This document shows positions 1-56,368 of a DNA stretch of 56,368 nucleotides, piece by piece. A program made the translations under genes and the position numbers. How positions within the stretch are numbered: the first letter of the stretch is position 1; the number at the start of each line of letters is the position of its first letter. The notes under the pieces were generated by a model, which did no database searches, was not told the DNA's origin, and was given only the letters and a program-made list of their open reading frames with translations. Source of the DNA: a virus; IMG/VR virus record IMGVR_UViG_3300045988_080971, positions 1-56,368 of that record, one strand, 5' to 3'.

Positions 1-119
1 GGTGTAGAAAATCTACCCCTAGAAATTCAACATGTAGAAAATCAAGTACAATTAAATACTAAAGAACAAAATACTAATAAAGTAAATACTAAAGAAAAGA
101 AAAAAATTATAAAAAAAGA
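1..119. repeat. Window-end overlap: bases 1-119 are identical to 56250-56368 (closure of a 56,249-bp unit)
   Basis: Both ends read base by base; same 119-mer ggtgtagaaaatctacccc...aaaattataaaaaaaga. Confidence 0.95.
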
Positions 120-486
120 TTTTTCTAAGCTTGTTATAGATACTTGTTTAAAAAATGATATAGAAGATGATAAGAGTATAGAGCTTATAGAACAGTTTTT
201 AACAGAAATGAAAATCAAAACAAAAGGTGCTATAGAAGCTAATATAGCAAAAGTAGCAGGAAAAACATTTGAAACTATAAACAAATGTATACAGACAAGC
301 TACGAAAGAAATTATAAATACATCACACCTCCAGAATGGTTGCAGAACAATTCTTATAATGGAAATGGTAAATGTTCAAAAGAATTAGCTTGGCGAACAC
401 ATGAAGAGATGAAAGAGGCTGATAAAAAGAGACAAGAATTTATAGATGCAGTAAAACGTGGTGATCCATCGTTGCATAAATTTTAG
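1..486 (+). CDS. Replication initiator / replisome organizer, C-terminal part (same ORF as 55932-56368, wraps the junction)
   Basis: Frame 1 is open from base 1 to the stop at 484-486. It is in frame with the ORF starting at 55932 once the 119-bp overlap is collapsed. It lies directly upstream of the loader and helicase. Confidence 0.6.
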   Translation, partial: GVENLPLEIQHVENQVQLNTKEQNTNKVNTKEKKKIIKKDFSKLVIDTCLKNDIEDDKSIELIEQFLTEMKIKTKGAIEANIAKVAGKTFETINKCIQTSYERNYKYITPPEWLQNNSYNGNGKCSKELAWRTHEEMKEADKKRQEFIDAVKRGDPSLHKF

Positions 487-503
487 GGACGGAGATAAGT
501 AAT

Positions 504-701
504 ATGAATATAAAAGTTTATAGAGTACCACAGTTTTCAGCTAAGTGTGTGAATGTAATATGTGTAAATGATGTTCCTCTTTGTACCGTAAGAGGGCAGA
601 AAAACACAAATGCTATTATCACAAAATTAAATGGATACGATGCTGATATAACAGATGGAAGAATTGACAGGCTTATAAAGCAGAAATTAAAGGAGGGATA
701 A
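504..701 (+). CDS. Hypothetical protein (65 aa)
   Basis: ORF with a GGAG RBS, tightly packed on the + strand; no motif recognised. Confidence 0.5.
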   Translation: MNIKVYRVPQFSAKCVNVICVNDVPLCTVRGQKNTNAIITKLNGYDADITDGRIDRLIKQKLKEG

Positions 702-703
702 TA

Positions 704-1039
704 ATGTATAATGGTAGGTGGAAAAAGAAAGATTTTGGTTTTATAAAACAGCAGATTATATCTAGCATACCAGATGAACCACTTGGAATAAGTTCAAAAG
801 ACCTAGCTAGAAATATAAATCTTGATTCAAGAGATGTTAGGTGTATGATTCAGATACTACGATCAGAGGGGTATGCCATATGCAGTTCTCCAGTGGATGG
901 TTACTGGTATGCTCGATCATCCGAAGAACTTAGAAAGACAATATCAAAGATAGAGACACAGATAGATACTATGCAGGAAACCAAAAAGGTTTTATTTGAT
1001 ACGTATAAATGGATGAAAGTAAAGGAGATTGGAGAATGA
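704..1039 (+). CDS. Winged-helix/HTH DNA-binding protein (putative)
   Basis: AAGGAGG RBS; the segment LGISSKDLARNINLDSRDVRCMIQILRSEGY looks like a wHTH. Confidence 0.45.
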   Translation: MYNGRWKKKDFGFIKQQIISSIPDEPLGISSKDLARNINLDSRDVRCMIQILRSEGYAICSSPVDGYWYARSSEELRKTISKIETQIDTMQETKKVLFDTYKWMKVKEIGE

Positions 1040-1698
1040 ATATAGACACATGTTGGTATAAGAGAATATGCACGGAACAGTGTTCTGAAAACTGCATACG
1101 ATATAAACTCATGTATTCACTCTTTAAGCAGTCACGACTTCCCGAAGCCCAATGGGATTATAAGTATCTTGTGTGCAATGGGGCGGATTTGTCAAATTTT
1201 ACACAACTAAAAGCAAAATCTGAGTCGATTTTGAAGTTTATTGCAAACGGCAATAATTTGTACATCTACTCAGCAAACTGCGGAAATGGCAAGACTTCAT
1301 GGGCTATTAGATTGATGTACTCCTACTTCGATAAGATATGGCATAAGAGTTGTTTTGATTGCAAGGCGTTGTTTGTCAGCGTTCCTAAATTCTTGTATAA
1401 TTGCAAGCGGTCAATTTCACAGGATGTAAAAGGCTTTGAAGAGTTGTGTAACCTTATAAGTGAGGTTGATCTTGTTATATGGGACGATATAGGCGAAATG
1501 AAAGCAAGTGACTATGAACATCAGATATTATTTCAGTACATTGATGATAGAATCAATTCAAAGAAAAGCAATATCTACACAAGCAATAAGAATAAAGAAC
1601 AACTTGAAGATGTATTAGGAGTAAGACTTGCAAGTCGAATATATAATTGTTCTGAGTGTGTAGAATTTGTAGAAGAAGATAAGAGAGGTAAATACTAA
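1036..1698 (+). CDS. DnaC/IstB-like AAA+ helicase loader
   Basis: Walker A CGNGKTSWAI and Walker B DLVIWDDIG; ATGA overlap with the upstream ORF; directly precedes DnaB. Confidence 0.7.
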   Translation: MNIDTCWYKRICTEQCSENCIRYKLMYSLFKQSRLPEAQWDYKYLVCNGADLSNFTQLKAKSESILKFIANGNNLYIYSANCGNGKTSWAIRLMYSYFDKIWHKSCFDCKALFVSVPKFLYNCKRSISQDVKGFEELCNLISEVDLVIWDDIGEMKASDYEHQILFQYIDDRINSKKSNIYTSNKNKEQLEDVLGVRLASRIYNCSECVEFVEEDKRGKY

Positions 1699-2969
1699 TG
1701 GTAGAATTACAGATAATCAATAAAATTCTAAAGGACAAAAATACTTCTCTCTTAGATTTGAATGACATCACAAGAGATTATTTCCACCAGTATCAAGAAG
1801 AATACGACTATATCATGGAGCACAAGCAGGAATATGGTAATGTTCCTGACTTAGAAACATTTATAGCAAAGTTTCAAGATTTTGATGTGGTCAACGTATC
1901 AGAAAGCACTGAATATCTTGTGAATACATTTAGAGAAGAATATCTATATTCTCAGTCGGTTCCGGTGCTTACGAAGATGGCAGAACTATTACAGACGGAC
2001 GCATATTCCGCTGTTGATTATCTTAAATCAAAATTGCCGGAATTAAAGATTGATGGGGCAGTAAAAGGTACTGACATTATATCACAAGCAAAGGAAAGGC
2101 TTGAAGAGTGGAAAGAAACAAAAGATAACCAAGATACGCACTTTATAGCAAGTGGTTTTGAAGAGATAGATACAGACTTAGGTGGATGGCATAAAGGAGA
2201 GGAACTTGTAGTTTTATTTGCAAGAACAGGACAGGGTAAATCTTGGGTACTTATTAAGATGTTAGAACACGCATGGAAAGTCTATCATACAAGAGTAGGA
2301 CTTTTAGAGCCTGAGATGTCGGCAAGTAAAACAGGATATAGATTTGATACAGTACATCAACATATATCTTCACAAGCGTTATATCGTGGTGAAGATGTGC
2401 AAGGATATGAGAAATATATAAACAAGTTAGCTGATGATGGTACTCCGTTCTATGTTGCACATCCTAGAGATTTTCAAAAGAAAGTAACGGTATCAAAGTT
2501 AAAAAGCTGGTGTGAGTCAAATAAGTTGGATATTCTTGCAATAGATGGTATCTCTTATCTGCAGGATGAACGAGGAAAAAGAGGGGATAATAAAACAACA
2601 CAGCTGACGAACATATCCGAAGATTTAATGCAGTTAAGTATTGATTTAAAAATCCCGGTGTTGGTTGTTGTGCAGTCAAACAGAGAAGGAACAATAAACG
2701 AGGACTTACAGCTTGAAAATATAAGAGATTCCGATGGAATTGCTTATAATGCGTCAATCGTTCTTTCAATTCAACAAAAGGAAGAAGGCTTGCAGATACA
2801 AGATGTAAAGGCAAGAAATTCAAAAGTTGGAATAAAATGGGTATATGCTTGGGATACGGATAGAGGTACTTTTGATTATATTCCACAACCTGCAAAAGGA
2901 AAAGAAGATGAAGAAAAAAGCGAAGATTTAAGACGTAGATATCATGATAGAGAAGAGGATGAATATTAG
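1698..2969 (+). CDS. dnaB: Replicative DNA helicase, DnaB family
   Basis: Walker A FARTGQGKSWVL, Walker B ILAIDGISYL, VVVQSNREG motif; 423 aa. Confidence 0.85.
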   Translation: MVELQIINKILKDKNTSLLDLNDITRDYFHQYQEEYDYIMEHKQEYGNVPDLETFIAKFQDFDVVNVSESTEYLVNTFREEYLYSQSVPVLTKMAELLQTDAYSAVDYLKSKLPELKIDGAVKGTDIISQAKERLEEWKETKDNQDTHFIASGFEEIDTDLGGWHKGEELVVLFARTGQGKSWVLIKMLEHAWKVYHTRVGLLEPEMSASKTGYRFDTVHQHISSQALYRGEDVQGYEKYINKLADDGTPFYVAHPRDFQKKVTVSKLKSWCESNKLDILAIDGISYLQDERGKRGDNKTTQLTNISEDLMQLSIDLKIPVLVVVQSNREGTINEDLQLENIRDSDGIAYNASIVLSIQQKEEGLQIQDVKARNSKVGIKWVYAWDTDRGTFDYIPQPAKGKEDEEKSEDLRRRYHDREEDEY

Positions 2970-3137
2970 ATGCAAAAACCTATAATGATACAGGATGATT
3001 TCATGGGAGATTTTTATTTGGGTTGTCCAAAATGTAAAGAAGTAATTCATTTTCCATTGATAAATCCTACACAGAATAAACCTAAAAAATGTTACAAATG
3101 TGGAGAAGAATTTGATTGGACAGATATAAAGATGTGA
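2970..3137 (+). CDS. Small zinc-ribbon protein (55 aa)
   Basis: CPKC...CYKC pairs; ATG immediately after the dnaB stop. Confidence 0.45.
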   Translation: MQKPIMIQDDFMGDFYLGCPKCKEVIHFPLINPTQNKPKKCYKCGEEFDWTDIKM

Positions 3138-3152
3138 AAGAGGTGAGTATTT

Positions 3153-4139
3153 TTGATAAAACTACAAGATACAATTATACAATCTGATACTCAATCTGTC
3201 TTGAATATGCTCAAATTTGACTTAGCTCAACATGGAGTAAATAGGTTTCATATTTTTAGAAACAATGGAGAAAATATTCAGACGAATTGTCCTTTTCATA
3301 AGGGAGGACAAGAACGAAAGCCGTCATTTGGAGTAAATGGAGAGATTGATAAATGTCATTGTTTCTCATGTGGCTGGGCTGGAACAATAGAGGAAATGAT
3401 ATCTGAATTATATGGCTATCAAGACGAAGGAAAATTTGGAAAAAGATGGCTAATAAAAAGATTCAATACAGTAGAGATTGAAACAAGACCAAATATAATG
3501 GAGAGATTTAATGGAAGAAATACTAGCAATAATCGGAATACTTTCAATGACAGTAGTCATAGAGTTGACAGCATTCAAAGTGATAGACATTTTATCACAG
3601 AAGAAGAATTAGATAAGTATAGATATATTCATCCTTATATGTATGAAAGAGGATTAACAGAGGAAATTATAGAAAGGTTTGATATAGGTTATGACAGAGA
3701 ACGAAAAGAAATTACATTCCCAGTTAGAGACATTGAAGGAAGATGTGTGTTCATTGCAAGTCGAAGTATTCAAGGCAAATTTTTCAGGCTTCCGAAGGGA
3801 CTTGATAAACCGTTATATCAAGGATATAGATTCAGCACTGGAAAATATAAAGTGGCTTTTATAACAGAGTCGTTTTTAAATTGTCTTACTTGTTGGAAAT
3901 ATGATAAACCTGCTATGGCTATGATAGGAACAGGAAATCAAAAGCAATATGAAATATTGAATAAGTTACCAGTGCGTGAATATATTATTGCATTTGACCC
4001 AGACGAAGCAGGAAGAAAAGCAACAGAAAGATTCAAGAAAAATGTACATGGAAAGATTATAAAAGAGCTTGTATATCCAGATAATCGAGATATAAATGAT
4101 TTGCAAGAAGAATTTCTGAATTGCAAAATTATTTTTTAA
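3153..4139 (+). CDS. dnaG: DNA primase (CHC2 zinc finger + TOPRIM)
   Basis: CPFHKGGQERKPSFGV...CHCFSCGWAG zinc finger; TOPRIM ITESFLN and AFDPDEAGRKA; TTG start behind a GAGGTGAG RBS. Confidence 0.85.
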   Translation: MIKLQDTIIQSDTQSVLNMLKFDLAQHGVNRFHIFRNNGENIQTNCPFHKGGQERKPSFGVNGEIDKCHCFSCGWAGTIEEMISELYGYQDEGKFGKRWLIKRFNTVEIETRPNIMERFNGRNTSNNRNTFNDSSHRVDSIQSDRHFITEEELDKYRYIHPYMYERGLTEEIIERFDIGYDRERKEITFPVRDIEGRCVFIASRSIQGKFFRLPKGLDKPLYQGYRFSTGKYKVAFITESFLNCLTCWKYDKPAMAMIGTGNQKQYEILNKLPVREYIIAFDPDEAGRKATERFKKNVHGKIIKELVYPDNRDINDLQEEFLNCKIIF

Positions 4140-4156
4140 AAAATTTCAAAAATCAC

Positions 4157-4185
4157 TTGCATTTCACCTTTTTATGTGTTACAAT
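4157..4185 (+). promoter_or_regulatory. Promoter cassette P1 (TTGCAT-N17-TGtTACAAT)
   Basis: -35 at 4157-4162, extended -10 TG at 4177-4178, -10 at 4180-4185, A/T-rich UP region; member of an 8-copy family. Confidence 0.75.
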
Positions 4186-4238
4186 ATAAACAAGTTAAGA
4201 GAGAACAACAAAAACACATAAAATGGAGGGACAAAGAT

Positions 4239-4460
4239 ATGAAATGGAGAAAAGCATTCACTGATGGTAATTTGGGTATGTATTACATTAGTGAAAATAA
4301 CAAATATAGTATTCATGATGAATACGTGAAAGTAGAAAGAAGGAAAAAATATAGCGTTGGATATAGACAGAAATGGATTTTAAAAAACCTTGAAAACAAC
4401 AATACTGTATTTGAGGGCGCAACGTTAAAAAGCTGTAAAGCATATGCAGAAAACTTATAA
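4239..4460 (+). CDS. Hypothetical protein (73 aa)
   Basis: First ORF after P1, GGAGGG RBS; the track ORF 4176 begins inside the promoter, so the ATG at 4239 is preferred. Confidence 0.5.
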   Translation: MKWRKAFTDGNLGMYYISENNKYSIHDEYVKVERRKKYSVGYRQKWILKNLENNNTVFEGATLKSCKAYAENL

Positions 4461-4464
4461 TAAC

Positions 4465-4481
4465 TTGTGAAGCGATAACAC
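4465..4481. repeat. Direct repeat copy 1 (ttgtgaagcgataacac)
   Basis: Identical 17-mer recurs at 4598-4614; similarity extends to about 27 bp with mismatches. Confidence 0.9.
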
Positions 4482-4597
4482 GTAAAACACTTTATAAAAT
4501 AATAAAAGGAGGACACTTACATGAGACAGATCTGCACACACGGCATAAGAGATAAGCCCTAATAAATAACAAATAAAAGAATATAAAATGATCAGAT

Positions 4598-4614
4598 TTG
4601 TGAAGCGATAACAC
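4598..4614. repeat. Direct repeat copy 2 (ttgtgaagcgataacac)
   Basis: Identical to 4465-4481; non-coding region. Confidence 0.9.
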
Positions 4615-4862
4615 ATATAAACACCAATATATCAATACGAGGATTGGGGTAGGTTGAGGTGGATGTAGTAGTATTGATATATTTTAGCTTGTATCAATGA
4701 GGAAGTGGTTGAGTGTAGGGAGTGAATACAGACGTGTATTGTGTAATTGATACAAACGTTATAAAATATTTGGAGAATATATGACTTGATAGAGTAGGTT
4801 GAGTCCTCTATATTCGTTATTGTATTTTGCAACTACTCTGTGAAATACAATCCAAATATTAT

Positions 4863-4934
4863 AGCCTTATTGCCAAAAGGAAAGGCATCGGACTTTGATT
4901 CCGACATTTGCGGGTTCGACTCCCGCTAGGGCTG
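4863..4934 (+). tRNA. tRNA-Gln (anticodon UUG), no encoded CCA
   Basis: Hand-folded cloverleaf. Acceptor agcctta/tagggct (one G-U). D arm with GG. Anticodon stem tcgga/tccga with loop cTTTGat. 5-nt variable loop. T arm gcggg-ttcgact-cccgc. Discriminator G. Confidence 0.85.
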
Positions 4935-5136
4935 TGTTTCCTGGCAGACAAAAAGAAGAAAGCACATGATATTGAAAAATGGTGTGATTGGGAACTTGAG
5001 TGAGAATAAAGCTGGGAATATCACTCGTGTGCACATGAATGGAATATAAGTGGTTGCGTTTATGGGCTTATAGTGAATGTTCTGGAGGTTGTTCATTCAA
5101 AAACTAAACCAACTAAAAAGAAAGGAAAAAGAAAGT

Positions 5137-5817
5137 ATGGGAAGAATCAATTATGATGAAGTAGACAAGTACGGGAACAATTCAGACACAGAGTTTTTGA
5201 AGTTGACGAACGATGGGGACATGATTACCGCACAGCTTATGGTAAAGGATATGGAAGATGTGGATATCTATGCTTGTCATCAGGCTGTTGTCGGACAGTG
5301 GGATGATGGTAACGATAAGACAAGATTTGTGAATTGTCTGAGAAATTATGATGATCCGCTTGATGTTTGTCCAATGTGTGCCGCAGGGTTAAAGACACAG
5401 GTTGTAATGATGCTTGCAATGGTTGATCAGCAGGATGGCAAGATTAAGATTTGGAATCGTGGAAAGACGTTCATTCCAAAGATTAAGAATTTTGTAAATC
5501 GTTGGGGAGATATGACAATGAAGCCAGTTGACATCATAAGAAACGGAAAAAAAGGAGACAAGAAAACAACATATGATATTCAGATTTCTCCAGCAGAACC
5601 AATGGATATTTCACAGTACGAAAAGCCTGAATTTTTAGGCGGATATATCATGGATAAATCAGCTGATGAAATGCAGGAATACCTTGATACAGGAAGTTTT
5701 CCAGATGCAGATAATAACGATAATGAAGATAATACACAGGTAAGACGCAGAAACACTGAACCACTTCCATCAAGACGAGGAGCAAGTAGAGCAACAAGCA
5801 GAAGGGTGGGTATGTAA
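5137..5817 (+). CDS. ssDNA-binding protein, T4 gp32-like (putative)
   Basis: H-x18-C-x10-C-x2-C zinc motif resembles the gp32 H/C3 site; acidic D/N/E-rich C-terminal region; sits between primase and polymerase. Confidence 0.45.
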   Translation: MGRINYDEVDKYGNNSDTEFLKLTNDGDMITAQLMVKDMEDVDIYACHQAVVGQWDDGNDKTRFVNCLRNYDDPLDVCPMCAAGLKTQVVMMLAMVDQQDGKIKIWNRGKTFIPKIKNFVNRWGDMTMKPVDIIRNGKKGDKKTTYDIQISPAEPMDISQYEKPEFLGGYIMDKSADEMQEYLDTGSFPDADNNDNEDNTQVRRRNTEPLPSRRGASRATSRRVGM

Positions 5818-5818
5818 T

Positions 5819-5944
5819 ATGGCAACAAAAAATAAGCATAGAGAAAGAAGCCACAGAAGTTATAAACATAAAGATCAGTATAAGCAGTATGTGACCGGAA
5901 AGTTTACATTTATGAAACGCATGTTATCAAGATTAAACTGGTAG
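5819..5944 (+). CDS. Small basic protein (41 aa), hypothetical
   Basis: ATG 2 nt after the upstream stop; K/R/H-rich. Confidence 0.35.
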   Translation: MATKNKHRERSHRSYKHKDQYKQYVTGKFTFMKRMLSRLNW

Positions 5945-5954
5945 GGAGGATTAT

Positions 5955-6200
5955 ATGACATTAAGAGATACAGTAGGAATGATGAATAGCAATGATTATA
6001 AAGAAAGGTTTAAAGCGGAGTATTATCAGTTGGTTACAAGATATAGAGGTCTTAAGTCAATGATTACAAAATGGGATGCGGGTACATTGAATTTTGAACC
6101 AACTTGTCCAAGAAGCACATATAATATGCAGATTAAGGCTATGACAGATTATATTGCAGTTCTTGAAGCAAGAGCAGTTATGGAAGATATTGTATTATAG
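5955..6200 (+). CDS. Hypothetical protein (81 aa)
   Basis: GGGAGG RBS, tight packing. Confidence 0.55.
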   Translation: MTLRDTVGMMNSNDYKERFKAEYYQLVTRYRGLKSMITKWDAGTLNFEPTCPRSTYNMQIKAMTDYIAVLEARAVMEDIVL

Positions 6201-6211
6201 AGGAGGATTAT

Positions 6212-8473
6212 ATGGCATTATCATTTGCAAGACCAAAAAGCAATGATAAGAATATAATCAAAAAATCTAAAACAATAACAAATAGAACAAGTATCAGGAG
6301 CGGCGGAAATAATCTAGCCGCTCAAATACAATCTATAGTTGCTATTGCTAACCAAAAATTAGCAATTCATAAAGATGATTATATTCTTATTAGAGAACCA
6401 GATCAACTATATGAATATATGAAAGAAATGAAACAAGTTGGAGAGGGTGCGTTAGATACGGAGACCACAGGATTAAATCCATTACTTGTAGATATAGTCG
6501 GCGGATGTATTTATACACCTGGACAAAAAGCGGCATATATTCCAATCAATCATAAGTCGTATATTACAGGTGTAAGAACAAAGGAACAGATGGATGAGGA
6601 AACTGTTTCAAAGATTATGAAAGAGTTTCATAAGGATATTAGATGGATTTTTCATAATGCAAAGTTTGATATAAGAATATGTAGAAAGACGTTAGGTATC
6701 GACATCTTGCCATATTGGGACACAGAGATTGCCGCTCATTGTATAGATGAAGAAGAAAGTCACAGATTGAAAGACTTGCACCTTAAATATTGCGATAGTA
6801 AAGATACAGAGTCTTTGACATTTGACGCATTATTTAAGGGAGTAACATTTGATAATATTCCAATCTCAACAGGATATTTATACGCGGCGGGTGATGCAGT
6901 AAAGACATATGAATTATATCAATATCAAAAAACACTTTTGAATAGAAGAGTTTTATCCGGACCTTATAATGTATTCAAGAATATTGAAATGCCTTTGATT
7001 CCAGTTGTAGCAGACATGGAAGATAGAGGTGTATGTCTTGACTTTGATGTGTGTAAAAATTTACACGAAAAATATCATAAGATAAAGGAAGAAAGACAAA
7101 AACAAGCTGATGAAACAATAGCACTGTATAAGGATGAAATTGATAATTATAAGATGAAAAATCCTAATAATAAGTTGTCAGATCCTATATCATTATCAAG
7201 TCCAACTCAGCTTGCAATATTATTTTATGATATTTTAGGATTAGAAAGTCCAGATAAAAAAGCACCTAGAGGAACAGGAGAAGAGATTTTAAAACATTTT
7301 GCACAAGGCAAGCACCAAAATCTATGTGAGAATATTTTAGCCTTGAGAAATGTTGATAAGCTATTAAGCACTTATATTGATAAGATGCCTGAAATTGTGC
7401 TTACAGATGGAAGGATTCATGGTGAGTTTAAGCAGTATGGAGCTAAGACTGGTCGATTTAGTTCTAAAGACCCAAACTTACAGAATATCCCTTCGCATAA
7501 CAAAGATATTAGACAAATGTTTAAGGCACAGGATGGGTATGTACTTATAGGGTCGGATTTCAGTCAGCAGGAACCGATGGTTACTGCACACTTATCGGAT
7601 GATAAAAAAATGCAAGAAGCATTTATAAACGGCAAGGATATATATGCGACAATCGCCGCACTTGCATTTCATAAACCATATGAAGAGTGTAAAGAGTTCA
7701 GAAAAGATGGAACAGTAAATCCAGCCGGAAAAGAAAGAAGAACACAAGCTAAGAGCATAGTTCTTGGAATTTTGTATGGTAGACAAATTCCATCTATTGC
7801 AGAACAGCTTGGAGTTTCTACAAAGGAGGCGCAAGCCATATATGATAAGGTTATATCTTCATTTCCTGCACTCGGTAAATTTATCGAAGATTCACGAGAA
7901 ATGGCAAGAACCGAAGGATATGTAACTACTGCATGGGGTAGAAGAAGACATTTACACGATATGCAGTTAGAACGATATGAATTTTCATATAGCGGAAAAG
8001 TCACTAACTTCGACCCATTAGCATTTGGAAGTGAAGTATCTACAGAAGTTCCAAAGAAAGTAAAAGACAGTTATATCAAACAACTTGATAAAGCATTTGG
8101 GTGGAAAAAGAAAAATGATATAATTCAAAAAGCATTAGCTGAAGGAATTAAGATCAAGGATAATGGCGGATTTATAGCACAGGCGGAAAGACAATGTGTA
8201 AATGCAAGAGTACAAGGTTCAGCGGCGGATATAACAAAGCTGGCTATGATTGCTATAAACAATGATGAAAGAATGAAAGAACTTGATTTCCATTTGCTGA
8301 TACAGGTACATGATGAAGTAATAGGAGAATGTCCTATTGAAAATGCAAAGGAAGCAGGAGAAAGACTTTCATATCTTATGAGAACTGCACCTAGTCATTT
8401 GATTAAACTTCCATTCAAGTGCGATGTGGATTTTACTAAAAACTGGTACGGCGAAGAAGTGGAGATTGAATAA
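6212..8473 (+). CDS. polA: DNA polymerase I (family A) with 3'-5' exonuclease domain
   Basis: Exo motifs ALDTETTGL, HNAKFDI, YAAGDA; pol motif A GSDFSQQEP, motif B RRTQAKSIVLGILYG, motif C LIQVHDEVIGE. Confidence 0.9.
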   Translation: MALSFARPKSNDKNIIKKSKTITNRTSIRSGGNNLAAQIQSIVAIANQKLAIHKDDYILIREPDQLYEYMKEMKQVGEGALDTETTGLNPLLVDIVGGCIYTPGQKAAYIPINHKSYITGVRTKEQMDEETVSKIMKEFHKDIRWIFHNAKFDIRICRKTLGIDILPYWDTEIAAHCIDEEESHRLKDLHLKYCDSKDTESLTFDALFKGVTFDNIPISTGYLYAAGDAVKTYELYQYQKTLLNRRVLSGPYNVFKNIEMPLIPVVADMEDRGVCLDFDVCKNLHEKYHKIKEERQKQADETIALYKDEIDNYKMKNPNNKLSDPISLSSPTQLAILFYDILGLESPDKKAPRGTGEEILKHFAQGKHQNLCENILALRNVDKLLSTYIDKMPEIVLTDGRIHGEFKQYGAKTGRFSSKDPNLQNIPSHNKDIRQMFKAQDGYVLIGSDFSQQEPMVTAHLSDDKKMQEAFINGKDIYATIAALAFHKPYEECKEFRKDGTVNPAGKERRTQAKSIVLGILYGRQIPSIAEQLGVSTKEAQAIYDKVISSFPALGKFIEDSREMARTEGYVTTAWGRRRHLHDMQLERYEFSYSGKVTNFDPLAFGSEVSTEVPKKVKDSYIKQLDKAFGWKKKNDIIQKALAEGIKIKDNGGFIAQAERQCVNARVQGSAADITKLAMIAINNDERMKELDFHLLIQVHDEVIGECPIENAKEAGERLSYLMRTAPSHLIKLPFKCDVDFTKNWYGEEVEIE

Positions 8474-9636
8474 TGGAATTGTATCTAGCTGGCTCACAAC
8501 AACCTTTTGAACGTGTAAAGAGAGAGAGAGAGGATGATTTAATGGATTTATATTTAGCTGGAGAATATGTATTTACAGGAGAAAGAAAATTAGATATCGG
8601 AATTATAAGAAATCGTCTTCTTTCTTTTGATTATCAAAAAAAGTTTGTAGATACCATAATAGATTGGAAAGATAATATGGAGTTGTATTTAGCAGGTGCT
8701 GATAAATTTGGAAAAGAAGAGGTGAAACAGTATATGAAACTTTATTTAGCAGGGATGGAAGAGTCTTGTGTGGATAAGATTGACTGCAATGCCCTTTTCA
8801 GCTATATTGATCGGGGCAAACTACAATTTGATAAACTGAAAGATTTTATAAAACCCGGAAAATTATTTATAGATTCTGGTGCGTTTAGTGCATGGACAAA
8901 AGGCTCCAAAGTAAATGTGAAAGAATACATTAGCTGGCTGAACGAAAGATCCGATGATATAAATCTTTGCGGTCAAGTGGATGTTATCCCTGGAGATAGG
9001 GTTTTTGGGGCTACACCTAAACAGGTTCGGGAAGCCGCACAATCAACATGGGATAATTATCTTTTTATGAGAAAAAGACTAAAAAATCCGGATTCCTTGT
9101 TATATACATTTCATGTAGGTGAACCAATCGAATTTCTAAAACAGGCTTTAGAATGGAGAGATGAAAATGGAAATCCTATTCCTTATATGGCATTTGGTGG
9201 TATGGTTGGAAAGCCTGCTAAGATAAGGGATGTTTTCCTTGAGAAATGTTTCCGAACAATCCGGGAATCCAGTAATCCAAATATTAAGGTTCACGCTTTT
9301 GGTATGACGGATTTTGATTTATTAGAGAAATATCCTATATATTCTGCTGATAGTACAAGTTGGATTATGGTGGGGGCAATGGGAAATGTTATGAGTGATT
9401 ATGGAAATATAGCCGTATCAAATAATCAAATTCATGATAAGAATCATTATAGTCATTTACCAAAGAAAGCTATTGAGGATTTTAATAAGACAATTCAGGA
9501 ATTTGGGTTTACTTTGGACGAATTAGCAGAACATCGGGATAATCGTATATTATTTAATGCTTTGTATATGCAGAAGAAAGTAAAGGAATTAAATAAGAAA
9601 GAAAGAAAATTTTCTTATAGAAAGAGGTTATTTTAA
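8473..9636 (+). CDS. dpdA: DpdA-like DNA guanine transglycosylase (TGT superfamily) with duplicated N-terminal extension
   Basis: FIDSGAFSAW, FHVGE, MAFGGMVG, VHAFGMT and YSADSTSW motifs; TAATG overlap with the polA stop; adjacent preQ0 pathway genes. Confidence 0.7.
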   Translation: MELYLAGSQQPFERVKREREDDLMDLYLAGEYVFTGERKLDIGIIRNRLLSFDYQKKFVDTIIDWKDNMELYLAGADKFGKEEVKQYMKLYLAGMEESCVDKIDCNALFSYIDRGKLQFDKLKDFIKPGKLFIDSGAFSAWTKGSKVNVKEYISWLNERSDDINLCGQVDVIPGDRVFGATPKQVREAAQSTWDNYLFMRKRLKNPDSLLYTFHVGEPIEFLKQALEWRDENGNPIPYMAFGGMVGKPAKIRDVFLEKCFRTIRESSNPNIKVHAFGMTDFDLLEKYPIYSADSTSWIMVGAMGNVMSDYGNIAVSNNQIHDKNHYSHLPKKAIEDFNKTIQEFGFTLDELAEHRDNRILFNALYMQKKVKELNKKERKFSYRKRLF

Positions 9637-10553
9637 TGGATTTCAAATGTAGAGATTATTTATTTTCTAAAGACGATTGGTGTGATATTCGGGATATAGA
9701 AGGAGAAGAAAATGTATTAAATTCTACATTAATTCAAGAAGCTTTTGAAAAAATCCTAGATGATTATAATCCAAAATATAAATATGCAATTTTTAGCTTG
9801 TGTACTTCAACAAGACCATATCTTAAATCTAGGAAATGGAGTATGTATTATAAATGTTTTGGAAAATCTTGTGAATTAATAATATGTTCTAATGGAGGCA
9901 TAATACCTATTGAATATATGAATTGTTTTCCATTTTTAGAATATGATGCTCCACATACAAAAGAATTTACCCCACAGTATAAGAGATTATTTGTTAATAG
10001 ATTAAATAAATTTTTAGATAAATTTTCTTTTGAAAAAATAATTTTTATTTTTACACCAAACTCAAGAAATTATGAAGCATTATTGGAATTTCCTTTACCG
10101 GATAATTCTATTCTTATACCTTCATTAAAAATGTATGAAAATATAAAGAAAGGAATAGATGATAGGTACATTGGGGTATCTAGGACACGTGATATATTAT
10201 GTTGTGATACGATACTGTCTTATATAAAAAGATTTTTTTGTATTGAAAGTAATTATCTTGATATATTATATGAGAAATATCCTAATTCCCCTAAACCTAG
10301 TATGGATTCTTTGTTCAACAAGATGTTAAAAACTTTAGAAGTTGATAAAGGATATTCTTTGGAACAACTAATTTCAAAAATAATTTCATTAAATCCTATT
10401 TATTCCAGGGTTTATATTAGTAAGACAATTAAAGGCCATACAAAAAACATAGAATCAGAATTTAATAAAGAGGATAATCTTGTTTATGTGGATGGTTTAT
10501 ATTATCTTCTAAATTCTGATAAAAAGAAGGACAAACATAAAAAATTATTTTAA
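9636..10553 (+). CDS. DUF5591 / ArcS-like protein (putative 7-deazaguanine tailoring enzyme)
   Basis: LCTSTRPYLKSRKW resembles the ArcS signature PC-x3-KPY-x2-S-x2-H; TAATG overlap with the dpdA stop; very AT-rich gene. Confidence 0.45.
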   Translation: MDFKCRDYLFSKDDWCDIRDIEGEENVLNSTLIQEAFEKILDDYNPKYKYAIFSLCTSTRPYLKSRKWSMYYKCFGKSCELIICSNGGIIPIEYMNCFPFLEYDAPHTKEFTPQYKRLFVNRLNKFLDKFSFEKIIFIFTPNSRNYEALLEFPLPDNSILIPSLKMYENIKKGIDDRYIGVSRTRDILCCDTILSYIKRFFCIESNYLDILYEKYPNSPKPSMDSLFNKMLKTLEVDKGYSLEQLISKIISLNPIYSRVYISKTIKGHTKNIESEFNKEDNLVYVDGLYYLLNSDKKKDKHKKLF

Positions 10554-10571
10554 AAACTTTTCTAAAAAGGG

Positions 10572-10599
10572 TTGACTTTTATTTTTTATGTGTTACAAT
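10572..10599 (+). promoter_or_regulatory. Promoter cassette P2 (TTGACT-N16-TGtTACAAT)
   Basis: -35 at 10572-10577, -10 at 10594-10599; same tatgtgttacaatata core as P1. Confidence 0.7.
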
Positions 10600-10648
10600 A
10601 TAATCAAACCAAGGGAAACACATAAAAAATAAAAGGAGGCTTAATATT

Positions 10649-11176
10649 ATGCATTATTTATCAAGAAGGGACAACGAAACAAGGATTACTGTAAAGGAAC
10701 GGTATTCAGATGGAAATACTGTCGTAGCTGAATATCTTAATGGGGATAAGCAAGGTAAGACAGTTTCCTTCACTCATAGTACCTTAAAGAGATGGTGGAA
10801 AAAGGTAGATATAGAGGGGATATCCACAAAGTCCGAAAATTTAGAAAATAAAACTAAGAAGACAACAAGTAAGAAAAAACCTACAAAAATTGACAGAACA
10901 GAAGATATAAAAAAGATAGTTGAGATGTTCACCGATGATTATGAGTATAAATATTATGATTCAGTTAAATGTTATAAAATTTATGATATTATGAATCAGG
11001 CAACAGTTATTGCTGAAGTTTATCCCCGTAGAAAAAATATTGAAGTGCGTGTAAGGAATGTGAAAGAGAATGTAAAGGTAAATTATAAAGACGGTTATAA
11101 ATATTATTTACCAGTTCATTATTATGTTCCTTATGAAACGGATTATATCAAAATTATTAAGGATCTTTTATCTTAA
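10649..11176 (+). CDS. Hypothetical protein (175 aa), lysine-rich central linker
   Basis: AAAGGAGG RBS; first gene after P2. Confidence 0.55.
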   Translation: MHYLSRRDNETRITVKERYSDGNTVVAEYLNGDKQGKTVSFTHSTLKRWWKKVDIEGISTKSENLENKTKKTTSKKKPTKIDRTEDIKKIVEMFTDDYEYKYYDSVKCYKIYDIMNQATVIAEVYPRRKNIEVRVRNVKENVKVNYKDGYKYYLPVHYYVPYETDYIKIIKDLLS

Positions 11177-11312
11177 TCTTTTAATGTCTGTGATACCGGA
11201 CAGATACGGTCAATATCATAGAAAGTGAGGAAACCACTATGAAAAAACCTAGAGCTCCTTCTTAATTTTTTAATTTATTATCTTATAAATTAAATTATGT
11301 GGAGGTATAATT

Positions 11313-11777
11313 ATGGACAAAAAAGAATATATGAATTTAGGTGTATGTGAAGCCACTACCACAATGTACTTGAATATCGGTGGTCCATTTGGAGCAGTTG
11401 TTGTCAAAGACGGAGAAATTATTTCCGTTGCAAGTAATACAGTTCTTGGGGATAACGATCCAACAGCCCACGCAGAAGTGAACGCAATTAGAAAAGCTTG
11501 TAAAAAGCTTGGAACATATGATTTGACTGGGTGTGAATTATATGCCACAGGTTATCCATGCCCAATGTGTTTATCAGCTATCATATGGGCTAACATTAGA
11601 AAAGTGTATTATTGTAATGATGTAAAACAGGCAGAGAATATTGGTTTTCGGGACGATTTCATTTACGATTATATAAAGAATGGAAATCCGGATGTATTAG
11701 ATCTAGAATCTTGTACAACGGAACAAGGTTTAGGTTTATATGATCAATATACAGGGATGAACAAAATCATTTATTAA
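11313..11777 (+). CDS. CDA-fold zinc deaminase, GuaD-type guanine deaminase-like
   Basis: GGPFGAVVVKDG, DPTAHAEVNAIRKAC, PCPMCLSAI and GFRDDFIYDY closely recall Bacillus subtilis GuaD (about 155 aa). Confidence 0.7.
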   Translation: MDKKEYMNLGVCEATTTMYLNIGGPFGAVVVKDGEIISVASNTVLGDNDPTAHAEVNAIRKACKKLGTYDLTGCELYATGYPCPMCLSAIIWANIRKVYYCNDVKQAENIGFRDDFIYDYIKNGNPDVLDLESCTTEQGLGLYDQYTGMNKIIY

Positions 11778-11790
11778 GGAGGAAAAATAT

Positions 11791-12495
11791 ATGAAAGCAT
11801 TAGTATTAAATTCAGGTGGTGTAGATTCAACAACTTGTGTTGCAATAGCGGTAGATAAATATGGCAAAGAAAATGTTATAACAGCCTCTTTATATTATGG
11901 ACAGAAACATGATAAAGAATTACAGTGTGCTAAAAAGATCGCTGAATATTATGGTGTAAGACATATTGAGGAAGATATTTCAAATGTTATGAAGTACGCG
12001 GGTGAAGTTTGTTCTCTTGTTAAAGGTTCTAAAGAAGAGATTTTGGATATGAGTTATGCCGACCAGATCAAACAGAATGGAGAAGGACGTGTTGGTACTT
12101 ATGTACCTTTTAGAAATGGATTATTATTATCCATTGCCACAGCTTTTGCAGATAGTCTTTTCCCAGGAGAAGAAGTAGAAGTGTTCTATGGAGCTCATGC
12201 AGATGATGCGGCAGGTGAAGCATACGCAGATTGTTCTCCAGAATTTGCAGATGCTATGGATAAGGCAATAAATATTGGAACTTATGGAAAAATCCATATC
12301 AATCGACCACTTATCCACATGAATAAAGCGGAAGTGGTCAAAACCGGATTATCTTTGGGTGTACCTTATGAAATGACATGGAGTTGTTATCATGGAGGTG
12401 AAAAAGCCTGTGGAAGATGTGGAACGTGTATTGATAGGAGACACGCGTTTGAAGCCAATGGTGTAGGAGACCCTATTGAATATGAGGAGGATTAA
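11791..12495 (+). CDS. queC: 7-cyano-7-deazaguanine (preQ0) synthase QueC
   Basis: PP-loop LNSGGVDSTT; C-terminal zinc cluster CGRCGTCIDR. Confidence 0.9.
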   Translation: MKALVLNSGGVDSTTCVAIAVDKYGKENVITASLYYGQKHDKELQCAKKIAEYYGVRHIEEDISNVMKYAGEVCSLVKGSKEEILDMSYADQIKQNGEGRVGTYVPFRNGLLLSIATAFADSLFPGEEVEVFYGAHADDAAGEAYADCSPEFADAMDKAINIGTYGKIHINRPLIHMNKAEVVKTGLSLGVPYEMTWSCYHGGEKACGRCGTCIDRRHAFEANGVGDPIEYEED

Positions 12496-12499
12496 AAAA

Positions 12500-12853
12500 A
12501 TGTATTATGTATCAAAAAGAATGGAAATTGCAGGAGCTCATTATTTAGAGCTCCCATATGACAGCAAGTGTGGGAACTTACATGGGCATAATTGGATAAT
12601 TACCGTCCATTGTAAATCAGACAAGCTCACTGATTATGGAATGATCGTAGATTTTACAAAGATTAAGAAAGAAATACACGATAAGTTAGACCATTCTTGT
12701 GTGAATGAGGTAGTTTGTCCACTCAACCCAACGGCTGAGAATATAGCAAGATGGGTATTTGAAAGAGTTTCAGATATTTGTGAAGTCGGAACGTGTTATA
12801 AGGTAGAGGTACAGGAAAGTGAAGGAAATATTGCTACCTATGTGGAGGATTAG
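12500..12853 (+). CDS. queD: 6-carboxy-5,6,7,8-tetrahydropterin synthase QueD
   Basis: HGHNW motif, about 117 aa; GAGGAGG RBS 10 nt upstream of the ATG at 12500. Confidence 0.85.
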   Translation: MYYVSKRMEIAGAHYLELPYDSKCGNLHGHNWIITVHCKSDKLTDYGMIVDFTKIKKEIHDKLDHSCVNEVVCPLNPTAENIARWVFERVSDICEVGTCYKVEVQESEGNIATYVED

Positions 12854-12855
12854 AT

Positions 12856-13500
12856 ATGAAAGTAGTAGAAATATTTAAAAGCATTGATGGTGAGGGCAAA
12901 CGAGCTGGTTTACCCACCACATTTGTAAGATTATTTGGATGTAATTTGAATTGCTCATACTGTGATACAAGATACGGCTGTGAGGGGGATAAGTATACGA
13001 TTATGAGTATCCCTAATATAATAGATACATTAGAAAGGTATGGAACTAAATCAATTACAATCACTGGAGGGGAGCCACTTATACATCCAGGAATAAATCA
13101 TCTTGTTGAGGTGCTACTCCATAGAGGTTATTGGGTTAATATTGAGACAAACGGTTCACAGTACATCGGGCATCTTCCAACTAACCCAAATGTTTTCGTG
13201 ACAATGGATTATAAATGTCCTTCCAGTGGAATGCAAGATAAGATGTGTTTAGCTAATTTTCGTGAATTATCCAATACGGATGTCTTAAAATTTGTTGTAG
13301 GCTCATATGAAGACCTAGTATGTGCTTTAAGTATATTAGAGGAATATAAACCGTCTGCACAGGTTTATTTCAGCCCAGTATTTGGGGAGATTGAACCAGC
13401 GGCGATTGTTGATTTTATTTTAGACAATAAATTGGATAATTGTAAGATACAGTTGCAAATGCACAAGATAATTTGGGAACCAAATAAGAGAGGAGTATAA
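12856..13500 (+). CDS. queE: 7-carboxy-7-deazaguanine synthase QueE (radical SAM)
   Basis: [16 protein letters not shown] cluster motif; GGEPL. Confidence 0.85.
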
Positions 13501-13501
13501 G

Positions 13502-14074
13502 ATGATAGATAAGAAAAGAATTGAAAAGGCAGTAAAAGAAATCTTAATTGCTTTAGGGGATAACCCGGAAAGACCCGGACTTGTAGATACACCAAAAAGA
13601 GTAGCTAAGATGTATGAGGAAGTATTTGAGGGAATGAACTACACCAACGATGAGATCGCAGAAAAATTCTGCAAATGTTTTGACACAGATAACGAGGATC
13701 TTGTTGTTGTAAAGGATATTCCAATTTTCAGTTATTGTGAACATCATCTAGCTTTGATGTATAATATGAGTGTGTCTATTGCTTATATTCCAAATGGAAA
13801 GGTATTAGGTCTAAGCAAATTTGCTCGGATTGCGGATATGGTTGGAAAGCGTCTACAGTTGCAGGAAAGAATTGGTTCCGATATAGCTGATATTATTCAG
13901 TTGGCTACTGGATCAAATGATGTGTTGGTTGTTGTTGAGGGGGAGCATAGTTGTATGACAGCTAGAGGTATTAAGAGTCGAGGAGCTAAAACAAGAACCG
14001 CGACAATCCGGGGGTTATTTGAGTCTAATGTAGAGCTTCGCAAAGAAGCCTATTCTTTAATGAGTTTGAACTGA
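13502..14074 (+). CDS. folE: GTP cyclohydrolase I (FolE)
   Basis: FSYCEHHL and RLQLQERI motifs, 190 aa. Confidence 0.9.
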
Positions 14075-14087
14075 AGGAGGAAAAAGA

Positions 14088-15188
14088 ATGAAGGTAGTAA
14101 CAAGTAGAATGAAAGAAGCAGTAAACAAAGCAATTAAAGGAGCAGGATTTAATAATCTTATTCCTATTACCTCAATGATTGGTATTAAATTGTCAGATGG
14201 AAAGTTAAGATTACTTACAACAGACATGACTAATACATTATGTATTATCATTGACAAGGTAGCTGGGGACGATATGGACATCACAGTAGATGCAGATAAG
14301 TTTGGAAAACTGATTGCAAAGACAACTTCGGAAGATATTGATTTATCTGTAAAAGATGATGTACTTTTTGTCAAAGCAAACGGAATTTATAAGATTCCGT
14401 TGATTTCAGATGAAGAAGGACTTATCTCATTCCCAGATGTGAATCAGGAGTATGGTGCACCTCCTGAGAAGTGGACAGACGTTAAGCTTTCAAGTATAAT
14501 GCAGGCTTATAATATCAATAAATCAGCATTAGCAAAAACACTTGAGAACCCGGCTCTAACCGGTTACTATTGCGGAGATACTGTTATTTCAACTGATGCA
14601 AATGTAATTACATTCAATGGATTTAAGATGTTTGCATGGGATTTTCCAGTATTGATTTCAGCACAGCAGATGGCGTTAATCTCCCTATTTAAGGAGGAAG
14701 ATATAAAAGTAACTTGTGACCCTGAAAGAATTATTTTTGTAACAGATACACAGATTGTTGAAGGAAGTTTGATGGAAGGGGTTGAGGACTTCCCAGCTAA
14801 TGAAGTAAACGCTTATCTTGATGAGGCATTTACATCTTCTTGCAAAGTACCAAAGGATTTACTTCTTTCCGTACTTGATCGTCTTGCACTATTCATTGAA
14901 CCATATGATAAGAATGGAGCATATTTCACATTCGGAAGAAAGGGTATCAATATTCATAGTAAAAAGGACGCATCTACAGAGACTATCAACTATGTGGAAA
15001 GCAAGGACTTTGCGCCGTTTGTGTGTTGTGTGGATATTCCAATGTTGAAAGAGCAGTTGCAGGCTAACCCGGACGATACAGTGAAGATCTGTTACGGAAA
15101 TGAAAATGCGTTGAAGATTGAGAGCGGAAAAGTAACACAGGTTATAGCTCTACTTGAAGATGAGGAACTTGACAATATAAACGCATGA
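14088..15188 (+). CDS. DNA sliding clamp, beta (DnaN)-like
   Basis: 366 aa; N-terminal pattern IPITSMIGIKLSDGKLRLLTTD...DADKFGKLI matches the beta-clamp domain 1 layout; replisome context. Confidence 0.65.
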   Translation: MKVVTSRMKEAVNKAIKGAGFNNLIPITSMIGIKLSDGKLRLLTTDMTNTLCIIIDKVAGDDMDITVDADKFGKLIAKTTSEDIDLSVKDDVLFVKANGIYKIPLISDEEGLISFPDVNQEYGAPPEKWTDVKLSSIMQAYNINKSALAKTLENPALTGYYCGDTVISTDANVITFNGFKMFAWDFPVLISAQQMALISLFKEEDIKVTCDPERIIFVTDTQIVEGSLMEGVEDFPANEVNAYLDEAFTSSCKVPKDLLLSVLDRLALFIEPYDKNGAYFTFGRKGINIHSKKDASTETINYVESKDFAPFVCCVDIPMLKEQLQANPDDTVKICYGNENALKIESGKVTQVIALLEDEELDNINA

Positions 15189-15227
15189 TTATATAATTAA
15201 TAGTGCAACAAAAATATCATATTGTAG

Positions 15228-15257
15228 CACCTCTCTAGAAATAGAGAGGTGTTTTTT
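15228..15257 (+). terminator. Intrinsic terminator
   Basis: 10-bp stem cacctctcta/tagagaggtg, GAAA loop, then a T6 run. Confidence 0.85.
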
Positions 15258-15278
15258 ATTTATTTTTTCAAAAATCAC

Positions 15279-15307
15279 TTGTAATATATCTTTGTATGTG
15301 TTACAAT
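15279..15307 (+). promoter_or_regulatory. Promoter cassette P3 (TTGTAA-N17-TGtTACAAT)
   Basis: -35 at 15279-15284, -10 at 15302-15307; preceded by the conserved ttttcaaaaatcac. Confidence 0.75.
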
Positions 15308-15355
15308 ATATACAAGTTAAAAGATAACAAACACACAAGGAGGTAACGAAAATAA

Positions 15356-15571
15356 ATGGAGTTTACAAACGGTATTGTGGCAGTAGTAAGACTTAATCAT
15401 AATCATAAAAGTAAGCATTGTCATAACTCAGATGAAATATATGATTTTCTTCGATACAATGGTATTTTTGGTATGGCTGCGATAGATGCAATGGGGTGGG
15501 CAGAATCAACATATCTTAACCCACAGCAAGTGACTTTTTACCGTAAGGATTTCACGGTTCGGATGTTATAA
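15356..15571 (+). CDS. Hypothetical protein (71 aa)
   Basis: AAGGAGG RBS; first ORF after P3. Confidence 0.55.
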   Translation: MEFTNGIVAVVRLNHNHKSKHCHNSDEIYDFLRYNGIFGMAAIDAMGWAESTYLNPQQVTFYRKDFTVRML

Positions 15572-15591
15572 AGAAAGAGTGAGGTAAAATA

Positions 15592-16389
15592 ATGGCAAGA
15601 AAACTATTAAATTTAATCAATAACAATCAGCCACAACTTCCTGCAAATAAGAAATTTTTAGCTGATGTTATGAGTTGTATTGAAAGGATAGAGCAGAGAG
15701 ATCGGAGAACAGGAAGTAATTACTATAAGCCGTCATTATTGCATTGTATGAGGAATATGTATTTCACTCGTACAAAAGCACCACAAGACCCGGAAACAGT
15801 AGAATATAATTCTACTGGGATGGCAGATACAGGAACAGCAAGGCACGAAGCATTACAAAATGCATTGTTAAATTTACAGAAAATGGGATATGATTGGAAA
15901 TATCTTGATGTTGCTGAATATGTTAAAGAAAAACAGAAGTTCGGTAAATGTAAATCCTTGATCGTGAAAGAAAAGCAGGGAGCAGAAACACATCTTATAG
16001 ATACTGCATTAAACTTATCTTTTCGTTGTGATGGAATTATAAGAAGAATTTCAACAAACGAAGATTACTTATGGGAGTTCAAGAATGTTGTTTCTTTCAA
16101 ATATAACCAGTTAGATAATCATTGTTTAGAACAGCATCATAATCAGGTTATATGCTATTGTACTGTACTTGATTTAGATAAGGCATTTGTAATGTATGAA
16201 AATAGGGATATTTGTACGCTTGAAGTTCCGGAAGTGTTTGAAGTCACACAGGATATGAAAAACTGGTTGTGCAATTATATTTCAGAATGTGAGGGATATG
16301 TAGAAAGACTGATTGCTCCACCTAAAACAGAAGATACAAGTAATTGTAGATGGTGCAGATATAAATCTATATGCAGAAAGGTTGGATAA
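15592..16389 (+). CDS. PD-(D/E)XK exonuclease, Cas4/RecB-like with Fe-S cysteines
   Basis: DGIIR...EFKN nuclease core; one N-terminal Cys plus the C-terminal CRWCRYKSIC. Confidence 0.65.
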   Translation: MARKLLNLINNNQPQLPANKKFLADVMSCIERIEQRDRRTGSNYYKPSLLHCMRNMYFTRTKAPQDPETVEYNSTGMADTGTARHEALQNALLNLQKMGYDWKYLDVAEYVKEKQKFGKCKSLIVKEKQGAETHLIDTALNLSFRCDGIIRRISTNEDYLWEFKNVVSFKYNQLDNHCLEQHHNQVICYCTVLDLDKAFVMYENRDICTLEVPEVFEVTQDMKNWLCNYISECEGYVERLIAPPKTEDTSNCRWCRYKSICRKVG

Positions 16390-16391
16390 TT

Positions 16392-16739
16392 ATGACACTA
16401 GATGAATGTAAGAAACTTCATAAAAATATGTGGGAGTTTGTTAAAGAACAAGAAAATTCAACGTATAAAGATAGACACGACCTGAAGGCGACTTATTGTG
16501 CATTAAATGGTGTGTGGTTAGTAAATCACTGTGCGTTGTGTAGTTATGCCCGGCAAAAGGCATTTGAACAGGGTAATTATGCATATTCTGATATGTGTCA
16601 GTATTGTCCTGCGATATGGGGCACGGAAAATATTTGTGATTCTTTTTATTGCGAATCTGATATAGATGGTCATTTAAACTGGAACGATAGCCCCTGTGAC
16701 GATATAATAGGAATTAAATGGAAAGACGAGGTGGAATAA
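16392..16739 (+). CDS. Cysteine-rich hypothetical protein
   Basis: ORF with multiple CxxC-like pairs; ATG at 16392. Confidence 0.45.
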   Translation: MTLDECKKLHKNMWEFVKEQENSTYKDRHDLKATYCALNGVWLVNHCALCSYARQKAFEQGNYAYSDMCQYCPAIWGTENICDSFYCESDIDGHLNWNDSPCDDIIGIKWKDEVE

Positions 16740-17191
16740 TGATATATATAGGAATTGATCCAGGAAAAAATGGCGGAATAGCAGTTATAAAGCCGGATAA
16801 GACTTGGGCTCATGCCTACAGTGAGGAAGATCTTTTACTTATACTTGGTTATTATCAAGATTATAAGGAATGTGTTTGTTATCTTGAACACGTCCACGCA
16901 ATGCCTAAGCAGGGAGTATCAAGTACATTCAATTTTGGAATGAATTTTGGGTTTATTCAAGGAGTATTAAAAGCATATGGAATACCTTATGAACTTGTCA
17001 CACCGCAGAAATGGAAGAAAGAATTTTCCTGTACATCCGACAAAAATACATCTATTGAAGTATGCAAGAGATTATTCCCGGATGTGAATTTAAAAGCAAC
17101 AGACAGATGTAAGAAAGATCATGACGGAATGGCAGAGGCATTATTGATAGCAGAGTATGGAAGGAGGCATTATAATGGAAAAAATTTATAA
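16739..17191 (+). CDS. RuvC-like Holliday junction resolvase
   Basis: IGIDPGKNGGIAV N-terminus and KDHDGMAEALLIAEYG C-terminal acidic motif. Confidence 0.7.
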   Translation: MIYIGIDPGKNGGIAVIKPDKTWAHAYSEEDLLLILGYYQDYKECVCYLEHVHAMPKQGVSSTFNFGMNFGFIQGVLKAYGIPYELVTPQKWKKEFSCTSDKNTSIEVCKRLFPDVNLKATDRCKKDHDGMAEALLIAEYGRRHYNGKNL

Positions 17192-17354
17192 GAATAAAAT
17201 AACTAAAAAGCATTATGAACTCATAGAAAAGATTCCTGAAACATTATTAGGAAAATTTAGAATGATTGAAGACGGTTATACTTATACAATACCATTTGAA
17301 GATATGGTAGTATGTGGGAATAATGACCGGAGGAATTATAATGGCAAGTCGTAG
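17175..17354 (+). CDS. Hypothetical protein (59 aa)
   Basis: AAGGAGG RBS upstream of the ATG at 17175. Confidence 0.45.
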   Translation: MEKIYKNKITKKHYELIEKIPETLLGKFRMIEDGYTYTIPFEDMVVCGNNDRRNYNGKS

Positions 17355-17895
17355 AGAAGGAATAAAAGTAAATGACGAACAACCTAAAACTGCTGAATCT
17401 ATAATGAAAAAAGTGGATAACATAAGCGATACAATACAGGAAATATCAGATAAACTTGTAACAAAGTATTGTGGCGAGCTTGATGAAGAAATGAAAAAGA
17501 TAGGTAATATGCTGGTATGTAGTCAGAATATGACAGATAATGAGCTTGATTTTGAAATATTAAATCTTGCAAATATTCTTTATTTTGTTGGGGCAGGACA
17601 AGAAGATTTAGGCATCAAAGAAGATACATGCAAAGCTATTAGACAGGAAGTATATTCAACAGCAAGAGAACAATCAACAGGAAAGACAGTTGCAGATAAA
17701 ACGGCACAGGCAGAGCTTATAGCACAAGCTGAAACAATGACACTTGTTATATATTCAAGAGCCTACAAGAAAGTAAAGTTAAGAATGGATGCGGGGTATG
17801 AAATGCTTAATAGTTTAAAAAAAGTAATGAATAAAAGAATTACAGAAATGGAACTATCTAATAGCAAATATATAAATCATAGTGAGGGAGAATAA
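17341..17895 (+). CDS. Hypothetical protein (184 aa)
   Basis: ORF in a tight array; helical-looking, no motif recognised. Confidence 0.5.
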   Translation: MASRREGIKVNDEQPKTAESIMKKVDNISDTIQEISDKLVTKYCGELDEEMKKIGNMLVCSQNMTDNELDFEILNLANILYFVGAGQEDLGIKEDTCKAIRQEVYSTAREQSTGKTVADKTAQAELIAQAETMTLVIYSRAYKKVKLRMDAGYEMLNSLKKVMNKRITEMELSNSKYINHSEGE

Positions 17896-18028
17896 CAAAT
17901 GGTTTACGCTGGGTATAATAATAAGTATTCAAACGATAATATATGGGAATCTTATATCGAAACACATAGATATAATAAGGTACATAAGAGATTTAACCAT
18001 ATACCGGATTATGAGAAAGGAGTAAAGA

Positions 18029-18352
18029 ATGGAGAGACTAACAGAAAGAAATCCATCATGGATAGATGATGAATTATGGGAAAGTGCTTGTGAGCCAGAC
18101 TGTGAAGAAATAGACGCAGTATATCGAAAGTTAAAAGATTATGAGGACTTAGAGGAACAAAGAAAACTTGCTAAGCTACCATGTGCTATTGGGGATAAGG
18201 TTTATCTTATAGTCGATGATAAGGTTTTTGAAAGAGAAGTTGACCCAATGTTTTTAGGCGTACTGTGGGAAGAATTTAACAAAAGCTGGTTTCTCACAGA
18301 ATCAGAAGCCGAAGCAAAACTGAAAGAATTGGGAGGTGGAGAAAATGAGTGA
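18029..18352 (+). CDS. Hypothetical protein (107 aa)
   Basis: AAAGGAG RBS. Confidence 0.5.
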   Translation: MERLTERNPSWIDDELWESACEPDCEEIDAVYRKLKDYEDLEEQRKLAKLPCAIGDKVYLIVDDKVFEREVDPMFLGVLWEEFNKSWFLTESEAEAKLKELGGGENE

Positions 18353-18533
18353 TAAGCAGACCAATGCCGACAGAATAAGGAATATGTCGGATGAAGAGTT
18401 AACAGACTTTTTATCAAATATAACAAGTCAATGCGAATCTAATACCTCATGCAACCAACATTGTTTTGGGTGCTATGAGGAATATTGTGATGTAGAAAGA
18501 TGCTTAAAATGGCTTCAATCAGAAGCGGAATAG
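18345..18533 (+). CDS. Hypothetical Cys-rich protein (62 aa)
   Basis: GGAGGTGGAG RBS; ATG at 18345. Confidence 0.45.
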   Translation: MSDKQTNADRIRNMSDEELTDFLSNITSQCESNTSCNQHCFGCYEEYCDVERCLKWLQSEAE

Positions 18534-18541
18534 GAGAGAAT

Positions 18542-18799
18542 ATGGAAAAAATCACAGATAATATGAAATATATAGTATCAGAAGGCGATGTGGTGACAAT
18601 ACATAGTGCAAGCTGGGATTATTCTAAACGAATTGGAGAACCTTTTGAAGCTATCGTGTTATGGGGCGGTATTCATGGACAGCCACTTGTCACTAAAATG
18701 GGAGAATACAGACCATTTTGGAGCACATATGCATCCATTGTAAAAATAGACGGACACATCAATTTAGATAGGTTATTTGGTACTAATAGGAAAGAATAG
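18542..18799 (+). CDS. Hypothetical protein (85 aa)
   Basis: TAGGAGAG RBS; ATG at 18542. Confidence 0.5.
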   Translation: MEKITDNMKYIVSEGDVVTIHSASWDYSKRIGEPFEAIVLWGGIHGQPLVTKMGEYRPFWSTYASIVKIDGHINLDRLFGTNRKE

Positions 18800-18807
18800 G
18801 AGAGAAT

Positions 18808-19212
18808 ATGGAAGATAGATATTTATTCAAAGCAAAGAGAGCCGATAACGGAGAATGGGTGCAGGGGTACTTGTACGGCATTTGGGAAAAGAGATATATT
18901 CTTTGGGGAATGACAAATGATGTTCCTAATATGATTGAAGTAGACCCACCCACAATCTGTCAATGCACAGGCTTAAAGGACAAGAACGGAAAGCTGATAT
19001 GGGAGAACGATATTGTAAAAGATAAAAACAGTAATTTTTATATAGCAATTTGGTGGGATGACTATTATCAGTATTGCTGGGTTTGCATTAAATCAATTAT
19101 AGAAATATTCGTTGGGCGTAAACGAGATTTATGGGTTATCACCGAGAACTTCGAAATTGAGGTAATCGGCAACATATTTGATAATCCAGAGTTATTAGAA
19201 AGTGAGGAATAA
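18808..19212 (+). CDS. YopX-family protein
   Basis: FKAKRADNGEWVQGYLY...CQCTGLKDKNGKLIWENDIV is typical of YopX. Confidence 0.6.
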   Translation: MEDRYLFKAKRADNGEWVQGYLYGIWEKRYILWGMTNDVPNMIEVDPPTICQCTGLKDKNGKLIWENDIVKDKNSNFYIAIWWDDYYQYCWVCIKSIIEIFVGRKRDLWVITENFEIEVIGNIFDNPELLESEE

Positions 19213-19244
19213 TATGACAGAGCGCGAGGCTGGGGGTGATTCTA

Positions 19245-19481
19245 ATGTGTAATGGATATGAAAGTCCTATTGAGTTAATCACCTCAGAAATTAACTCACA
19301 AGTGGACGAAAATATTATACGAGCAGTGCAAAGTGTTGGAATAGTTGTGCATGAGGCAGAATTGATACAAGCTCTGAAATATGATAGGGACTCTTATAAT
19401 AAAGGATATAAGCAAGGTTATGCTGACTGTTATCAGGAAATAACAGGACATTATTATCCTAATAAGGAGGAAAATACATGA
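19245..19481 (+). CDS. Hypothetical protein
   Basis: ORF in a tight array; start uncertain (GTG 19236 or ATG 19245). Confidence 0.45.
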   Translation: MCNGYESPIELITSEINSQVDENIIRAVQSVGIVVHEAELIQALKYDRDSYNKGYKQGYADCYQEITGHYYPNKEENT

Positions 19482-19693
19482 GCACAGATATAAAAGAAAG
19501 AGCAAAACGGTTAAATGAATATCGGCAAGATAATCATAATTTTCCTCTAAGCTACTGTGAAAAGTTTATAGTTGAATGGGAACAAGCAGTGGAGCGATTA
19601 TCTAGCAATGTTACAGAAGTTTGGAAATTTGAAAAATTAAACAGAGAATCTAATCTTGTGAGTGAGTTTGATAACTTCGATGTAAGGAGGTAA
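19478..19693 (+). CDS. Hypothetical protein (71 aa)
   Basis: AAGGAGG RBS; ATGA overlap. Confidence 0.5.
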   Translation: MSTDIKERAKRLNEYRQDNHNFPLSYCEKFIVEWEQAVERLSSNVTEVWKFEKLNRESNLVSEFDNFDVRR

Positions 19694-19700
19694 ATATAGC

Positions 19701-19949
19701 ATGAACAATAAAACACTTGATGAAGCTATTTTATATTATAAAAATTTATCCGAGCGGCGGAGAACAAAGGCTCAAAATAGTTTATTTCCTAATGCACTTA
19801 GATTACATTGTGAAGCTAATCAATATATGCAGTTAGCTGGTTGGCTGGATGAATTAAAAGACTATAGAGAAGTTGGAACTGTACAAGGATATAAAGATGC
19901 TATCAAAGCATATAATGATGAATATAATCTTAGAAAGGAGTTAAAGTAA
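19701..19949 (+). CDS. Hypothetical protein (82 aa)
   Basis: AAGGAGG RBS. Confidence 0.5.
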   Translation: MNNKTLDEAILYYKNLSERRRTKAQNSLFPNALRLHCEANQYMQLAGWLDELKDYREVGTVQGYKDAIKAYNDEYNLRKELK

Positions 19950-20074
19950 TGAGCGAAGCGGATTATATGGAAGATGGAGCTGATTATTTAGAGGAAGGAT
20001 GTCAAAGACAGACTTGTGATGGCTGTATGGCTTATAATTATTGTCTACTAAGAGAGCGGGAGGAAGAAAGATGA
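19949..20074 (+). CDS. Small acidic Cys-containing protein (41 aa), hypothetical
   Basis: Fills the gap exactly, with start/stop overlaps on both sides (TAATG and ATGA). Confidence 0.35.
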   Translation: MSEADYMEDGADYLEEGCQRQTCDGCMAYNYCLLREREEER

Positions 20075-21087
20075 GTAATCTTGATTTAATTATAAAAGAC
20101 TTAAATAAGAAAATGAAGGTAGGAAATATTCAGCTCGGTGTTGATTTTCAGGAAGTGCAGAAAATTCCGTTTTCATCATGTCGTCTAAATTATATGACAT
20201 ATGGTGGTATTCCGGTTGGAAGAATAGCTGAGTTCTATGGAGCAGACGGAAGCGGAAAGACAACCACCGCTATTGATCTTGCCGGAAACGCTCAGAAGAT
20301 GTTTCCAGATAAAAAAGTGTTGTTTATAGATATTGAAAGAACATTTGATACAGAATGGGCTACAAAGCTAGGACTTGACTGTGATAATATCATATATCTT
20401 GACCCGGATAGCATGGGGGCGGAAGATGTATTCAATATCACAATTGATCTTGTTGATAGCGGAGAAATAAGTCTTTGCATATTAGATTCTATAGGAGCAA
20501 TGGTTTCCACACAGGCAAATGAAAAGCAGATTGGAGAAAGAACATACGGCGGAGTTAGTATGGCATTGACTGAATTTAGTAAGAAAATAACTCCAGTTCT
20601 TGCAAGAACACAAACTGCTTTTATAGGAATAAATCAAGTTCGTGATGATATGAATAGTATGTATGGTGGAACAACAACGACAGGTGGAAGAGCGTGGCGA
20701 CATAGTTGTAGCACCAGACTTGAATTTAGAAAAGGAAATTATATTGATGAGAAAGGTAATAATCTTTCAAGAGCTTGTGAGAATCCTGCAGGAAATATAG
20801 TAAATGTAGCATTAGTGAAATCTAAAGTATGCAGACCAGATAGAAAAGTAGGTTTCTACACATTAAAATATCTCGAAGGAATTGACTATGTATCAGATGC
20901 AGTAGATGTGGCAATCAAGATGGGATTAGTTGTGCAAGGAGGAGCATGGTTCTCTTTAATTGATACAGAAACTGGTGAAATATTAAGCAAATACCAAGGT
21001 AAATCCAAGCTAGTTGAGTATCTAAAGGAAAATGATAAATATACAGATTTCTATTCAAAACTGGAGAAATTATTAAATGAAGAGTAA
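20071..21087 (+). CDS. recA: RecA-like recombinase
   Basis: Walker A GADGSGKTT, Walker B LCILDSIGA; GGGAGGAAG RBS before the ATG at 20071. Confidence 0.8.
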   Translation: MSNLDLIIKDLNKKMKVGNIQLGVDFQEVQKIPFSSCRLNYMTYGGIPVGRIAEFYGADGSGKTTTAIDLAGNAQKMFPDKKVLFIDIERTFDTEWATKLGLDCDNIIYLDPDSMGAEDVFNITIDLVDSGEISLCILDSIGAMVSTQANEKQIGERTYGGVSMALTEFSKKITPVLARTQTAFIGINQVRDDMNSMYGGTTTTGGRAWRHSCSTRLEFRKGNYIDEKGNNLSRACENPAGNIVNVALVKSKVCRPDRKVGFYTLKYLEGIDYVSDAVDVAIKMGLVVQGGAWFSLIDTETGEILSKYQGKSKLVEYLKENDKYTDFYSKLEKLLNEE

Positions 21088-21721
21088 TGCATATCTAAAC
21101 GAGCAGGATATATTGAATTGGTATAAGACACCATTTGAGATGGAGTTTACGAATAAAGGGTTCCCGATATTGGAACCCTTAAAGTCGTTATCTATACCAA
21201 GGCGGGGGTTGAGAACATTGCCTTTCAATTATGCTTTATCTAATAAGGATAAAGATTATTTTGTACATTTTTATATACAAGATTATTTATTCAATCGGAT
21301 TTGGAACAACCCTCAAAGATATATTGATGTGTTGAAAGAATATAAAGGAATTGTTATGCCTGATTTTAGCTTATACACAGATATGCCTGAACCGTTGCAA
21401 AGATTCAATCACTATAGGAATTTATGGTTTGCCAGAATGTGTCAAATGCAAGGAATTACAGTTATTCCATCCCCTAATTGGTCAACAAAGGATAGTTTAG
21501 AATGGTGTCTTGATGGAATGTCAAAAGATAGTGTTATTATGCTATCAGCAGTGGGGAGTATTAAGAATCCACAGGTATTTGATAACTTTATTTATTGTAC
21601 TAGATATATGCAAGAAGTACTGCAACCTAGTCATATATTATTGAGATGTCCTAAAAAAAGTTATGATAAACTAAAATCATATATAGATACATCTTGTAGT
21701 TTTGTAAATTATAATGTATAA
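21077..21721 (+). CDS. DUF4417-like protein
   Basis: Recalled family resemblance only (FHFYIQDY...NLWFARMCQ). Confidence 0.35.
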   Translation: MKSNAYLNEQDILNWYKTPFEMEFTNKGFPILEPLKSLSIPRRGLRTLPFNYALSNKDKDYFVHFYIQDYLFNRIWNNPQRYIDVLKEYKGIVMPDFSLYTDMPEPLQRFNHYRNLWFARMCQMQGITVIPSPNWSTKDSLEWCLDGMSKDSVIMLSAVGSIKNPQVFDNFIYCTRYMQEVLQPSHILLRCPKKSYDKLKSYIDTSCSFVNYNV

Positions 21722-21752
21722 TATATAATATAAAAGAAAGGAGTTGATTATT

Positions 21753-22190
21753 ATGGGTGGACGAGGTTCATCTAGTGGTAAAGCAGGTGGAGCACGTGGA
21801 AACACATATAAATCTGAGTTTGGTTTGAAAAATGTTGGAAGATTGCGAGAGTTTAGAACATTCGCAGGCTCAACTATGGTGGGAACTGTTACACCATCTG
21901 CTAATGATGTTCAAGATTATTTTAAAACAGGTAAATTTGATAATTATGGTACAAATACAAATGCAAAAAAATTAGTTGCACAAAGAATTGTGAAAGATAT
22001 GCATAATAGAGGTTATGATGTTTCATTATCCGAAGATAAAACTAAGCTATTACCAAACGGAGATACATCTAAAGCAATATCTATATCTAATACAAAGACA
22101 GGATGGAAGGCAAAACAAGCTAAATCTGGTGGAAATGTTTCCAGAGGAGGTATGAAAGGAGCATTAGATCGAACACAAGGAAGAAAATAG
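21753..22190 (+). CDS. Hypothetical protein with Gly/Ser-rich N-terminus
   Basis: AAAGGAG RBS; MGGRGSSSGKAGG start. Confidence 0.5.
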   Translation: MGGRGSSSGKAGGARGNTYKSEFGLKNVGRLREFRTFAGSTMVGTVTPSANDVQDYFKTGKFDNYGTNTNAKKLVAQRIVKDMHNRGYDVSLSEDKTKLLPNGDTSKAISISNTKTGWKAKQAKSGGNVSRGGMKGALDRTQGRK

Positions 22191-22225
22191 TTATCAACAA
22201 GTTATCCACATTAAATTGTGGATAA
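22191..22225. promoter_or_regulatory. DnaA-box-like cluster (3 boxes) built into a terminator stem
   Basis: ttatcaaca at 22191-22199 (1 mismatch), ttatccaca at 22202-22210 (perfect), tgtggataa at 22217-22225 (perfect, inverted). Confidence 0.55.
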
Positions 22226-22232
22226 CTTTTTT
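22199..22232 (+). terminator. Intrinsic terminator
   Basis: 12-bp stem aagttatccaca/tgtggataactt, 6-nt loop, T-run. Confidence 0.85.
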
Positions 22233-22252
22233 ATTTATTTTTCAAAAATCAT

Positions 22253-22281
22253 TTGTAATATATCTTTGTATGTGTTACAAT
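22253..22281 (+). promoter_or_regulatory. Promoter cassette P4 (TTGTAA-N17-TGtTACAAT)
   Basis: -35 at 22253-22258, -10 at 22276-22281; conserved flanks. Confidence 0.75.
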
Positions 22282-22333
22282 ATAAACAAGTTAAAAGATA
22301 ACACATACATAGAAAGGTTAAACGGTGATTAGT

Positions 22334-22501
22334 ATGAAAACAAGATCAGAAATTGAAGCAGAGAAATTAGGAACAACATTAGAGAAGATTTATTCTTTTA
22401 TACATAACAATGAAACAGCAAAAAATAATTGTAATGCTTTATTACTTAGTGGGGTTGATTTTGATGAAGCGTGTGTGATAACTTACATGGAGTTTATATA
22501 G
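22334..22501 (+). CDS. Hypothetical protein (55 aa)
   Basis: First ORF after P4; below the track's length cut-off. Confidence 0.4.
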   Translation: MKTRSEIEAEKLGTTLEKIYSFIHNNETAKNNCNALLLSGVDFDEACVITYMEFI

Positions 22502-22511
22502 GAGAAATATT

Positions 22512-23048
22512 ATGAAAGAAATATTTAAACAAATACATAGATATAAAGAACAAGATTTTGAAGAGGGTAAACCATTTGAGTTTACCCTTGACGGAAAAAG
22601 AAAAGAAGATAATGATGATTGGTTATGTCCCCCAGTTAAGAAAATGGAAGTAGGAAAGTTATATAAAATCATTGTTAAGAAATATATGACAGAGCCAGCA
22701 ACATCTACTTTTGATTTTCAGGACAAGTGGAATGACGGAAAGCCAATGCCACTTTGCATCATGCAAGGTGAAGTTATAAAAGAAACAAGGGGAATGTATT
22801 ATATGGATTTAAAAGGCAAAGCAGAACCTACATCAAAATGCCTTGTATGTGGAAAAACTCTTACGAACCCGATTTCTAAACTTTATGGAATCGGTCCAGA
22901 GTGTAGTGAGAAAGTAGGTTTAATAAGAATAGAAAGTGAGGAAGAAGCAAGGGAAAAATTGAAACATATTATGGAACAGATAGATGATATAACATGGACG
23001 GGTTGGGTAATTAAATCCGCAATAAAAGAATGGGAGGTGGCACATTGA
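22512..23048 (+). CDS. Hypothetical protein with DUF6011-like Cys motif
   Basis: CLVCGKTLTNPISKLYGIGPECSEK motif; GGAG RBS. Confidence 0.5.
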   Translation: MKEIFKQIHRYKEQDFEEGKPFEFTLDGKRKEDNDDWLCPPVKKMEVGKLYKIIVKKYMTEPATSTFDFQDKWNDGKPMPLCIMQGEVIKETRGMYYMDLKGKAEPTSKCLVCGKTLTNPISKLYGIGPECSEKVGLIRIESEEEAREKLKHIMEQIDDITWTGWVIKSAIKEWEVAH

Positions 23049-23215
23049 AGTTTTTAGTAGATGCATTGCCTTATTTTGATTCAGATTGTCCATTTTTTGA
23101 GGGGCATAATTGTAAAATTGATAAACGTCTTTGCGAAAGACTGTCGGAGTCCACCGAAGACAGAGATCGTGGTTTGGACTCTGAATGTAGATGGTTGAAG
23201 GAGGAAAAGAAATAA
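23030..23215 (+). CDS. Hypothetical Cys-rich protein
   Basis: ORF in a tight array; start uncertain (ATG 23030 or TTG 23045). Confidence 0.4.
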   Translation: MGGGTLKFLVDALPYFDSDCPFFEGHNCKIDKRLCERLSESTEDRDRGLDSECRWLKEEKK

Positions 23216-23406
23216 TGGATTCTATTGGATGTATTACAACAATAAGAGTAACAAAACGTGAACTAATTGATGCTATCAATAAGGCTTACCCGGATGACAT
23301 AAAATGCGGTGAAAATTATTCTATAGCAGTTTGTTTGGAAACAAGTGTTCATTATGATGATGAACCAAAACAGATAATTCAATTTGGGAAGAATCTCAAG
23401 TTTTAG
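23215..23406 (+). CDS. Hypothetical protein (63 aa)
   Basis: TAATG overlap with the upstream stop; GGAGG RBS. Confidence 0.45.
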   Translation: MDSIGCITTIRVTKRELIDAINKAYPDDIKCGENYSIAVCLETSVHYDDEPKQIIQFGKNLKF

Positions 23407-23416
23407 GAGGGGCTAT

Positions 23417-23815
23417 ATGAGATTAGTAGACGGTGATGCACTTTTAGAAAAGTGGAGAAATTTATCTAAAAGAGGAAGAATTGAATTTGATCAAGTAATC
23501 ATGTGTGAACCAACAGTCGATGCAATTGTAGTAACTGATAGAAAGAAACACATATCAAATTTTGATTTATACCATGATGACATTTTAAGTAATAAAGGAG
23601 GAAATATGAATAGAAAAGAATGTGAAAATCAGATATTAGAAAAGTTAAGGGAGATAAAAGCTATTGCAAAGCAGTATGATAAATCAGGTAAATTTTACTT
23701 GAATTTGAGTATTATGGATAATTATATGATGGCTAGTAATAGATATTACGAAAATATAAAAACTCCTATAAATGTAACATTGATTGACGGAAAGATAAAA
23801 CATTGGGAGGTGTGA
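23417..23815 (+). CDS. Hypothetical protein; C-terminal half paralogous to 28171-28389
   Basis: AGGAGG RBS; shared pattern ECE..I.EKL.EI..IAK.YD. Confidence 0.5.
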   Translation: MRLVDGDALLEKWRNLSKRGRIEFDQVIMCEPTVDAIVVTDRKKHISNFDLYHDDILSNKGGNMNRKECENQILEKLREIKAIAKQYDKSGKFYLNLSIMDNYMMASNRYYENIKTPINVTLIDGKIKHWEV

Positions 23816-23821
23816 TTTAAT

Positions 23822-24154
23822 ATGACAACTAGATATTATTCTGATAGACAGGAAAAACATATAGCCATAGTAACCAGAGGTAAAGTGCAGAGCAACTCCG
23901 GCGGAACAAGATTTGGAGGGGGTGATGTACATACAAAAAAATTCTTTATAGAGGCTAAAACGCCTACAACTGAGAACCAGTCATTTTCCATTAAAAAAGG
24001 GTGGTTTCAAAAACTGTATGAACAGACTTATGAGCAAGGAAAACTTGAGGGAGTTCTTGCTTTTAGATTTTCGCCAGATGATAGAACTGATATGTATGTT
24101 TTGAATGAGCGACAGTTCTTAGAGTATTTAAGATATAAGGAGGATAATGAATAA
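23822..24154 (+). CDS. PD-(D/E)XK-like nuclease, possible Hjc-type resolvase
   Basis: GGGDVHTKKFFIEAKT resembles a D...E-x-K catalytic core; small size. Confidence 0.35.
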   Translation: MTTRYYSDRQEKHIAIVTRGKVQSNSGGTRFGGGDVHTKKFFIEAKTPTTENQSFSIKKGWFQKLYEQTYEQGKLEGVLAFRFSPDDRTDMYVLNERQFLEYLRYKEDNE

Positions 24155-25203
24155 TGGCAAAAGAATCACTGGCAGTTAAATATCGACCTCGTTCGTTTGA
24201 GGATCTTACTGAACAGGGTGCAATTAAAGATATTTTGGAAAATCAGATTAAAACAAAGACATTTCAGCATGGGTATTTGTTTACTGGTCCGGCAGGAACA
24301 GGTAAGACAACATCTGCAAGAATCTTTGCGAGCATGATAAATGATGGAAAGGGGAATCCTATCGAAGTGGATGCCGCAAGTAATAGTGGCGTTGATAATG
24401 TTCGTCAGATTATAGACGATGCAAAAAGAAAACCACTTGATGCCGAATACAAGATATTCATAGTGGATGAGTGTCATTCATTGTCAAATGGGGCATGGCA
24501 GGCATTATTAAAGACACTTGAAGAACCTCCAAAGTTTACTATTTTCATTTTCTGCACCACTGACCCACAGAAAGTACCTGCAACAATTCTTTCAAGAGTA
24601 CAGAGATACAATTTTCAGAAGATAAGTAATGAAGGTATCGTGGAAAGATTAGAGCATATTTGCCTAACTGAAAATTCTCAAGATGTAAATGACCCAAATT
24701 TAACGGATATCGGAGATATAATAAGATATCCAGAAGCATTAGAATATATTGCTAAGGTTTGTAATGGTGGTATGAGAGATGCTATAACTTTGATGGATAA
24801 ATGTCTTTCATTATCTCCAGATTTAACACTGGAAAATGTGTTAAAAACTATAGGTGTAGAAGATTATAATACATTTATATTATTCTTAATGGCATTACAG
24901 AATAAAGAAAAAGGAACTGCCATTACTACAATAGAAAATGTATATAATGCCGGTAAAGATGTAAAGCAGTTTATGAAAGACTTTGCAAAGTTTGTTCTTG
25001 AGGTGGAAAAGTATATTTTATATGGAAACTTTGACTATATAAGTATTCCCTCAACACTGAAAGAGGACTTGGATTCTTTGGATAACACATCTGTATTTGA
25101 TATTATGGATTTTGTGGTTAATCTTAATAATCAGCTTAAATGGGAAAATGATCCAAAGACATTGATTGAATTATCTATCTTGATTTATTGTGGAAAGGAG
25201 TAG
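24154..25203 (+). CDS. dnaX: Clamp-loader ATPase, DnaX (gamma/tau)-like
   Basis: GPAGTGKTT Walker A, IVDECH Walker B, LEEPP, SRVQRY sensor motif. Confidence 0.8.
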   Translation: MAKESLAVKYRPRSFEDLTEQGAIKDILENQIKTKTFQHGYLFTGPAGTGKTTSARIFASMINDGKGNPIEVDAASNSGVDNVRQIIDDAKRKPLDAEYKIFIVDECHSLSNGAWQALLKTLEEPPKFTIFIFCTTDPQKVPATILSRVQRYNFQKISNEGIVERLEHICLTENSQDVNDPNLTDIGDIIRYPEALEYIAKVCNGGMRDAITLMDKCLSLSPDLTLENVLKTIGVEDYNTFILFLMALQNKEKGTAITTIENVYNAGKDVKQFMKDFAKFVLEVEKYILYGNFDYISIPSTLKEDLDSLDNTSVFDIMDFVVNLNNQLKWENDPKTLIELSILIYCGKE

Positions 25204-25207
25204 ATAT

Positions 25208-25993
25208 ATGATTGGTCAGAAAAACAACATAAATACTCTTATCCAGTGGCGGTGTAATAAGTCAGTTCCTAGATTCATTATCATTTCTGGTGATATGGGT
25301 AGCGGAAGATTGACCCTTGCGAAAGTAATTATAAAAATGATAAATGCAAAAGGAATAATCGTGGGAAATAGTATTGCAGAAGTCCGGGAAACAATAGAAA
25401 ATGCTTATACTATTACAGAACCGATCTGTTATATATTTAGAAATGCTGATGATATGAGAACAGAGGCTAAAAATGCGCTCCTTAAAGTTGTGGAAGAACC
25501 GCCAAACAACGCTTATTTTATAATGACTGTTGAAAACATAGATAATATGTTGGGAACTATCAAGAGCAGGGGAACAGTAATATCAATGGAACCTTACTCT
25601 CAGAAAGAATTAAAAAGTGTTTGTGATGATGACTTTATTTTGCAGTATGCTACAAATATAGCAGATACAAAGCGAGAAAGAGCAGAGTTGGAAAGAACTG
25701 AGGATTGTGTACTTGATGTTATAGCTGGAATGAAAGCTAAAAGCGGAACAAAGATATTAAAAGCTACTACACAGTTAAGATCAAAAGCCACAGAAACAGA
25801 TAAGATTGATTGTTTATTATTTATGCTCATGTTCAAAGCAGAGCTTTTACATCATCCCGAATTATACAATCAAAACAGTTTAAAACATCTTGTGAAATGC
25901 ACCCAGGAACTACAGAGGATGAGTGTTAATAAAAAAGCGAGCATTGAATGTATGCTGGTGTCGTTATTAGAGGAGGTAAAGAATGAGACTTAA
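25208..25993 (+). CDS. Clamp-loader subunit, delta-prime-like
   Basis: Degenerate P-loop GDMGSGRLT; VEEPP; IKSRG. Confidence 0.6.
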   Translation: MIGQKNNINTLIQWRCNKSVPRFIIISGDMGSGRLTLAKVIIKMINAKGIIVGNSIAEVRETIENAYTITEPICYIFRNADDMRTEAKNALLKVVEEPPNNAYFIMTVENIDNMLGTIKSRGTVISMEPYSQKELKSVCDDDFILQYATNIADTKRERAELERTEDCVLDVIAGMKAKSGTKILKATTQLRSKATETDKIDCLLFMLMFKAELLHHPELYNQNSLKHLVKCTQELQRMSVNKKASIECMLVSLLEEVKNET

Positions 25994-26258
25994 AGAAATA
26001 TATCCTGGGATATTCACTGGAGTTTATCGAGGTGTAGAGTGCGGAGTTGATAATGATACAGGAAATTGGAATTATTCTGGAACACTTCCATTTCCTGACG
26101 TGTCCCAGCCTAGATTTAGCAGTTATGATAACGTCATTGTTTTTAGTAGCTTTGAGGATTGTGTGGGCGCCTTAAAGAAATATATAGATAGTGTATATGA
26201 AAGGCGGGAAGAATATGCAAAGCTTTCCAAGACGATGGAACATAAAGACCAAAATTGA
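25983..26258 (+). CDS. Hypothetical protein (91 aa)
   Basis: ORF overlapping neighbours within the clamp-loader operon. Confidence 0.45.
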   Translation: MRLKEIYPGIFTGVYRGVECGVDNDTGNWNYSGTLPFPDVSQPRFSSYDNVIVFSSFEDCVGALKKYIDSVYERREEYAKLSKTMEHKDQN

Positions 26259-26577
26259 ATATTTACAGCGTAAGATTATATTAAATAGTATAGCATACTA
26301 TGAACTAAATACAAATAAGCTCACAGATAAACAGTATGACGAGTTGAGCAGGCAGTTGGTAGCTATGCAAGTAGAATACCCGAACATAATGGACACTCAG
26401 TATGGTTATGTGTTTTATGACTTTGATGGTTCAACCGGGTTTGACTTGTATCATAGACTTAATAGGCATGACAAAGAATATTTATATAATATAGCTTGTC
26501 ATGTTTGCAATGATATAAAATCTATAAAGCAAGCAAAACCTAAACCAGTCAAGAAAAAGAAAGGAGTATTATTTTGA
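26215..26577 (+). CDS. Small protein resembling the NAD-ligase (LigA) domain Ia, with basic ...VLF tail
   Basis: IEYLQRKIILNSIAYYELNTNKLTDKQYDELSRQLVAMQVEYP resembles LigA Ia; no KxDG adenylation motif. Confidence 0.35.
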   Translation: MQSFPRRWNIKTKIEYLQRKIILNSIAYYELNTNKLTDKQYDELSRQLVAMQVEYPNIMDTQYGYVFYDFDGSTGFDLYHRLNRHDKEYLYNIACHVCNDIKSIKQAKPKPVKKKKGVLF

Positions 26578-26765
26578 CAACAAACGAAACAAAGAAATAT
26601 AGAGCATGGTTTTCCAAACAGTGGATAATTGTATGTAAGCAGTTGAAGAAATCGAGCATAGACTGGAATCATGTATATATTACACCTTCTCCACTTTTGA
26701 AAAATCCACCGGAGAGGAGTGAGATACTTGGAACTGTCGGAATTGATGAAGAAGATTTCTGGTAA
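26574..26765 (+). CDS. Hypothetical protein (63 aa)
   Basis: TTG start overlapping the upstream stop. Confidence 0.35.
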   Translation: MTTNETKKYRAWFSKQWIIVCKQLKKSSIDWNHVYITPSPLLKNPPERSEILGTVGIDEEDFW

Positions 26766-27678
26766 TGATATTCCTCATTATCTAGTGTTGTATGGGCAAG
26801 AACAAACTGTATTAGATATGTACATTAAGCAGATAGTGAGCATGACACAATCACAAGCAGTATATGTTGATACCGTAGCAAGTGTTATAAAGCAATGTGG
26901 AAAAAAGAGTCTCAATAAATCTGTGAAATGCTATATTGTATCAGACGACCTGTCTTATCTTAAAGCAGGAACTGTTTGGGATAAGATAAAGAAAGATTTT
27001 AAAAAAAGTAAGGACTATTTGATATTGAGGTATCACACATTAGACAAGAGAGATAAATTTTCACACAACAATAAGGAAAATTTAACTGAATTTGCGCATT
27101 TAAGTGCTGAGGTGCTACAACAATACATCTATAAAGATTTACCGGATTTAAGTGAAAAAAATGCTTTATCTTTAATTGACTACTGTAATTATGATTATGG
27201 TAGAATATTGATGGAAATTGACAAAATCAAACAGTATATGTCGGTTAGAACAGACCTAACAGTAGATAGTTGTTTCAATCAGTTAGATAGACAAGGATTA
27301 TTTCATAAAGAAATCGGAGATATAACATTTGAACTTACTAATGCGGTGTTGGGTGGATATACAGATCAAGCTATTGTGAAATTGGACGAGGCAAAGCGCA
27401 AGAACGAACCAGCTATGATGATAGCCTCAATTTTATATAACGGATTTAGAAATCTTTTAGCATATCAAGGACTCGGTAAAAATAAACAAGGTGCAATGGA
27501 AAGGACTGGATTGACTAAAGGTGAATTATACGGATGCTCAAAAAACATAGGTGGATATAGTTTATCAGAAGTAAAAAGAAATATGTTGTTCTGTCAGCAA
27601 GTAGAATCCGGAATAAAAACAGGACTAATTGATGAAGATATAGCACTTGATTATTTAGTATTGCATTGTTTAAGATAA
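26719..27678 (+). CDS. Clamp-loader subunit, delta (HolA)-like (putative)
   Basis: PHYLVLYGQEQ N-terminal pattern, size and operon position; start uncertain (GTG 26719, TTG 26728 or ATG 26746). Confidence 0.45.
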   Translation: MRYLELSELMKKISGNDIPHYLVLYGQEQTVLDMYIKQIVSMTQSQAVYVDTVASVIKQCGKKSLNKSVKCYIVSDDLSYLKAGTVWDKIKKDFKKSKDYLILRYHTLDKRDKFSHNNKENLTEFAHLSAEVLQQYIYKDLPDLSEKNALSLIDYCNYDYGRILMEIDKIKQYMSVRTDLTVDSCFNQLDRQGLFHKEIGDITFELTNAVLGGYTDQAIVKLDEAKRKNEPAMMIASILYNGFRNLLAYQGLGKNKQGAMERTGLTKGELYGCSKNIGGYSLSEVKRNMLFCQQVESGIKTGLIDEDIALDYLVLHCLR

Positions 27679-27744
27679 TATGTTATTATGTATTTGTTGT
27701 AATGTTCATGCCTTCACTGGTGTTTTGTTAGTTTCTCTTTTTTG

Positions 27745-27787
27745 ATTCCGTATTCGTTTGACCATAGCGAGTACGGAATTTTTTTTA
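27745..27787 (+). terminator. Intrinsic terminator
   Basis: 12-bp stem attccgtattcg/cgagtacggaat (one G-U), 11-nt loop, T8. Confidence 0.85.
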
Positions 27788-27806
27788 TTTATTTTTCAAA
27801 AATCAC

Positions 27807-27835
27807 TTGCAATTCTTATTTGTATGTGTTACAAT
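27807..27835 (+). promoter_or_regulatory. Promoter cassette P5 (TTGCAA-N17-TGtTACAAT)
   Basis: -35 at 27807-27812, -10 at 27830-27835; conserved flanks. Confidence 0.75.
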
Positions 27836-27886
27836 ATAAACAGTTAATAGAGAACAACAAACACATAAAATAGGAGGTACGAAGAT

Positions 27887-28165
27887 ATGAACAATGATGT
27901 AAAGGAGTTAGAAGAGCAGGTAGTAATTACAAATAGACAAAAGGAGATAATAAAGGTAGTAAACATGAAAAATTATAAATTTGGTGCGCTGGGTAACATC
28001 TGGTATAGAGGTTTTGGCATGTTGGACACAGAAACTAATACGTTTGTGTCATTCACTGGTTTTGAACCTTGCGTATATGCCAAGAAAAAACTTGTTCAGA
28101 GCTTTGTAGATTCTGGATGGCCGCTTGGACAGAAAAGGATAGCATACACAAGAATGGAGGTGTAA
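27887..28165 (+). CDS. Hypothetical protein (92 aa)
   Basis: TAGGAGG RBS; first ORF after P5. Confidence 0.55.
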   Translation: MNNDVKELEEQVVITNRQKEIIKVVNMKNYKFGALGNIWYRGFGMLDTETNTFVSFTGFEPCVYAKKKLVQSFVDSGWPLGQKRIAYTRMEV

Positions 28166-28170
28166 TATAC

Positions 28171-28389
28171 ATGAAAAATAAATATACAAGAATTACAAGA
28201 GCTGAGTGTGAAGCAAGAATCACAGAAAAGCTCAAGGAAATCGAATCTATAGCAAAGGAGTATGATTCAAATATAGATTATTTGGATATGACTATAAATA
28301 AAGAGTGTATATCTTTTAATAATTGCTATTGGGATTCTACTTATAGGAAATTAAATTATTTTGAAGTACGCAAAGGAGAGAAGATATGA
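28171..28389 (+). CDS. Hypothetical protein (72 aa), paralogue of the C-terminus of 23417-23815
   Basis: GGAGGTG RBS; ECEARITEKLKEIESIAKEYD motif. Confidence 0.5.
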   Translation: MKNKYTRITRAECEARITEKLKEIESIAKEYDSNIDYLDMTINKECISFNNCYWDSTYRKLNYFEVRKGEKI

Positions 28390-28535
28390 GAACATTAACA
28401 GATGTACTTAATTATGCAAGAGAAAAAGGAATGGCAGAAAAGAATATTGCTAGATTAGCTGATGAAACACCGTTCAAGATGACGGATGACGAATACAACA
28501 ATATCATACTTGGTATTGATTGTGAGCTGGAATAA
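28386..28535 (+). CDS. Hypothetical protein (49 aa)
   Basis: ATGA overlap; below the track's length cut-off. Confidence 0.35.
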   Translation: MRTLTDVLNYAREKGMAEKNIARLADETPFKMTDDEYNNIILGIDCELE

Positions 28536-28545
28536 GGAGGTTCAT

Positions 28546-28725
28546 ATGTTTAGAAATTTTGTGTACATAGCTATAACAATAATGTTAGCTGGATTATGTT
28601 TATATGCCATATATGACTATATCATATTAGAGCATGAGACATGGAGAAATGTTATCACATGTGGAATAAGTCTTGTTAGCATGATGGTGACTACATTAGA
28701 AATAGATTTATCAGATAGAGAGTGA
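28546..28725 (+). CDS. Small membrane protein (2 predicted TM helices)
   Basis: AAGGAGG RBS; hydrophobic stretches FVYIAITIMLAGLCLYAIY and ITCGISLVSMMVTTL. Confidence 0.5.
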   Translation: MFRNFVYIAITIMLAGLCLYAIYDYIILEHETWRNVITCGISLVSMMVTTLEIDLSDRE

Positions 28726-28734
28726 GGATGAATA

Positions 28735-29109
28735 ATGATAACAGCAAAAAATAAAATAATATCAAGAGGAGATGTGTATTGGGTAGACTTAGATAGGATA
28801 CCTAAAATAAATACACACGGGCAGAGAGGAAAACGTCCTTGTATTGTTATTAGCAATAATACAAATAACGATTATTCGGACATGATACAGATTGTTCCTT
28901 GTACAACAAAAGAAGATTATCTACCACAACATACATATGTGTACTTAATGCATAGTGTCAAATCTTGGGTACTTCCTGAGCAAATATTAAGTATTGAGAA
29001 AAAATATTTAGGTGAAAAGTGTTTTTATTTAAGCCGAAAACAATTTTCACAGGTGGAAAAAGCAGTACAAATACAATTAGGGATGTGGAGGAATAATGGA
29101 AGAAATTAA
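28735..29109 (+). CDS. MazF/PemK-family endoribonuclease toxin homologue
   Basis: ISRGDVYWVDLD...GKRPCIVISNN...IQIVPCTT...ILSIEKKYL follows the PemK fold signature. Confidence 0.7.
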   Translation: MITAKNKIISRGDVYWVDLDRIPKINTHGQRGKRPCIVISNNTNNDYSDMIQIVPCTTKEDYLPQHTYVYLMHSVKSWVLPEQILSIEKKYLGEKCFYLSRKQFSQVEKAVQIQLGMWRNNGRN

Positions 29110-29254
29110 ACAAACAATATGTAAAAGATGTAATAGAAAGTTACGAAACCCAAAAGCTATAGAGCTAGGAATGGGTGAAGTATGTTGGAGAAAGTATCAA
29201 GCAGAAAATAATCATAAGAAATTATGGGAAGATAAAACAGAACAGGAGGTGTAA
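29096..29254 (+). CDS. Small DUF6011-like Cys protein (52 aa)
   Basis: CKRCNRKLRNPKAIELGMGEVCWRK, same motif type as in 22512-23048. Confidence 0.45.
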   Translation: MEEIKQTICKRCNRKLRNPKAIELGMGEVCWRKYQAENNHKKLWEDKTEQEV

Positions 29255-29260
29255 AATAAT

Positions 29261-29476
29261 ATGGAGGTTCTGGTGAACAAAGATGAAACAACCTACGCTT
29301 TTAAAGATGTTGGAATGGGTGAACTTTTTATGTTAAAATCAACCCACAAAATATATTTAAAAGTAGCTCAATCTTATGTTGTGGATATGATAGAACAGGA
29401 GGTTTGTTGTGATACGATTGGTCAGGAGGAAAAGTGTATTATTGTGAAAAGTGCTACTTTATCAATAACTATATAA
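29261..29476 (+). CDS. Small protein, tandem paralogue 1 of 3
   Basis: AGGAGG RBS; shared VLVN...G.LF...IY.K...I.I pattern. Confidence 0.55.
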   Translation: MEVLVNKDETTYAFKDVGMGELFMLKSTHKIYLKVAQSYVVDMIEQEVCCDTIGQEEKCIIVKSATLSITI

Positions 29477-29497
29477 TATAATAAGGAGGACAATAAT

Positions 29498-29725
29498 ATG
29501 AAAAATAATGTAGTAGTAAATATATCAACCCCAAATGCTAAGGTGCTAGCAGATCTTAATCCTGGAACCGTGTTTAGACTTGCACAGGATGACTATAATT
29601 TTGTGTATATTATAGGCACAGAGGAAACAATAATATGTTTGAATAATGGACAGACAATAGTGGATGCATGTATGGATCAGATTGTTTATCCAGTGGCAGA
29701 TTGCAAGATTTATATAAGTTTATAG
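29498..29725 (+). CDS. Small protein, tandem paralogue 2 of 3
   Basis: AAGGAGG RBS; same length class and pattern. Confidence 0.55.
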   Translation: MKNNVVVNISTPNAKVLADLNPGTVFRLAQDDYNFVYIIGTEETIICLNNGQTIVDACMDQIVYPVADCKIYISL

Positions 29726-29746
29726 AATAGGAGGATAAATTAGCAT

Positions 29747-29965
29747 ATGAGCATGGATGTTTTAGTGAACCCGGTCAAATGTAGTATATTCAAAACTTTG
29801 TGTATTGGGGATTTATTCCGTTGCTGTGACGGTATGGATAAAACTATTTATATGAAAATAGGTTCAGACGCGGCACTGGCATTATCCTCAGGACTAGTAA
29901 TAAATATGAGTGAGGAAACCGATGTACAGCCAGCGCAACACGCTACGATCACAGTTTCAATATAA
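29747..29965 (+). CDS. Small protein, tandem paralogue 3 of 3
   Basis: TAGGAGG RBS; same pattern. Confidence 0.55.
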   Translation: MSMDVLVNPVKCSIFKTLCIGDLFRCCDGMDKTIYMKIGSDAALALSSGLVINMSEETDVQPAQHATITVSI

Positions 29966-29977
29966 GAAGGTGTATAT

Positions 29978-30160
29978 TTGAATAATCAAACAAATTGTAA
30001 AGATTGTACTGATAGATTTGTAGGGTGTCATAGTGTTTGCAGTATATATATACAGTATAAAAAAGAACTAGATCAAAATAGATATGCAAAGATGAAATAC
30101 AACCAAACAAAGTCTGATTGTTATGAGACAAGAAGAGCTTTTTATAAAAAGCAACATTAA
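29978..30160 (+). CDS. Cys-rich hypothetical protein (60 aa)
   Basis: TTG start; CKDCTDRFVGCHSVC. Confidence 0.4.
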   Translation: MNNQTNCKDCTDRFVGCHSVCSIYIQYKKELDQNRYAKMKYNQTKSDCYETRRAFYKKQH

Positions 30161-30172
30161 CAACACATTAAC

Positions 30173-30212
30173 AAGTATCTAACATATAATTATGTTAGAT
30201 ACTTTATTTTTT
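30173..30212 (+). terminator. Intrinsic terminator (end of the early/middle region)
   Basis: 14-bp perfect stem aagtatctaacata/tatgttagatactt, TAAT loop, T-run. Confidence 0.85.
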
Positions 30213-30268
30213 GCATAAAATCATATATAATAAATAAAAAATTCAAAACCGGCGGGGCAGGTGAGAAC

Positions 30269-30487
30269 ATGGATACAGGTAAAATAATATATAAATTACA
30301 ATCAGCATTAAAACAAAAACATGTATATATAACTATAAATACATATCAATTTTATAGTGCTGAAAAAGATAGATATATAAAGATGTATATAGCTAAAAGA
30401 GGGAAAAATAAAATAATAGAAACTCCCTCACAAATACAAGTAATTAAAGCATTAAATGATATATGGCAGGAGGTAAAAGATGACTAA
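30269..30487 (+). CDS. Hypothetical protein (72 aa)
   Basis: AGGTGAG RBS; first gene of the packaging module. Confidence 0.5.
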   Translation: MDTGKIIYKLQSALKQKHVYITINTYQFYSAEKDRYIKMYIAKRGKNKIIETPSQIQVIKALNDIWQEVKDD

Positions 30488-30923
30488 AGAAACAGAGAGA
30501 GAAAGAGAAGCTAAAAAGCATTTGACTAATAAACAAATTAACTTTGCATTAGCTTATACAGAATCTAATAATATAACTCAATCAGCTATTAAAGCAGGAT
30601 ATAGTCCTAAGACCGCCGCAGTACAAGGTTGTAATCTATTAAAGAACATTAAAGTGGCGGAATACATTGAAGCTATCATGGAAAGGCTTGAATCTGATAA
30701 GATTGCAGACATTCAGGAAGTAATGGAGTACCTCACATCAGTGATGAGAGGAGAAGTTAAAGATCAGTTTGACATGGATGTATCTGTACAAGATAGAACA
30801 AGAGCCGCAGGTGAATTGGCTAGGCGTTTAGATGTTAAAGCTAAGAACTTGAATATTGAATGTGCAGTAAATATTATAGATGATATTCCAGATGATACGG
30901 AGATTGAAGATGCCGAAGATTAA
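30480..30923 (+). CDS. terS: Terminase small subunit
   Basis: LTNKQINFALAY...GYSPKTAAVQGCNLLKN HTH typical of Terminase_2; precedes TerL. Confidence 0.75.
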   Translation: MTKETEREREAKKHLTNKQINFALAYTESNNITQSAIKAGYSPKTAAVQGCNLLKNIKVAEYIEAIMERLESDKIADIQEVMEYLTSVMRGEVKDQFDMDVSVQDRTRAAGELARRLDVKAKNLNIECAVNIIDDIPDDTEIEDAED

Positions 30924-32172
30924 AGGAAAAGCATTAACTAAATGTATAGGAACAGCCTTCTATACATTGCATAATGATATAAAGAATCATAGACATACCT
31001 ATTATGATCTTACTGGTGGTAGAGGTTCTTTGAAGTCATCTTTTGTGTCTGTTGAAATTATTCACAATATGATGAAAAAAGAGAATCGCAAAAAACACGC
31101 TGTCGTCTATAGAAAAGTTGGAGATACATTAGAGACTTCTGTATATGCACAGATTGAATGGGCTATTGATATATTAGGTGTATCACATTTATGGAAATTA
31201 ACTAAATCTCCCATGAGAGCTGAATATCTTCCAACCGGACAGAGGATCATATTTAAAGGACTTGATAAAGCCGCTAAATCAAAATCAATAAAAGTGCCTT
31301 TTGGATATATAGGCTACTTATGGTTTGAGGAGTTCGATGAGTTTGCCGGGGAAGAAGAAATAAGAAAAGTTCAGCAATCTGTAATAAGAGGCGGAGATGA
31401 CTTTATAGTATTTAAGTCAATGAATCCACCGAAGTCAAAAAGAAACTGGGCGAATGATTACATTGATAAGGAAAAGCTAAAAACAGATACAGTTGTATCA
31501 CATACCACATATTTACAAGCTCCAAAAGAGTGGCTAGGTAAGCAGTTTATAGATGATGCTGAATGGCTCAAACAAGTAAATCCAAAAGCTTATGAACATG
31601 AGTATTTAGGTATACCCGTTGGAACAGGTACAGAAGTATTTGATAATCTTGAAATACGCAGAATCACAGATGATGAAATTGCAAGATTTGATAAACTGTA
31701 TAGAGGTGTTGACTGGGGCTGGTATCCAGATCCATTCCATTATGGTTGTATGTATTATGATAAAGCTAGAATGATTCTTTATATATTTGAAGAGTTTAGA
31801 ACCAACAAAATGAAGAATCCTGATACTGCTGAAGTATTGAAAGATGAATTTAATGTTGGAAGATATGATATAGTCACTTGTGATAATTCAGAGGAAAAGT
31901 CTGTTGCTGACTATAGAGCATTTGGAATAAATGCAAGACCTGCAGAAAAAGGTCCAGGATCTGTACGTTATGGAATGAAGTGGTTGCAGTCACTTGTTAA
32001 GATAGTAATTGATCCTATACGTTGCCCGGAAACTGCAAATGAATTTAAGAAGTATGAGTATGTATTAGACAAAGAAGGTAATCCAACATCAGCATATCCA
32101 GACGCTGACAACCATAGCATCGACATGACAAGATATGCAATGGAACAAGTATGGAAGAGAAGAGGTGCATAG
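30910..32172 (+). CDS. terL: Terminase large subunit
   Basis: P-loop-like TGGRGSLKSS, Walker B YLWFEEFDE, C-terminal nuclease acidic residues (VDWGW, DNHSIDMTRYA). Confidence 0.85.
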   Translation: MPKIKGKALTKCIGTAFYTLHNDIKNHRHTYYDLTGGRGSLKSSFVSVEIIHNMMKKENRKKHAVVYRKVGDTLETSVYAQIEWAIDILGVSHLWKLTKSPMRAEYLPTGQRIIFKGLDKAAKSKSIKVPFGYIGYLWFEEFDEFAGEEEIRKVQQSVIRGGDDFIVFKSMNPPKSKRNWANDYIDKEKLKTDTVVSHTTYLQAPKEWLGKQFIDDAEWLKQVNPKAYEHEYLGIPVGTGTEVFDNLEIRRITDDEIARFDKLYRGVDWGWYPDPFHYGCMYYDKARMILYIFEEFRTNKMKNPDTAEVLKDEFNVGRYDIVTCDNSEEKSVADYRAFGINARPAEKGPGSVRYGMKWLQSLVKIVIDPIRCPETANEFKKYEYVLDKEGNPTSAYPDADNHSIDMTRYAMEQVWKRRGA

Positions 32173-32173
32173 A

Positions 32174-32452
32174 ATGTATGATTATAAACAAGAGTTTTCT
32201 GATAATGTTGATATATTAGGTCAATCATATAGAATTGAATTTTTATCAGAGGATAAGGATTCAAAATTTGAGGATGTGGATGGTTATATAGATCACACAA
32301 TACATCTAATACGAGTTGCATTTTTACAGCCTACCAAGGATTCTGTTCAGGATTTAGCCACATATGCTAAGAAAGTAATGAGACATGAGATTGTACATGC
32401 TTATTTATATGAATCCGGATTAGCTGAAAGTTCTTCTTCTGTTCATAACTAG
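32174..32452 (+). CDS. HExxH metallopeptidase-like protein, ended by an in-frame TAG with 27 further sense codons open downstream
   Basis: RHEIVHAYLYESGL motif. TAG at 32450-32452, then the same frame stays open to the TAA at 32534-32536, filling the otherwise empty gap. Confidence 0.5.
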   Translation: MYDYKQEFSDNVDILGQSYRIEFLSEDKDSKFEDVDGYIDHTIHLIRVAFLQPTKDSVQDLATYAKKVMRHEIVHAYLYESGLAESSSSVHN

Positions 32453-32550
32453 GCTACTAATGAAGAAATGGTTGATTGGATAGCTAGACAGTTTTCAAAA
32501 ATGAAAAGAACAATGGAAGCATTAAACTGCTTATAAAGGAAGGTAAGAAA

Positions 32551-32817
32551 ATGATAGATCAAGAATATAAAGACAATGCTCATGCTAGTTATTATGGAGG
32601 TAAGGATAATCCTTATGAGTGCATCAAAGTTATAAATGCTTGGGGAAATAGAAATCGCTGGGATTATGCAGATGGGTTTTATTTAGGCACAGTTCTGCGA
32701 TATATAAGCAGAGCCGGTAGAAAAGATAATAACTCAAAAGTTCAAGACTTGCAAAAATGTGTAAATTACCTTACAATGTATATCAGTGAATTAGAAAATA
32801 CAGAAAGGAGCAAATAA
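32551..32817 (+). CDS. DUF3310-family protein
   Basis: YYGG..NPYECIKVI...GTVLRYISRAGRKD...DLQKCVNYL pattern. Confidence 0.55.
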   Translation: MIDQEYKDNAHASYYGGKDNPYECIKVINAWGNRNRWDYADGFYLGTVLRYISRAGRKDNNSKVQDLQKCVNYLTMYISELENTERSK

Positions 32818-33492
32818 ATGGCGAAATATATAGGTACTATGTCAGATGGTCGTATTATCAATTTAAAATCAGTCGATGATAAAATAGTCCGCATAGTACA
32901 GAACGACAAGGACACGACTATTATAGATTTTGAGATCACAAAGGATAAAAGTCTTGAGGGTGTTTCAAATTCACAACTTAATATCTCAATACACTATGAC
33001 AACATCGACAGAGACACAGGCGACAGAGTCACAGATATATACACTATGAGTGAATGGTCAGGTGATCCAAATACGATTGAGTTTAGCTGGATAGTCGGAA
33101 GTAATGCGAGTGTGTACGCTGGAAAGTGTCATTTTCAAGTGGTTATCACGGTTGTTGATGAAAGTGGTGTTATTACTAAGCAGTGGTCAAGTACAATATG
33201 CAGTATAGAGGTTGTGCGAAGTCTTGAAGATGTGAACATCACTCAGCCTAAGTCATTTATAGACTATATTACACAAGTAAAAAAATCTGTCAGTGATAGA
33301 AATACCAAGATAGCCACAGCTATCACTGAAAAAGGAGTGGCTACAGAACCAACAGATTCGGCGGATGTGATGGCTAGCAATATAGGAAAGATACAAACAG
33401 GTACATCGAACTCACAGATATTAAGCACAACAATGATAGCCGGCGTGGTGCAGTGCCGAGTGACACATGAGATAGATAATACATTAGATTAA
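32818..33492 (+). CDS. Hypothetical structural-like protein (BppU-N/DUF2479-like Ig domain?)
   Basis: IEFSWIVGSNASVYAGKCHFQVVI...IEVVRSL pattern; weak recollection only. Confidence 0.3.
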   Translation: MAKYIGTMSDGRIINLKSVDDKIVRIVQNDKDTTIIDFEITKDKSLEGVSNSQLNISIHYDNIDRDTGDRVTDIYTMSEWSGDPNTIEFSWIVGSNASVYAGKCHFQVVITVVDESGVITKQWSSTICSIEVVRSLEDVNITQPKSFIDYITQVKKSVSDRNTKIATAITEKGVATEPTDSADVMASNIGKIQTGTSNSQILSTTMIAGVVQCRVTHEIDNTLD

Positions 33493-33506
33493 AGGAGGAA
33501 GTATAT

Positions 33507-33998
33507 ATGTTGGCAAATAATTTCGCCGGGCTTATTAGTGTAAACCTTCAAAGCACCTCAGGCAATTATGATGTATGTAAAACTACAGAAGGCAAATCAG
33601 CCAGTGCAAGTTACTCCTGGCTTAAACAGTTGTTTAGCGCACTATTGCCTTTAAAAAATGTGCCTAGCTCATCCGCAACCGGAGTTTATTTGGTATTAGG
33701 AACAGGCACAACACCAGCGACAGTGGCAGATATAAAGCTTGAAAATGTGACAGAGGACTATGAAATTGTCACACAAACAAAGGCTATACCACTGAAATTC
33801 TCAAGCTCTATGATAAATATTACAAGGGTTATACAAAACACAGGCAATGCGCCACTAACCATATCAGAGGTTGGATTATATGCGAGCTATGCAAATGCTT
33901 TTACAGGAGCGATGATGTTAGCACGTGAGGTCATCGAACCGGTAACGTTGGAACCCGGCGAGAAGCATTCGTTCACAATGGATTTGTGTGTAGAATAG
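33507..33998 (+). CDS. Hypothetical protein (163 aa)
   Basis: AAAGGAGG RBS. Confidence 0.5.
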   Translation: MLANNFAGLISVNLQSTSGNYDVCKTTEGKSASASYSWLKQLFSALLPLKNVPSSSATGVYLVLGTGTTPATVADIKLENVTEDYEIVTQTKAIPLKFSSSMINITRVIQNTGNAPLTISEVGLYASYANAFTGAMMLAREVIEPVTLEPGEKHSFTMDLCVE

Positions 33999-34070
33999 GA
34001 GAAGATGCAGTGAGCGTAAAGATTAAAATAAATATCCCACTTGATATTATCAATTTCAAGTAGCTCACAA

Positions 34071-34102
34071 ATAGACAAGGCTTTATGTCTTGTCTATTTT
34101 TT
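34071..34102 (+). terminator. Intrinsic terminator
   Basis: Stem atagacaag/cttgtctat, 9-nt loop, T6. Confidence 0.8.
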
Positions 34103-34173
34103 ATGTTGTTGTGTAAATTAACTAATCATGTTATTATATATAATAGATTTTAAATTTACCAAAGGAGATTATC

Positions 34174-35766
34174 ATGATAAGAAAATTGTTAAATTTATTA
34201 TATGAGGCACTTGAAAAAATGCTTGGTTATAAAGATATGTCTGATATTACTGATTGTGCAATATCGGATGAAATGTCAGATGCATTAGAACTTTGGAAAG
34301 ACATATATAAGGATGAGAGCCCTTGGCTAAGTGATGTTGATGGAGTATATTCGCTCGGGCTTGGAAAGCAGATATGTCAGTCTGTACAACAGCAAGTTCT
34401 TTCTGAAATGGAAACAAGCATAACGGAACCGGGAAAAGAAGATGAAGTTGATGCGGACAAAAATGAGGAAAACGATACAACAAGAGCGACATATCTCAAT
34501 AGCATTTATCAAAAAAGACTTATCAAGAAACTTCCACAAGCACTTGAAAAAGCTCTTGCACTAGGTGGAATGGTTATAAAGCCTTATATTAGTTCTGGAG
34601 ATATATATCTTGATTTTAGTTATCAAGGAGATTTTTATCCAATCGCTTTTGATGATGATGGAAACATTATTGATATAGCTTTTCATGATTCTTTTGTATC
34701 CGGAAACTTTTTGTATACAAAAGTAGAAAGACAAACTTTTGATCAAGATACACATGAAATTACAATACAGAATAAAGCATTTAAAGCACAATACAGAGAG
34801 GCTGATGATGATGTAGAACAAGAGATTGGAAAGGAAATTCCTCTTTCATCTGTACCTAGATGGGCAAGTATTTCAGAAGAACCCATCACCATAAGTAATG
34901 TTGATAAGTCGCTTTTTGGTTATTTTAAAGTGCCATTGGCTAACAACATTGATCTTGATAGTCCTCTTGGAATATCAATTTTCAGCCCTGCTGTAAAAAT
35001 GATAGAAAGAGCCGACCAACAGTTTTCAAGACTTGATTGGGAATATAATGGTGGTCAGCTTGCTATTGATGTTGATCCGACGGCGGTCACATTTAGCGAA
35101 GGTTATTTTGGAAAGATGACTAATCTTGATAACTGTCAAAATAGGCTCTATAGAAGTTTGGATATGGGGGCAGATGATACCTATAAGGCATGGGCTCCTG
35201 CGCTTCGTGATGCTAATTATATCAACGGATTAAACATAATTCTCAACAAAATAGAAGATTTAATTGGACTTGCTAGAGGAACACTGTCCCAGATTGAAAG
35301 TGAGGCACGAACAGCTACAGAAATTAAACTGTTAAAACAAAGAACATACATCACAATCTCAGGTATTCAAGATGCCCTTGAAAACTGTTTAATGGATGTT
35401 GTCTATGCAATGTCTATTTTCTGTGATTTGTATGACCTCATTCCTGCTGGAGATTATGATACAAATATTGAGTGGAAAGATAGTATATTAACAGATACAG
35501 ACACAGAGCTGGAACAAAAGTTAAATCTTCAAAATGCTGGAATTTTAGGCAAGGCTGAGGTAAGAGCTTGGTATACAGGAGAATCTATAGAATCAGCTCA
35601 AGCAGAGATTGATAAAATAGATAGTGCAAGTCAAAATAAAATGCTTAATGATATATTTTCAGGTATGAATACCGAATCCAATTTAGATTCAGATGAACCA
35701 AAACAGCAACAAGCAACTGGTGATATTGAGGAAGAATTAAAGAATAAAGGAGCTAATAATCAGTGA
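34174..35766 (+). CDS. Portal protein (SPP1 gp6-like)
   Basis: 530 aa; position between terminase and the MuF-like gene; acidic C-terminus. Confidence 0.75.
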   Translation: MIRKLLNLLYEALEKMLGYKDMSDITDCAISDEMSDALELWKDIYKDESPWLSDVDGVYSLGLGKQICQSVQQQVLSEMETSITEPGKEDEVDADKNEENDTTRATYLNSIYQKRLIKKLPQALEKALALGGMVIKPYISSGDIYLDFSYQGDFYPIAFDDDGNIIDIAFHDSFVSGNFLYTKVERQTFDQDTHEITIQNKAFKAQYREADDDVEQEIGKEIPLSSVPRWASISEEPITISNVDKSLFGYFKVPLANNIDLDSPLGISIFSPAVKMIERADQQFSRLDWEYNGGQLAIDVDPTAVTFSEGYFGKMTNLDNCQNRLYRSLDMGADDTYKAWAPALRDANYINGLNIILNKIEDLIGLARGTLSQIESEARTATEIKLLKQRTYITISGIQDALENCLMDVVYAMSIFCDLYDLIPAGDYDTNIEWKDSILTDTDTELEQKLNLQNAGILGKAEVRAWYTGESIESAQAEIDKIDSASQNKMLNDIFSGMNTESNLDSDEPKQQQATGDIEEELKNKGANNQ

Positions 35767-36875
35767 TAACAGATGACGAGATTACAAAAATATCTTATAT
35801 AATCGCAAATCGATTTGAAAAAGTAAATATCTATTATCTTACATTATTAGCCAAACAGGTCAAGGAGATAGGAAATCTATCTCCTGAGAATATGCACACC
35901 TTGGAACAAATGTCAAAAATGGGGGCTAATATTGATTCCATCAATTCATTTCTAGCAATTCAAACCGGGTTAGCTTTGTCTGATATTGATAAGTTATATG
36001 AGCGTGTTGCGTATGATATCTATAAAGATGTTGCTGATTTGTACAGGGCAGGAAATGTGGCTCAGCCAAAATTTAAAGATAATGCTCGATTACAAACTTA
36101 CCTTAACGCTACAAAACAGCTCACAAAGAATACCTTTATAAATATGTCAAATACAACTGCAATTTCAAAGACATATAAAGCCACAGTTGACTTTGCCGTT
36201 GATGCAGTTGCACAGGGTTTAGATAACTATGATAACGTCATCAAGAGATTTATAATTGATAAATCAACAAATGGGGCTAAAATTGAATATGCCAGCGGTG
36301 TTACAAGGAGAATTGACAGTGCCGCACGAATGAATATTTTAGAAGGAGTTCGGAAACTCAGTGACGGAATAAGAGAAGAATGTGGCAGACAATACGGGGC
36401 AGATGGTGTGGAAATAGATGCTCACGGATTATGTGCTAAAGATCATCAACACGTACAGGGTAAGCAATATACATTTGAAGAATTTAATAAGCTGAATAAT
36501 AGCTTGCAAAGAAAAATCGGAACATGTAATTGTAAACATAAGATACAGTATATTATAATGGGAGTTTCTAAGCCTGCTTATACACCAAACGAATTAAAAG
36601 AATTGAGAGAATATGCAAATAAAGAAATTACTGTTAAAGATAAGACAATGACACGATATGAAGCTAGTCAAAAAATGCGAGCCCTGGAAACACAAATGCG
36701 ATATAAACAAGATGAGATTGTTGCTTTACGAAAATCCGGAAGTGATGATAAGAAACAAGTCGACCAACTTCGACAGCTGAAAAAACAATATTACTATATT
36801 AGCAAAAGGGCGGGATTAAAGACAAGATATGATAGAGCTTATGTTCCAGGATTCGATATAAACAAATTCGCCTAA
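35763..36875 (+). CDS. Minor head protein (Mu F / SPP1 gp7-like)
   Basis: Overlaps the portal stop; size and position. Confidence 0.6.
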   Translation: MITDDEITKISYIIANRFEKVNIYYLTLLAKQVKEIGNLSPENMHTLEQMSKMGANIDSINSFLAIQTGLALSDIDKLYERVAYDIYKDVADLYRAGNVAQPKFKDNARLQTYLNATKQLTKNTFINMSNTTAISKTYKATVDFAVDAVAQGLDNYDNVIKRFIIDKSTNGAKIEYASGVTRRIDSAARMNILEGVRKLSDGIREECGRQYGADGVEIDAHGLCAKDHQHVQGKQYTFEEFNKLNNSLQRKIGTCNCKHKIQYIIMGVSKPAYTPNELKELREYANKEITVKDKTMTRYEASQKMRALETQMRYKQDEIVALRKSGSDDKKQVDQLRQLKKQYYYISKRAGLKTRYDRAYVPGFDINKFA

Positions 36876-36877
36876 AT

Positions 36878-36970
36878 TTATCAACAAGTTATCAACAAAT
36901 GTTGATAACTTTTTTTATTGTTTATAACCTGTGTATAACTTGTTGATAACTACTTTACAAATGTGGATAA
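36878..36970. promoter_or_regulatory. DnaA-box-like cluster (6 boxes)
   Basis: ttatcaaca at 36878 and 36889; tgttgataa at 36900 and 36941; tgtgtataa at 36930; perfect tgtggataa at 36962-36970. Confidence 0.55.
36886..36916 (+). terminator. Intrinsic terminator
   Basis: Stem aagttatcaaca/tgttgataactt followed by a T-run. Confidence 0.75.
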
Positions 36971-36982
36971 CTTATGTATAAT
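36955..36982 (+). promoter_or_regulatory. Candidate promoter for the head genes (TTACAA-N16-TATAAT)
   Basis: -35 at 36955-36960, -10 at 36977-36982; a perfect DnaA box lies in the spacer. Confidence 0.45.
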
Positions 36983-37056
36983 ACAAAATGTAATTATTCC
37001 ATAACCCGGAAAGCGGGTTTTATAAATTATTTTAGAATATAGGAGGAAAATGTAGC

Positions 37057-37692
37057 ATGAAGAATATTTATGACATTCTCAAATCATTTCAGATTGAGAT
37101 TCCATCAGACAAGAAAGAAGAGTTTGAAAAGTTACTGAATGAGAATTATAAGACTATCTCAGAAATGAGCAATATTCAGAACAAGTTGGAGAAAGCAGAA
37201 GGAGAACGTGATACTTATAAGACAAAGTATGACGAAGATATTAAGCAAAGAGACGCAGATATCAAAGACCTTCAAAAGAAACTCAAAGATGCTGGAACAG
37301 ACACAGAAAAGTTATCCAAGCTGGAAACAGAGCTTGACACACTCCAAGGCACTTATAAGACAGCCAAAGCTGACTATGAGAAAAAGTTGGCAGACCAGGC
37401 TTATGACTTTGCTATTAAGGAAAAGGTCGCAGGTCTTAAATTCACAAGCAACTCAGCTAAAAAGGCTTTTCTTGCAGACATAACAGCCGATCGACTGAAG
37501 ATGAAGGATGGAGATCTTATAGGGTTTGATGATTATGTAAGTAAGTACAAGGAGCAGGATGCAGGAGCATTCGTTACTGAGCAGACTGATCCAGAGACAA
37601 AGCCACATTTTACCTCAAAGGTACAGAATAAACCAACTTCGGGAACAGACCCGAAACCAACAGAGGATAGGAAATATCCACTTGTTTGGTAA
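37057..37692 (+). CDS. Scaffolding protein
   Basis: Coiled-coil, K/E/D-rich, immediately upstream of the major capsid gene. Confidence 0.65.
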   Translation: MKNIYDILKSFQIEIPSDKKEEFEKLLNENYKTISEMSNIQNKLEKAEGERDTYKTKYDEDIKQRDADIKDLQKKLKDAGTDTEKLSKLETELDTLQGTYKTAKADYEKKLADQAYDFAIKEKVAGLKFTSNSAKKAFLADITADRLKMKDGDLIGFDDYVSKYKEQDAGAFVTEQTDPETKPHFTSKVQNKPTSGTDPKPTEDRKYPLVW

Positions 37693-37716
37693 ATAACGAA
37701 AGGAGTTTTTAAAATT

Positions 37717-38586
37717 ATGGCAAACACAACAAGAATTGAGTCACTCAATGTATTACTTGATGGTAGTGAAGCCGGTAAGATGCTACTTAAAGAGGCATAT
37801 GACGGTGTACTTGAGAATGTGCAGAAACAAGCACTTTCAACAAGTCTCAAAAACACAGATCTTTCCGGAGACCCAACAGCCGGCACAGTTGAGGCAAAGA
37901 GATTCGCCAATGCGGCATCTCAGAATTATGGTACGGCTAGAACAGCTGGCAAGGGAAAAGCTGTTAAGGGCAAGACCGTAACAGTAGCAATCGACCAGGA
38001 CAAGGAATTTGTAGAGGAGATTGAGCAGAAGGACATTAAGCTCCTCGGAGTCGATGGTCTTGTAGCTAAGAGATCAGCTAATCACGCTATGAGAATGGCG
38101 GCAGAGCTTGACACACAGTTCTTTGCAATAGGTAAGTCTGAGGGTACTCAGTACAAGCCAGCACAGGCAGTAACAGCTATTCAGGAGATTGTTGAAGGTG
38201 CAATCCTCACAATGGAGAATCTCAAGAATGACTATATAGACGGACTTCCACGTGATATGATGGATATAGTATTTGACGCAGACACCTATTCTCAGATGAG
38301 AATGTATCTTGATACTGTGACAAATACTAATGTTGACACCACAACAGAATCATTCATTATGTATCACGGAGTAAGATGTCATAGTTCAAATAGACTTCCA
38401 GCTGGAACAAAATTTGAAATTATGATGAAGGAGTCTATTGCTCAGCCAGTTATGAGTGAGCCTTACTCTGCCGAGCGTATTCCGCTTTCAGAGGCAGTAG
38501 CAGTTGAGCTGTTCTTCCACTACGGCACAAAGGCTGTCACTCCGGATACAATATTCTGGTATGATGGCACTCATGCTGAGGCATAA
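37717..38586 (+). CDS. Major capsid protein
   Basis: 289 aa; position after the scaffold; strong RBS. Confidence 0.7.
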   Translation: MANTTRIESLNVLLDGSEAGKMLLKEAYDGVLENVQKQALSTSLKNTDLSGDPTAGTVEAKRFANAASQNYGTARTAGKGKAVKGKTVTVAIDQDKEFVEEIEQKDIKLLGVDGLVAKRSANHAMRMAAELDTQFFAIGKSEGTQYKPAQAVTAIQEIVEGAILTMENLKNDYIDGLPRDMMDIVFDADTYSQMRMYLDTVTNTNVDTTTESFIMYHGVRCHSSNRLPAGTKFEIMMKESIAQPVMSEPYSAERIPLSEAVAVELFFHYGTKAVTPDTIFWYDGTHAEA

Positions 38587-38597
38587 GAGGTGATTGA

Positions 38598-38750
38598 ATG
38601 ATTATAAAGATGCCAAATGGCAGTGAATTAGTCACAACAAATCCGGATGTTATCAACTCCCTGCTGAAAAGCGGAGGAGTTGAAGCAAAGCCGAAAAAGA
38701 CAAATAAAAAGTCAGCTACCAGTGTAGCCTCCGCACCTGTCGCTGAGTAA
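38598..38750 (+). CDS. Hypothetical small protein (50 aa)
   Basis: GAGGTG RBS; fills the gap. Confidence 0.35.
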   Translation: MIIKMPNGSELVTTNPDVINSLLKSGGVEAKPKKTNKKSATSVASAPVAE

Positions 38751-38759
38751 AGAGAGGAG

Positions 38760-39182
38760 ATGTATCTTTTGAGTTATTTAACTTTTGAACAATATCGACA
38801 GTTAGGTGGGAAGTGTACAGAAGATGCATTTCCTAATTTACAATTCGACACTGAGACAAAGATGGACTATATCACAGATGGTAGGTTATCAAAGTTAATA
38901 ACAACCATTGGGGATACTCCGGAAGTTGTTCAGCGTTTGGAGGTTAAACTGATTGATATAATCATGAATAATGATACATCAAAACAAGGTGTTGGAAATG
39001 TAACCTCATATAGTAATGGAATAGAGTCATTTGGATATGATACCAATAAAGATTCTGAGGATTATATTTTGACAAAATTCAAAAATATAATGCTTGAATA
39101 TCTTTATCCTAAATATCCACAACTATTCTACAGAGGAAGGTGGGTGTATAAGCGTGGATGGAACGATAACCCTACTGAATAA
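38760..39182 (+). CDS. Head-tail connector/adaptor protein (putative)
   Basis: Position after the capsid gene. Confidence 0.45.
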   Translation: MYLLSYLTFEQYRQLGGKCTEDAFPNLQFDTETKMDYITDGRLSKLITTIGDTPEVVQRLEVKLIDIIMNNDTSKQGVGNVTSYSNGIESFGYDTNKDSEDYILTKFKNIMLEYLYPKYPQLFYRGRWVYKRGWNDNPTE

Positions 39183-39561
39183 GCTGAAAAGAAAAGATTC
39201 AGCAACCAACATTGATGTTTGGTATAAAACCATTATTACAAATTGCGTTTATAAAAAAGATAGAGTATCTACAGTGAATGGAAATGTGGTTTCAATGGGG
39301 CAGGCCTTTACAATCTTGATTCCATTCACTGGGAAATACTTGCCGTATAGAGAATGGAAAAAACTTGCGGATAAAATAGGGTATTATACATTATCTGAAC
39401 AAGATGTTATAATTTTAGGCGAAGTAACAGAGGATGTAACTGCTCAGAATATTACTCAGATCAAAAATGACTATGAACCAGATACTTGTGATATAAGAAG
39501 TATTGAGCAAATACAACGAAGATTCACATCAAATTTTGAATTTAGAGTGAGTGGGGTATAA
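39154..39561 (+). CDS. Head-tail joining (minor capsid-type) protein
   Basis: Position; GTG at 39154 behind GGAAGGTGGG; start uncertain. Confidence 0.4.
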   Translation: MDGTITLLNKLKRKDSATNIDVWYKTIITNCVYKKDRVSTVNGNVVSMGQAFTILIPFTGKYLPYREWKKLADKIGYYTLSEQDVIILGEVTEDVTAQNITQIKNDYEPDTCDIRSIEQIQRRFTSNFEFRVSGV

Positions 39562-39565
39562 ATAT

Positions 39566-39919
39566 ATGCCGGTTAAAATTAAAGCGGAAATTCCTCTAAA
39601 AATCGTTGATGATATTGTAAAATCTGATGATGTAGGACTAGAAACTGCGGCAGTATGTGCTAGATATATGGATAAGTATGTTCCTTATTATGAAGGAGCC
39701 CTTTCAACAACAGCCGATACCACAGTTCCCTTTGAAGTCACTTATATCCAGGAATACTCAAGATATCAGTGGCGAGGTATTAGCAAGAAAGGAAAAAAAC
39801 TCAATTATACACATGAAGATCATTTTCTTGCCACAAGTCACTGGGAAGAGCCAGCTTATGCACGTTATAGAGACAATATAGCCCAGGAAATCACAGATTA
39901 TTTGAGGAGGAAAACATAA
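39566..39919 (+). CDS. Head-tail joining (minor capsid-type) protein
   Basis: Position in the connector block. Confidence 0.45.
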   Translation: MPVKIKAEIPLKIVDDIVKSDDVGLETAAVCARYMDKYVPYYEGALSTTADTTVPFEVTYIQEYSRYQWRGISKKGKKLNYTHEDHFLATSHWEEPAYARYRDNIAQEITDYLRRKT

Positions 39920-40350
39920 TGAATATATATGAGCAAATATCAAAATGGCTTATAGATTGTCCTGAGATTGGTAACTATGTATATTTCAATGTGATTCCTT
40001 ATGAACCTGACACATCCGCAGTAACCTCAAGTGGCGCAAGTTTAATACTCAATACATTTATAAACGGAGCCAAAGAAGTCCGAGTTATTTTTAACATCGA
40101 ACTTATAAAGCAATATGATGACGGAACAAGTGACATAAACTTAGATGCTATGAAAGCATATGAGAATATTATATCATTTGTAGAAAATAAAAATAATAAT
40201 CAAGATTATCCAAATCTTGGTGAAGGATATGTGGTTAATGCTATCGGGTCAACTTATAAAGCTCCCGAAGTTTACATCACATCAGATAATCAAAATTTAG
40301 CGAGGTATGAAGGTCAATTCTTTATAGAATACCTGGAAGAAAGGAGATAA
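39919..40350 (+). CDS. Tail completion/connector protein (putative)
   Basis: ATGA-type overlap; position before the major tail gene. Confidence 0.45.
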   Translation: MNIYEQISKWLIDCPEIGNYVYFNVIPYEPDTSAVTSSGASLILNTFINGAKEVRVIFNIELIKQYDDGTSDINLDAMKAYENIISFVENKNNNQDYPNLGEGYVVNAIGSTYKAPEVYITSDNQNLARYEGQFFIEYLEERR

Positions 40351-40353
40351 AAA

Positions 40354-40845
40354 ATGGCAGATGCTATGACAAAGCTTACAAGAGATAAGTTTATTCCGTT
40401 TTTAGACACGGCTAAAGATTTAACTTTTGCCACAAGTACATGGAAACGAATAGACTATTCTACAATCTTTGAGCTTACGATGGGTGAGCAGGAAGAGGAC
40501 ATGGATTATATTTGCTATGCCAATGCTGTAACAGAGATCAATTCTAACAAGCCAGAACTTCCTCAGGAGATCGCCACATATGAAGGCAACCCAATCTATG
40601 ATTTCATGTTTGAGCAGTTCTACAATATGCCGGTCGGATCAGATGTAAAGGTTCCGTTCCTTATGTGTTTTGGAGGCACAGGCAAGAAGGCTTGGAGATG
40701 TATTGCTACAATCACATCTAAGGTACTTAATACAGTAGATGGCAAGATCACATTCTCAATTAAGCTTGGGGGTGACATTGAAAAGGGCACGTACACTATC
40801 ACAGAAGGTGCGCCGACATTCACAGCCGCTGAGGCAACAATATAA
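40354..40845 (+). CDS. Major tail protein
   Basis: 163 aa; position upstream of the chaperones and tape measure. Confidence 0.6.
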   Translation: MADAMTKLTRDKFIPFLDTAKDLTFATSTWKRIDYSTIFELTMGEQEEDMDYICYANAVTEINSNKPELPQEIATYEGNPIYDFMFEQFYNMPVGSDVKVPFLMCFGGTGKKAWRCIATITSKVLNTVDGKITFSIKLGGDIEKGTYTITEGAPTFTAAEATI

Positions 40846-40878
40846 CATAATGATCTTATATAATAAGGAGGCTATTAT

Positions 40879-41268
40879 ATGATTAACTATAGTGTTATAA
40901 TTAACAACACAGAGTATGAGTTACCCGAATATAATCTTGATATTGCGGAAAAGCTGGAAAACGTTGACAGAACAAACTCAAGTTCACGCTCATTAAGAGA
41001 TAAATGTAAGGGTATATATACACTAATTACACAGCTCTTAGGTGAGGAGACTACAAAAGAAATTGTCGGAGACTTTTCAAAAGTTGATCCAAACAATTTG
41101 AATATAATCTATCTCAGAATTGTAGATGCATACAATAATCCATTAAATAATTTTGAGACAGAAAGACGTGCCCAAACGCTTGATGATGCAGGGTTCACCA
41201 AGATTATGGGAGTTGTGGAAACATTATCTAAGCTTGATCTTGACAAGCTTAATAGGTTCGCAAAATAA
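40879..41268 (+). CDS. Tail assembly chaperone
   Basis: Position directly before the Gp15-like gene and tape measure. Confidence 0.55.
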   Translation: MINYSVIINNTEYELPEYNLDIAEKLENVDRTNSSSRSLRDKCKGIYTLITQLLGEETTKEIVGDFSKVDPNNLNIIYLRIVDAYNNPLNNFETERRAQTLDDAGFTKIMGVVETLSKLDLDKLNRFAK

Positions 41269-41269
41269 T

Positions 41270-41815
41270 ATGATAGATTTAAGATATAAGGACTTGCCAC
41301 AAGCCATTGAGGTGAATGGCAGGTCTTTTTTAATAAATACAGATTTTCGAGCTTGGATAAAAGTTGGAGAACTATTCAAACAGGATGCAACACTTGACCA
41401 ATATTTGTTTCTGTTCACGAAAGATATTCCAACAGATCCTGTATTTATTCAAGCCGTGCAACAGTTCTTTTATAATCCAAATGCAACACCAAAATTCAGT
41501 GAGGATTCTGGATATCCAGTTCTTGATTATGTGCTTGATGGAGAATATATATATGGAGCTTTTATGCAGGCTTATCATATAGACCTTGTAGATATTGATT
41601 ATTTACATTGGCATAAGTTTAAGGCACTATTGTTATGCCTACCTAATAATACAATGCTAAAGGAGATCATGGGGTTGCGAAGTTGGAAAAAAGATAATAC
41701 AGACTATGAAACTCAGTGCAGAAGAAATAAAGAAGTATGGGGTCTACCTCATGAAAATTCCGCACATGATAAAGAACTATTGAATGATATAAACGAACTA
41801 TTTTATAACTGCTAG
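41270..41815 (+). CDS. Gp15-like tail assembly protein
   Basis: MIDLRYKDLPQAIEVNGRSFLINTDFRAWIKV resembles the phage Gp15 family; ATG 2 nt after the upstream stop. Confidence 0.5.
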   Translation: MIDLRYKDLPQAIEVNGRSFLINTDFRAWIKVGELFKQDATLDQYLFLFTKDIPTDPVFIQAVQQFFYNPNATPKFSEDSGYPVLDYVLDGEYIYGAFMQAYHIDLVDIDYLHWHKFKALLLCLPNNTMLKEIMGLRSWKKDNTDYETQCRRNKEVWGLPHENSAHDKELLNDINELFYNC

Positions 41816-41835
41816 ATTTGAGGAGGTGAATAACC

Positions 41836-44409
41836 TTGGCTGACGGAAAAATCACAATAGAAACTGAACTTGATTCATCCGAAGCAAAAAAAGATTTAAA
41901 AGATATTGAGAATAAGGCAAAAAAATCATTTGAAGATGTAGGAAAATCTGTTGATGAGGATAGTAATAAGTTATCCAAATTTGGGAACGTGGCAAAAAGT
42001 GCTGTACACGGAGCTACAGCTGTGGTCAAAGGAGTCGGTGTTGCTGTTGGTTTAACATCAACAGCAGTTGCTGGACTTGTCAAACAGTCGGTGGATGCGT
42101 ATTCAAGCTACGAACAGTTAGTTGGAGGAGTTAATACTCTTTTCGGTGCAGGTGATAAGTCACTTGAAGAGTATGCCAAATCTGTTGGAAAAACAACGGA
42201 AGAAGTCAAAGACAAATATAACTCTTTAATGAAAGCTCAGTCAACCGTTATGAAAAATGCGGCAAAAGCCTATACTACTGCTGGGTTATCGGCTAATGCC
42301 TACATGGAACAGATCACAGGTTTTAGTGCCTCACTTGTACAGTCATTAGGGGGAGATACCGAGAAAGCGGCAGAAGTTGGTAATCGTGCTATCATAGATA
42401 TGTCTGATAATGCTAACAAGATGGGTACAAGCATGGAAATGATTCAAAACGCATATCAAGGTTTTGCTAAGCAGAATTATACCATGCTTGACAACTTGAA
42501 GCTTGGATATGGTGGCACAAAAGAAGAGATGCAACGTCTTATATCAGACGCCGCTAAAATGACCGATATTCAAAAAGACTTGAATCTGACCGTTGAAGAT
42601 GGCTCTTTAGATTTTGGAAATATCATCAATGCTATATCTGTAATGCAGACAAGCCTTGGAATTGCTGGCACAACATCAAAAGAGGCGGCGTCCACAATCG
42701 AGGGGTCTACAAATACCATGAAGGCGGCTTGGGAGAACTTACTTGTTGGTGTAGCAGACGATCAAGCAGATTTTGACACACTTGTAAATCAATTTGTTGA
42801 ATCAGTAAGTACATGGTCAAAGAATATCATGCCTCGTATTGAGATTGCACTAAAAGGAGCAACCTCACTTATAGCGAAGTTACTTCCGACAATCTTGGAA
42901 AAAATACCTGAATTATTAACACAACTTGCCCCTCAACTGATTCAAGCTGGCACTGATATAATTACTGAATTATTATTGGGAATTGCAAAGGGGTTACCTA
43001 ATCTTTTAAACACTATTCAAAAACTAATTCCAAAAATTTTGAATTCATTTAAAAAATTAGGGCCTGAACTCAAACAAGCATTTCAGAATATTTTCCCACA
43101 AATAATTGACACGATTGTTTCTATGCTCCCACAATTTATTGACCTCAGTATTCAGTTGATTGAAGCCTTAGCACAAGGTCTTTTAGAAAATGTTGATGTG
43201 CTTGTGCAAGCGTTTGTTGATCTATTAACACAGCTAACTACATTGCTGACCGGCGAAAATCTGACTCAAATAGTTCAATTTGCAATACAACTGATTCAGA
43301 CATTAGCCAATGCACTAGTTGAGAATCTCCCAGCTTTACAAAATGCATTTATGCAGATTTTCACCTCACTTGTTGAGGCATTACCGAACATCATAGTGAT
43401 GATTATAGAGGCGTTGCCACAACTTATTGAGGCTATAGTCACATTCATATCCGAGCAGATACCGACAATGCTCAATGTGTCACTTACCCTGTTTATGACG
43501 ATAGTCAAAGCTATACCTAAGATTGTGGTAGCGTTAGTTAAGGCACTTCCTAGTATAATTAAGGCTATAATAGATGGACTCAAGAACCTACCAAGCAACC
43601 TGTGGAATGATGTGTTAAGTCCTGCTATAAACAAGTTTGCTGACTTTGCAAGTAATACAAAAGATAAGGCAGTTGAAGCCGGCAGAAACTTTTTAACGAA
43701 TGTAATTGACTACATCAAGGAGCTACCGGGCAAGGTCAAGGAAAAGGTTGATGCAGTCATTGAGAAAGTCAAAAGTTTTGCTACTGATTTTGCAAATAAG
43801 GCAAAACAAGCAGGCTCAGATTTTAAAGATAATATTGTGAACGGAATCAAAGAACTGCCGGACAAGATGCTCGAAATCGGTGGTAATATCGTAGAGGGTA
43901 TCTGGAACGGAATAAGTAATAAGTTTGATTGGCTGACAGATAAGATAAGCGGATTTGCCAACAATGTGACCGACAAGTTAAAGAACTTTTTTGGGATTCA
44001 CTCGCCGTCTAGAGTGATGCGTGATGAGGTTGGCAAGTTCTTAGCACTCGGTGTTGCAGAAGGTATCACGAGAAATGAGGATACAGTGGTTAAGGCTGTA
44101 GAGCACTTAGGCGATAAGACCACAGCGGCATTTAAGCGCATACGTGCATCGCAGGTGGTACAGTTCAGAGTATCGGATGAGATTACCACGAGCGTTAAGA
44201 ATAGCGATGCGGCACTTGCTAAGTCACTGGCAATATCTCAGACAGCCGCTAACAAGCAGACACAAGCAGGCATTGATTACAAGCAAATGGGCAAGGCTAC
44301 AGCGCAGGGTATCAAGTTGGCTGGCATAGCAGTTAATATTGACGGACGTAAGGCAGGGCGAGTGCTTGACACTACACCAAAAACAAGTATAGTAGGAGGG
44401 TTTGCATAA
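41836..44409 (+). CDS. Tape measure protein
   Basis: 857 aa, helical and repetitive; TTG start behind GAGGAGGTG. Confidence 0.85.
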   Translation: MADGKITIETELDSSEAKKDLKDIENKAKKSFEDVGKSVDEDSNKLSKFGNVAKSAVHGATAVVKGVGVAVGLTSTAVAGLVKQSVDAYSSYEQLVGGVNTLFGAGDKSLEEYAKSVGKTTEEVKDKYNSLMKAQSTVMKNAAKAYTTAGLSANAYMEQITGFSASLVQSLGGDTEKAAEVGNRAIIDMSDNANKMGTSMEMIQNAYQGFAKQNYTMLDNLKLGYGGTKEEMQRLISDAAKMTDIQKDLNLTVEDGSLDFGNIINAISVMQTSLGIAGTTSKEAASTIEGSTNTMKAAWENLLVGVADDQADFDTLVNQFVESVSTWSKNIMPRIEIALKGATSLIAKLLPTILEKIPELLTQLAPQLIQAGTDIITELLLGIAKGLPNLLNTIQKLIPKILNSFKKLGPELKQAFQNIFPQIIDTIVSMLPQFIDLSIQLIEALAQGLLENVDVLVQAFVDLLTQLTTLLTGENLTQIVQFAIQLIQTLANALVENLPALQNAFMQIFTSLVEALPNIIVMIIEALPQLIEAIVTFISEQIPTMLNVSLTLFMTIVKAIPKIVVALVKALPSIIKAIIDGLKNLPSNLWNDVLSPAINKFADFASNTKDKAVEAGRNFLTNVIDYIKELPGKVKEKVDAVIEKVKSFATDFANKAKQAGSDFKDNIVNGIKELPDKMLEIGGNIVEGIWNGISNKFDWLTDKISGFANNVTDKLKNFFGIHSPSRVMRDEVGKFLALGVAEGITRNEDTVVKAVEHLGDKTTAAFKRIRASQVVQFRVSDEITTSVKNSDAALAKSLAISQTAANKQTQAGIDYKQMGKATAQGIKLAGIAVNIDGRKAGRVLDTTPKTSIVGGFA

Positions 44410-44410
44410 T

Positions 44411-45220
44411 ATGATGAAAAGAAATGACATATATTATCAAAATTCAAAGGGCGAGGTAGTAAGCCTCGTCCGTCCGCCTTACATGATGTTGGCGGACACA
44501 GATATATTTGACTACACATGGGAGAACGGCATAAGACAGACAGGCGACAGGTCAATAAAAGTAGTTATAAGCGGGGCAACTCATAATGCATATCAGTACG
44601 CACTAAAACGACTGACTAACATGTTAGAGTACGATACCACGCATGGCACATATGGCAGATTATATTATAAAGGTTGGTATCTTAAGTGCAGACTGACAGC
44701 CTGCACACGTCCTGCAAGCTTTATCATGCGGCAAATGTCCACAATAGAATATACTGTATCTATTGACTCGGCAAGTCCGGGCTGGCATAAGGACATTATA
44801 CACACATACAAGTATGCAGACACTACAGTGTTTGAGGGTAAGGGCTACCCATACGGCTACCCATACGGCTATAATGCGGTACTGTCTACTAATGCAAGTG
44901 TGGATATGGCTGACAGCGGGCTATATGATGTGCTCATCAAGATAAGACCAAATGAGGCTATTGCATCGCCGATCATACGTGTAGGAAATTACACCTATGG
45001 AGCACAAGGAATAGGGCTTGATGTGGGGCAGGTAATGACTATCAACACAGCCACACGCACAATAGATATTAACGGTGGTAATATATTCAGTCGCCGTGTA
45101 TCTGATGACATGCTACACAAGGCAGAGTTTGAGACAGGTACACAGGCGATTCTGTGGAATGATAACTTTGATTTTGATTTGACGTTAATAGCAGAGAGGA
45201 GTGAGCCGACATGGATATAA
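44411..45220 (+). CDS. Distal tail protein (Dit)
   Basis: Immediately after the tape measure; size. Confidence 0.6.
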   Translation: MMKRNDIYYQNSKGEVVSLVRPPYMMLADTDIFDYTWENGIRQTGDRSIKVVISGATHNAYQYALKRLTNMLEYDTTHGTYGRLYYKGWYLKCRLTACTRPASFIMRQMSTIEYTVSIDSASPGWHKDIIHTYKYADTTVFEGKGYPYGYPYGYNAVLSTNASVDMADSGLYDVLIKIRPNEAIASPIIRVGNYTYGAQGIGLDVGQVMTINTATRTIDINGGNIFSRRVSDDMLHKAEFETGTQAILWNDNFDFDLTLIAERSEPTWI

Positions 45221-46170
45221 TACTTGCAAACAAGGCACTAGCCGAACAGGGTGTTATATATACCGATTATAGTCTTGATTTTGACACCACCAACACAATG
45301 GATTATAAGCTAACAGCAACAAGGGCTATATATGACAAGCTGAGCACAGCGACATATCTGTATATACCTGGTACTGAGTACGGCGGTATCATTGACAGCA
45401 TAGCGCATAATACAAGTGATGACAGCATTGTAGCGAGCGGGCGAAGTTTTAGGGGACTGCTCAACAGCAAGATTATAGCACCAGACAGCGGACAAGATTA
45501 CAAAGTGGTAAGCGGCAATCTTGCAGATATACTTGATAGCATACTTGCAGATAATAACCTTGACTATCTGTATATGATAGACCCTAACCTCACATGGATT
45601 ACGCTGAGCAACTATCAGATAGCAAGGTATTGCAGTGTGCTGTACTTACTTAATGCGCTTGAGACAAAGACAGGGCTAAGCCTGTATCTTGCGTGGTCAG
45701 CTAAATATCACAAGGTAGTCATCACATACAGACAGCCGATTGACTGGACAAGTAAGAGCCTGTATGTGCAGACCGACATAACCACAACAAAAACATCACA
45801 TAAAGTCAACCATTTGGTATGTCTTGGAAGTGGAGAATTAAAGGACAGGATGCGTATTGACCTTTACGCTGACACGCAAGGGCGCATATCCACAGTGCGG
45901 AGCATAGTTGGGGCGGATGAATACACGCAAGTATATGACTACCCTAATGCTAAAGATGTGGACGACCTAAAGACAAGCGGAACGGCAAAGCTGAAAGAAC
46001 TTATTGCAGACACACCGCTAAAAGTTGAGGTTAGAGATGGGGCGTATGCAGTCGGTGATATAGTCGGTGGTTATGACGACCTTATGGACATAAAGACAAA
46101 GGCGACTATATCTAACGTTGTGGTTAATGTGGAGAATGGTGTAATATCCTACACATTTACAACATCATAA
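45211..46170 (+). CDS. Tail-associated (Tal / baseplate hub-like) protein
   Basis: Follows Dit and overlaps its end. Confidence 0.5.
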   Translation: MDIILANKALAEQGVIYTDYSLDFDTTNTMDYKLTATRAIYDKLSTATYLYIPGTEYGGIIDSIAHNTSDDSIVASGRSFRGLLNSKIIAPDSGQDYKVVSGNLADILDSILADNNLDYLYMIDPNLTWITLSNYQIARYCSVLYLLNALETKTGLSLYLAWSAKYHKVVITYRQPIDWTSKSLYVQTDITTTKTSHKVNHLVCLGSGELKDRMRIDLYADTQGRISTVRSIVGADEYTQVYDYPNAKDVDDLKTSGTAKLKELIADTPLKVEVRDGAYAVGDIVGGYDDLMDIKTKATISNVVVNVENGVISYTFTTS

Positions 46171-46210
46171 TTTTGTAATATAATAAATAAAAACAAGGAG
46201 GGTAAAAACT

Positions 46211-47005
46211 GTGAAAATAATAACAGGAGCAACAGGCATTGCACACGTGCAAGCAGAGGATGACCGGGCTATGCATTATGGACTGTCTGGACGTGATGGC
46301 ATATTATTGTCAGATGGGTTTGAGTGGACTGACAAAAAAGTATATAACGCTAAGTATGGACTTCTTGCCGCAAAGCAGCCAAGCACGAACACTGTAGTAA
46401 TATATGAGGGCGATTATATATTACAGGGATGCCAAGGGCGTATTAACTATGGCGAGTCGGAGACATTTAACATTGAACCCGGTACTGCTGGCTACAATAG
46501 GATTGATTATATAGTGGTACATTATCATAGAAACGAGCTGGGCGTAGAGTCAATGAATCTTGAGTTAATCAAAGGAACTCCAACGCCGACTGGAAGCACT
46601 ATTGCATTGCCGACAGTCCCAGCAGGTGACATATACAAGGGCGATACAGACGCTTATGGAAAACTGTACGCTATCCAGCTAAAAGGCACAGACGTTAGTA
46701 TCGTGCGCCGTGCGCCTTACCTATTATCTAGTGAGGCAATATCGGATGTATTAAGTGCACTGTACAGTATTAATCAAACTATTAGCGGCATATCGGGCTC
46801 AATAAGCTCAGAAGCTACTTCAGCGGCCGCAAATATTTCTATAACGGATTCATTCGGAACGCATTTAGACCCAAATGTGACGCTTCAAGCCGTTGGTAAT
46901 TCGCTTCTACAAATTTGCGATGGGCTAAAACTTCTAACCGGTCTCGTTAATAATATCAACTCAAATACATATAGCTGGGAAACACCGCTTATGACACTTT
47001 TTTAA
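46211..47005 (+). CDS. Putative tail fibre / receptor-binding protein
   Basis: GTG start behind AAGGAGGG; position between Tal and the endolysin. Confidence 0.35.
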   Translation: MKIITGATGIAHVQAEDDRAMHYGLSGRDGILLSDGFEWTDKKVYNAKYGLLAAKQPSTNTVVIYEGDYILQGCQGRINYGESETFNIEPGTAGYNRIDYIVVHYHRNELGVESMNLELIKGTPTPTGSTIALPTVPAGDIYKGDTDAYGKLYAIQLKGTDVSIVRRAPYLLSSEAISDVLSALYSINQTISGISGSISSEATSAAANISITDSFGTHLDPNVTLQAVGNSLLQICDGLKLLTGLVNNINSNTYSWETPLMTLF

Positions 47006-47017
47006 GGAGGTATGAGA

Positions 47018-47935
47018 ATGAACGGAATAGACATATCAGCGTGGCAAGGCGATAATAATATCAATCTTGCTAAAGTGCCGTTTGATTTTTGTATAATCAA
47101 AGCGACAGAAGGCACGGACTACACAAACAGATATCTTGACAGCCACGCCACAGCAGTGCAGAACAAAAAGAAGCTACTCGGCGTGTATCATTACGCAAAT
47201 GGCGGTGACTACAAGGCAGAGGCAGACCACTTTTTGACTGTAGTCAAGAAATATATCGGAAAAGCTGTCATTGTACTTGACTGGGAGAGCAGGAACAACC
47301 CGCAGTTTGGTGTGAGTGGTCTTGAGTGGTGCTCTAAGTGGTGTAGCTATGTCAAAGATAAAACAAAAGTAAGACCTGTAATATATATTCAGAAGTCAGC
47401 CAAAGATGCAGTACGTAAGGCAGGCTATAGGCTGTGGGTGGCTCAGTATGAGGACAACAATCCAACAGGCTACCAGCTACACCCTTGGAACGAGGGCGCA
47501 TATACTTGCACTATGAGACAGTACACATCACACGGCAAACTTGCAGGATATGATGGAGAGTTAGACCTCAATAAGTGCTATCTGAACTCAGGTGCATGGC
47601 GTCATCTCGCTGGCAGAGTCAGGACTGCTACCACATCGGTGAAGAAGTCTGTGGATGCTATAGCAAGAGAAGTTTTAGCTGGTAAGTGGGGCAATGGCGA
47701 CAGCAGAAAGAGCAGACTCAAGGCGGCAGGTTATGACTATAACAAGGTACAGGCTAGAGTCAACAAGCTTGTTAAGGCTTCACAGCTCAGTGAGGATAAA
47801 ATCATAAATGCTGTGGCACATGAGGTTATATCAGGCAAGTATGGAAATGAGCCAGAACGCTCTGAAAGACTTAGGGCGGCTGGATATAATCCGTCAGCAG
47901 TACAGGCTAGAGTCAATAAACTGTTGGGGGTGTAA
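47018..47935 (+). CDS. Endolysin: GH25 muramidase + 2 Cpl-7 (CW_7) repeats
   Basis: NGIDISAWQG...DFCIIKATEG...GVYHY; repeats GKWGNGDSRKSRLKAAGYDYNKVQARVNKL and GKYGNEPERSERLRAAGYNPSAVQARVNKL. Confidence 0.85.
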   Translation: MNGIDISAWQGDNNINLAKVPFDFCIIKATEGTDYTNRYLDSHATAVQNKKKLLGVYHYANGGDYKAEADHFLTVVKKYIGKAVIVLDWESRNNPQFGVSGLEWCSKWCSYVKDKTKVRPVIYIQKSAKDAVRKAGYRLWVAQYEDNNPTGYQLHPWNEGAYTCTMRQYTSHGKLAGYDGELDLNKCYLNSGAWRHLAGRVRTATTSVKKSVDAIAREVLAGKWGNGDSRKSRLKAAGYDYNKVQARVNKLVKASQLSEDKIINAVAHEVISGKYGNEPERSERLRAAGYNPSAVQARVNKLLGV

Positions 47936-47938
47936 AGT

Positions 47939-48220
47939 ATGATGGAGTTTATTATCGCAATAACCACATCAGTAGTCACAGGCGGATTGACTCTTATAGG
48001 GGTTATATTCACGAGCCGAAAACAACATGACGTGACAGTGCAGGAGATCAAGACAGAACTAGCCTTGATGCATCAAGAGATTGGACAGCTTGAACACAAG
48101 CAAGACATCCACAATGGAGTTATAGAAAGGGTGTATCAACTGGAAAAGGCAGTTGATATACTTGACGAAAGACAAAAGACAGCCAACGATAAAATAGATG
48201 GTCTTGAGAAAGGAGCGTGA
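47939..48220 (+). CDS. Membrane-anchored coiled-coil protein (lysis-associated?)
   Basis: N-terminal TM FIIAITTSVVTGGLTLIGVIF; sits between the endolysin and holin. Confidence 0.45.
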   Translation: MMEFIIAITTSVVTGGLTLIGVIFTSRKQHDVTVQEIKTELALMHQEIGQLEHKQDIHNGVIERVYQLEKAVDILDERQKTANDKIDGLEKGA

Positions 48221-48224
48221 TATT

Positions 48225-48422
48225 ATGTTTACAAAGAAATGGTTCAAAGCGGCAGGAGTTAGAGCTATTAAGACAATGGCACAAACTGCAATCGGTGTTA
48301 TAGGTTCAAGTCTTGTCATAAGTGACATTGACTGGCTGATGGTTGCATCTGCCTCGGTTGTGGCTGGGGTGGTATCAATATTAACAAGTGTGACAGGATT
48401 GCCTGAAGTAAAGGAGGATTGA
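48225..48422 (+). CDS. Holin (r1t/LL-H type)
   Basis: FTKKWFKAAGVRAIKTMAQTAIGVIG... plus a second TM; 65 aa. Confidence 0.6.
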   Translation: MFTKKWFKAAGVRAIKTMAQTAIGVIGSSLVISDIDWLMVASASVVAGVVSILTSVTGLPEVKED

Positions 48423-48426
48423 TAAG

Positions 48427-48690
48427 ATGGATGGAGACACAAAGCAAGAAAATAGTCTTGCAAGCGAATTATTACATGAGGTCAAAGCTACATCAAAGAG
48501 ATGGTTTGTTCTTTTTTTGATTGCTCTGCTATTATTATTCGGAACAAACATGGCTTGGTTGTATGCATGGAATCTACCCGTTGAAGAGACCACAGTTACC
48601 CAAGAGTCGGATAATGCGAGTCATAACAATTATATCGATGGGGTAGGAGATATTGATAATGGCGGCTCGTCAGACAATACACAAGATTAA
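48427..48690 (+). CDS. Single-pass membrane protein
   Basis: TM WFVLFLIALLLLFGTNMAWLY; AAGGAGG RBS. Confidence 0.5.
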   Translation: MDGDTKQENSLASELLHEVKATSKRWFVLFLIALLLLFGTNMAWLYAWNLPVEETTVTQESDNASHNNYIDGVGDIDNGGSSDNTQD

Positions 48691-48744
48691 AAGATCAAGT
48701 AGGAGACCGAGATCACGAACAAGGACAAGGAGAAGGAGAAGAAG

Positions 48745-48945
48745 ATGACAATAGCAGACTTTACAAATAAAGAACTTCAATACTTTAGAAAAGAATGCAA
48801 TTTTGTTAATCTTGAAATCGTAGTTTTTGAACGTAGGTCACAAGGTGTTCCCTTAGAACAAATAGCAGAGGACTTGCATATATCATACGATTATGCAAGA
48901 AAAATTAGTTGCAAAGTAAACAAGAAGATTTTAAAAGTAGTGTGA
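48745..48945 (+). CDS. Small sigma-70 region-4-like HTH regulator
   Basis: ELQYF...VVFERRSQGVPLEQIAEDLHISYDYARKISCKVNKKI follows the region 4 pattern. Confidence 0.5.
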   Translation: MTIADFTNKELQYFRKECNFVNLEIVVFERRSQGVPLEQIAEDLHISYDYARKISCKVNKKILKVV

Positions 48946-48999
48946 ATTAAAAAACTAAATATTGTATATATCGCAAATTAAATATTGATGTCAACAATT

Positions 49000-49036
49000 A
49001 GAACACATTCATTACATTGTGAATGTGTTCTTTTTA
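49000..49036 (+). terminator. Intrinsic terminator
   Basis: 12-bp stem agaacacattca/tgaatgtgttct, 8-nt loop, T-run. Confidence 0.85.
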
Positions 49037-49072
49037 TTTTACTATAAATACATAGATAGGAGGTGTTGAAAT

Positions 49073-49210
49073 ATGAACATTATCAGTATTATAAGTAAAC
49101 CGGAATTAGGAGATATTCCGATTATGTACATATTAAGAGTAATCAACGCTATACAGTCCGACTATATACATGATTCAGCAAAAGGAGATGTGAGCCGTGT
49201 TTCAAAATAA
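49073..49210 (+). CDS. Hypothetical protein (45 aa)
   Basis: TAGGAGGTG RBS; below the track's length cut-off. Confidence 0.4.
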   Translation: MNIISIISKPELGDIPIMYILRVINAIQSDYIHDSAKGDVSRVSK

Positions 49211-49607
49211 TTTCCAAAACCCGTATGCCGCTTTGATGGGGCAGACAATGTATAATCAGCCACAGAACAATCAACAGTTTTTCCAACCCGAACCAACTCA
49301 AAATTTAATAAGAGTGAATGGAATTAACGGAGCAAAAGCGTATCAAATGCCAGCTAATTCCACAGTAGCTCTATTTGATTCCAACAATGATGTAATGTAC
49401 GTTAAATCAACTGATGGAGCTGGGTTTCCATCTATAAGGACATTTTCATTTACAGAATTGAAAGAGGACATAAGCATCACAGAAAATACAGACTATATAA
49501 GTAGACAAGAATTTGAAGAATTTAAAAAGGAGTTGATGAACAATGGCAAGCAGTCTATTTCGAGGTCAAAATCAAACCTCACAACAGATAAATCCACAGA
49601 TAATTAG
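49197..49607 (+). CDS. Q/N-rich N-terminus hypothetical protein
   Basis: GTG start (alternative ATG at 49236); no function recognised. Confidence 0.5.
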   Translation: MFQNNFQNPYAALMGQTMYNQPQNNQQFFQPEPTQNLIRVNGINGAKAYQMPANSTVALFDSNNDVMYVKSTDGAGFPSIRTFSFTELKEDISITENTDYISRQEFEEFKKELMNNGKQSISRSKSNLTTDKSTDN

Positions 49608-49758
49608 TCAAGCCAAATCAATGATGAATAATCTAAATCAAGTTAAAGGAATAATGAGTATGCTTAGTGGAAAAGGAATGAATCCTGAGCAGGCAGTTCG
49701 TTCTATATGTCAGCAAAGAGGCATAAATGTTGATGAATTTATGTCTCAGCTTAAATAA
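49543..49758 (+). CDS. Hypothetical protein (71 aa)
   Basis: AAGGAG RBS. Confidence 0.45.
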   Translation: MASSLFRGQNQTSQQINPQIISQAKSMMNNLNQVKGIMSMLSGKGMNPEQAVRSICQQRGINVDEFMSQLK

Positions 49759-49815
49759 GGAATTTGCAAATTCAAATAAATATAATGTTCTAAAAAGAAC
49801 AGAAAGGAGTACATC

Positions 49816-50427
49816 ATGACAGATGGAGTATCATTAGCAGATATCGCCGCTGTTACCGACAACAAAGACGGTATGTTCGGTGGTGCAGGTGGTGGCGGAA
49901 TGTGGATTTTCGCCCTTTTAATCCTCTTGCTTATTGGCGGAGGTGGTTTCTTTGGAGGAGCCAGAAATGTAAACGGAGAACCAGTTACAGAGGCAGGTCT
50001 TTGCAATGCTATGAATTTCAACAATCTTGAGAATGCAGTTGGAAGACTGAATGACAACCTTCAGCATGACTATCAGGGATTACAGAATGGAATCTGTAAT
50101 TTAGGTTACGAAACACTTCGTAACTTCAACACAGTTCAGCAACAGGTTGCGGATTGTTGCTGTACAACACAGAGAGCTATTGATGGTGTTAATTACAATG
50201 GTGCTATCAATACTGCCGCTATTAACGCTAACACAACGGCACAGACACAGAAGATTCTTGATGCTATGGCACAGAATAAGATTGAGAGCTTGCAGGCTCA
50301 GGTTAATCAGCTTCAGCTTCAGTCGGCTATGTGCGGTGTGGTCAGATATCCAAATGCGACTACTTATACAAGCGGAATGAGTCCATTTTGGAATCAGTCT
50401 TGTTGCAACAACGGTTGTAACATTTAA
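49816..50427 (+). CDS. Gly-rich membrane protein with Cys-rich coiled C-terminal region
   Basis: GGAGGGGMWIFALLILLLIGGGGFFGG TM; CCC and CC motifs. Confidence 0.55.
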   Translation: MTDGVSLADIAAVTDNKDGMFGGAGGGGMWIFALLILLLIGGGGFFGGARNVNGEPVTEAGLCNAMNFNNLENAVGRLNDNLQHDYQGLQNGICNLGYETLRNFNTVQQQVADCCCTTQRAIDGVNYNGAINTAAINANTTAQTQKILDAMAQNKIESLQAQVNQLQLQSAMCGVVRYPNATTYTSGMSPFWNQSCCNNGCNI

Positions 50428-50453
50428 GTCATTTAGACAAGGTTTAAAATGTT

Positions 50454-50486
50454 AGAGGAATGCCTTGTCCGGTATTCCTCTTTTTT
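50454..50486 (+). terminator. Intrinsic terminator
   Basis: Stem agaggaat/attcctct, 12-nt loop, T-run. Confidence 0.7.
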
Positions 50487-50506
50487 ATTAGAAAGGAGAA
50501 TAAAAT

Positions 50507-50926
50507 ATGAGTTGTAAATCAGGAATATATGTGGTTAATACTACAACAGGAACATCAATCGGTATTGGCGGTACTTATGTACCATCTACAATAATTAGAA
50601 GATATGGAAAGTATTGTCAGTTGGGTGGTAATGGTGTATCAATCGGAAATTGTGCCGGCGGTGCTGGTTACTATGATGTAGATGCTTCTGTATCTGTTGC
50701 CGCTACTGCCATAGGAAATGTGACTGCAACATTATACAAAGATGGAGCACCAGTTCAAGGTGCGTCAGCACTTGCAACAGCATCAGCAATAGGTGATATT
50801 GTAACACTCCCTATATCTGCACTTGTAAGATTGAATTGCGATTGTGACACAGCAAATCTCACAATAGTTATTGGAGGTCAGGCTGTAACTGCTCAAAATC
50901 TTGCATTTGTAGTTGAGAAAATCTAA
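50507..50926 (+). CDS. BclA C-terminal-domain-like (C1q/TNF-like jelly roll) protein
   Basis: GYYDVDASVSVAATAIGNVTATLYKDGAPVQG...LAFVVEKI resembles the BclA-CTD ...GFYKITV...VNGVPVPG...IIIEKVA. Confidence 0.4.
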   Translation: MSCKSGIYVVNTTTGTSIGIGGTYVPSTIIRRYGKYCQLGGNGVSIGNCAGGAGYYDVDASVSVAATAIGNVTATLYKDGAPVQGASALATASAIGDIVTLPISALVRLNCDCDTANLTIVIGGQAVTAQNLAFVVEKI

Positions 50927-51159
50927 TGGATGATAGACAATTTGATATATTAGACATATTAAATATATTGTCTTTTATCATAGGGGTTAAAAATATAAAT
51001 GAGAACTTATCTCAAAATACTGCCAGAGATTTATTATCTGCGGCAGTTAAAGAGATACATGAACATTTATCCGAACAGGACAGAAAGATTGATTTAATTC
51101 TAAAAAAGTTAGGAGTTGATTATAATGACCAAAATAAAGAAGTTAGCCGAACACATTGA
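50926..51159 (+). CDS. Hypothetical protein (77 aa)
   Basis: TAATG overlap with the upstream stop. Confidence 0.45.
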   Translation: MDDRQFDILDILNILSFIIGVKNINENLSQNTARDLLSAAVKEIHEHLSEQDRKIDLILKKLGVDYNDQNKEVSRTH

Positions 51160-51424
51160 AGAAGAAATTTGTGGAGCTAAAGAATACGCTGAAAAGTATG
51201 TTGAATGCAAAGCAAAAGGAGATACAGCTTGGGCGAATCGTTATAAAGAAATGGCTAATGATGAATTGAAACATGCTGGGTATCTTCATGATAGAGCTGT
51301 GAAAGATATAGAAGAGATTTCCAAAGTATTTACCCCAACTGAAGAAATGGAAGAAAAGTGGGAAAAATGCCATAAGAAATTCGTGGAAAAAACCGCTTGG
51401 GTAAAACAGATGCTTGCGATGTAG
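51125..51424 (+). CDS. Helical protein with ferritin-like E...ExxH motif (putative)
   Basis: EEEICGAKEY and NDELKHAGYLH. Confidence 0.3.
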   Translation: MTKIKKLAEHIEEEICGAKEYAEKYVECKAKGDTAWANRYKEMANDELKHAGYLHDRAVKDIEEISKVFTPTEEMEEKWEKCHKKFVEKTAWVKQMLAM

Positions 51425-51434
51425 GAGTGATTAT

Positions 51435-51770
51435 ATGACATTTCAGGAAAGTATTCCAGTAGCCAAAGAGCTGGCGGAAAATGAATTAAAAAAGCACTTT
51501 GACGTTGATGCATTTCTAATATTAGCACTTATAGATAAGATGAATATTGATCTTGTTCCGGAAAGTAATGTGGATGAAACTATAACAGATATTCAAGGTT
51601 TGTTTGTTTCTTATATGAGAAATAGGACAAAAGAAAATCTTGAAATTCTACTTTCCACCATCCGAAAAATGTTATCTGAATTATATGTGACTTGTGATTC
51701 TGATGAAAAGGAAATATTCAAAAAGCATCTTGAAACATTGCAAAATATAACACAACCAAATATCATTTAA
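51435..51770 (+). CDS. Hypothetical protein (111 aa)
   Basis: TAGGAG RBS; ATG at 51435. Confidence 0.5.
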   Translation: MTFQESIPVAKELAENELKKHFDVDAFLILALIDKMNIDLVPESNVDETITDIQGLFVSYMRNRTKENLEILLSTIRKMLSELYVTCDSDEKEIFKKHLETLQNITQPNII

Positions 51771-51773
51771 TGT

Positions 51774-51804
51774 ATAAGGGAGATTTATTTCTCCCTTATT
51801 TTTT
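51774..51804 (+). terminator. Intrinsic terminator
   Basis: Stem ataagggag/ctcccttat, 8-nt loop, T-run. Confidence 0.8.
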
Positions 51805-51815
51805 ATGTAAATCAC

Positions 51816-51844
51816 TTGCATTTTCTATTTTTATGTGTTACAAT
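51816..51844 (+). promoter_or_regulatory. Promoter cassette P6 (TTGCAT-N17-TGtTACAAT)
   Basis: -35 at 51816-51821, -10 at 51839-51844. Confidence 0.75.
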
Positions 51845-51875
51845 ATAAACATAATAAAGAAAGGAGATAAATAAA

Positions 51876-52037
51876 ATGGAAAAAATAGTAAATTGGTTGA
51901 TGAGTTGTGGGTACAATAAAGAAAATGCTTACATAGAGGCAAATAAGATGATTGAAAGGAACAGATGGGATGGGGTTGAAATGTGTTCCAGAGAATTTGC
52001 AATAGAAATGATTTTAGCAGATATAGAGGAGGAGTAA
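51876..52037 (+). CDS. Hypothetical protein (53 aa)
   Basis: AAAGGAG RBS; first ORF after P6. Confidence 0.45.
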   Translation: MEKIVNWLMSCGYNKENAYIEANKMIERNRWDGVEMCSREFAIEMILADIEEE

Positions 52038-52040
52038 GTA

Positions 52041-53756
52041 ATGATTAAAATACATATAGGAGAGCCAGATAAGCTCTCCAACAACATTTTAGTAAAAAAG
52101 AGTGCTTTTGTATCTTTCGATTATAACCCGGATATTGTTTCATTTATCAAGCAAATGGGAACAAGGGTTTATAACCCAAATACAAGAGCATGGGAAATTC
52201 CCATAAATAATATCATTTCTCTTTGCAACAAATTTGAGAATGAAGAAATCAAAATTGATGGTATCTATGAAGATTTACACAAGCAGGAATTTGAAATTGA
52301 TATTCCAAAAGATTTTGAGTTCAAGACAAAGCCATTCAATCATCAGATTGACGGTGTAAGATTTGGATTAAATAAAAAGAAATTCCTGTTATGCGATGAC
52401 CAAGGACTTGGAAAAACAAAGCAGATTATAGACTTCGTTGGTTGTCTCGAAAAAACAGATACAATCAATAAAGTGCTTATCGTGTGTGGTGTAAATTCAT
52501 TAAAGTATAACTGGCAGTCAGAAATTAGTATCCATTCAGATGAAAAAGGATGGGTTCTTGGCACACGTTTTAGAAAAACAACAGGAAAAGCTTATGAGGG
52601 TTCAACAAAGGATAAGCTTGAAGATTTGAACAATCTTCCAGATTGCAGATACATTATTACCAATATTGAAACGTTAAGAGCTGGAGCCGAAAAAATAAGT
52701 AAAAGCAAATATCATTTCCCGATTGCAGAAAAGTTACAGGAATTATGCAAAAAAGGAATTATATCTGTAATTGCCTTTGATGAATGTCATAAGTCTAAAG
52801 AGCCAACATCATTACAGAGCCACGCAATGATAAATGTAACAGCGAAATATATGGTTGCAATGAGTGGTACACCGTTGATGAACAACCCACTTGATTTATA
52901 TTTTCCTTTACATTGGTTAGGATATGAACCTCATTCTTTCTATCAGTTCAAAACACATTATTGTACACTTGGCGGCTGGGGAGGTTCACAAGTTGTAGGC
53001 TACAAGAACCTTGAAGAAATAAGAGCATTGATGGATGAAGTAATGCTCAGAAGATTAAAGACAGAAGTTCTTGATTTACCGGAGAAAATAAGAAAATATG
53101 AATATGTAGATATGACACCTAAACAGAATCAAATATACAAGGAAGTATATGCAGGTGTTATGAGTGATTTACAGAAGATTAAATTCTCAAATAATCCGCT
53201 TTCAATGATGATTAGATTAAGACAAGCGACAGGCTGGACAGGTATTATATCAAATACAGTTCAAGAATCTGCTAAAATGGAAAGAATGACTGAATTAGTG
53301 CAAGAGATTGTAGCAAGTGGACAGAAAGCTATTATTTTTAGCAACTGGGAAAGCATGACAGAAGTAGCAAGAGAGAAATTGAAATCTTATAGTCCAGCTT
53401 ATATCACAGGTGCAACAAAAGCAGACGAACGAATGAAAGAGGTTGAAAGATTTCAAACTGATGATAAATGCAAGGTGATTATAGGAACTATTGGAGCAAT
53501 GGGAACAGGTCTTACATTAACCGCCGCTCAGAATGTTATATTCTTAGACAGCCCTTGGAACATGGCATTAAAAGCACAGGCAGAAGATAGAGCACACAGA
53601 ATCGGTACAAAAGGAACAGTTAATATAATTACACTTGTTTGCAAAAATACCATTGATGAGAGAATTGAGGAACTTGTTGAAAAGAAAGGACAGATTGCGG
53701 ATGCTCTTGTAGATGGTAAGGTAAGCATAGACGATATTAACTATCTTCTTTCATAA
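52041..53756 (+). CDS. SNF2-family helicase/ATPase
   Basis: Motif I DDQGLGKTKQ, motif II AFDECHKSK, motif III SGTPLMNN, motif VI QAEDRAHRIG. Confidence 0.85.
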   Translation: MIKIHIGEPDKLSNNILVKKSAFVSFDYNPDIVSFIKQMGTRVYNPNTRAWEIPINNIISLCNKFENEEIKIDGIYEDLHKQEFEIDIPKDFEFKTKPFNHQIDGVRFGLNKKKFLLCDDQGLGKTKQIIDFVGCLEKTDTINKVLIVCGVNSLKYNWQSEISIHSDEKGWVLGTRFRKTTGKAYEGSTKDKLEDLNNLPDCRYIITNIETLRAGAEKISKSKYHFPIAEKLQELCKKGIISVIAFDECHKSKEPTSLQSHAMINVTAKYMVAMSGTPLMNNPLDLYFPLHWLGYEPHSFYQFKTHYCTLGGWGGSQVVGYKNLEEIRALMDEVMLRRLKTEVLDLPEKIRKYEYVDMTPKQNQIYKEVYAGVMSDLQKIKFSNNPLSMMIRLRQATGWTGIISNTVQESAKMERMTELVQEIVASGQKAIIFSNWESMTEVAREKLKSYSPAYITGATKADERMKEVERFQTDDKCKVIIGTIGAMGTGLTLTAAQNVIFLDSPWNMALKAQAEDRAHRIGTKGTVNIITLVCKNTIDERIEELVEKKGQIADALVDGKVSIDDINYLLS

Positions 53757-53763
53757 TTCACAA

Positions 53764-53796
53764 TCCCACATCTTAATTGATGTGGGAATTTTTTTT
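53764..53796 (+). terminator. Intrinsic terminator
   Basis: Stem tcccacatc/gatgtggga, 6-nt loop, T8. Confidence 0.85.
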
Positions 53797-53815
53797 GTTA
53801 ATTTAATTATATGTA

Positions 53816-53844
53816 TTGCATTTTTATATTTTATGTGTTACAAT
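53816..53844 (+). promoter_or_regulatory. Promoter cassette P7 (TTGCAT-N17-TGtTACAAT)
   Basis: -35 at 53816-53821, -10 at 53839-53844. Confidence 0.75.
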
Positions 53845-53872
53845 ATAAATGCAGTTGAAAGGAGGTGATATA

Positions 53873-54205
53873 TTGAGTGAAACATATTCAACCGCAAGAG
53901 CGGCACAGATTTTAGACATATCGACAAACACTTTAAAAAGATGGTATAAGTGGTACGAGTCGAATGATTATAAAAAGCCGGAAGGGCTTGTTCTCCCCAC
54001 ACCGATCAAGGATAATAGAGGAACAATGTTCTTTACGATGGCACAGATACAAGAACTGCATAAATTCCAATTAGACATAAACACAGTCTATAGAGGGTGT
54101 ATGTCGGAATTTAATGCAGTGTATCAATGGGGAAGAAAAGGAACAGATATTTTAAACAGAAAGGAGAATAAAGCAAATGAGCAGAAGAACAACACCAAAA
54201 ATTGA
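53873..54205 (+). CDS. MerR/excisionase-type HTH protein
   Basis: YSTARAAQILDISTNTLKRWYKWYE; TTG start behind AAAGGAGGTG. Confidence 0.5.
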   Translation: MSETYSTARAAQILDISTNTLKRWYKWYESNDYKKPEGLVLPTPIKDNRGTMFFTMAQIQELHKFQLDINTVYRGCMSEFNAVYQWGRKGTDILNRKENKANEQKNNTKN

Positions 54206-54581
54206 CATTAACAAGATCATCGACTCATACAAGGAGTCAAAAGACAAGGAGAATGCCCTTAAAAAGTCCAATACTGAAATGGGGAATAATATCAAGTCTT
54301 ATTTTCAGACGAACGGGCTTGATAAGGTGGACACAGACAAGTACACCGCTACAGTGACCACATCAACATCAGAATCACTTAATGAGGAGCTTGCCATTGA
54401 GATCATAAAAGAGAATCTTGGTGGAGCAATGCTCAACACTGTTATCAAATCAAAGGAATATATAGACGAAGATGCGCTTGAAAAACTTGTTTATAATGGT
54501 GATTTTGATATAACAAAGTTAGCAAAAGCTAAGATCACAAAAACAACATCAACGCTCCGAGTTGGTAAGAAAAAGGAGTGA
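54177..54581 (+). CDS. Hypothetical protein (134 aa)
   Basis: AAAGGAG RBS. Confidence 0.5.
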   Translation: MSRRTTPKIDINKIIDSYKESKDKENALKKSNTEMGNNIKSYFQTNGLDKVDTDKYTATVTTSTSESLNEELAIEIIKENLGGAMLNTVIKSKEYIDEDALEKLVYNGDFDITKLAKAKITKTTSTLRVGKKKE

Positions 54582-54585
54582 TTGC

Positions 54586-54849
54586 ATGGATGGTTACAGA
54601 GAAAACTGTATAGAATGGATCACAGGTTCTGATACCATATGCTGTTCCATATCACAGGGAAAAATAAAGAGCAAGATATATAAACTCAGAGACAAATATC
54701 CAGATAAAATAAAGATCAATGCGGAGAATAAAGATGGTTCTATATGTGCCACACTTCCGCTGTCAGCTTTGAAGTTATCCATAATTGAAAGATCATTTTC
54801 TGATGAACAACTTGAAGCTATAAAAGAAAGATTTAAGAAAGGAGATTAA
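54586..54849 (+). CDS. Hypothetical protein (87 aa)
   Basis: AAAAGGAG RBS; ATG at 54586. Confidence 0.5.
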   Translation: MDGYRENCIEWITGSDTICCSISQGKIKSKIYKLRDKYPDKIKINAENKDGSICATLPLSALKLSIIERSFSDEQLEAIKERFKKGD

Positions 54850-54851
54850 AC

Positions 54852-55103
54852 ATGCACAATAATATTAGATGTTGTCCAAAGTGTAGTTCCTGCTTTATAA
54901 ATTATCAGTTTGTGCAGGAAAACGCAAAGACAAAAACAAATAATGTTAGTATACTGTCAAAACTTGGCAGAGCGTTGCTTGTACTTTGTACTTGTGGACT
55001 TTGGTTATTAGTGCCAAAACGCAAAAGCACAAGTAAAACAAATATAAGATCAAGAAAAATAGCTATCTGCAATACTTGCGGTTATAGCTGGGAAGTTAAA
55101 TAA
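54852..55103 (+). CDS. Zinc-ribbon membrane protein
   Basis: CPKC...CNTC pairs flank the TM LLVLCTCGLWLLV. Confidence 0.5.
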   Translation: MHNNIRCCPKCSSCFINYQFVQENAKTKTNNVSILSKLGRALLVLCTCGLWLLVPKRKSTSKTNIRSRKIAICNTCGYSWEVK

Positions 55104-55119
55104 TAAGGAGGACAATAAT

Positions 55120-55725
55120 ATGAAGATTTGTAAATGGGCAGGAGATGTAAATGATGAATACTGCAAGGGATGTGACGGAATCAACATGATAGTTGATGAT
55201 AAGAGTGTACCTTGTACAGAGTGTGCAGGCTATGAACCCGGTGAAGAGGAAGTGACGGAAGAAACTACAAACAACAATTTCATGTCGGAACCAGAGGAGG
55301 ATCTTCCTTTTGAAGAGGAAAAGAAGCCGGAAAATAAAACTGTTGAAGATAAAGCAAAAAATAAGCCAAAATCAAACGAAAAGAAAAAGACTAACAACAA
55401 TACATCTGATACAGTATCGTCAAAAACTGATGTAAAAAAGACTACAACAACAAAGAAAACTGACACAACAAAGATCAGTGAAGAGAAGAAGTCAGTTGAA
55501 AATACTGCCGAAAATCCAACCGGCACTATAAAAGTAGTATCTATGAGATATACTTCAGGAGCTACTGTTAAGAAAGGTGATAACTATTTTAAATTTATTG
55601 CCGAAGAGGAATGGGATGTATCACAGATCAGTGATTCAGCTATTCAGGACACAAGAGAAATGTTATGGGCTAAACTCAATGCAGAGATAGATGGACAGAT
55701 CGAAGACTTATCCAACTTGAAATAA
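55120..55725 (+). CDS. Hypothetical protein with N-terminal Cys cluster and K/T-rich linker
   Basis: AAGGAGG RBS; CKGCDG...CTEC. Confidence 0.5.
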   Translation: MKICKWAGDVNDEYCKGCDGINMIVDDKSVPCTECAGYEPGEEEVTEETTNNNFMSEPEEDLPFEEEKKPENKTVEDKAKNKPKSNEKKKTNNNTSDTVSSKTDVKKTTTTKKTDTTKISEEKKSVENTAENPTGTIKVVSMRYTSGATVKKGDNYFKFIAEEEWDVSQISDSAIQDTREMLWAKLNAEIDGQIEDLSNLK

Positions 55726-55728
55726 TAG

Positions 55729-55757
55729 TTGTAAATTGATTGTGTATATGTTATAAT
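55729..55757 (+). promoter_or_regulatory. Promoter P8 (TTGTAA-N17-TATAAT) for the replication operon
   Basis: -35 at 55729-55734, -10 at 55752-55757; tgtgtatatgt spacer related to the cassette family. Confidence 0.65.
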
Positions 55758-55760
55758 ATA

Positions 55761-55910
55761 GTTGCGAGTTGAATAATATAATAATTTAATAATATATGAC
55801 AATTATCCTTGTTATAAATAGGTGTACCTTTTAGTACACAACCAACTTTTTTATTCAACTCGCAACTGATTAAAAAAGAAAGGTACATCTATTTATAACA
55901 AGGATTTTTT
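55761..55910 (+). promoter_or_regulatory. Leader with two interleaved long inverted repeats and a T-run
   Basis: A arms 55761-55776 / 55851-55866 (16/16). B arms 55805-55828 / 55882-55905 (24 bp, one G-T). T6 at 55905-55910. Confidence 0.8.
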
Positions 55911-55931
55911 AATTTGCAAAGGAGAGTTTTT

Positions 55932-56368
55932 ATGTCCGTTATAAGAGTTGAAAAAACAAAGAATTATACAGTTATGAGCAATTATCATTTGAAAGAAAAA
56001 AATATGTCTTTAAAGGCTAAGGGGTTATTATCTTTGATGTTATCTCTTCCTGAGAATTGGGATTACTCAATCGCTGGACTCGTTGCGATATGCAAAGAAA
56101 ATGAAACTGCTATAAAATCTACCTTGAAAGAGTTACAAGAATTTGGATATATGAGCATTGAAAAAATAATGCCAGGGCATACAAGATCAGGTAGAATTGA
56201 ATACATATATAATATCTATGAAAAATCAAAACAAGAGGGTAAAAAACAAGGTGTAGAAAATCTACCCCTAGAAATTCAACATGTAGAAAATCAAGTACAA
56301 TTAAATACTAAAGAACAAAATACTAATAAAGTAAATACTAAAGAAAAGAAAAAAATTATAAAAAAAGA
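55932..56368 (+). CDS. Replication initiator / replisome organizer, N-terminal part (continues at base 1)
   Basis: AAAGGAG RBS; VMSNYHLKEKNMSLKAKGLLSLMLSLPENWDYSIAGL is a typical phage/plasmid initiator HTH N-domain; no stop before the window end. Confidence 0.65.
   Translation, partial: MSVIRVEKTKNYTVMSNYHLKEKNMSLKAKGLLSLMLSLPENWDYSIAGLVAICKENETAIKSTLKELQEFGYMSIEKIMPGHTRSGRIEYIYNIYEKSKQEGKKQGVENLPLEIQHVENQVQLNTKEQNTNKVNTKEKKKIIKK
56250..56368. repeat. Window-end overlap, second copy of bases 1-119
   Basis: Identical 119-mer. Confidence 0.95.

Follow-up and report, generated by a model that had tools for sequence, protein, structure and literature searches.

A gene cassette between the DNA polymerase and sliding clamp genes of a phage probably forms a module that replaces guanine in DNA with a 7-deazaguanine base, in a four-step scheme of base exchange, conversion of the inserted base, removal of guanine, and docking on the clamp. 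Our best guess for the product is that dPreQ0 is inserted and then converted, in part or in full, to dG+. We analyzed the cassette within the whole available stretch of 56,368 nucleotides (the window), and every island ORF that an initial annotation had listed is present on the + strand at its position. The core reading of that annotation, that preQ0 is made and then inserted into DNA via DpdA, is supported as the predicted function of these genes.

Layout of the cassette and preQ0 synthesis

Downstream of the polymerase gene come DpdA, ArcS2, a 175-aa ORF (unk175), a deaminase, and QueC-QueD-QueE-FolE, directly followed by the clamp gene:

6212..8473, +, family A DNA polymerase with 3'-5' exonuclease (Pfam DNA_pol_A, E 5e-90; DNA_pol_A_exo1)
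8473..9636, +, DpdA, predicted DNA guanine transglycosylase, Dp-1-like (DpdA1-type) (phrog_887 "queuine tRNA-ribosyltransferase", E 2.6e-47)
8473..8753, +, DpdA N-terminal extension with four M-x-LYLAG copies at aa 1, 24, 69, and 88 (direct repeats D1, D2)
9619..9633, +, DpdA C-terminal tail R-K-R-L-F-COOH, putative sliding-clamp docking motif (homologue and locus comparison)
9636..10553, +, ArcS2, DUF5591 core of archaeosine synthase, long form (PF17884, 45.3 bits versus cut-off 26)
10554..10565, +, relic AAACTTTTCTAA, ancestral dpdA 3' end, K-L-F-stop (comparison with relatives without ArcS2)
10572..10599, +, promoter-like TTGACT-16-TACAAT (with TG) between ArcS2 and unk175 (TTGAC box conserved in relatives; weak evidence)
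10649..11176, +, unk175, cassette-specific protein of 175 aa (88 homologues)
11313..11777, +, GuaD/GSDA-type zinc deaminase, CDA fold (best PDB match B. subtilis guanine deaminase 1WKQ, E 1.1e-34)
11791..12495, +, QueC, preQ0 synthase (PF06508, E 3e-55; TIGR00364, 166.4 bits versus cut-off 150.3)
12500..12853, +, QueD, 6-carboxytetrahydropterin synthase (PF01242, E 3e-29)
12856..13500, +, QueE, radical-SAM CDG synthase, clostridial type (TIGR03963, 268 bits versus cut-off 260.1)
13502..14074, +, FolE, GTP cyclohydrolase I (PF01227, E 4e-64; NF006826, 245.9 bits versus cut-off 162)
14088..15188, +, phage beta-type sliding clamp (phrog_947 "DNA polymerase processivity factor", E 2.3e-34; weak PF00712 match)
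15226..15253, +, strong intrinsic-terminator-like hairpin, 12-bp stem then T-run (terminator scan)
26191..26577, +, small ligase Ia-like-domain protein between clamp-loader genes (PF22745, E 1.6e-17)

The complete GTP-to-preQ0 set announced by the initial annotation is present in Pfam and NCBIfam matches, although in the reverse of the order it gave (FolE-QueD-QueE-QueC). QueC, QueE, and FolE exceed their NCBIfam cut-offs; QueD, whose start is the ATG chosen by gene callers (the longest ORF begins at a TTG, 12476), falls slightly below that of TIGR03367 (86.7 versus 89.25 bits) but above the Pfam cut-off. Homology shows these four to be the enzymes predicted to convert GTP to preQ0. QueC is 234 aa long with no Gat domain fused to it (Pfam), and tblastn found no homologue of QueF, QueT, YhhQ, or DpdA2 in the window at the sensitivity used. 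In a CX3CX2C scan of window ORFs of at least 80 aa, QueE was the only plausible radical-SAM enzyme, the pattern occurring once more in an 88-aa reading frame (54837-55100) that does not resemble a radical-SAM protein. The three absences noted initially (QueF, Gat-QueC, and a RaSEA-type second radical-SAM enzyme) thus stand by tblastn, motif scan, and Pfam.

The 8473-9636 product does belong to the TGT/DpdA family, as had been proposed. It matches the phrog_887 profile, is 38-41% identical to the DpdA proteins of two Streptococcus phages, Dp-1 (the closest) and MS1, and of Flasso, a Bacillus phage, and its AlphaFold model retrieves only tRNA-guanine transglycosylases from the PDB with Foldseek (17 of 17 matches with E<=1e-3; best 1IQ8, E 4.8e-7). 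Its conserved core begins around aa 88, with D134 and D293 invariant in a 52-sequence alignment. Homology shows it to be a TGT-fold enzyme akin to phage DNA transglycosylases of proven activity. A duplication at the 5' end of the gene gave rise to the N-terminal extension, and even the TAATG junction recurs in the second of the DNA repeats. Homologues carry zero to four copies of the M-x-LYLAG motif, and aa 1-44 are modeled with AF2 pLDDT <50.

The polymerase stop codon overlaps the dpdA start in a TAATG at 8471-8475, and the dpdA stop overlaps the ArcS2 start in the same way at 9634-9638; both overlaps reported initially are there, and from them we infer the translational coupling also claimed. 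Promoter-like sites are no commoner than in shuffled sequence. Of the terminator-like sites found on the + strand from the polymerase to the cassette end, the 15226..15253 hairpin is the strongest. The carrier of this DNA-hypermodification module is a siphovirus-like phage of about 56 kb from gut metagenomes, and it encodes one tRNA-Gln. The location of the island beside replication genes is as first described, but is not distinctive, since Dp-1, MS1, Flasso, and the Queuovirinae examined share the dpdA-clamp position.

C-terminal tails and the sliding clamp

DpdA and ArcS2 end alike, the latter in K-H-K-K-L-F. All 120 of the best DpdA homologues end in LF, and across related loci the basic-LF tail occurs on 62/73 DpdA ORFs and 8/27 ArcS2 ORFs, the other 19 of which lie in more distant loci. 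It occurs on none of 499 ORFs from 12 other gene families (PolA, QueC, QueD, QueE, FolE, deaminase, clamp, SSB, DnaB, primase, Cas4-like, and unk175). The tail recurs on other cassette genes: a SAM methyltransferase and two DUF6884 proteins right after DpdA, a GNAT-like gene immediately upstream of it, and two ORFs of no assigned family immediately upstream of the clamp gene. In cultured phages, DpdA1 ends in Q[ED]LF, LQDLFDE, or [KR][KR]LF, while the DpdA2 of Vibrio phage nt-1 has no LF tail.

Clamp-binding motifs of the bacterial consensus are of the QL[SD]LF type, with a Q. From its resemblance to this type and from the gene neighborhood, the basic-LF tail is probably a clamp-docking motif. 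We regard it as unlikely, though a serious prospect, that the tail does not bind the clamp and instead contacts another replisome protein, DNA, or a DpdA-partner enzyme, or acts as a stability signal. In Firmicute-type phages the residues before LF are basic rather than the consensus Q, and the window polymerase has no such tail. Yet many DpdA homologues end in KKLSLF or Q[ED]LF, which resemble QL[SD]LF, and dpdA adjoins the clamp gene, on its 5' side, in all eight cultured lineages checked (with one ORF between in EC151). Moreover, the only other basic-LF-tailed protein in the window, the 26191..26577 product (KKKKGVLF), sits among clamp-loader genes, and in one related locus (L023) a family B polymerase bears an FF tail matching that of the neighboring 410-aa protein. 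On the clamp-docking reading, DpdA and ArcS2 would dock on the phage sliding clamp via their tails, coupling modification to replication; we put this fourth step of the scheme at an even chance. A tail common to DpdA, ArcS2, and the enzymes that fill the slot beside DpdA in relatives, and never found on the metabolite enzymes, appears to be new.

ArcS2 and the final base

The match to PF17884 bears out the DUF5591/ArcS-like assignment of the initial annotation. ArcS2 is 32% identical to nt-1 ArcS2 (VPFG_00169; E 2e-24), it matches PDB 2Q07 (E 1.2e-7), and, being the long form, it has about 125 additional residues at its C-terminal end. It carries the motif LC-x3-RPY-x2-S-x2-W, the same degenerate motif as nt-1 ArcS2 (alignment A1), in which residues of the canonical ArcS motif are altered (P to L, K to R, H to W). 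Among 17 homologues with 30-74% identity to the window protein, 20 residues are invariant, including C56, R60, P61, and Y62 of the motif; invariance at such low identity points to purifying selection on the active site.

Relative to three related loci (L049, L035, and L034), ArcS2 is a precise 928-nt insertion (9624-10551). The relic at 10554..10565 is what the inserted cassette left over by sequence comparison, and the gene is a recent acquisition, kept in frame with its TAATG overlap. It is absent from the closest relatives of this phage among the loci compared, so ArcS2 is dispensable. Such an add-on, missing in the closest relatives, is apparently new.

The absence of RaSEA, QueF, and Gat-QueC beside an ArcS-like gene had been taken as unusual, a view that is not supported, because a DUF5591-only ArcS2 without RaSEA is an already described phage form, and the nt-1 protein co-expressed with DpdA2 in E. 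coli gave dG+ (PMC10516641, Table 3). That targeted assay counted only 4-7 dG+ per 10^6 nt, with dPreQ0 dropping from 926 to 0 (PMC10516641); this low yield while dPreQ0 vanished suggests that the real ArcS2 product or substrate may differ. nt-1 virion DNA contains mainly dPreQ0, with traces of dADG and dG+ (PMC6884629). The ArcS of T. kodakarensis transfers lysine, and its product requires RaSEA to become G+. This enzyme is inactive on the free preQ0 base; ArcTGT can swap preQ0 in tRNA back to guanine but cannot reverse the exchange once ArcS has formed its product (PMC11298593).

DpdA would very likely exchange guanine in new phage DNA for preQ0, freeing guanine; Dp-1 DNA, for comparison, contains dPreQ1 (PMC6884629). 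ArcS2 would then convert the nitrile of the DNA-bound preQ0, rather than of the free base, to a formamidine, locking the base against reverse exchange. Whether this conversion yields dG+ is a toss-up in our estimate: canonical ArcS requires RaSEA for G+, and the window has none. The initial warning that dPreQ0, dG+, or some other derivative might be the final base is supported.

About one chance in four, in our judgment, goes to an ArcS2 that is inactive or otherwise active, for instance as an amidohydrolase forming dADG, leaving virion DNA mainly with dPreQ0 or dADG as in CAjan or Rosebush-type phages. The degenerate motif, the composition of nt-1 virion DNA, the possible amidohydrolase role proposed by Hutinet et al. 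(PMC6884629), and the relatives that manage without the gene all fit such a case; it is opposed by the invariant residues, by the overlap preserved in a recently gained gene, and by the dG+ obtained with nt-1 ArcS2. It is rather improbable that ArcS2 halts, in the absence of RaSEA, at an amino-acid adduct of dPreQ0 such as dPreQ0-lysine, which would be an undescribed DNA base. The lysine transferase activity of T. kodakarensis ArcS, the lack of a second radical-SAM gene in the window, and the loss of ~900 dPreQ0 per 10^6 nt for a gain of only 4 dG+ in the nt-1 co-expression would agree with an adduct. However, that dG+ was detected in E. coli, which lacks RaSEA (PMC10516641), the motif Lys and His of canonical ArcS are replaced, so the chemistry may differ, and no DNA has given direct evidence of such an adduct.

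Accessory genes and relation to known systems

The initial annotation was right that a GuaD-type deaminase and a 175-aa protein lie outside the described pathway, and both are recurrent cassette members. The deaminase (key residues N42, H53, E55, C83, C86, D114, and the C-terminal Y154) shares with GuaD 1WKQ and GSDA 7DBF the HAE and PCxxC zinc motifs, N42, GF(R/D)DxFIY, and the C-terminal Tyr but, unlike them, is encoded inside a phage DNA-modification cassette. Across 46 unique homologues the C-terminal Tyr is invariant (46/46), with conservation of N42, HAE, PCPMC, and IGFRD as well. The terminal Tyr185 of AtGSDA forms a bond to N7, and the enzyme leaves 7-deazaguanosine unreacted (PMC10663702). 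Since the phage enzyme keeps the residues that read guanine N7 and O6 (the C-terminal Tyr and Asn42), it probably acts as a sink for guanine and leaves 7-deazaguanines alone. As the third step of the scheme, we tentatively propose, at slightly under an even chance, that it would destroy released or competing guanine, or its nucleoside, and so pull the base exchange forward.

An ordinary housekeeping role in nucleotide or tRNA metabolism (a dCMP/dCTP deaminase or a TadA-like tRNA deaminase), separate from the 7-deazaguanine pathway, seems improbable. Such deaminases are common in phages, the PHROG label is dCMP deaminase (phrog_174, E 6e-19), and the best NCBIfam match is TadA, although far below cut-off (65.5 bits versus 150). 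GuaD and GSDA clearly outscore TadA (122.7 and 98.9 versus 77.9 bits; E 2.5e-27 for AtGSDA 7DBF and 6.9e-21 for TadA), in alignments that run through the GuaD-specific GF(D/R)DxFIY segment, and the terminal Tyr never varies. DpdA lies within 8 kb in 44/51 viral loci with a deaminase relative, in at least seven gene orders, and there is none within 8 kb in 7/51; the association is partly inherited synteny inside one broad phage clade. A guanine-deaminase-like gene recurring in DpdA cassettes is apparently new, and no deaminase is mentioned in the two principal papers on this kind of phage DNA modification (PMC10516641, PMC6884629).

unk175 has no Pfam, PHROG, or NCBIfam match, and none of its 88 homologues has a Pfam domain. 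In its AF2 model (pLDDT 82) a Lys-rich linker connects a pair of small, beta-rich domains, and Foldseek returned nothing significant (best weak matches YjbR and the T4 MotA C-terminal domain). The gene lies 3' of dpdA within the cassette in the two contexts looked up, and tblastn adds five loci. The protein may bind DNA.

Among known systems, nt-1 also has a DUF5591-only ArcS2 with the shared degenerate motif (SLC-x3-RPY-x2-S-xKW) and an aromatic tail at its C-terminus (…ANFF), no RaSEA, and phage-encoded FolE and QueC close by. It is, however, a 247-kb T4-like phage whose DpdA2 has no detectable similarity to the window DpdA; its ArcS2 lacks the C-terminal addition, and the surveyed region has no GuaD-type deaminase or unk175 homologue. 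Dp-1, MS1, and Flasso have the closest DpdA proteins (ending in …RRLF, …NRLF, and …GKLF), a similar genome size, and the same synteny of preQ0 genes, DpdA, clamp, Cas4-like nuclease, resolvase, recombinase, and clamp loader. Where the window has ArcS2, Dp-1 and Flasso have QueF, and Dp-1 and MS1 have transporters (QueT, Vut_1); their DpdA proteins have one N-terminal LY(F/L)AG motif instead of four, and the cassette regions retrieved have no deaminase or unk175 annotated. The Queuovirinae, whose hosts are Gram-negative, likewise combine a DpdA1-type enzyme (~30% identity, E ~1e-22; tail Q[ED]LF or LQDLFDE) with FolE, QueD, QueE, and QueC, and dpdA precedes the clamp gene in each of the four examined, with nothing between them in three and a single intervening ORF in EC151. 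CAjan and iggy, with QueC, make dPreQ0, while 9g makes dG+ through a Gat-QueC fusion, for which the window has ArcS2 instead. The archaeal ArcTGT-ArcS-RaSEA pathway follows the same logic of preQ0 exchange and then nitrile modification on the polymer, blocking the reverse reaction, and shares the DUF5591 catalytic core. Its substrate is tRNA rather than the DNA proposed here, and the window lacks its RaSEA and TGT-like N, C2, and PUA domains and has the motif K and H replaced by R and W.

That the window DpdA itself acts on tRNA, in queuosine or archaeosine synthesis, is very improbable: the Dp-1 and MS1 genes were historically annotated as queuosine biosynthesis and the phage carries its tRNA-Gln, but DpdA has no Pfam TGT family match, no PUA domain, and no Zn-binding Cys cluster of tRNA TGTs in its sequence, and its closest characterized relatives act on DNA.

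Replacement of guanine by 7-deazaguanines in phage DNA is a known anti-restriction strategy. The presumed purpose of the module is likewise to shield the phage DNA from restriction and similar defenses.

A 7-deazaguanine cassette between polymerase and clamp

The phage genome is complete or nearly complete (56,368 bases, G+C ~33%), and all of its recognised genes lie on the plus strand. They include replication genes (DnaB-like helicase, primase, SSB, family A polymerase, sliding clamp and clamp loader subunits) as well as genes for a Cas4-like nuclease, a resolvase, a UvsX-like recombinase, terminase, portal, tape measure and endolysin. A tRNA-Gln gene (anticodon TTG) at 4862-4935 separates the primase region from the SSB gene, and a small ORF at 5955-6200, just 5' of the polymerase, is assigned the Pfam domain 'Sequestin' (PF21825) in annotation precomputed for this contig. 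G+C rises to 0.44-0.45 at 44001-48000, against ~0.33 elsewhere, across the end of the tape measure, the minor tail genes and the endolysin; this segment may be a recently exchanged host-interaction module. An identical contig was found in the ENA and Logan metagenome assemblies, and a megablast search of 50,697 phage records with the island returned zero matches, with no cultured phage matching at the DNA level: the phage is known from metagenomes only. Genes were assigned to families by their Pfam, PHROG and NCBIfam scores, mostly above curated cut-offs, as follows.

Genes of the island and its borders
6212-8473, +, family A polymerase (5' border)
8473-9636, +, DpdA-like protein (PHROG)
9636-10553, +, DUF5591 protein, ArcS2 (Pfam)
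10649-11176, +, 175-aa protein of unknown family (unk175)
11313-11777, +, CDA-fold deaminase (PDB match to GuaD)
11791-12495, +, QueC (Pfam, NCBIfam)
12500-12853, +, QueD (Pfam)
12856-13500, +, QueE (NCBIfam)
13502-14074, +, FolE (Pfam, NCBIfam)
14088-15188, +, sliding clamp (3' border)

By its gene content, the island is recognizable as a 7-deazaguanine DNA-modification system of known kind; homology, family scores and the DpdA fold uphold the initial annotation on this point. The preQ0 pathway is complete: FolE, QueE and QueC exceed the NCBIfam equivalog cut-offs, and QueD scores above its Pfam cut-off and 2.5 bits short of TIGR03367. The four genes had been named correctly but in reversed order. 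The TAATG stop/start overlaps claimed on either side of the DpdA gene, with the polymerase (8471-8475) and with ArcS2 (9634-9638), are both present in the sequence. Three proposed absences were also borne out. No homologue of QueF, nor of QueT, YhhQ or nt-1 DpdA2, was found in the window at the sensitivity used; Pfam finds no glutamine amidotransferase domain in QueC, hence no Gat-QueC fusion; and a scan of window ORFs of at least 80 aa gave QueE as the only one with a plausible CX3CX2C motif, so that neither a second radical-SAM enzyme nor, specifically, a RaSEA partner was found. One further instance of the motif lies in an 88-aa frame (54837-55100), which does not resemble a radical-SAM enzyme. 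In phage 9g, by comparison, Gat-QueC is used rather than an ArcS-like protein.

The strongest terminator-like hairpin lies just 3' of the clamp gene (15226-15253), and a promoter-like site, with a TTGAC box that relatives also conserve, lies between ArcS2 and unk175. These positions suggest that DpdA and ArcS2 are joined to the polymerase and hint, faintly, that the metabolic genes may have a promoter of their own; the promoter scan gave 53 sites against 48.9 in shuffled sequence, which is no excess. At 15169-15253, a perfect sigma-70 consensus promoter (TTGACA-17-TATAAT) overlaps the clamp gene's 3' end, and the strong terminator hairpin comes directly after it.

DpdA, ArcS2 and the predicted base

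The DpdA ORF matches phrog_887, the phage "queuine tRNA-ribosyltransferase" family (E 2.6e-47), and is 38-41% identical to DpdA of Streptococcus phages Dp-1 and MS1 and of Bacillus phage Flasso. Dp-1 gp7 aligns at 41% identity (E 3e-47) and Queuovirinae DpdA at ~30% (E ~1e-22); similarity to nt-1 DpdA2 was not found. Pfam returned zero matches for this protein and for its best 120 homologues, and searches against the PDB with the single sequence or a 52-sequence profile gave noise only, so a fold search was needed. The AF2 model, computed with 52 homologues as input, has a pLDDT of 72 (80-97 across most of the core), and all 17 Foldseek PDB matches at E<=1e-3 are tRNA-guanine transglycosylases (TGTs), the best being 1IQ8 (E 4.8e-7, probability 1.00). 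As modelled, the product has the TIM-barrel fold of the TGT superfamily. D134 (LFIDSGAF) and D293 (SADSTSW) are invariant across the 52-sequence alignment and, judging by resemblance of motifs, may be the counterparts of the catalytic Asp102 and Asp280 of Z. mobilis TGT. The TGT/DpdA membership that had been proposed is thus upheld by PHROG, homology and fold matches, and the predicted function is insertion of preQ0 or a derivative into DNA. Bacterial DpdA was ruled out as the identity of this ORF, since it scores 23.8 bits against family NF041059, far below the cut-off of 200. The nearest characterised relative works on DNA, as indicated by the dPreQ1 present in Dp-1 DNA (PMC6884629).

The N-terminus of DpdA (8473-8753) contains four copies of M-x-LYLAG, every one beginning with ATG, and the second DNA copy also duplicates the upstream TAATG junction. 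Copy number varies from 0 to 4 among homologues, and the model shows this part of the protein as disordered; repeated duplication of the gene's 5' end is its apparent origin.

ArcS2 carries PF17884/DUF5591 (aa 37-138, 45.3 bits against a cut-off of 26) as its sole significant domain, and Pfam detects no TGT-like N, C2 or PUA domain in it. It matches PDB 2Q07 (E 1.2e-7) and, over aa 7-171, nt-1 ArcS2 (VPFG_00169; 32% identity, E 2e-24). The canonical ArcS motif PC-X3-KPY-X2-S-X2-H is not matched; the protein reads LC-TST-RPY-LK-S-RK-W, in which C, PY and S are retained and P, K and H substituted, and nt-1 ArcS2 has the same degenerate motif (LC-x3-RPY-x2-S-x2-W). An ArcS-like protein without RaSEA had been singled out as unusual, but it is no oddity, because this is the published state of phage ArcS: a 2023 survey of phage 7-deazaguanines described phage and virus ArcS proteins as consisting of the DUF5591 core only and named them ArcS2, and co-expression of nt-1 ArcS2 with nt-1 DpdA2 in E. 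coli yielded dG+ (PMC10516641). By analogy with nt-1, the ArcS2 of this phage is predicted to convert dPreQ0 to dG+; the most likely product of the island is dPreQ0 converted wholly or partly to dG+.

The combination of ArcS2 and a Dp-1-type (DpdA1-type) DpdA is what is new here. Among the 50,697 phage records the ArcS2 query matched only nt-1-like vibriophages and one archaeal virus; in metagenomes, where the pairing is common, 69 ArcS2 homologues were found, many on ~59-kb contigs ordered PolA-DpdA-ArcS2-...-clamp. The closest relatives, with polymerases 87-92% identical, carry DpdA-unk175-deaminase-QueC-QueD-QueE-FolE without ArcS2. In alignment, the ArcS2 region (9624-10551) is a clean 928-nt insertion in this phage, across which the relatives' coordinates run on unbroken, and directly 3' of the ArcS2 stop (within 9624-10565) lies a relic, AAACTTTTCTAA, of the ancestral DpdA ending K-L-F-stop. 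From these sequence features ArcS2 is recognizable as a recent plug-in. Natural near-isogenic phages with and without ArcS2 thus exist: the record IMGVR_UViG_3300045988_125416 also carries ArcS2, and the relative IMGVR_UViG_3300045988_103864 lacks it. Set apart by a 928-nt indel, such phages offer a ready comparison for assigning the ArcS2 product.

C-terminal tails and the sliding clamp

DpdA ends in RKRLF (9619-9633) and ArcS2 in KHKKLF (10533-10550); in both, basic residues precede a terminal LF. The only other tailed protein in the window is a small ligase-Ia-like protein encoded among the clamp-loader genes (KKKKGVLF, 26560-26574); the primase C-terminus (…CKIIF) has a final F but no basic-LF pattern and was not counted. 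An LF ending is found in all of the best 120 DpdA homologues, many of which end in KKLSLF. In related viral loci (L001-L092) the tail is present on 62 of 73 DpdA ORFs and 8 of 27 ArcS2 ORFs, and on none of 499 ORFs for PolA, QueC, QueD, QueE, FolE, deaminase, clamp, SSB, DnaB, primase, Cas4-like nuclease and unk175. It is missing from nt-1 DpdA2 and from the more distant ArcS2 proteins. Elsewhere in the cassettes, tails occur on one SAM methyltransferase and on two DUF6884 proteins (L041 6576-7280, L055 5986-6486), each encoded directly 3' of DpdA, on a weakly GNAT-like protein encoded just 5' of DpdA (L079 8510-9052), and on the products of two ORFs just 5' of the clamp (L040 10076-10603, L041 9245-9775), proteins of 175-176 aa for which no family match was found. 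The DUF6884, GNAT-like and 175-176-aa proteins are candidates for new modification steps at the DNA level.

In sequence the tail is similar to QL[SD]LF, the beta-clamp-binding pentapeptide of bacteria, and to the clamp-binding C-termini of T4-type polymerases. We infer that it is a putative clamp-docking signal marking presumed DNA-acting enzymes: it separates these (DpdA and ArcS2, with the methyltransferase, DUF6884 and GNAT-like proteins of relatives) from the metabolite enzymes. In eight lineages of cultured phages the clamp gene directly follows dpdA or is separated from it by one or two small ORFs, and DpdA there ends in Q[ED]LF, LQDLFDE or [KR][KR]LF. The tail distribution, together with this conserved adjacency, predicts clamp-coupled, co-replicative modification. 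If the tail does dock on the clamp, ArcS2 would act on dPreQ0 already within DNA, in keeping with the reported inability of archaeal ArcS to use free preQ0 base as a substrate (PMC11298593). The DpdA papers examined make no mention of the clamp, a processivity factor or the C-terminus in such a context, and our literature search found nothing relevant on DpdA and the sliding clamp.

In a different lineage (L023), the family B polymerase (4260-6776) ends in LERFF and a 410-aa protein beside ArcS2 (10639-11871) in NHDFF. This pair of FF tails recurs in three further loci (L024-L026), the contigs being 69-119 kb, and forms a parallel pair in another replication system.

A guanine deaminase-like accessory and cassette variants

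The GuaD-type identity first given to the deaminase was confirmed by PDB scores. Its best match is B. subtilis guanine deaminase (1WKQ, E 1.1e-34, 122.7 bits), followed by Arabidopsis guanosine deaminase (AtGSDA; 7DBF, E 2.5e-27, 98.9 bits), against 77.9 bits for TadA (1WWR) and 30 bits for T4 dCMP deaminase, and the alignment to GuaD and GSDA spans a GF(D/R)DxFIY segment that is missing from TadA. The zinc motifs H53-A-E55 and P82-C83-P-M-C86 are conserved in 46 homologues. A C-terminal Tyr (Y154, the last residue) is present in 46 of 46 distinct homologues, and conservation of N42 is at least 95%; when the final 60 residues alone were searched against the PDB, to align this Tyr with GuaD, no useful match came back. 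The roles of both residues are taken from AtGSDA, where the C-terminal Tyr bonds N7 of the guanine ring and where 7-deazaguanosine is inert, its hydrogen bonds to Tyr and Asn both being lost (PMC10663702). By analogy, the phage deaminase would remove guanine, as base or nucleoside, and spare 7-deazaguanines.

We surveyed 51 viral-contig loci with a relative of this deaminase at 46-92% identity. A DpdA gene lies within 8 kb in 44 of them and two further loci have other 7-deazaguanine genes, while the position of the deaminase relative to other genes varies over at least seven arrangements; it thus appears to belong to DpdA/preQ0 cassettes in general. A role as ammonia supplier to ArcS2, analogous to the Gat domain of Gat-QueC, was rejected, since only 2 of the 51 loci contain ArcS2. 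The recurrence instead suggests that, in some phages, removal of displaced guanine drives a reversible exchange towards completion: archaeal ArcTGT can swap preQ0 out of tRNA again for guanine (PMC11298593), so a guanine sink would render the DpdA exchange effectively one-way. The word "deaminase" is never used in the main papers on phage 7-deazaguanines, and literature searches found no link between these modifications and a deaminase.

None of the 88 homologues of the 175-aa protein has a Pfam domain. In two genomic contexts examined directly, and by tblastn in five others, the gene is located within the cassette downstream of dpdA. The protein model (pLDDT 82) consists of two small beta-rich domains with a Lys-rich linker between them. 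Foldseek gave no PDB match at E<=1e-3; the C-terminal domain weakly resembles YjbR and the T4 MotA C-terminal domain in structure, a hint that the protein may bind DNA.

Cassette content varies among relatives. One locus (L086, 5151-9169) reads PolA-DpdA-SAM methyltransferase (LF-tailed)-unk175 homologue-QueD-QueE-FolE-clamp, with QueC and deaminase absent between polymerase and clamp; this gene set predicts a CDG-derived, possibly methylated, DNA base outside the described pathways. Five near-identical ~59-kb phages (L005-L007, L009-L010) differ in cassette cargo alone: QueC, a YhhQ/Vut_1 transporter, QueD or the deaminase may be there or missing. Gene swapping appears to be concentrated in the cassette.

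A more ambitious model, which we consider improbable, would have replisome-tethered base exchange, with DpdA and ArcS2 held on the clamp by their LF tails, a guanine-specific deaminase as sink for the displaced base, a RaSEA-less ArcS2 making an undescribed base (for example an amino-acid amidine adduct of dPreQ0), and the tailed SAM methyltransferase, DUF6884 and GNAT-like proteins in the same slot of relatives making further 7-deazaguanine derivatives. The reading we favour remains a known type of system in which the novelty lies in the DpdA1-type and ArcS2 pairing, the recurrent guanine-deaminase-like accessory and cassette-specific 175-aa protein, and the relationship of tail and clamp.

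Modifying DNA with 7-deazaguanines is one of the major ways in which phages counter restriction, and it can protect from Cas9 in vitro. Taken together, our findings leave the basic pathway picture unchanged, and the locus extends a known type of system rather than representing a new one. It gives testable handles on whether preQ0 is converted to G+ as free base or in DNA, on differences in modification level between phages, and on further derivatives.

Follow-up and report, generated by a model that had tools for sequence, protein, structure and literature searches.

The 56,368-nucleotide stretch of viral DNA analyzed here (IMG/VR record IMGVR_UViG_3300045988_080971, positions 1 to 56,368; hereafter the window) raises the question of why three of its proteins, two of them encoded side by side and one within the clamp-loader operon, end in the same way, with a run of Lys and Arg followed by a terminal Leu-Phe. 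The initial annotation read these ends as candidate peptides for binding the phage's own sliding clamp. When we rechecked the ORF ends, the three tails lay exactly where they had been placed, and the accompanying remarks on other C-termini were also right (MTLF on the tail-fiber candidate, KIIF on the primase and SLHKF on the initiator). The features needed for the argument are as follows.

6212 to 6280, plus strand: N-terminus of PolA, MALSFARPKSNDKNIIKKSKT..., a candidate clamp-binding motif
8473 to 9636, plus strand: gene for a DpdA-type DNA 7-deazaguanine transglycosylase (phrog_887, 2.6e-47)
9595 to 9633, plus strand: C-terminal tail of DpdA, KKERKFSYRKRLF, with terminal L386 and F387 invariant in the alignment
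9636 to 10553, plus strand: gene for a DUF5591 protein (ArcS core domain, ArcS2-like; PF17884, 1.1e-11)
10521 to 10550, plus strand: C-terminal tail of the DUF5591/ArcS2-like protein, KKKDKHKKLF
11791 to 14074, plus strand: genes for QueC, QueD, QueE and FolE of the free-base preQ0 pathway (Pfam), all without the tail
14088 to 15188, plus strand: gene for a beta-type sliding clamp, the proposed receptor of the tails (phrog_947, 2.3e-34)
24154 to 27678, plus strand: clamp-loader operon, with tau (24154-25203), delta' (25190-25993), Nlig-Ia and delta (26719-27678)
26191 to 26577, plus strand: gene for a stand-alone LigA Ia domain (Nlig-Ia), between delta' and delta (PF22745, 1.6e-17; phrog_6466)
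26536 to 26574, plus strand: C-terminal tail of Nlig-Ia, KPKPVKKKKGVLF

The identities first given to the three tailed proteins (DpdA-like, DUF5591-like and LigA-Ia-like) hold on PHROG and Pfam matches and, for DpdA, on a TGT fold recognized by Foldseek. The product of 8473-9636 had no Pfam match and is 39-41% identical to the DpdA proteins of Flasso and Dp-1. Its AlphaFold2 model (pLDDT 84) had archaeosine and queuine tRNA-guanine transglycosylases as its best Foldseek matches, with a probability of 1.0. We consider it a predicted DpdA on the basis of this TGT-type TIM-barrel fold and its homology to phage DpdAs; the preQ0 genes FolE, QueD, QueE and QueC are present at 11791-14074. DNA base exchange has been shown experimentally for DpdA relatives such as those of Dp-1, 9g and Rosebush (PMC6884629). 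The DUF5591 gene overlaps the dpdA stop codon, and its product scored 45.3 bits against PF17884, for which the cut-off is 26. Phage ArcS has been equated with the DUF5591 domain, and the motif of the ArcS2 C1 domain is PC-X3-KPY-X2-S-X2-H (PMC10516641). With this domain adjoining dpdA, 9636-10553 probably encodes ArcS2. A megablast search with 6212-15188 did not find a near-identical isolate phage.

Three such ends in one genome are far more than expected. LF ends 4 of the 102 called genes (0.27-0.31 expected, post hoc P about 2e-4), and a basic run with LF ends 3 of the 102 (0.02-0.06 expected, post hoc P between 2e-6 and 3e-5), while none of 341 spurious minus-strand ORFs in the window has a basic-LF end. 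The pattern is confirmed independently of these P values because it is conserved in homologs, and a chance origin of the three tails is excluded. All 120 of the closest DpdA clusters end in LF, many DpdA relatives have ...KKLSLF ends, and among distant DpdAs (149 clusters at 50% identity) there were 87 ending in LF, 16 in LW and 9 in LL or LI. Basic residues followed by LF also end 45 of 69 ArcS2/DUF5591 homologs. Lys and Arg make up 49-72% of tail positions -6 to -3, and the last 10 residues are almost free of acidic ones. In Nlig-Ia, KKKKG[GVK]LF is kept in six related contigs, with a variable linker ahead of it and with the Leu codon being either TTA or CTG; this tail is restricted to close relatives of the window and is missing from MS1 and phiCTP1, whose clamps belong to the same family. 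DpdA residues 376-387 form a coil past the last helix of the AlphaFold2 model, with a tail pLDDT of 71-85. Since the Nlig-Ia linker varies ahead of a conserved tail and the DpdA tail is a coil in a confident model, the tail behaves as a linear motif.

The peptide is not confined to these three families. A short basic end of the ...KKLF kind is shared by DNA-modifying enzymes of the window phage and of hundreds of related phages. The initial count of three was correct for the window but too low for the extent of the motif, which is family-wide on DpdA and ArcS2 and, in relatives, also found on DNA methyltransferases and other enzymes. Across 103 related loci with 2326 unique ORFs, LF was the commonest C-terminal dipeptide, and a few families held 123 of the 135 LF-ended ORFs. 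At least eight further unrelated tailed families were present in about 100 related phage contigs. Counted as tailed over unique members, the families include DpdA (73/87), Nlig-Ia (9/21), DUF5591 (2/4), two DUF6884 families (6/7 and 3/6), a SAM-methyltransferase (6/6), N6_N4 DNA methylases (4/4), a PAPS-reductase-like family (3/4) and a 176-aa family of no known function (4/4). A CxxCxxCC family is tailed in 5 of 7 members; we call it DpdM-like on a sub-threshold CxxCxxCC match, with gp53 of phage phi38:2 above the threshold. A tblastn search of isolate phages with the DpdM-like protein of one locus (L100) gave no match.

Enzymes acting on the free base tell the opposite story. In the relatives, an L[FW] end was found on 0 of 44 QueC, 0 of 33 QueD, 0 of 41 QueE and 0 of 39 FolE proteins. 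The tail was absent from all 161 QueC, QueD, QueE, FolE and QueF proteins taken together, and from all 189 unique members when dCMP deaminase was added. Because the basic-xLF C-terminus is conserved, portable across unrelated folds and missing from free-base enzymes, the view that it is one shared functional peptide marking DNA-acting enzymes and replisome partners is strongly supported.

The same data bear on whether the tail could be a by-product of coding constraint, with its codons being the Shine-Dalgarno sequence and AT-rich spacer for a gene that overlaps downstream, or simply reflecting AT-rich codon bias before the stop. The window itself offers some grounds for suspicion, since dpdA and the next gene share an overlapping TAATG, the dpdA tail reads AAGAGG at the DNA level (AGAAAGAGG TTA TTT TAATG, 9616-9640), AAAGGAG falls within the Nlig-Ia tail just 5' of the next ORF, and the codons of Lys, Leu and Phe are AT-rich in a genome of 35% GC. 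However, 8 of 11 close relatives keep the dpdA tail although an intergenic promoter and no overlapping gene comes next, and in most other tailed families the Shine-Dalgarno sequence lies 3' of the stop codon. A promoter, not an overlapping gene, likewise lies 3' of the DUF5591 stop in the window. The Leu codons vary synonymously (TTA, CTT, TTG, CTG, CTA), as do those of Phe (TTT, TTC), and the tail is carried by none of the 341 spurious ORFs in this DNA and by none of the 189 free-base enzymes from the same operons. Given the promoter after dpdA, the synonymous codons and these tail-less controls, we rejected a ribosome-binding-site or AT-bias artifact as a general explanation, and its probability is close to negligible. 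Purifying selection acts on the tail peptide, not on the DNA.

What, then, does the peptide bind? The initial annotation was borne out in assigning the phage its own clamp at 14088-15188 and its own loader: the clamp gene belongs to phrog_947, its family profile matched solved beta clamps, and tau, delta' and delta are all present. The profile, over positions 1-335, matched 44 solved beta clamps (best 4tr6, 1e-23), and the protein has three domains, about 366 aa and full-length homology to DnaN. Two other searches gave little, with the Pfam N-terminal domain at 21.4 bits, below its cut-off, and a best E of 0.58 in a single-sequence search of the PDB. We regard the product as a predicted bacterial-type beta sliding clamp of the DnaN family with an encoded cognate loader. 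Its AlphaFold2 model was discarded (pLDDT 49; the sequences of the input alignment were all more than 81% identical). Because that model was unusable, we placed the clamp's acidic C-terminal extension relative to the cleft by analogy with E. coli beta. The extension, LLEDEELDNINA, directly follows the last strand, and acidic C-terminal ends were found in 68 of 68 clamp homologs from related loci. Loss of the last five residues of E. coli beta destroys its clefts (PMC2685083), and the extension would therefore start at the binding site.

Four independent but circumstantial lines point to the clamp as the partner: motif class, dpdA-clamp synteny, charge complementarity and an N-terminal LF on PolA. 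As regards motif class, bacterial clamp-binding peptides follow QL[SD]LF or, more broadly, QxxLF, with DnaE3 having only xxxLF and Gly being common at position 3 (PMC12309361). All three window tails place a hydrophobic L-F at the extreme C-terminus, and position 1 is not Gln in any of them (RKRLF, HKKLF and KGVLF). Clamp-adjacent DpdAs of Proteobacteria phages end in QPGLF, QQGLFV, IQELF, LQDLFDE or QSLW. One motif thus recurs on at least nine unrelated families and, in N-terminal form, on a polymerase, all of them presumed clamp clients. In PolA, 64 of 64 unique homologs start with M-x(0-4)-LF, LSF or LL and continue into a basic linker, compared with 1.8% of other ORFs, and a strong GAGGAGG ribosome-binding site fixes the start codon in the window. 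We also weighed QLAILF, at residue 333 of PolA, as an internal motif for clamp binding and rejected it, since it belongs to a motif that family-A polymerases conserve. The literature searched did not link DpdA to any clamp, and the phage-host two-hybrid map of Dp-1 holds nothing for its DpdA ORF (orf7).

The clamp gene is also a close neighbor of dpdA, and this extends to distant phages of Proteobacteria and Bacteroidota. Of 59 metagenomic loci that reach 6 kb or more past dpdA, 55 had a clamp gene 12-5000 nt downstream. Four loci (L098, L100-L102) had a tailed DpdA with no clamp within 10 kb. In Nonagvirus, Vibrio 1.117.O and BcepGomr, which we tested, a phrog_947 clamp gene adjoins dpdA or follows it by no more than about 1.3 kb, and a clamp is similarly placed by the record annotation in EC151, PaMx25, Iggy, SE1 and ZHS. 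Related clamps lie 0.1 kb (MS1) and 0.6 kb (Flasso) downstream of dpdA, and in Cellulophaga phage phi38:2 a clamp gene belongs to the gene cluster of dpdA, about 2.5 kb downstream of it. We had considered Queuovirinae and Iggy phages as clamp-less negative controls, and discarded them as such because a phrog_947 clamp gene adjoins their dpdA.

The charges of tails and clamp ends vary in opposite directions across these lineages. In the window's lineage the clamp end is acidic and the tails are basic. Queuovirinae have a neutral clamp end (...GFRL) with tails of QELF or QDLFDE, and phi38:2 has a basic one (KHKKK...) with tails of ...ETSVNLF and ...DNQVNLF. Tail charge and clamp C-terminus charge were modestly correlated (Spearman rho -0.41, P = 0.004, 47 unique pairs, no phylogenetic correction). 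A DpdA need not have the tail, since three of them (L106, L108, L109) are tail-less in phages that encode a clamp. The phage DpdAs of Rosebush, Sonali, L103 and L105 lack the LF tail and adjoin ParB-like genes; no ParB-like gene was found near dpdA in the window phage. A strict split between a ParB-like neighbor and a clamp plus tail does not hold, however, given those three tail-less DpdAs with clamps and phi38:2, which has both: there the tail sits on the proteins flanking DpdA and not on DpdA itself, and the ParB-like protein is LF-tailed.

Any common receptor would satisfy the evidence for a portable, selected peptide, so the tail might dock instead on the clamp loader, PolA, the DnaB helicase or a host protein such as the host's own beta clamp, or might hold the modification enzymes in a mutual complex. 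The location of the Nlig-Ia gene inside the clamp-loader operon and the existence of clamp-encoding phages with tail-less DpdAs fit such a partner, and the tails that flank DpdA in phi38:2 could mean assembly around DpdA. We nevertheless think another partner unlikely. Ends of the xxxLF, QxxLF and KLSLF type at the extreme C-terminus are a class known for beta clamps, the clamp is the most consistent neighbor of dpdA across distant phage groups, its C-terminal charge is tracked by that of the tail, and DpdA, being tailed itself, cannot be the receptor only.

Docking on a protein may not be needed at all if the tail is a non-specific appendage for binding or scanning DNA, in which Lys and Arg grip the backbone and Leu-Phe wedges or stacks. 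The restriction of the tail to DNA-acting families, its absence from free-base enzymes and its Lys/Arg-rich, nearly acid-free composition agree with this, but it is the terminal LF that is invariant and not the basic run. Moreover, in phages of Proteobacteria and Bacteroidota the DpdAs retain LF beside neutral or acidic residues (IQELF, LQDLFDE, VNLF) that would not bind DNA, a strictly C-terminal position with a free carboxylate is typical of pocket binding, and PolA carries its LF at the opposite terminus. We therefore give the DNA appendage a low probability. Lower still is that of an intramolecular or regulatory role, be it fold-back (autoinhibition or a dimer contact) or a C-terminal degron or stability signal. 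Hydrophobic C-terminal ends can serve as protease tags, and a tail pLDDT of 71-85 in DpdA is not clearly that of a disordered segment. Yet at least nine unrelated folds are tailed and offer no common intramolecular pocket, the DpdA tail is modeled without secondary structure, and a degron leaves both the restriction to DNA-acting enzymes and the clamp synteny unexplained.

We conclude that the basic-xLF C-terminus is probably a short linear motif, portable between proteins, through which DNA-acting enzymes dock on the phage's beta-type clamp. Of the initial proposal, the shared peptide on DNA-acting enzymes stands, and the case for the clamp as its partner is circumstantial. The terminal Leu-Phe would enter the clamp's hydrophobic cleft, which lies between domains II and III on the C-terminal face, like positions 4-5 of QL[SD]LF, QxxLF or xxxLF, and the Lys/Arg run ahead of it would pair with the acidic extension beside the cleft, past the clamp's last strand. 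Clamps loaded by the phage's tau/delta/delta' loader, or remaining on new duplex, could then ferry several clients along the DNA. These may include DpdA, exchanging G for preQ0; the ArcS2-like amidotransferase, carrying out the final modification step on DNA; and, among relatives, DNA methyltransferases and DpdM-like and other enzymes. PolA would dock at the same site through its N-terminal M-x-LF, and the stand-alone Nlig-Ia may be an additional client. Both the physical contact between tail and clamp and its timing relative to the fork are what we infer. The initial proposal would further have the DNA modified during replication. In the literature, insertion by DpdA is post-replicative (PMC10516641), and clamps that stay behind on new duplex would agree with this.

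A broader reading is plausible, if a shade short of probable: a modification toolbelt in which each DNA-acting enzyme working after synthesis has been tailed, lineage by lineage, for the clamp. It would comprise DpdA, ArcS2, the DpdM-like protein, the DNA methyltransferases and the chemically uncharacterized DUF6884 and PAPS-reductase-like proteins. The toolbelt would belong to a large group of virulent phages, most of them uncultured, and would be echoed in Queuovirinae, Iggyvirus, Dp-1-like and Cellulophaga phages. If so, hypermodification would owe its processivity and targeting to the replicative sliding clamp, in place of the ParB-like DpdB of bacteria and some phages, and new DNA-modifying enzymes, such as the DUF6884 and 176-aa families, could be recognized by the tail.

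Clamp docking, if true, would physically couple DNA hypermodification to the replication machinery and explain how phage DpdA locates its sites and attains high levels of replacement without the DpdB ATPase. The tail would also be a mark, readable from sequence only, that separates on-DNA steps from free-base steps, a distinction left open for phage QueF, ArcS, DpdM and DpdN (PMC6884629, PMC10516641). Tailed proteins of no known function adjoining clamp genes would become candidates for new DNA modifications, and tail deletion would be a clean way to alter modification density genetically. The motif may be masked when these enzymes are tagged at the C-terminus, as is common in expression work.

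Several known systems resemble parts of this proposal. The C-terminal tip of SSB (DDDIPF) is, like the tails, a peptide ending in F that serves as a shared replication handle, but it has the opposite charge, other carriers and another receptor. Acidic [VI]F ends occur on SSB, DnaB and primase in the window's phage group. In eukaryotes, DNMT1 (maintenance methylation) and UNG2 (repair) carry PIP boxes for PCNA, and new DNA is modified right behind the fork. These tethered enzymes share with our proposal a clamp-interaction peptide on a DNA-modifying enzyme. They differ in chemistry, in using PCNA as the clamp and in the motif, Qxx[ILM]xxFF, and in the phage the tag would be common to all of a pathway of several enzymes.

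Phage T4 offers a clamp hub in gp45, whose clients gp43, gp55, gp33 and T4 ligase use C-terminal hydrophobic peptides, although gp45 is a trimeric, PCNA-like clamp. A contact between the T4 alpha-glucosyltransferase and gp45 was proposed earlier (PMC6212786). That precedent is disputed, since a 2025 preprint did not reproduce the interaction in vitro or in vivo (bioRxiv 10.64898/2025.12.06.692756). It is the sole earlier example, and clamp docking in the window's phage group would, if true, be a clear case of coupling between a phage modification pathway and the replisome. The bacterial Dpd system is alike in that DpdA depends on a DNA-associated partner, DpdB, a ParB-like ATPase modeled as a dimer able to encircle dsDNA (PMC10164549). 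In place of a ParB-like gene near dpdA, the window phage has the tail and the clamp.

The tails also resemble the bacterial beta-clamp-binding motif of Pol II, Pol IV, UmuC, MutS, Hda and PolC, which is similarly short, Leu-Phe-ended, portable and usually placed at the very end of a protein or in a flexible segment, and whose clients all use one hydrophobic cleft of a dimeric three-domain clamp (PMC9690074, PMC12309361). The window's lineage has a Lys/Arg run in place of the position-1 Gln that matters in E. coli, and its clamp has an acidic C-terminal extension that E. coli beta lacks. Whereas the bacterial clients are polymerases and repair proteins, the candidate clients here are enzymes of hypermodification and methylation.

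Essentially all genes of this 56.4-kb phage genome (35% GC) lie on the plus strand. The features that bear on the C-terminal tails are as follows.

1698-2969, DnaB
3153-4139, primase
5077-5817, SSB
6212-8473, plus strand, family-A DNA polymerase (PolA)
8473-9636, plus strand, DpdA-type transglycosylase (phrog_887, 2.6e-47; AlphaFold2 pLDDT 84; best Foldseek matches are archaeosine/queuine tRNA-guanine transglycosylases)
9636-10553, plus strand, DUF5591 protein with the ArcS core domain (named ArcS2 in PMC10516641)
11313-11777, dCMP deaminase
11791-14074, plus strand, QueC, QueD, QueE and FolE
14088-15188, plus strand, beta-type sliding clamp (phrog_947, 2.3e-34)
24154-27678, plus strand, clamp-loader operon: tau, delta', stand-alone LigA Ia domain (Nlig-Ia), delta

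The clamp family profile matches 44 solved beta clamps over the full length (best 1e-23). The Nlig-Ia gene (26191-26577; NAD+-binding domain) is flanked by those of delta' and delta. In the compared locus L008, tau (16819-18897) is 692 aa long; its residues 1-107 and 454-685 match the window tau on either side of a ~345-aa insertion, which may be an intein or homing element. The dCMP/cytidine deaminase gene sits inside the 7-deazaguanine cluster, between the ArcS2-like gene and queC, and is kept in 28 unique relatives. The window gene at 15592-16389, directly 3' of the clamp gene, has no Pfam match; the genes in this position carry the annotations Cas4 (Flasso) and RecB exonuclease (MS1). Its product ends in CRKVG in the window and in ELW in 11 of 61 relatives.

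The initial annotation reported that three products end in a basic run followed by Leu-Phe, and we found these tails exactly as described: KFSYRKRLF in DpdA, KHKKLF in the DUF5591 protein and KKKKGVLF in Nlig-Ia. Four of the 102 called genes in the window end in LF (~0.3 expected), and three combine it with a basic run (0.02-0.06 expected; P between 2e-6 and 3e-5, post hoc). Of 341 spurious ORFs read from the minus strand of this sequence, none had the combination. Since the chance figures are post hoc, conservation is the real test. DpdA keeps F[ST][FY]R[KR][KRG]LF in 10 of 10 related IMG/VR contigs (57-98% identity), and LF ends the protein in all 120 of the closest 90% clusters. At the 50% clustering level, the 149 representatives (30-58% identity) include 87 with LF at the C-terminus, 16 with LW, 9 with LL or LI and about 10 more in which LF stands two residues before the end. 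L386 and F387 are invariant in the alignment, alongside the catalytic residues. Right-anchored statistics show L and F fixed, 49-72% Lys/Arg at positions -6 to -3, and acidic residues nearly absent from the last ten positions. In the confident AlphaFold2 model of DpdA, the last helix reaches residue 375; from 376 to 387 the chain is coil and its pLDDT declines.

Basic residues followed by LF also end 45 of 69 ArcS2/DUF5591 homologues, including the common 215-224-aa architecture that lacks the C-terminal extension of the window protein. For Nlig-Ia, KKKKG[GVK]LF is kept in six related contigs behind 15-20 residues that cannot be aligned, a pattern typical of short linear motifs. We are almost certain that selection maintains the tail as a genuine functional peptide shared by these proteins.

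We took a census of 103 loci with 2326 unique ORFs, drawn from the window, from isolate phages and from about 100 viral contigs that encode a relative of DpdA or Nlig-Ia. LF was the commonest C-terminal dipeptide, and 123 of the 135 ORFs ending in it fell within a handful of families.

Families bearing the tail in the census (tailed/unique proteins)
DpdA: 73/87
Nlig-Ia: 9/21
CxxCxxCC/YkgJ family, the family of DpdM (weak match): 5/7
DUF6884-like, 166 aa: 6/7
DUF6884: 3/6
SAM-methyltransferase adjoining dpdA: 6/6
DUF5591: 2/4
PAPS-reductase-like: 3/4
Two N6_N4 DNA methyltransferase families (phrog_67, 1e-40): 4/4
Unannotated 176-aa protein, directly upstream of the clamp gene where a clamp is seen: 4/4

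The enzymes that make the free base had no L[FW] end in the census (QueC 0/44, QueD 0/33, QueE 0/41, FolE 0/39, QueF 0/4), nor did the dCMP deaminase (0/28). The tail thus distinguishes the enzymes with a plausible action on DNA from those that make the free base. A fold-specific intramolecular role was ruled out, since the tail is present on at least nine unrelated folds. The ~176-aa family (L033 14575-15102, L037 13926-14456, L048 13611-14120, L065 11650-12195) yielded no Pfam or PHROG match and ends in RRRLF, RKKLF, KKRLF or RKPLF. In the first three loci, 13-210 nt separate its gene from the clamp gene downstream; the L065 locus stops before any clamp gene. It is a candidate for a new clamp client or DNA-modifying enzyme.

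The tail could be a by-product of coding constraints: the window's dpdA overlaps the next gene, whose Shine-Dalgarno sequence and spacer are formed by the tail codons themselves (AGA AAG AGG TTA TTT TAATG), and part of the Nlig-Ia tail reads AAAGGAG. However, in 8 of 11 close relatives an intergenic promoter lies 3' of dpdA and the tail is still kept. In most other tailed families the Shine-Dalgarno sequence is located beyond the stop codon, and both the Leu codons (TTA, CTT, TTG, CTG, CTA) and the Phe codons (TTT, TTC) vary. The free-base enzymes of the same tightly packed operons never carry a tail. Together, these observations rule out such an artefact as the general cause.

The best candidate for the receptor is the phage sliding clamp, on the basis of motif class, synteny, charge and the polymerase, and we think it probably fills this role. 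Clamp-binding motifs of bacteria follow QL[SD]LF, or more broadly QxxLF, in which positions 1, 4 and 5 weigh most; in DnaE3 polymerases just xxxLF is conserved and position 3 is often Gly (PMC12309361; PMC9690074). A large DpdA subclade ends in PGPKKLSLF, and DpdAs of Proteobacteria phages end in QPGLF (Vibrio 1.117.O), QQGLFV (BcepGomr), QSLW (ZHS), IQELF (EC151, Vid5, PaMx25, Iggy) or LQDLFDE (Nonagvirus). The clamp gene adjoins dpdA or lies at most ~1.3 kb downstream in Nonagvirus, Vibrio 1.117.O and BcepGomr (phrog_947 profile tested) and, by annotation only, in EC151, PaMx25, Iggy, SE1 and ZHS. A related clamp gene lies 0.1 kb downstream in MS1 and 0.6 kb in Flasso. The clamp gene of Cellulophaga phi38:2 shares a gene cluster with dpdA, ~2.5 kb downstream of it. 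In several phages, dpdA occurs as two or three paralogous copies in tandem directly before the clamp gene, every copy with a tail of its own (KRLF or similar). Two-copy loci are L069-L076, L079, L084 and L086, with 12 nt between the last copy and the clamp gene; L089 has three copies and 181 nt.

Charge offers a further line of evidence. In the wider group to which the window belongs, each of the 68 clamps continues past its last strand into an acidic extension (LLEDEE, ATADEE, IMDDEDTEEE), and the client tails are basic. The Queuovirinae clamp ends in GFRL, as in E. coli beta, and the DpdA tails there are neutral or acidic; in phi38:2 the clamp end is basic (KHKKK) and two tails read ETSVNLF and DNQVNLF. 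Across 47 unique DpdA-clamp pairs, tail and clamp-end charge were negatively correlated (Spearman rho -0.41, P = 0.004, kinship ignored). In E. coli beta, the final five residues belong to the cleft (PMC2685083), so by analogy the acidic extension would begin at the tail-binding site.

PolA begins with M-x(0-4)-LF, LSF or LL, followed by a ~50-residue basic linker before the exonuclease domain, in 64 of 64 unique relatives; an N-terminal LF occurs in 1.8% of other ORFs. The window protein begins MALSFARPKSNDKNIIKKSKT (6212-6280), with the start codon fixed by a GAGGAGG ribosome-binding site. Binding to the processivity factor is obligatory for a replicative polymerase. The N-terminal LF, the sole motif-like element of PolA, supports the clamp as receptor and is likely the clamp-binding motif of the polymerase.

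Synteny supports the proposal in the initial annotation that the base-exchange machinery rides on the clamp: in 55 of the 59 metagenomic loci with enough downstream sequence, a clamp gene follows dpdA at a distance of 12-5000 nt. Against it, three tail-less DpdAs are in clamp-encoding phages, and four tailed ones have no clamp within 10 kb. These mismatches make docking to some other common receptor possible. So do the lack of Gln at motif position 1 in the window tails, the restriction of the Nlig-Ia tail to close relatives of the window (the MS1 and phiCTP1 homologues are tail-less), and the failure of a 2025 preprint to reproduce the interaction of T4 alpha-GT with gp45, previously claimed as a case of a phage modification enzyme bound to a clamp. 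The evidence for contact is circumstantial, and the AlphaFold2 model of the clamp, from a shallow alignment, has a pLDDT of 49. We nevertheless consider another receptor unlikely. Less likely still is a purely DNA-binding appendage, since the invariant part of the tail is the terminal LF, which has acidic neighbors in some lineages. Direct contact between tail and clamp is, judging from these sequence patterns, the reading we favor with reasonable confidence.

Bacterial DpdA needs DpdB, a ParB-like ATPase modeled as a dimer able to encircle DNA (PMC10164549). Phage DpdAs without the LF tail adjoin ParB-like genes in Rosebush (gp1 matches phrog_723, 4e-65), Sonali, and the compared loci L103 and L105 (perhaps L104 too). 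In L103 and L105, ArcS2 is also tail-less, and neither clamp nor PolA was seen within 20 kb. We found no ParB-like gene in the window or in the ~100 clamp-linked loci searched. Phi38:2 has both a ParB-like gene and, in the same operon, a clamp gene; there the ParB-like and DpdM-like proteins end in VNLF and DpdA lacks the LF tail. This small sample suggests that DpdA may obtain a DNA-tracking partner in two alternative, sometimes combined, ways: a ParB-like protein, or a tail and clamp.

Replication proteins show a second class of C-terminus. In L001-L102, the homologues of SSB, DnaB and primase frequently have [VIL]F at the C-terminus behind acidic residues (EVF, DVF, DEF, IIF, ELF), and the window SSB has a basic end, SRRVGM. 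Resembling the tip of bacterial SSB, a Nonagvirus SF2 helicase ends in DFDDDIPF, and phi38:2 gp38 and gp60 end in DDLPF and DDVPF.

DpdA together with a clamp was not found in the literature searched, and the word 'clamp' does not occur in the main DpdA papers. Clamp-binding peptides are well known, as is clamp-tethered DNA modification, exemplified by DNMT1 with PCNA. What appears to be new here is a client set spanning a whole hypermodification and methylation toolbox, a basic motif variant paired with an acidic clamp extension, and a tail that serves as a marker telling DNA-acting from free-base enzymes.

Follow-up and report, generated by a model that had tools for sequence, protein, structure and literature searches.

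What does a phage make with an enzyme that resembles only the catalytic domain of archaeosine synthase (ArcS)? The question is raised by an open reading frame at positions 9636-10553 of the window, i.e., the whole 56,368-nucleotide stretch of viral DNA that was analysed. It bears upon phage defense: 7-deazaguanine DNA modifications shield phages against restriction enzymes, and in one phage dPreQ0 also protects from CRISPR-Cas9 in vitro; the modifications hold interest as tools as well. Of the enzymes in these pathways, ArcS2 is understood least, with one member assayed and a very low yield. We propose, with a probability of roughly 0.6, that this ORF is a phage ArcS2: a stand-alone C1/DUF5591 archaeosine-synthase domain, recruited for DNA hypermodification, that converts dPreQ0 to 2'-deoxyarchaeosine (dG+) without the radical-SAM protein RaSEA. 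The ArcS2 family is already published, and an altered motif and a missing radical-SAM partner are usual in it; new here are an added C-terminal domain that looks winged-helix-like, a basic KLF tail that ArcS2 and DpdA have in common and that occurs only in phages with a sliding clamp of their own, and a guanine-deaminase-like gene in the cluster. The window also puts ArcS2 into a far larger group of uncultured Dp-1-like phages that infect Gram-positive hosts: at 50% identity, ArcS2-like proteins form about 77 clusters, and three cultured viruses have a match.

A stand-alone DUF5591 protein related to nt-1 ArcS2

The features of the window on which the argument draws are these:

8473-9636, plus strand: DpdA, a DpdA1-type DNA guanine transglycosylase predicted to insert preQ0 into DNA, ending ...YRKRLF (phrog_887, E=2.6e-47)
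9636-10553, plus strand: ArcS2-like protein, 305 residues, ATG start (PF17884, tblastn, hhalign, Foldseek, AF2)
9636-10250, plus strand: its catalytic core, residues ~1-205, homologous to the ArcS C1/DUF5591 domain (alignments, PDB fold and profile matches)
9795-9839, plus strand: its signature S-L-C-TST-R-P-Y-LK-S-R-K-W, residues 54-68, of the subfamily form xC-x3-RPY-x2-S-x-KW
10251-10514, plus strand: its extra C-terminal domain, residues ~206-293, winged-helix-like (AF2 models)
10515-10550, plus strand: its basic tail ...KDKHKKLF, low-confidence, candidate docking peptide (homologue tails, DpdA tails)
10649-11176, plus strand: 175-residue ORF without a known family, between ArcS2 and deaminase
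11313-11777, plus strand: guanine-deaminase-like CDA-fold enzyme (PF00383, E=3e-25)
11791-12495, plus strand: QueC, preQ0 synthase (PF06508, E=3.4e-55)
12476-12853, plus strand: QueD (PF01242, E=2.9e-29)
12856-13500, plus strand: QueE, radical-SAM (PF04055 and PF13353, CxxxCxxC)
13502-14074, plus strand: FolE, GTP cyclohydrolase I (PF01227, E=3.8e-64)
14088-15188, plus strand: beta-sliding-clamp-like protein, candidate docking partner of LF tails (Dp-1 gp10 homology)
24154-25203, 25190-25993 and 26719-27678: clamp-loader genes

The relationship to ArcS that the first-pass annotation had proposed was borne out by both profile and fold. Pfam PF17884 (DUF5591) matches the ORF with E=1.1e-11 and 45.3 bits against a gathering cut-off of 26 bits (residues 37-138; profile positions 5-108 of 150), and the sole significant PDB match to the core fold is 2q07, the archaeal DUF5591+PUA protein AF0587 (Foldseek, E=1.8e-5), which is also what a profile of the core alignment finds in the PDB (E=1.4e-11); sequence and fold searches of the PDB yielded no full-length ArcS or ArcS-RaSEA structure, and 2q07 alone matches. 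Closer relatives are viral. The ORF matches VPFG_00169 of Vibrio phage nt-1 (tblastn, E=2e-24), that is, nt-1 ArcS2 (VPFG_00169 / YP_008125320; Hutinet 2019, PMC6884629; Cui 2023, PMC10516641); hhalign aligns the two proteins over 202 columns (probability 100%, E=4.2e-43), and the nt-1 DUF5591 protein is the best BFVD match of our AF2 model (pLDDT 92.1; Foldseek E=3.4e-16, TM 0.77 normalised to target). On these alignments the ORF is a clear homologue of nt-1 ArcS2 and thus belongs to a published phage family. A precomputed PF17884 match is present in 69/69 close homologues; a search of PHROGs returned no family match for the ORF. Two other candidates were rejected: an Argonaute PAZ domain (Pfam E=0.0015), which conflicts with the model and at 19 bits stays below the 27-bit cut-off, and UDG/SMUG1 folds, for which the Foldseek matches are weak and not significant (probability <=0.35).

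By Pfam, the protein contains DUF5591 only: the TGT-like N-terminal, C2 and PUA domains of archaeal ArcS are absent, and the canonical archaeal ArcS models of NCBIfam (NF040592/NF053620) score 29.2 and 21.3 bits, below the equivalog level (cut-offs 440 or 600 bits), with the match confined to model positions 278-386 of 575. This is the architecture of the phage ArcS2 family, which consists of the ArcS core domain alone (PMC10516641). The window protein and nt-1 ArcS2 share this layout, the signature and the predicted fold, a gene position beside a preQ0 pathway and a DNA transglycosylase, and the lack of RaSEA; they differ in that identity is only ~29-32%, that the partner here is a DpdA1-type enzyme encoded by an overlapping gene (DpdA2 in nt-1), and that the window protein adds a ~90-residue winged-helix-like domain and a basic ...KLF tail, whereas nt-1 ArcS2 ends ...SLANFF. 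The viruses differ too: the window, which also contains terminase, portal and lysin genes, represents a 56-kb Dp-1-like siphovirus of a Gram-positive host, and nt-1 is a T4-like jumbo vibriophage. With ArcS of Thermococcus kodakarensis and with AF0587, the protein shares the homologous C1/DUF5591 catalytic domain, the motif Cys, Pro-Tyr and Ser, and a downstream S...P.E...P...YD block; we propose that, like archaeal ArcS, it acts on preQ0 after the base has entered a nucleic acid, with DNA rather than tRNA as the presumed target.

The gene is under purifying selection: against a 74%-identical orthologue dN/dS is 0.18 overall, 0.14 in the core and 0.28 in the C-terminal domain. Searched by Megablast, 50,697 phage records gave zero matches to the 5.6-kb module, which has no cultured close relative.

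The signature and the radical-SAM partner

The signature string aligns column for column with LLPCTARKPYLTSRTH of AF0587 (PDB 2q07; HMMER), so the P->L and H->W changes noticed at the outset are real. Measured against the canonical motif PC-x3-KPY-x2-S-x2-H, C, P, Y and S are kept; Pro has become L55 and His W68, and a third change that the first-pass annotation left uncounted is K->R60 within 'KPY'. Three altered archaeal positions, including the Lys of KPY, count against dG+ as the product.

What had looked like a peculiarity of this ORF is, however, invariant across the whole phage subfamily. In nt-1 ArcS2 the counterpart is SLCTTTRPYENSRKW, as compared with SLCTSTRPYLKSRKW here, and both have the identical form xC-x3-RPY-x2-S-x-KW. 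An alignment of 45 homologues has C56, R60, P61, Y62 and K67 invariant and S65 and W68 near-invariant; S85, P91 and Y103 are also invariant in the ArcS2-like family, E93 and D104 nearly so, and many of these residues are common to archaeal DUF5591 proteins. The RPY...KW signature occurs in all 69 close homologues, in ~80 cluster representatives, and, in the representative library, in every stronger match (to ~E=1e-24) whose motif region could be located; weaker library matches carry KPY...H or other forms instead. In the reading proposed here, RPY...KW is the hallmark of a DNA-acting phage subfamily and no degenerate archaeal motif; it would provide a sharp signature by which phage members can be told from archaeal enzymes that act on tRNA.

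The missing radical-SAM partner follows the same pattern. It had been noted that QueE is the only radical-SAM gene in the window, and two approaches agree: Pfam scans of 38 window proteins find Radical_SAM in QueE alone, and among sizeable window ORFs QueE (12856-13500) is the only one with CxxxCxxC. The same spacing is also seen in two tiny Cys-rich ORFs (18336-18533 and 54852-55103). A RaSEA-like partner was found neither by the CxxxCxxC scan and Pfam searches of these 38 proteins nor in 10 related loci, in which the radical-SAM proteins other than QueE are an NrdG-like activase (L011) and one 234-residue protein 6 kb away (L008). The same rule thus holds in 10/10 related loci, so this absence, too, does not single out the window.

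The predicted product and its alternatives

We hypothesize the following route. FolE, QueD, QueE and QueC would build preQ0 from GTP; the DpdA1-type transglycosylase would exchange guanine for preQ0 in phage DNA; ArcS2 would then attach an amine at the carbon of the dPreQ0 nitrile, with no RaSEA-type radical-SAM step involved. A thioimidate to the invariant Cys56 probably serves to activate the nitrile, an idea borrowed from QueF and QueF-L. By analogy with nt-1, too, the most likely outcome is that the protein turns DpdA-inserted dPreQ0 into dG+; the enzyme would draw on a nitrogen donor and would work on DNA, not on the free base. Minimal loci that consist of DpdA, ArcS2 and the preQ0 importer YhhQ place ArcS2 downstream of preQ0. 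Two other enzymes, Gat-QueC of phage 9g and QueF-L, have the same predicted end product (dG+ or G+) from preQ0 and no radical-SAM step, and their folds are unrelated to that of the window protein; the window QueC has no glutamine-amidotransferase domain, and a QueF-like protein was not found among the Pfam-scanned window proteins.

The one experiment on an ArcS2 product comes from nt-1: co-expression of its ArcS2 and DpdA2 in E. coli, with no RaSEA supplied, yields dG+ (PMC10516641), and native nt-1 virion DNA contains dG+ at 44 per 10^6 (PMC10516641, PMC6884629). In the E. coli experiment dPreQ0 fell from ~900-1600 (926-1607) to 0-11 per 10^6 nucleotides, yet dG+ reached only 4-7 per 10^6 (PMC10516641). 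Because dPreQ0 is nearly gone and the dG+ yields are tiny, dG+ may not be the main product. Also to be set against the dG+ reading is that the window DpdA is of the DpdA1 type and the assayed ArcS2 was partnered with DpdA2, as is the finding of dCDG in place of dG+ in Sulfolobus virus STSV-2, described below.

The shortfall of dG+ leads to an alternative that the first-pass annotation had raised and that we consider unlikely: ArcS2 might stop at, or deliberately make, some other amidine (an amino-acid adduct such as preQ0-lysine, or an amine adduct), with dG+ as a minor by-product. Lysine is what T. kodakarensis ArcS transfers, and RaSEA is needed to finish G+ (PMC11298593); RaSEA is absent here and from all related loci inspected, the main text of PMC10516641 mentions neither lysine nor RaSEA, and the switch that sets the subfamily apart (K->R, T->K, H->W) could mean a different donor. 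Against this, dG+ was never seen without nt-1 ArcS2, and nt-1 virions contain it (PMC10516641, PMC6884629). Moreover, phage DNA is not known to carry any such adduct. ArcS of Methanocaldococcus jannaschii was also reported to form G+ directly, from Gln, Asn or NH4+. There is a similarly slim chance that such an amidine is the main product of the whole RPY...KW subfamily, made on phage DNA by DpdA and ArcS2 while the clamp holds both at the replication fork; if true, the adduct would bring the 7-deazaguanine DNA modifications to nine and be a bulkier one.

Just as doubtful is an inverted order of events, in which ArcS2 converts preQ0 to G+ as a free base or nucleotide and DpdA then inserts G+. 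T. kodakarensis ArcS does take the preQ0 nucleoside and 5'-phosphate nucleoside (PMC11298593), and the loss of dPreQ0 upon co-expression would fit depletion of the preQ0 pool. However, preQ0 was inserted by every DpdA tested (PMC10516641), a winged-helix-like domain and a replisome-type tail are ill-suited to a small-molecule enzyme, and arcS2 is coupled to dpdA while the QueC/D/E genes lie behind a separate promoter-like site.

Less probable again is that ArcS2 hydrates or hydrolyses the nitrile to give dADG or dCDG, or that an amidine made by ArcS2 undergoes deamination to the amide, for which the neighbouring deaminase is one possible agent. For phage ArcS, Hutinet et al. suggested that it might be an amidohydrolase, and they recorded 72 dADG per 10^6 nucleotides in nt-1 DNA, which, according to the authors, may nevertheless stem from spontaneous oxidation of dPreQ0 (PMC6884629); Sulfolobus virus STSV-2, which encodes DpdA and an ArcS homologue, carries dCDG, not dG+ (PMC10516641), and a CDA-fold hydrolytic deaminase lies in the cluster in 4/10 related loci. 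On the other hand, the heterologous test of nt-1 ArcS2 yielded dG+ (PMC10516641), and the deaminase, missing from many ArcS2 loci, is closest to genuine guanine deaminases (best PDB match B. subtilis guanine deaminase, 1tiy/1wkq, E=1.1e-34).

Finally, although tight dpdA-arcS2 coupling and a DNA-binding-like domain might suggest a non-catalytic DNA-binding accessory of DpdA, we give this very little credence, given that the putative active-site residues C56, R60, P61, Y62, S85, P91 and Y103 are invariant and S65, E93 and D104 almost invariant, with archaeal DUF5591 proteins having many of these residues too, that most family members do not have the extra domain, and that nt-1 DpdA2 works alone and its product is changed by ArcS2 (PMC10516641).

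The C-terminal domain, the LF tail and the conserved module

To return to the dG+ reading, two additions to the core could bear on how the enzyme reaches its substrate. The AF2 model of the C-terminal domain comprises three helices (residues 223-233, 242-252 and 258-267) and a beta hairpin (282-291); its top PDB matches in Foldseek are all winged-helix DNA-binding domains (FOXA2, Fur, H1, Cdt1), the best with a non-significant E=0.06. Among the homologues only P0002, P0003, P0004, P0006, P0007 and P0013 also have this domain; most members of the family do not. The second addition is the tail, in which residues 300-305 have pLDDT <50. Of 69 ArcS2-like homologues, 51 have [LIMF]F within the last three residues. 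LF tails are found on both DpdA and ArcS2 in 7/7 loci with a phage clamp, and are absent from both proteins in 3/3 loci without a phage replisome; DpdA of Dp-1 and of Flasso also bears one. We regard 14088-15188 as a clamp because it is homologous to the DnaN of Dp-1, gp10 (29% identity, full length, E=3e-31), and has sub-threshold DnaN profile matches in Pfam and NCBIfam; its sequence has zero matches in the PDB. From the conservation of the motif and its co-occurrence with the clamp, we hypothesize that DpdA and ArcS2 probably dock to the phage's own beta-clamp, such that modification would follow replication, and that the winged-helix-like domain and KLF tails would keep both enzymes on DNA. 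Both the DNA-binding-like domain and the common LF peptide, a possible tether of DpdA and ArcS2 to the sliding clamp, are leads worth following.

The nearest cultured counterparts of the DpdA are those of Bacillus phage Flasso and Streptococcus phages MS1 and Dp-1 (38-41% identity), which are the best among matches in 232 phage records; BLASTP finds no similarity to nt-1 DpdA2, and on sequence grounds we assign the enzyme to the 9g / Dp-1 type (DpdA1). The Dp-1, MS1 and Flasso modules likewise have preQ0 genes, a DpdA1 ending ...RLF or ...KLF, DnaN, a Cas4-like exonuclease, RecA/UvsX and clamp loaders; they differ in using a QueF-type reductase, and Dp-1 DNA carries dPreQ1 (PMC6884629), whereas the window lineage has ArcS2 directly after DpdA. 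The dpdA stop and arcS2 start overlap by one base (TAATG), an arrangement that indicates translational coupling of the pair. A promoter-like site with an extended -10 (10572-10599) lies upstream of the 175-residue ORF, for which searches of Pfam, PHROG and NCBIfam found no family and which has an orthologue (53% identity) in related loci L002/L003 only. The adjacent guanine deaminase provides another lead: embedded in the cluster, it could pull the base-exchange reaction forward. QueD likely starts at the ATG at 12500, as in the L002 orthologue (MYYVSKRM).

The gene is indeed as AT-rich as first described, with exactly 12 G+C in 9961-10020. Its GC content is 24.6%, where the window as a whole has 35.2%; no other gene of the region is so AT-rich (GC3 0.15; 0.21-0.36 in its neighbours), and only 0.3% of 918-nucleotide windows are equally AT-rich. 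About half of this excess can be traced to the amino acids encoded, with F, L, I, M, N, K and Y making up 53% of residues. The separate acquisition at which this AT-richness had seemed to hint fares less well when GC and GC3 are compared in 8 loci and synteny is considered. The order PolA-DpdA-ArcS2 is kept down to ~40% identity, the longer arrangement PolA-DpdA-ArcS2-(deaminase)-QueC/D/E-FolE-clamp is conserved in six related loci (L002-L005, L009 and L010), and GC3 of the closest orthologue (L002) equals that of its neighbours. Separate acquisition is unsupported, since gene order and the TAATG overlap characterize PolA-DpdA-ArcS2-preQ0 genes-clamp as a conserved module of Dp-1-like phages; at most, it is possible that this allele was exchanged locally by ordinary phage mosaicism.

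The ArcS2 subfamily and its signature

The ArcS2 gene lies between DpdA and a deaminase gene, and its ATG shares a base with the DpdA stop codon (TAATG):

8473–9636, + strand, DpdA, DpdA1-type
9636–10553, + strand, ArcS2, 305 aa
11313–11777, CDA-fold deaminase, 154 aa, inside the 7-deazaguanine cluster

Residues 37–138 of ArcS2 match Pfam PF17884 (DUF5591; E=1.1e-11, 45.3 bits, gathering cut-off 26 bits), so the ArcS-like similarity proposed in the first-pass annotation holds up in a profile check. HMMER aligns residues 54–68 (SLCTSTRPYLKSRKW) with LLPCTARKPYLTSRTH of AF0587 (PDB 2q07), the one relative of solved structure, which is an archaeal protein with DUF5591 and PUA. Relative to the archaeal ArcS motif, PC-x3-KPY-x2-S-x2-H, the window protein retains Cys, Pro-Tyr and Ser, but has Leu for Pro, Arg for Lys and Trp for His. 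The sole PDB fold match of its AF2 model (pLDDT 92.1) is 2q07, and the top viral match is the phage nt-1 protein (E=3.4e-16). Scores of just 29 and 21 bits against the NCBIfam archaeal-ArcS equivalog models (cut-offs 440 and 600) mean that it is no canonical ArcS. Comparison with the closest orthologue shows purifying selection on the gene (dN/dS 0.18).

Among 50,697 cultured phage genomes, the best match is VPFG_00169 of nt-1 (E=2e-24); the only others are the nt-1 relative CZ01 and Methanobacterium virus PhiF1. A 45-homologue profile matches nt-1 ArcS2 with 100% probability (E=4.2e-43). The departures from the archaeal motif, of which the first-pass annotation named those at Pro and His, are real, but they are not peculiar to this gene: S-[LM]-C-x3-R-P-Y-x2-[SG]-x-K-[WY] is present in 69/69 close homologues. 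Of 1.84 billion representatives searched with a profile, 423 matched at E≤1e-3; stricter limits left 161 (E≤1e-10) and 77 (E≤1e-30). Down to about E=1e-24, RPY...KW is present wherever the motif region could be located in a match, a tally that leaves out a few fragments and other matches without a motif match; weaker matches have KPY instead, their motif closing with His or another residue, and include long archaeal-type proteins with PC...KPY..S..H. We therefore regard the altered signature, elsewhere termed ‘slightly degenerated’ (PMC10516641), as a subfamily mark and not a quirk of the window gene. The initial observation is confirmed, its interpretation only in part: this is a new member, from an uncultured lineage, of the known ArcS2 family and not a new kind of protein. 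What makes it valuable is the subfamily signature, together with three testable leads on the organisation of DNA 7-deazaguanine hypermodification.

The reported AT-richness is exact: there are 12 G+C within 9961–10020, and the gene has 24.6% GC (GC3 = 0.15) against 35.2% for the window, where 0.3% of equal-sized stretches are equally AT-rich. The separate acquisition read from this composition is not sustained. In relatives, ArcS2 GC content follows that of adjoining genes; the copy in the related metagenomic locus L002, 74% identical, has normal GC3; and window–L002 identity varies gene by gene from 49% to 92%, which is ordinary mosaicism. The tracking of GC and the mosaic identity argue against separate acquisition of this gene as such.

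Gene neighbourhood and a possible route to dG+

The window resembles a complete 56-kb siphovirus-type genome, with all genes on one strand, a replication module and preQ0 genes; its terminase, SPP1-type portal and GH25+CW_7 lysin point to a Gram-positive host. Its DpdA is closest to those of Bacillus phage Flasso and Streptococcus phages MS1 and Dp-1. The Dp-1 genes are laid out like those of the window but include a QueF-type gene. The order PolA–DpdA–ArcS2–(deaminase)–QueC/D/E–FolE–clamp recurs in metagenomic loci L002–L005, L009 and L010, and a reduced module, DpdA–ArcS2–YhhQ only, is found in L010, L008, L011 and L012. QueE (12856–13500) proved, as annotated, to be the sole radical-SAM gene: it alone among real genes carries CxxxCxxC in a motif scan of the window, and it has the only Radical_SAM match among 38 window proteins scanned. 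No RaSEA-like neighbour was found in any related locus inspected.

We favour, at a probability of about 60%, a pathway in which FolE, QueD, QueE and QueC would produce preQ0, DpdA would put it into DNA, and ArcS2 would convert the inserted base, RaSEA-free, to dG+, the presumed product. Cys56 of ArcS2 probably activates the nitrile, by analogy with QueF and QueF-L. In E. coli, nt-1 DpdA2 alone gives plasmid DNA dPreQ0, and DpdA2 plus ArcS2 gives dG+ (PMC10516641); native nt-1 DNA contains low-level dPreQ0, dADG and dG+, and Dp-1 DNA contains dPreQ1 (PMC6884629). Since most dPreQ0 was lost and very little dG+ formed in the nt-1 test, the sole experiment on the family (PMC10516641), it is also possible that ArcS2 yields an unmonitored adduct, works on the free base or carries out hydrolysis.

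The deaminase, which goes unmentioned in the two key papers, has B. subtilis guanine deaminase (PDB 1tiy/1wkq; E=1.1e-34) as its nearest relative and shares a C-terminal ...IY with its L002, L004 and L009 orthologues. It could remove the guanine that DpdA frees on exchanging the base, or its substrate could be a 7-deazaguanine. Between ArcS2 and the deaminase lies a 175-aa ORF (10649–11176) with no family match, kept only in L002/L003 (53% identity); a promoter-like site (10572–10599) whose -10 is of the extended type lies upstream of it.

LF tails, the phage clamp and an extra domain

A basic run followed by LF finishes 51 of the 69 ArcS2 homologues, and the DpdA encoded alongside has this kind of ending in every locus with a phage beta-clamp gene.

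LF tails in the window and C-termini of related DpdAs
Window DpdA: YRKRLF (LF tail at 9625–9633)
Window ArcS2: LF tail at 10542–10550
L002 DpdA: YRRGLF
L004 and L005 DpdA: KRRLF
L009 DpdA, three paralogues: all [GS]LF
L010 DpdA: KKMTLF
Dp-1 DpdA (gp07, L006:3793–4728): RQRRLF
Flasso DpdA (L007:6989–7885): SQGKLF

The tail is conserved in orthologues from phages with their own beta-clamp and clamp loader, and both DpdA and ArcS2 are tail-less in L008, L011 and L012, which have no phage polymerase or clamp. A LigA-Ia-like small protein among the clamp-loader genes (26191–26577) ends in KKKKGVLF. We infer that the tails are a common docking peptide like the QLxLF beta-clamp-binding motif, which may couple DNA modification to replication. 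The clamp itself (14088–15188) is very divergent: Pfam and NCBIfam DnaN matches fall below threshold and a PDB sequence search gave no match, but it is 29% identical to Dp-1 gp10 DnaN over its full length. PolA, a family-A DNA polymerase, begins with MALSF, MALFD, MAGFF, MGLFD or SGLF in the window (6212–6226), L002, L004, L005, L009 and L010; this LF-type extreme N-terminus may be the same docking motif.

Between core and tail, ArcS2 carries an extra domain of ~90 aa (residues ~206–293), found in seven family members only. AF2 models give it an H-H-H-beta-hairpin topology. Winged-helix DNA-binding domains account for all of its top structural matches, none significant (best E-value 0.06). We found no earlier description of this domain, the shared LF tail or the in-cluster deaminase in the literature searched.

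Further features of these loci

At the start of the window DpdA ORF (8473–8760), M-[EDK]-L-Y-L-A-G occurs four times in frame, at aa 1, 24, 69 and 88, three of them visible as 30-nt DNA repeats (8532, 8667, 8724). Other DpdAs are similar from the fourth copy onward, whereas the second is where the L002 orthologue begins; the copies might represent N-terminal duplications or a choice of start sites. Tandem DpdA paralogues surround ArcS2 in L009 (three, 6149–9759, all LF-tailed) and L008 (two, 6469–7982, tail-less). In the tail-less clade (L008, L011, L012) the module ParB_N protein–DpdA–ArcS2–YhhQ/Vut_1 adjoins the terminase, and the ParB_N protein, encoded ~1 kb upstream of ArcS2, recalls DpdB, which in bacteria is the ATPase that partners DpdA. 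The window also encodes a DUF4417 protein (21077–21721; E=7e-43), a SNF2/HARP-type helicase (52041–53756) and, in the replication module, one tRNA-Gln (anticodon TTG; 4862–4935).
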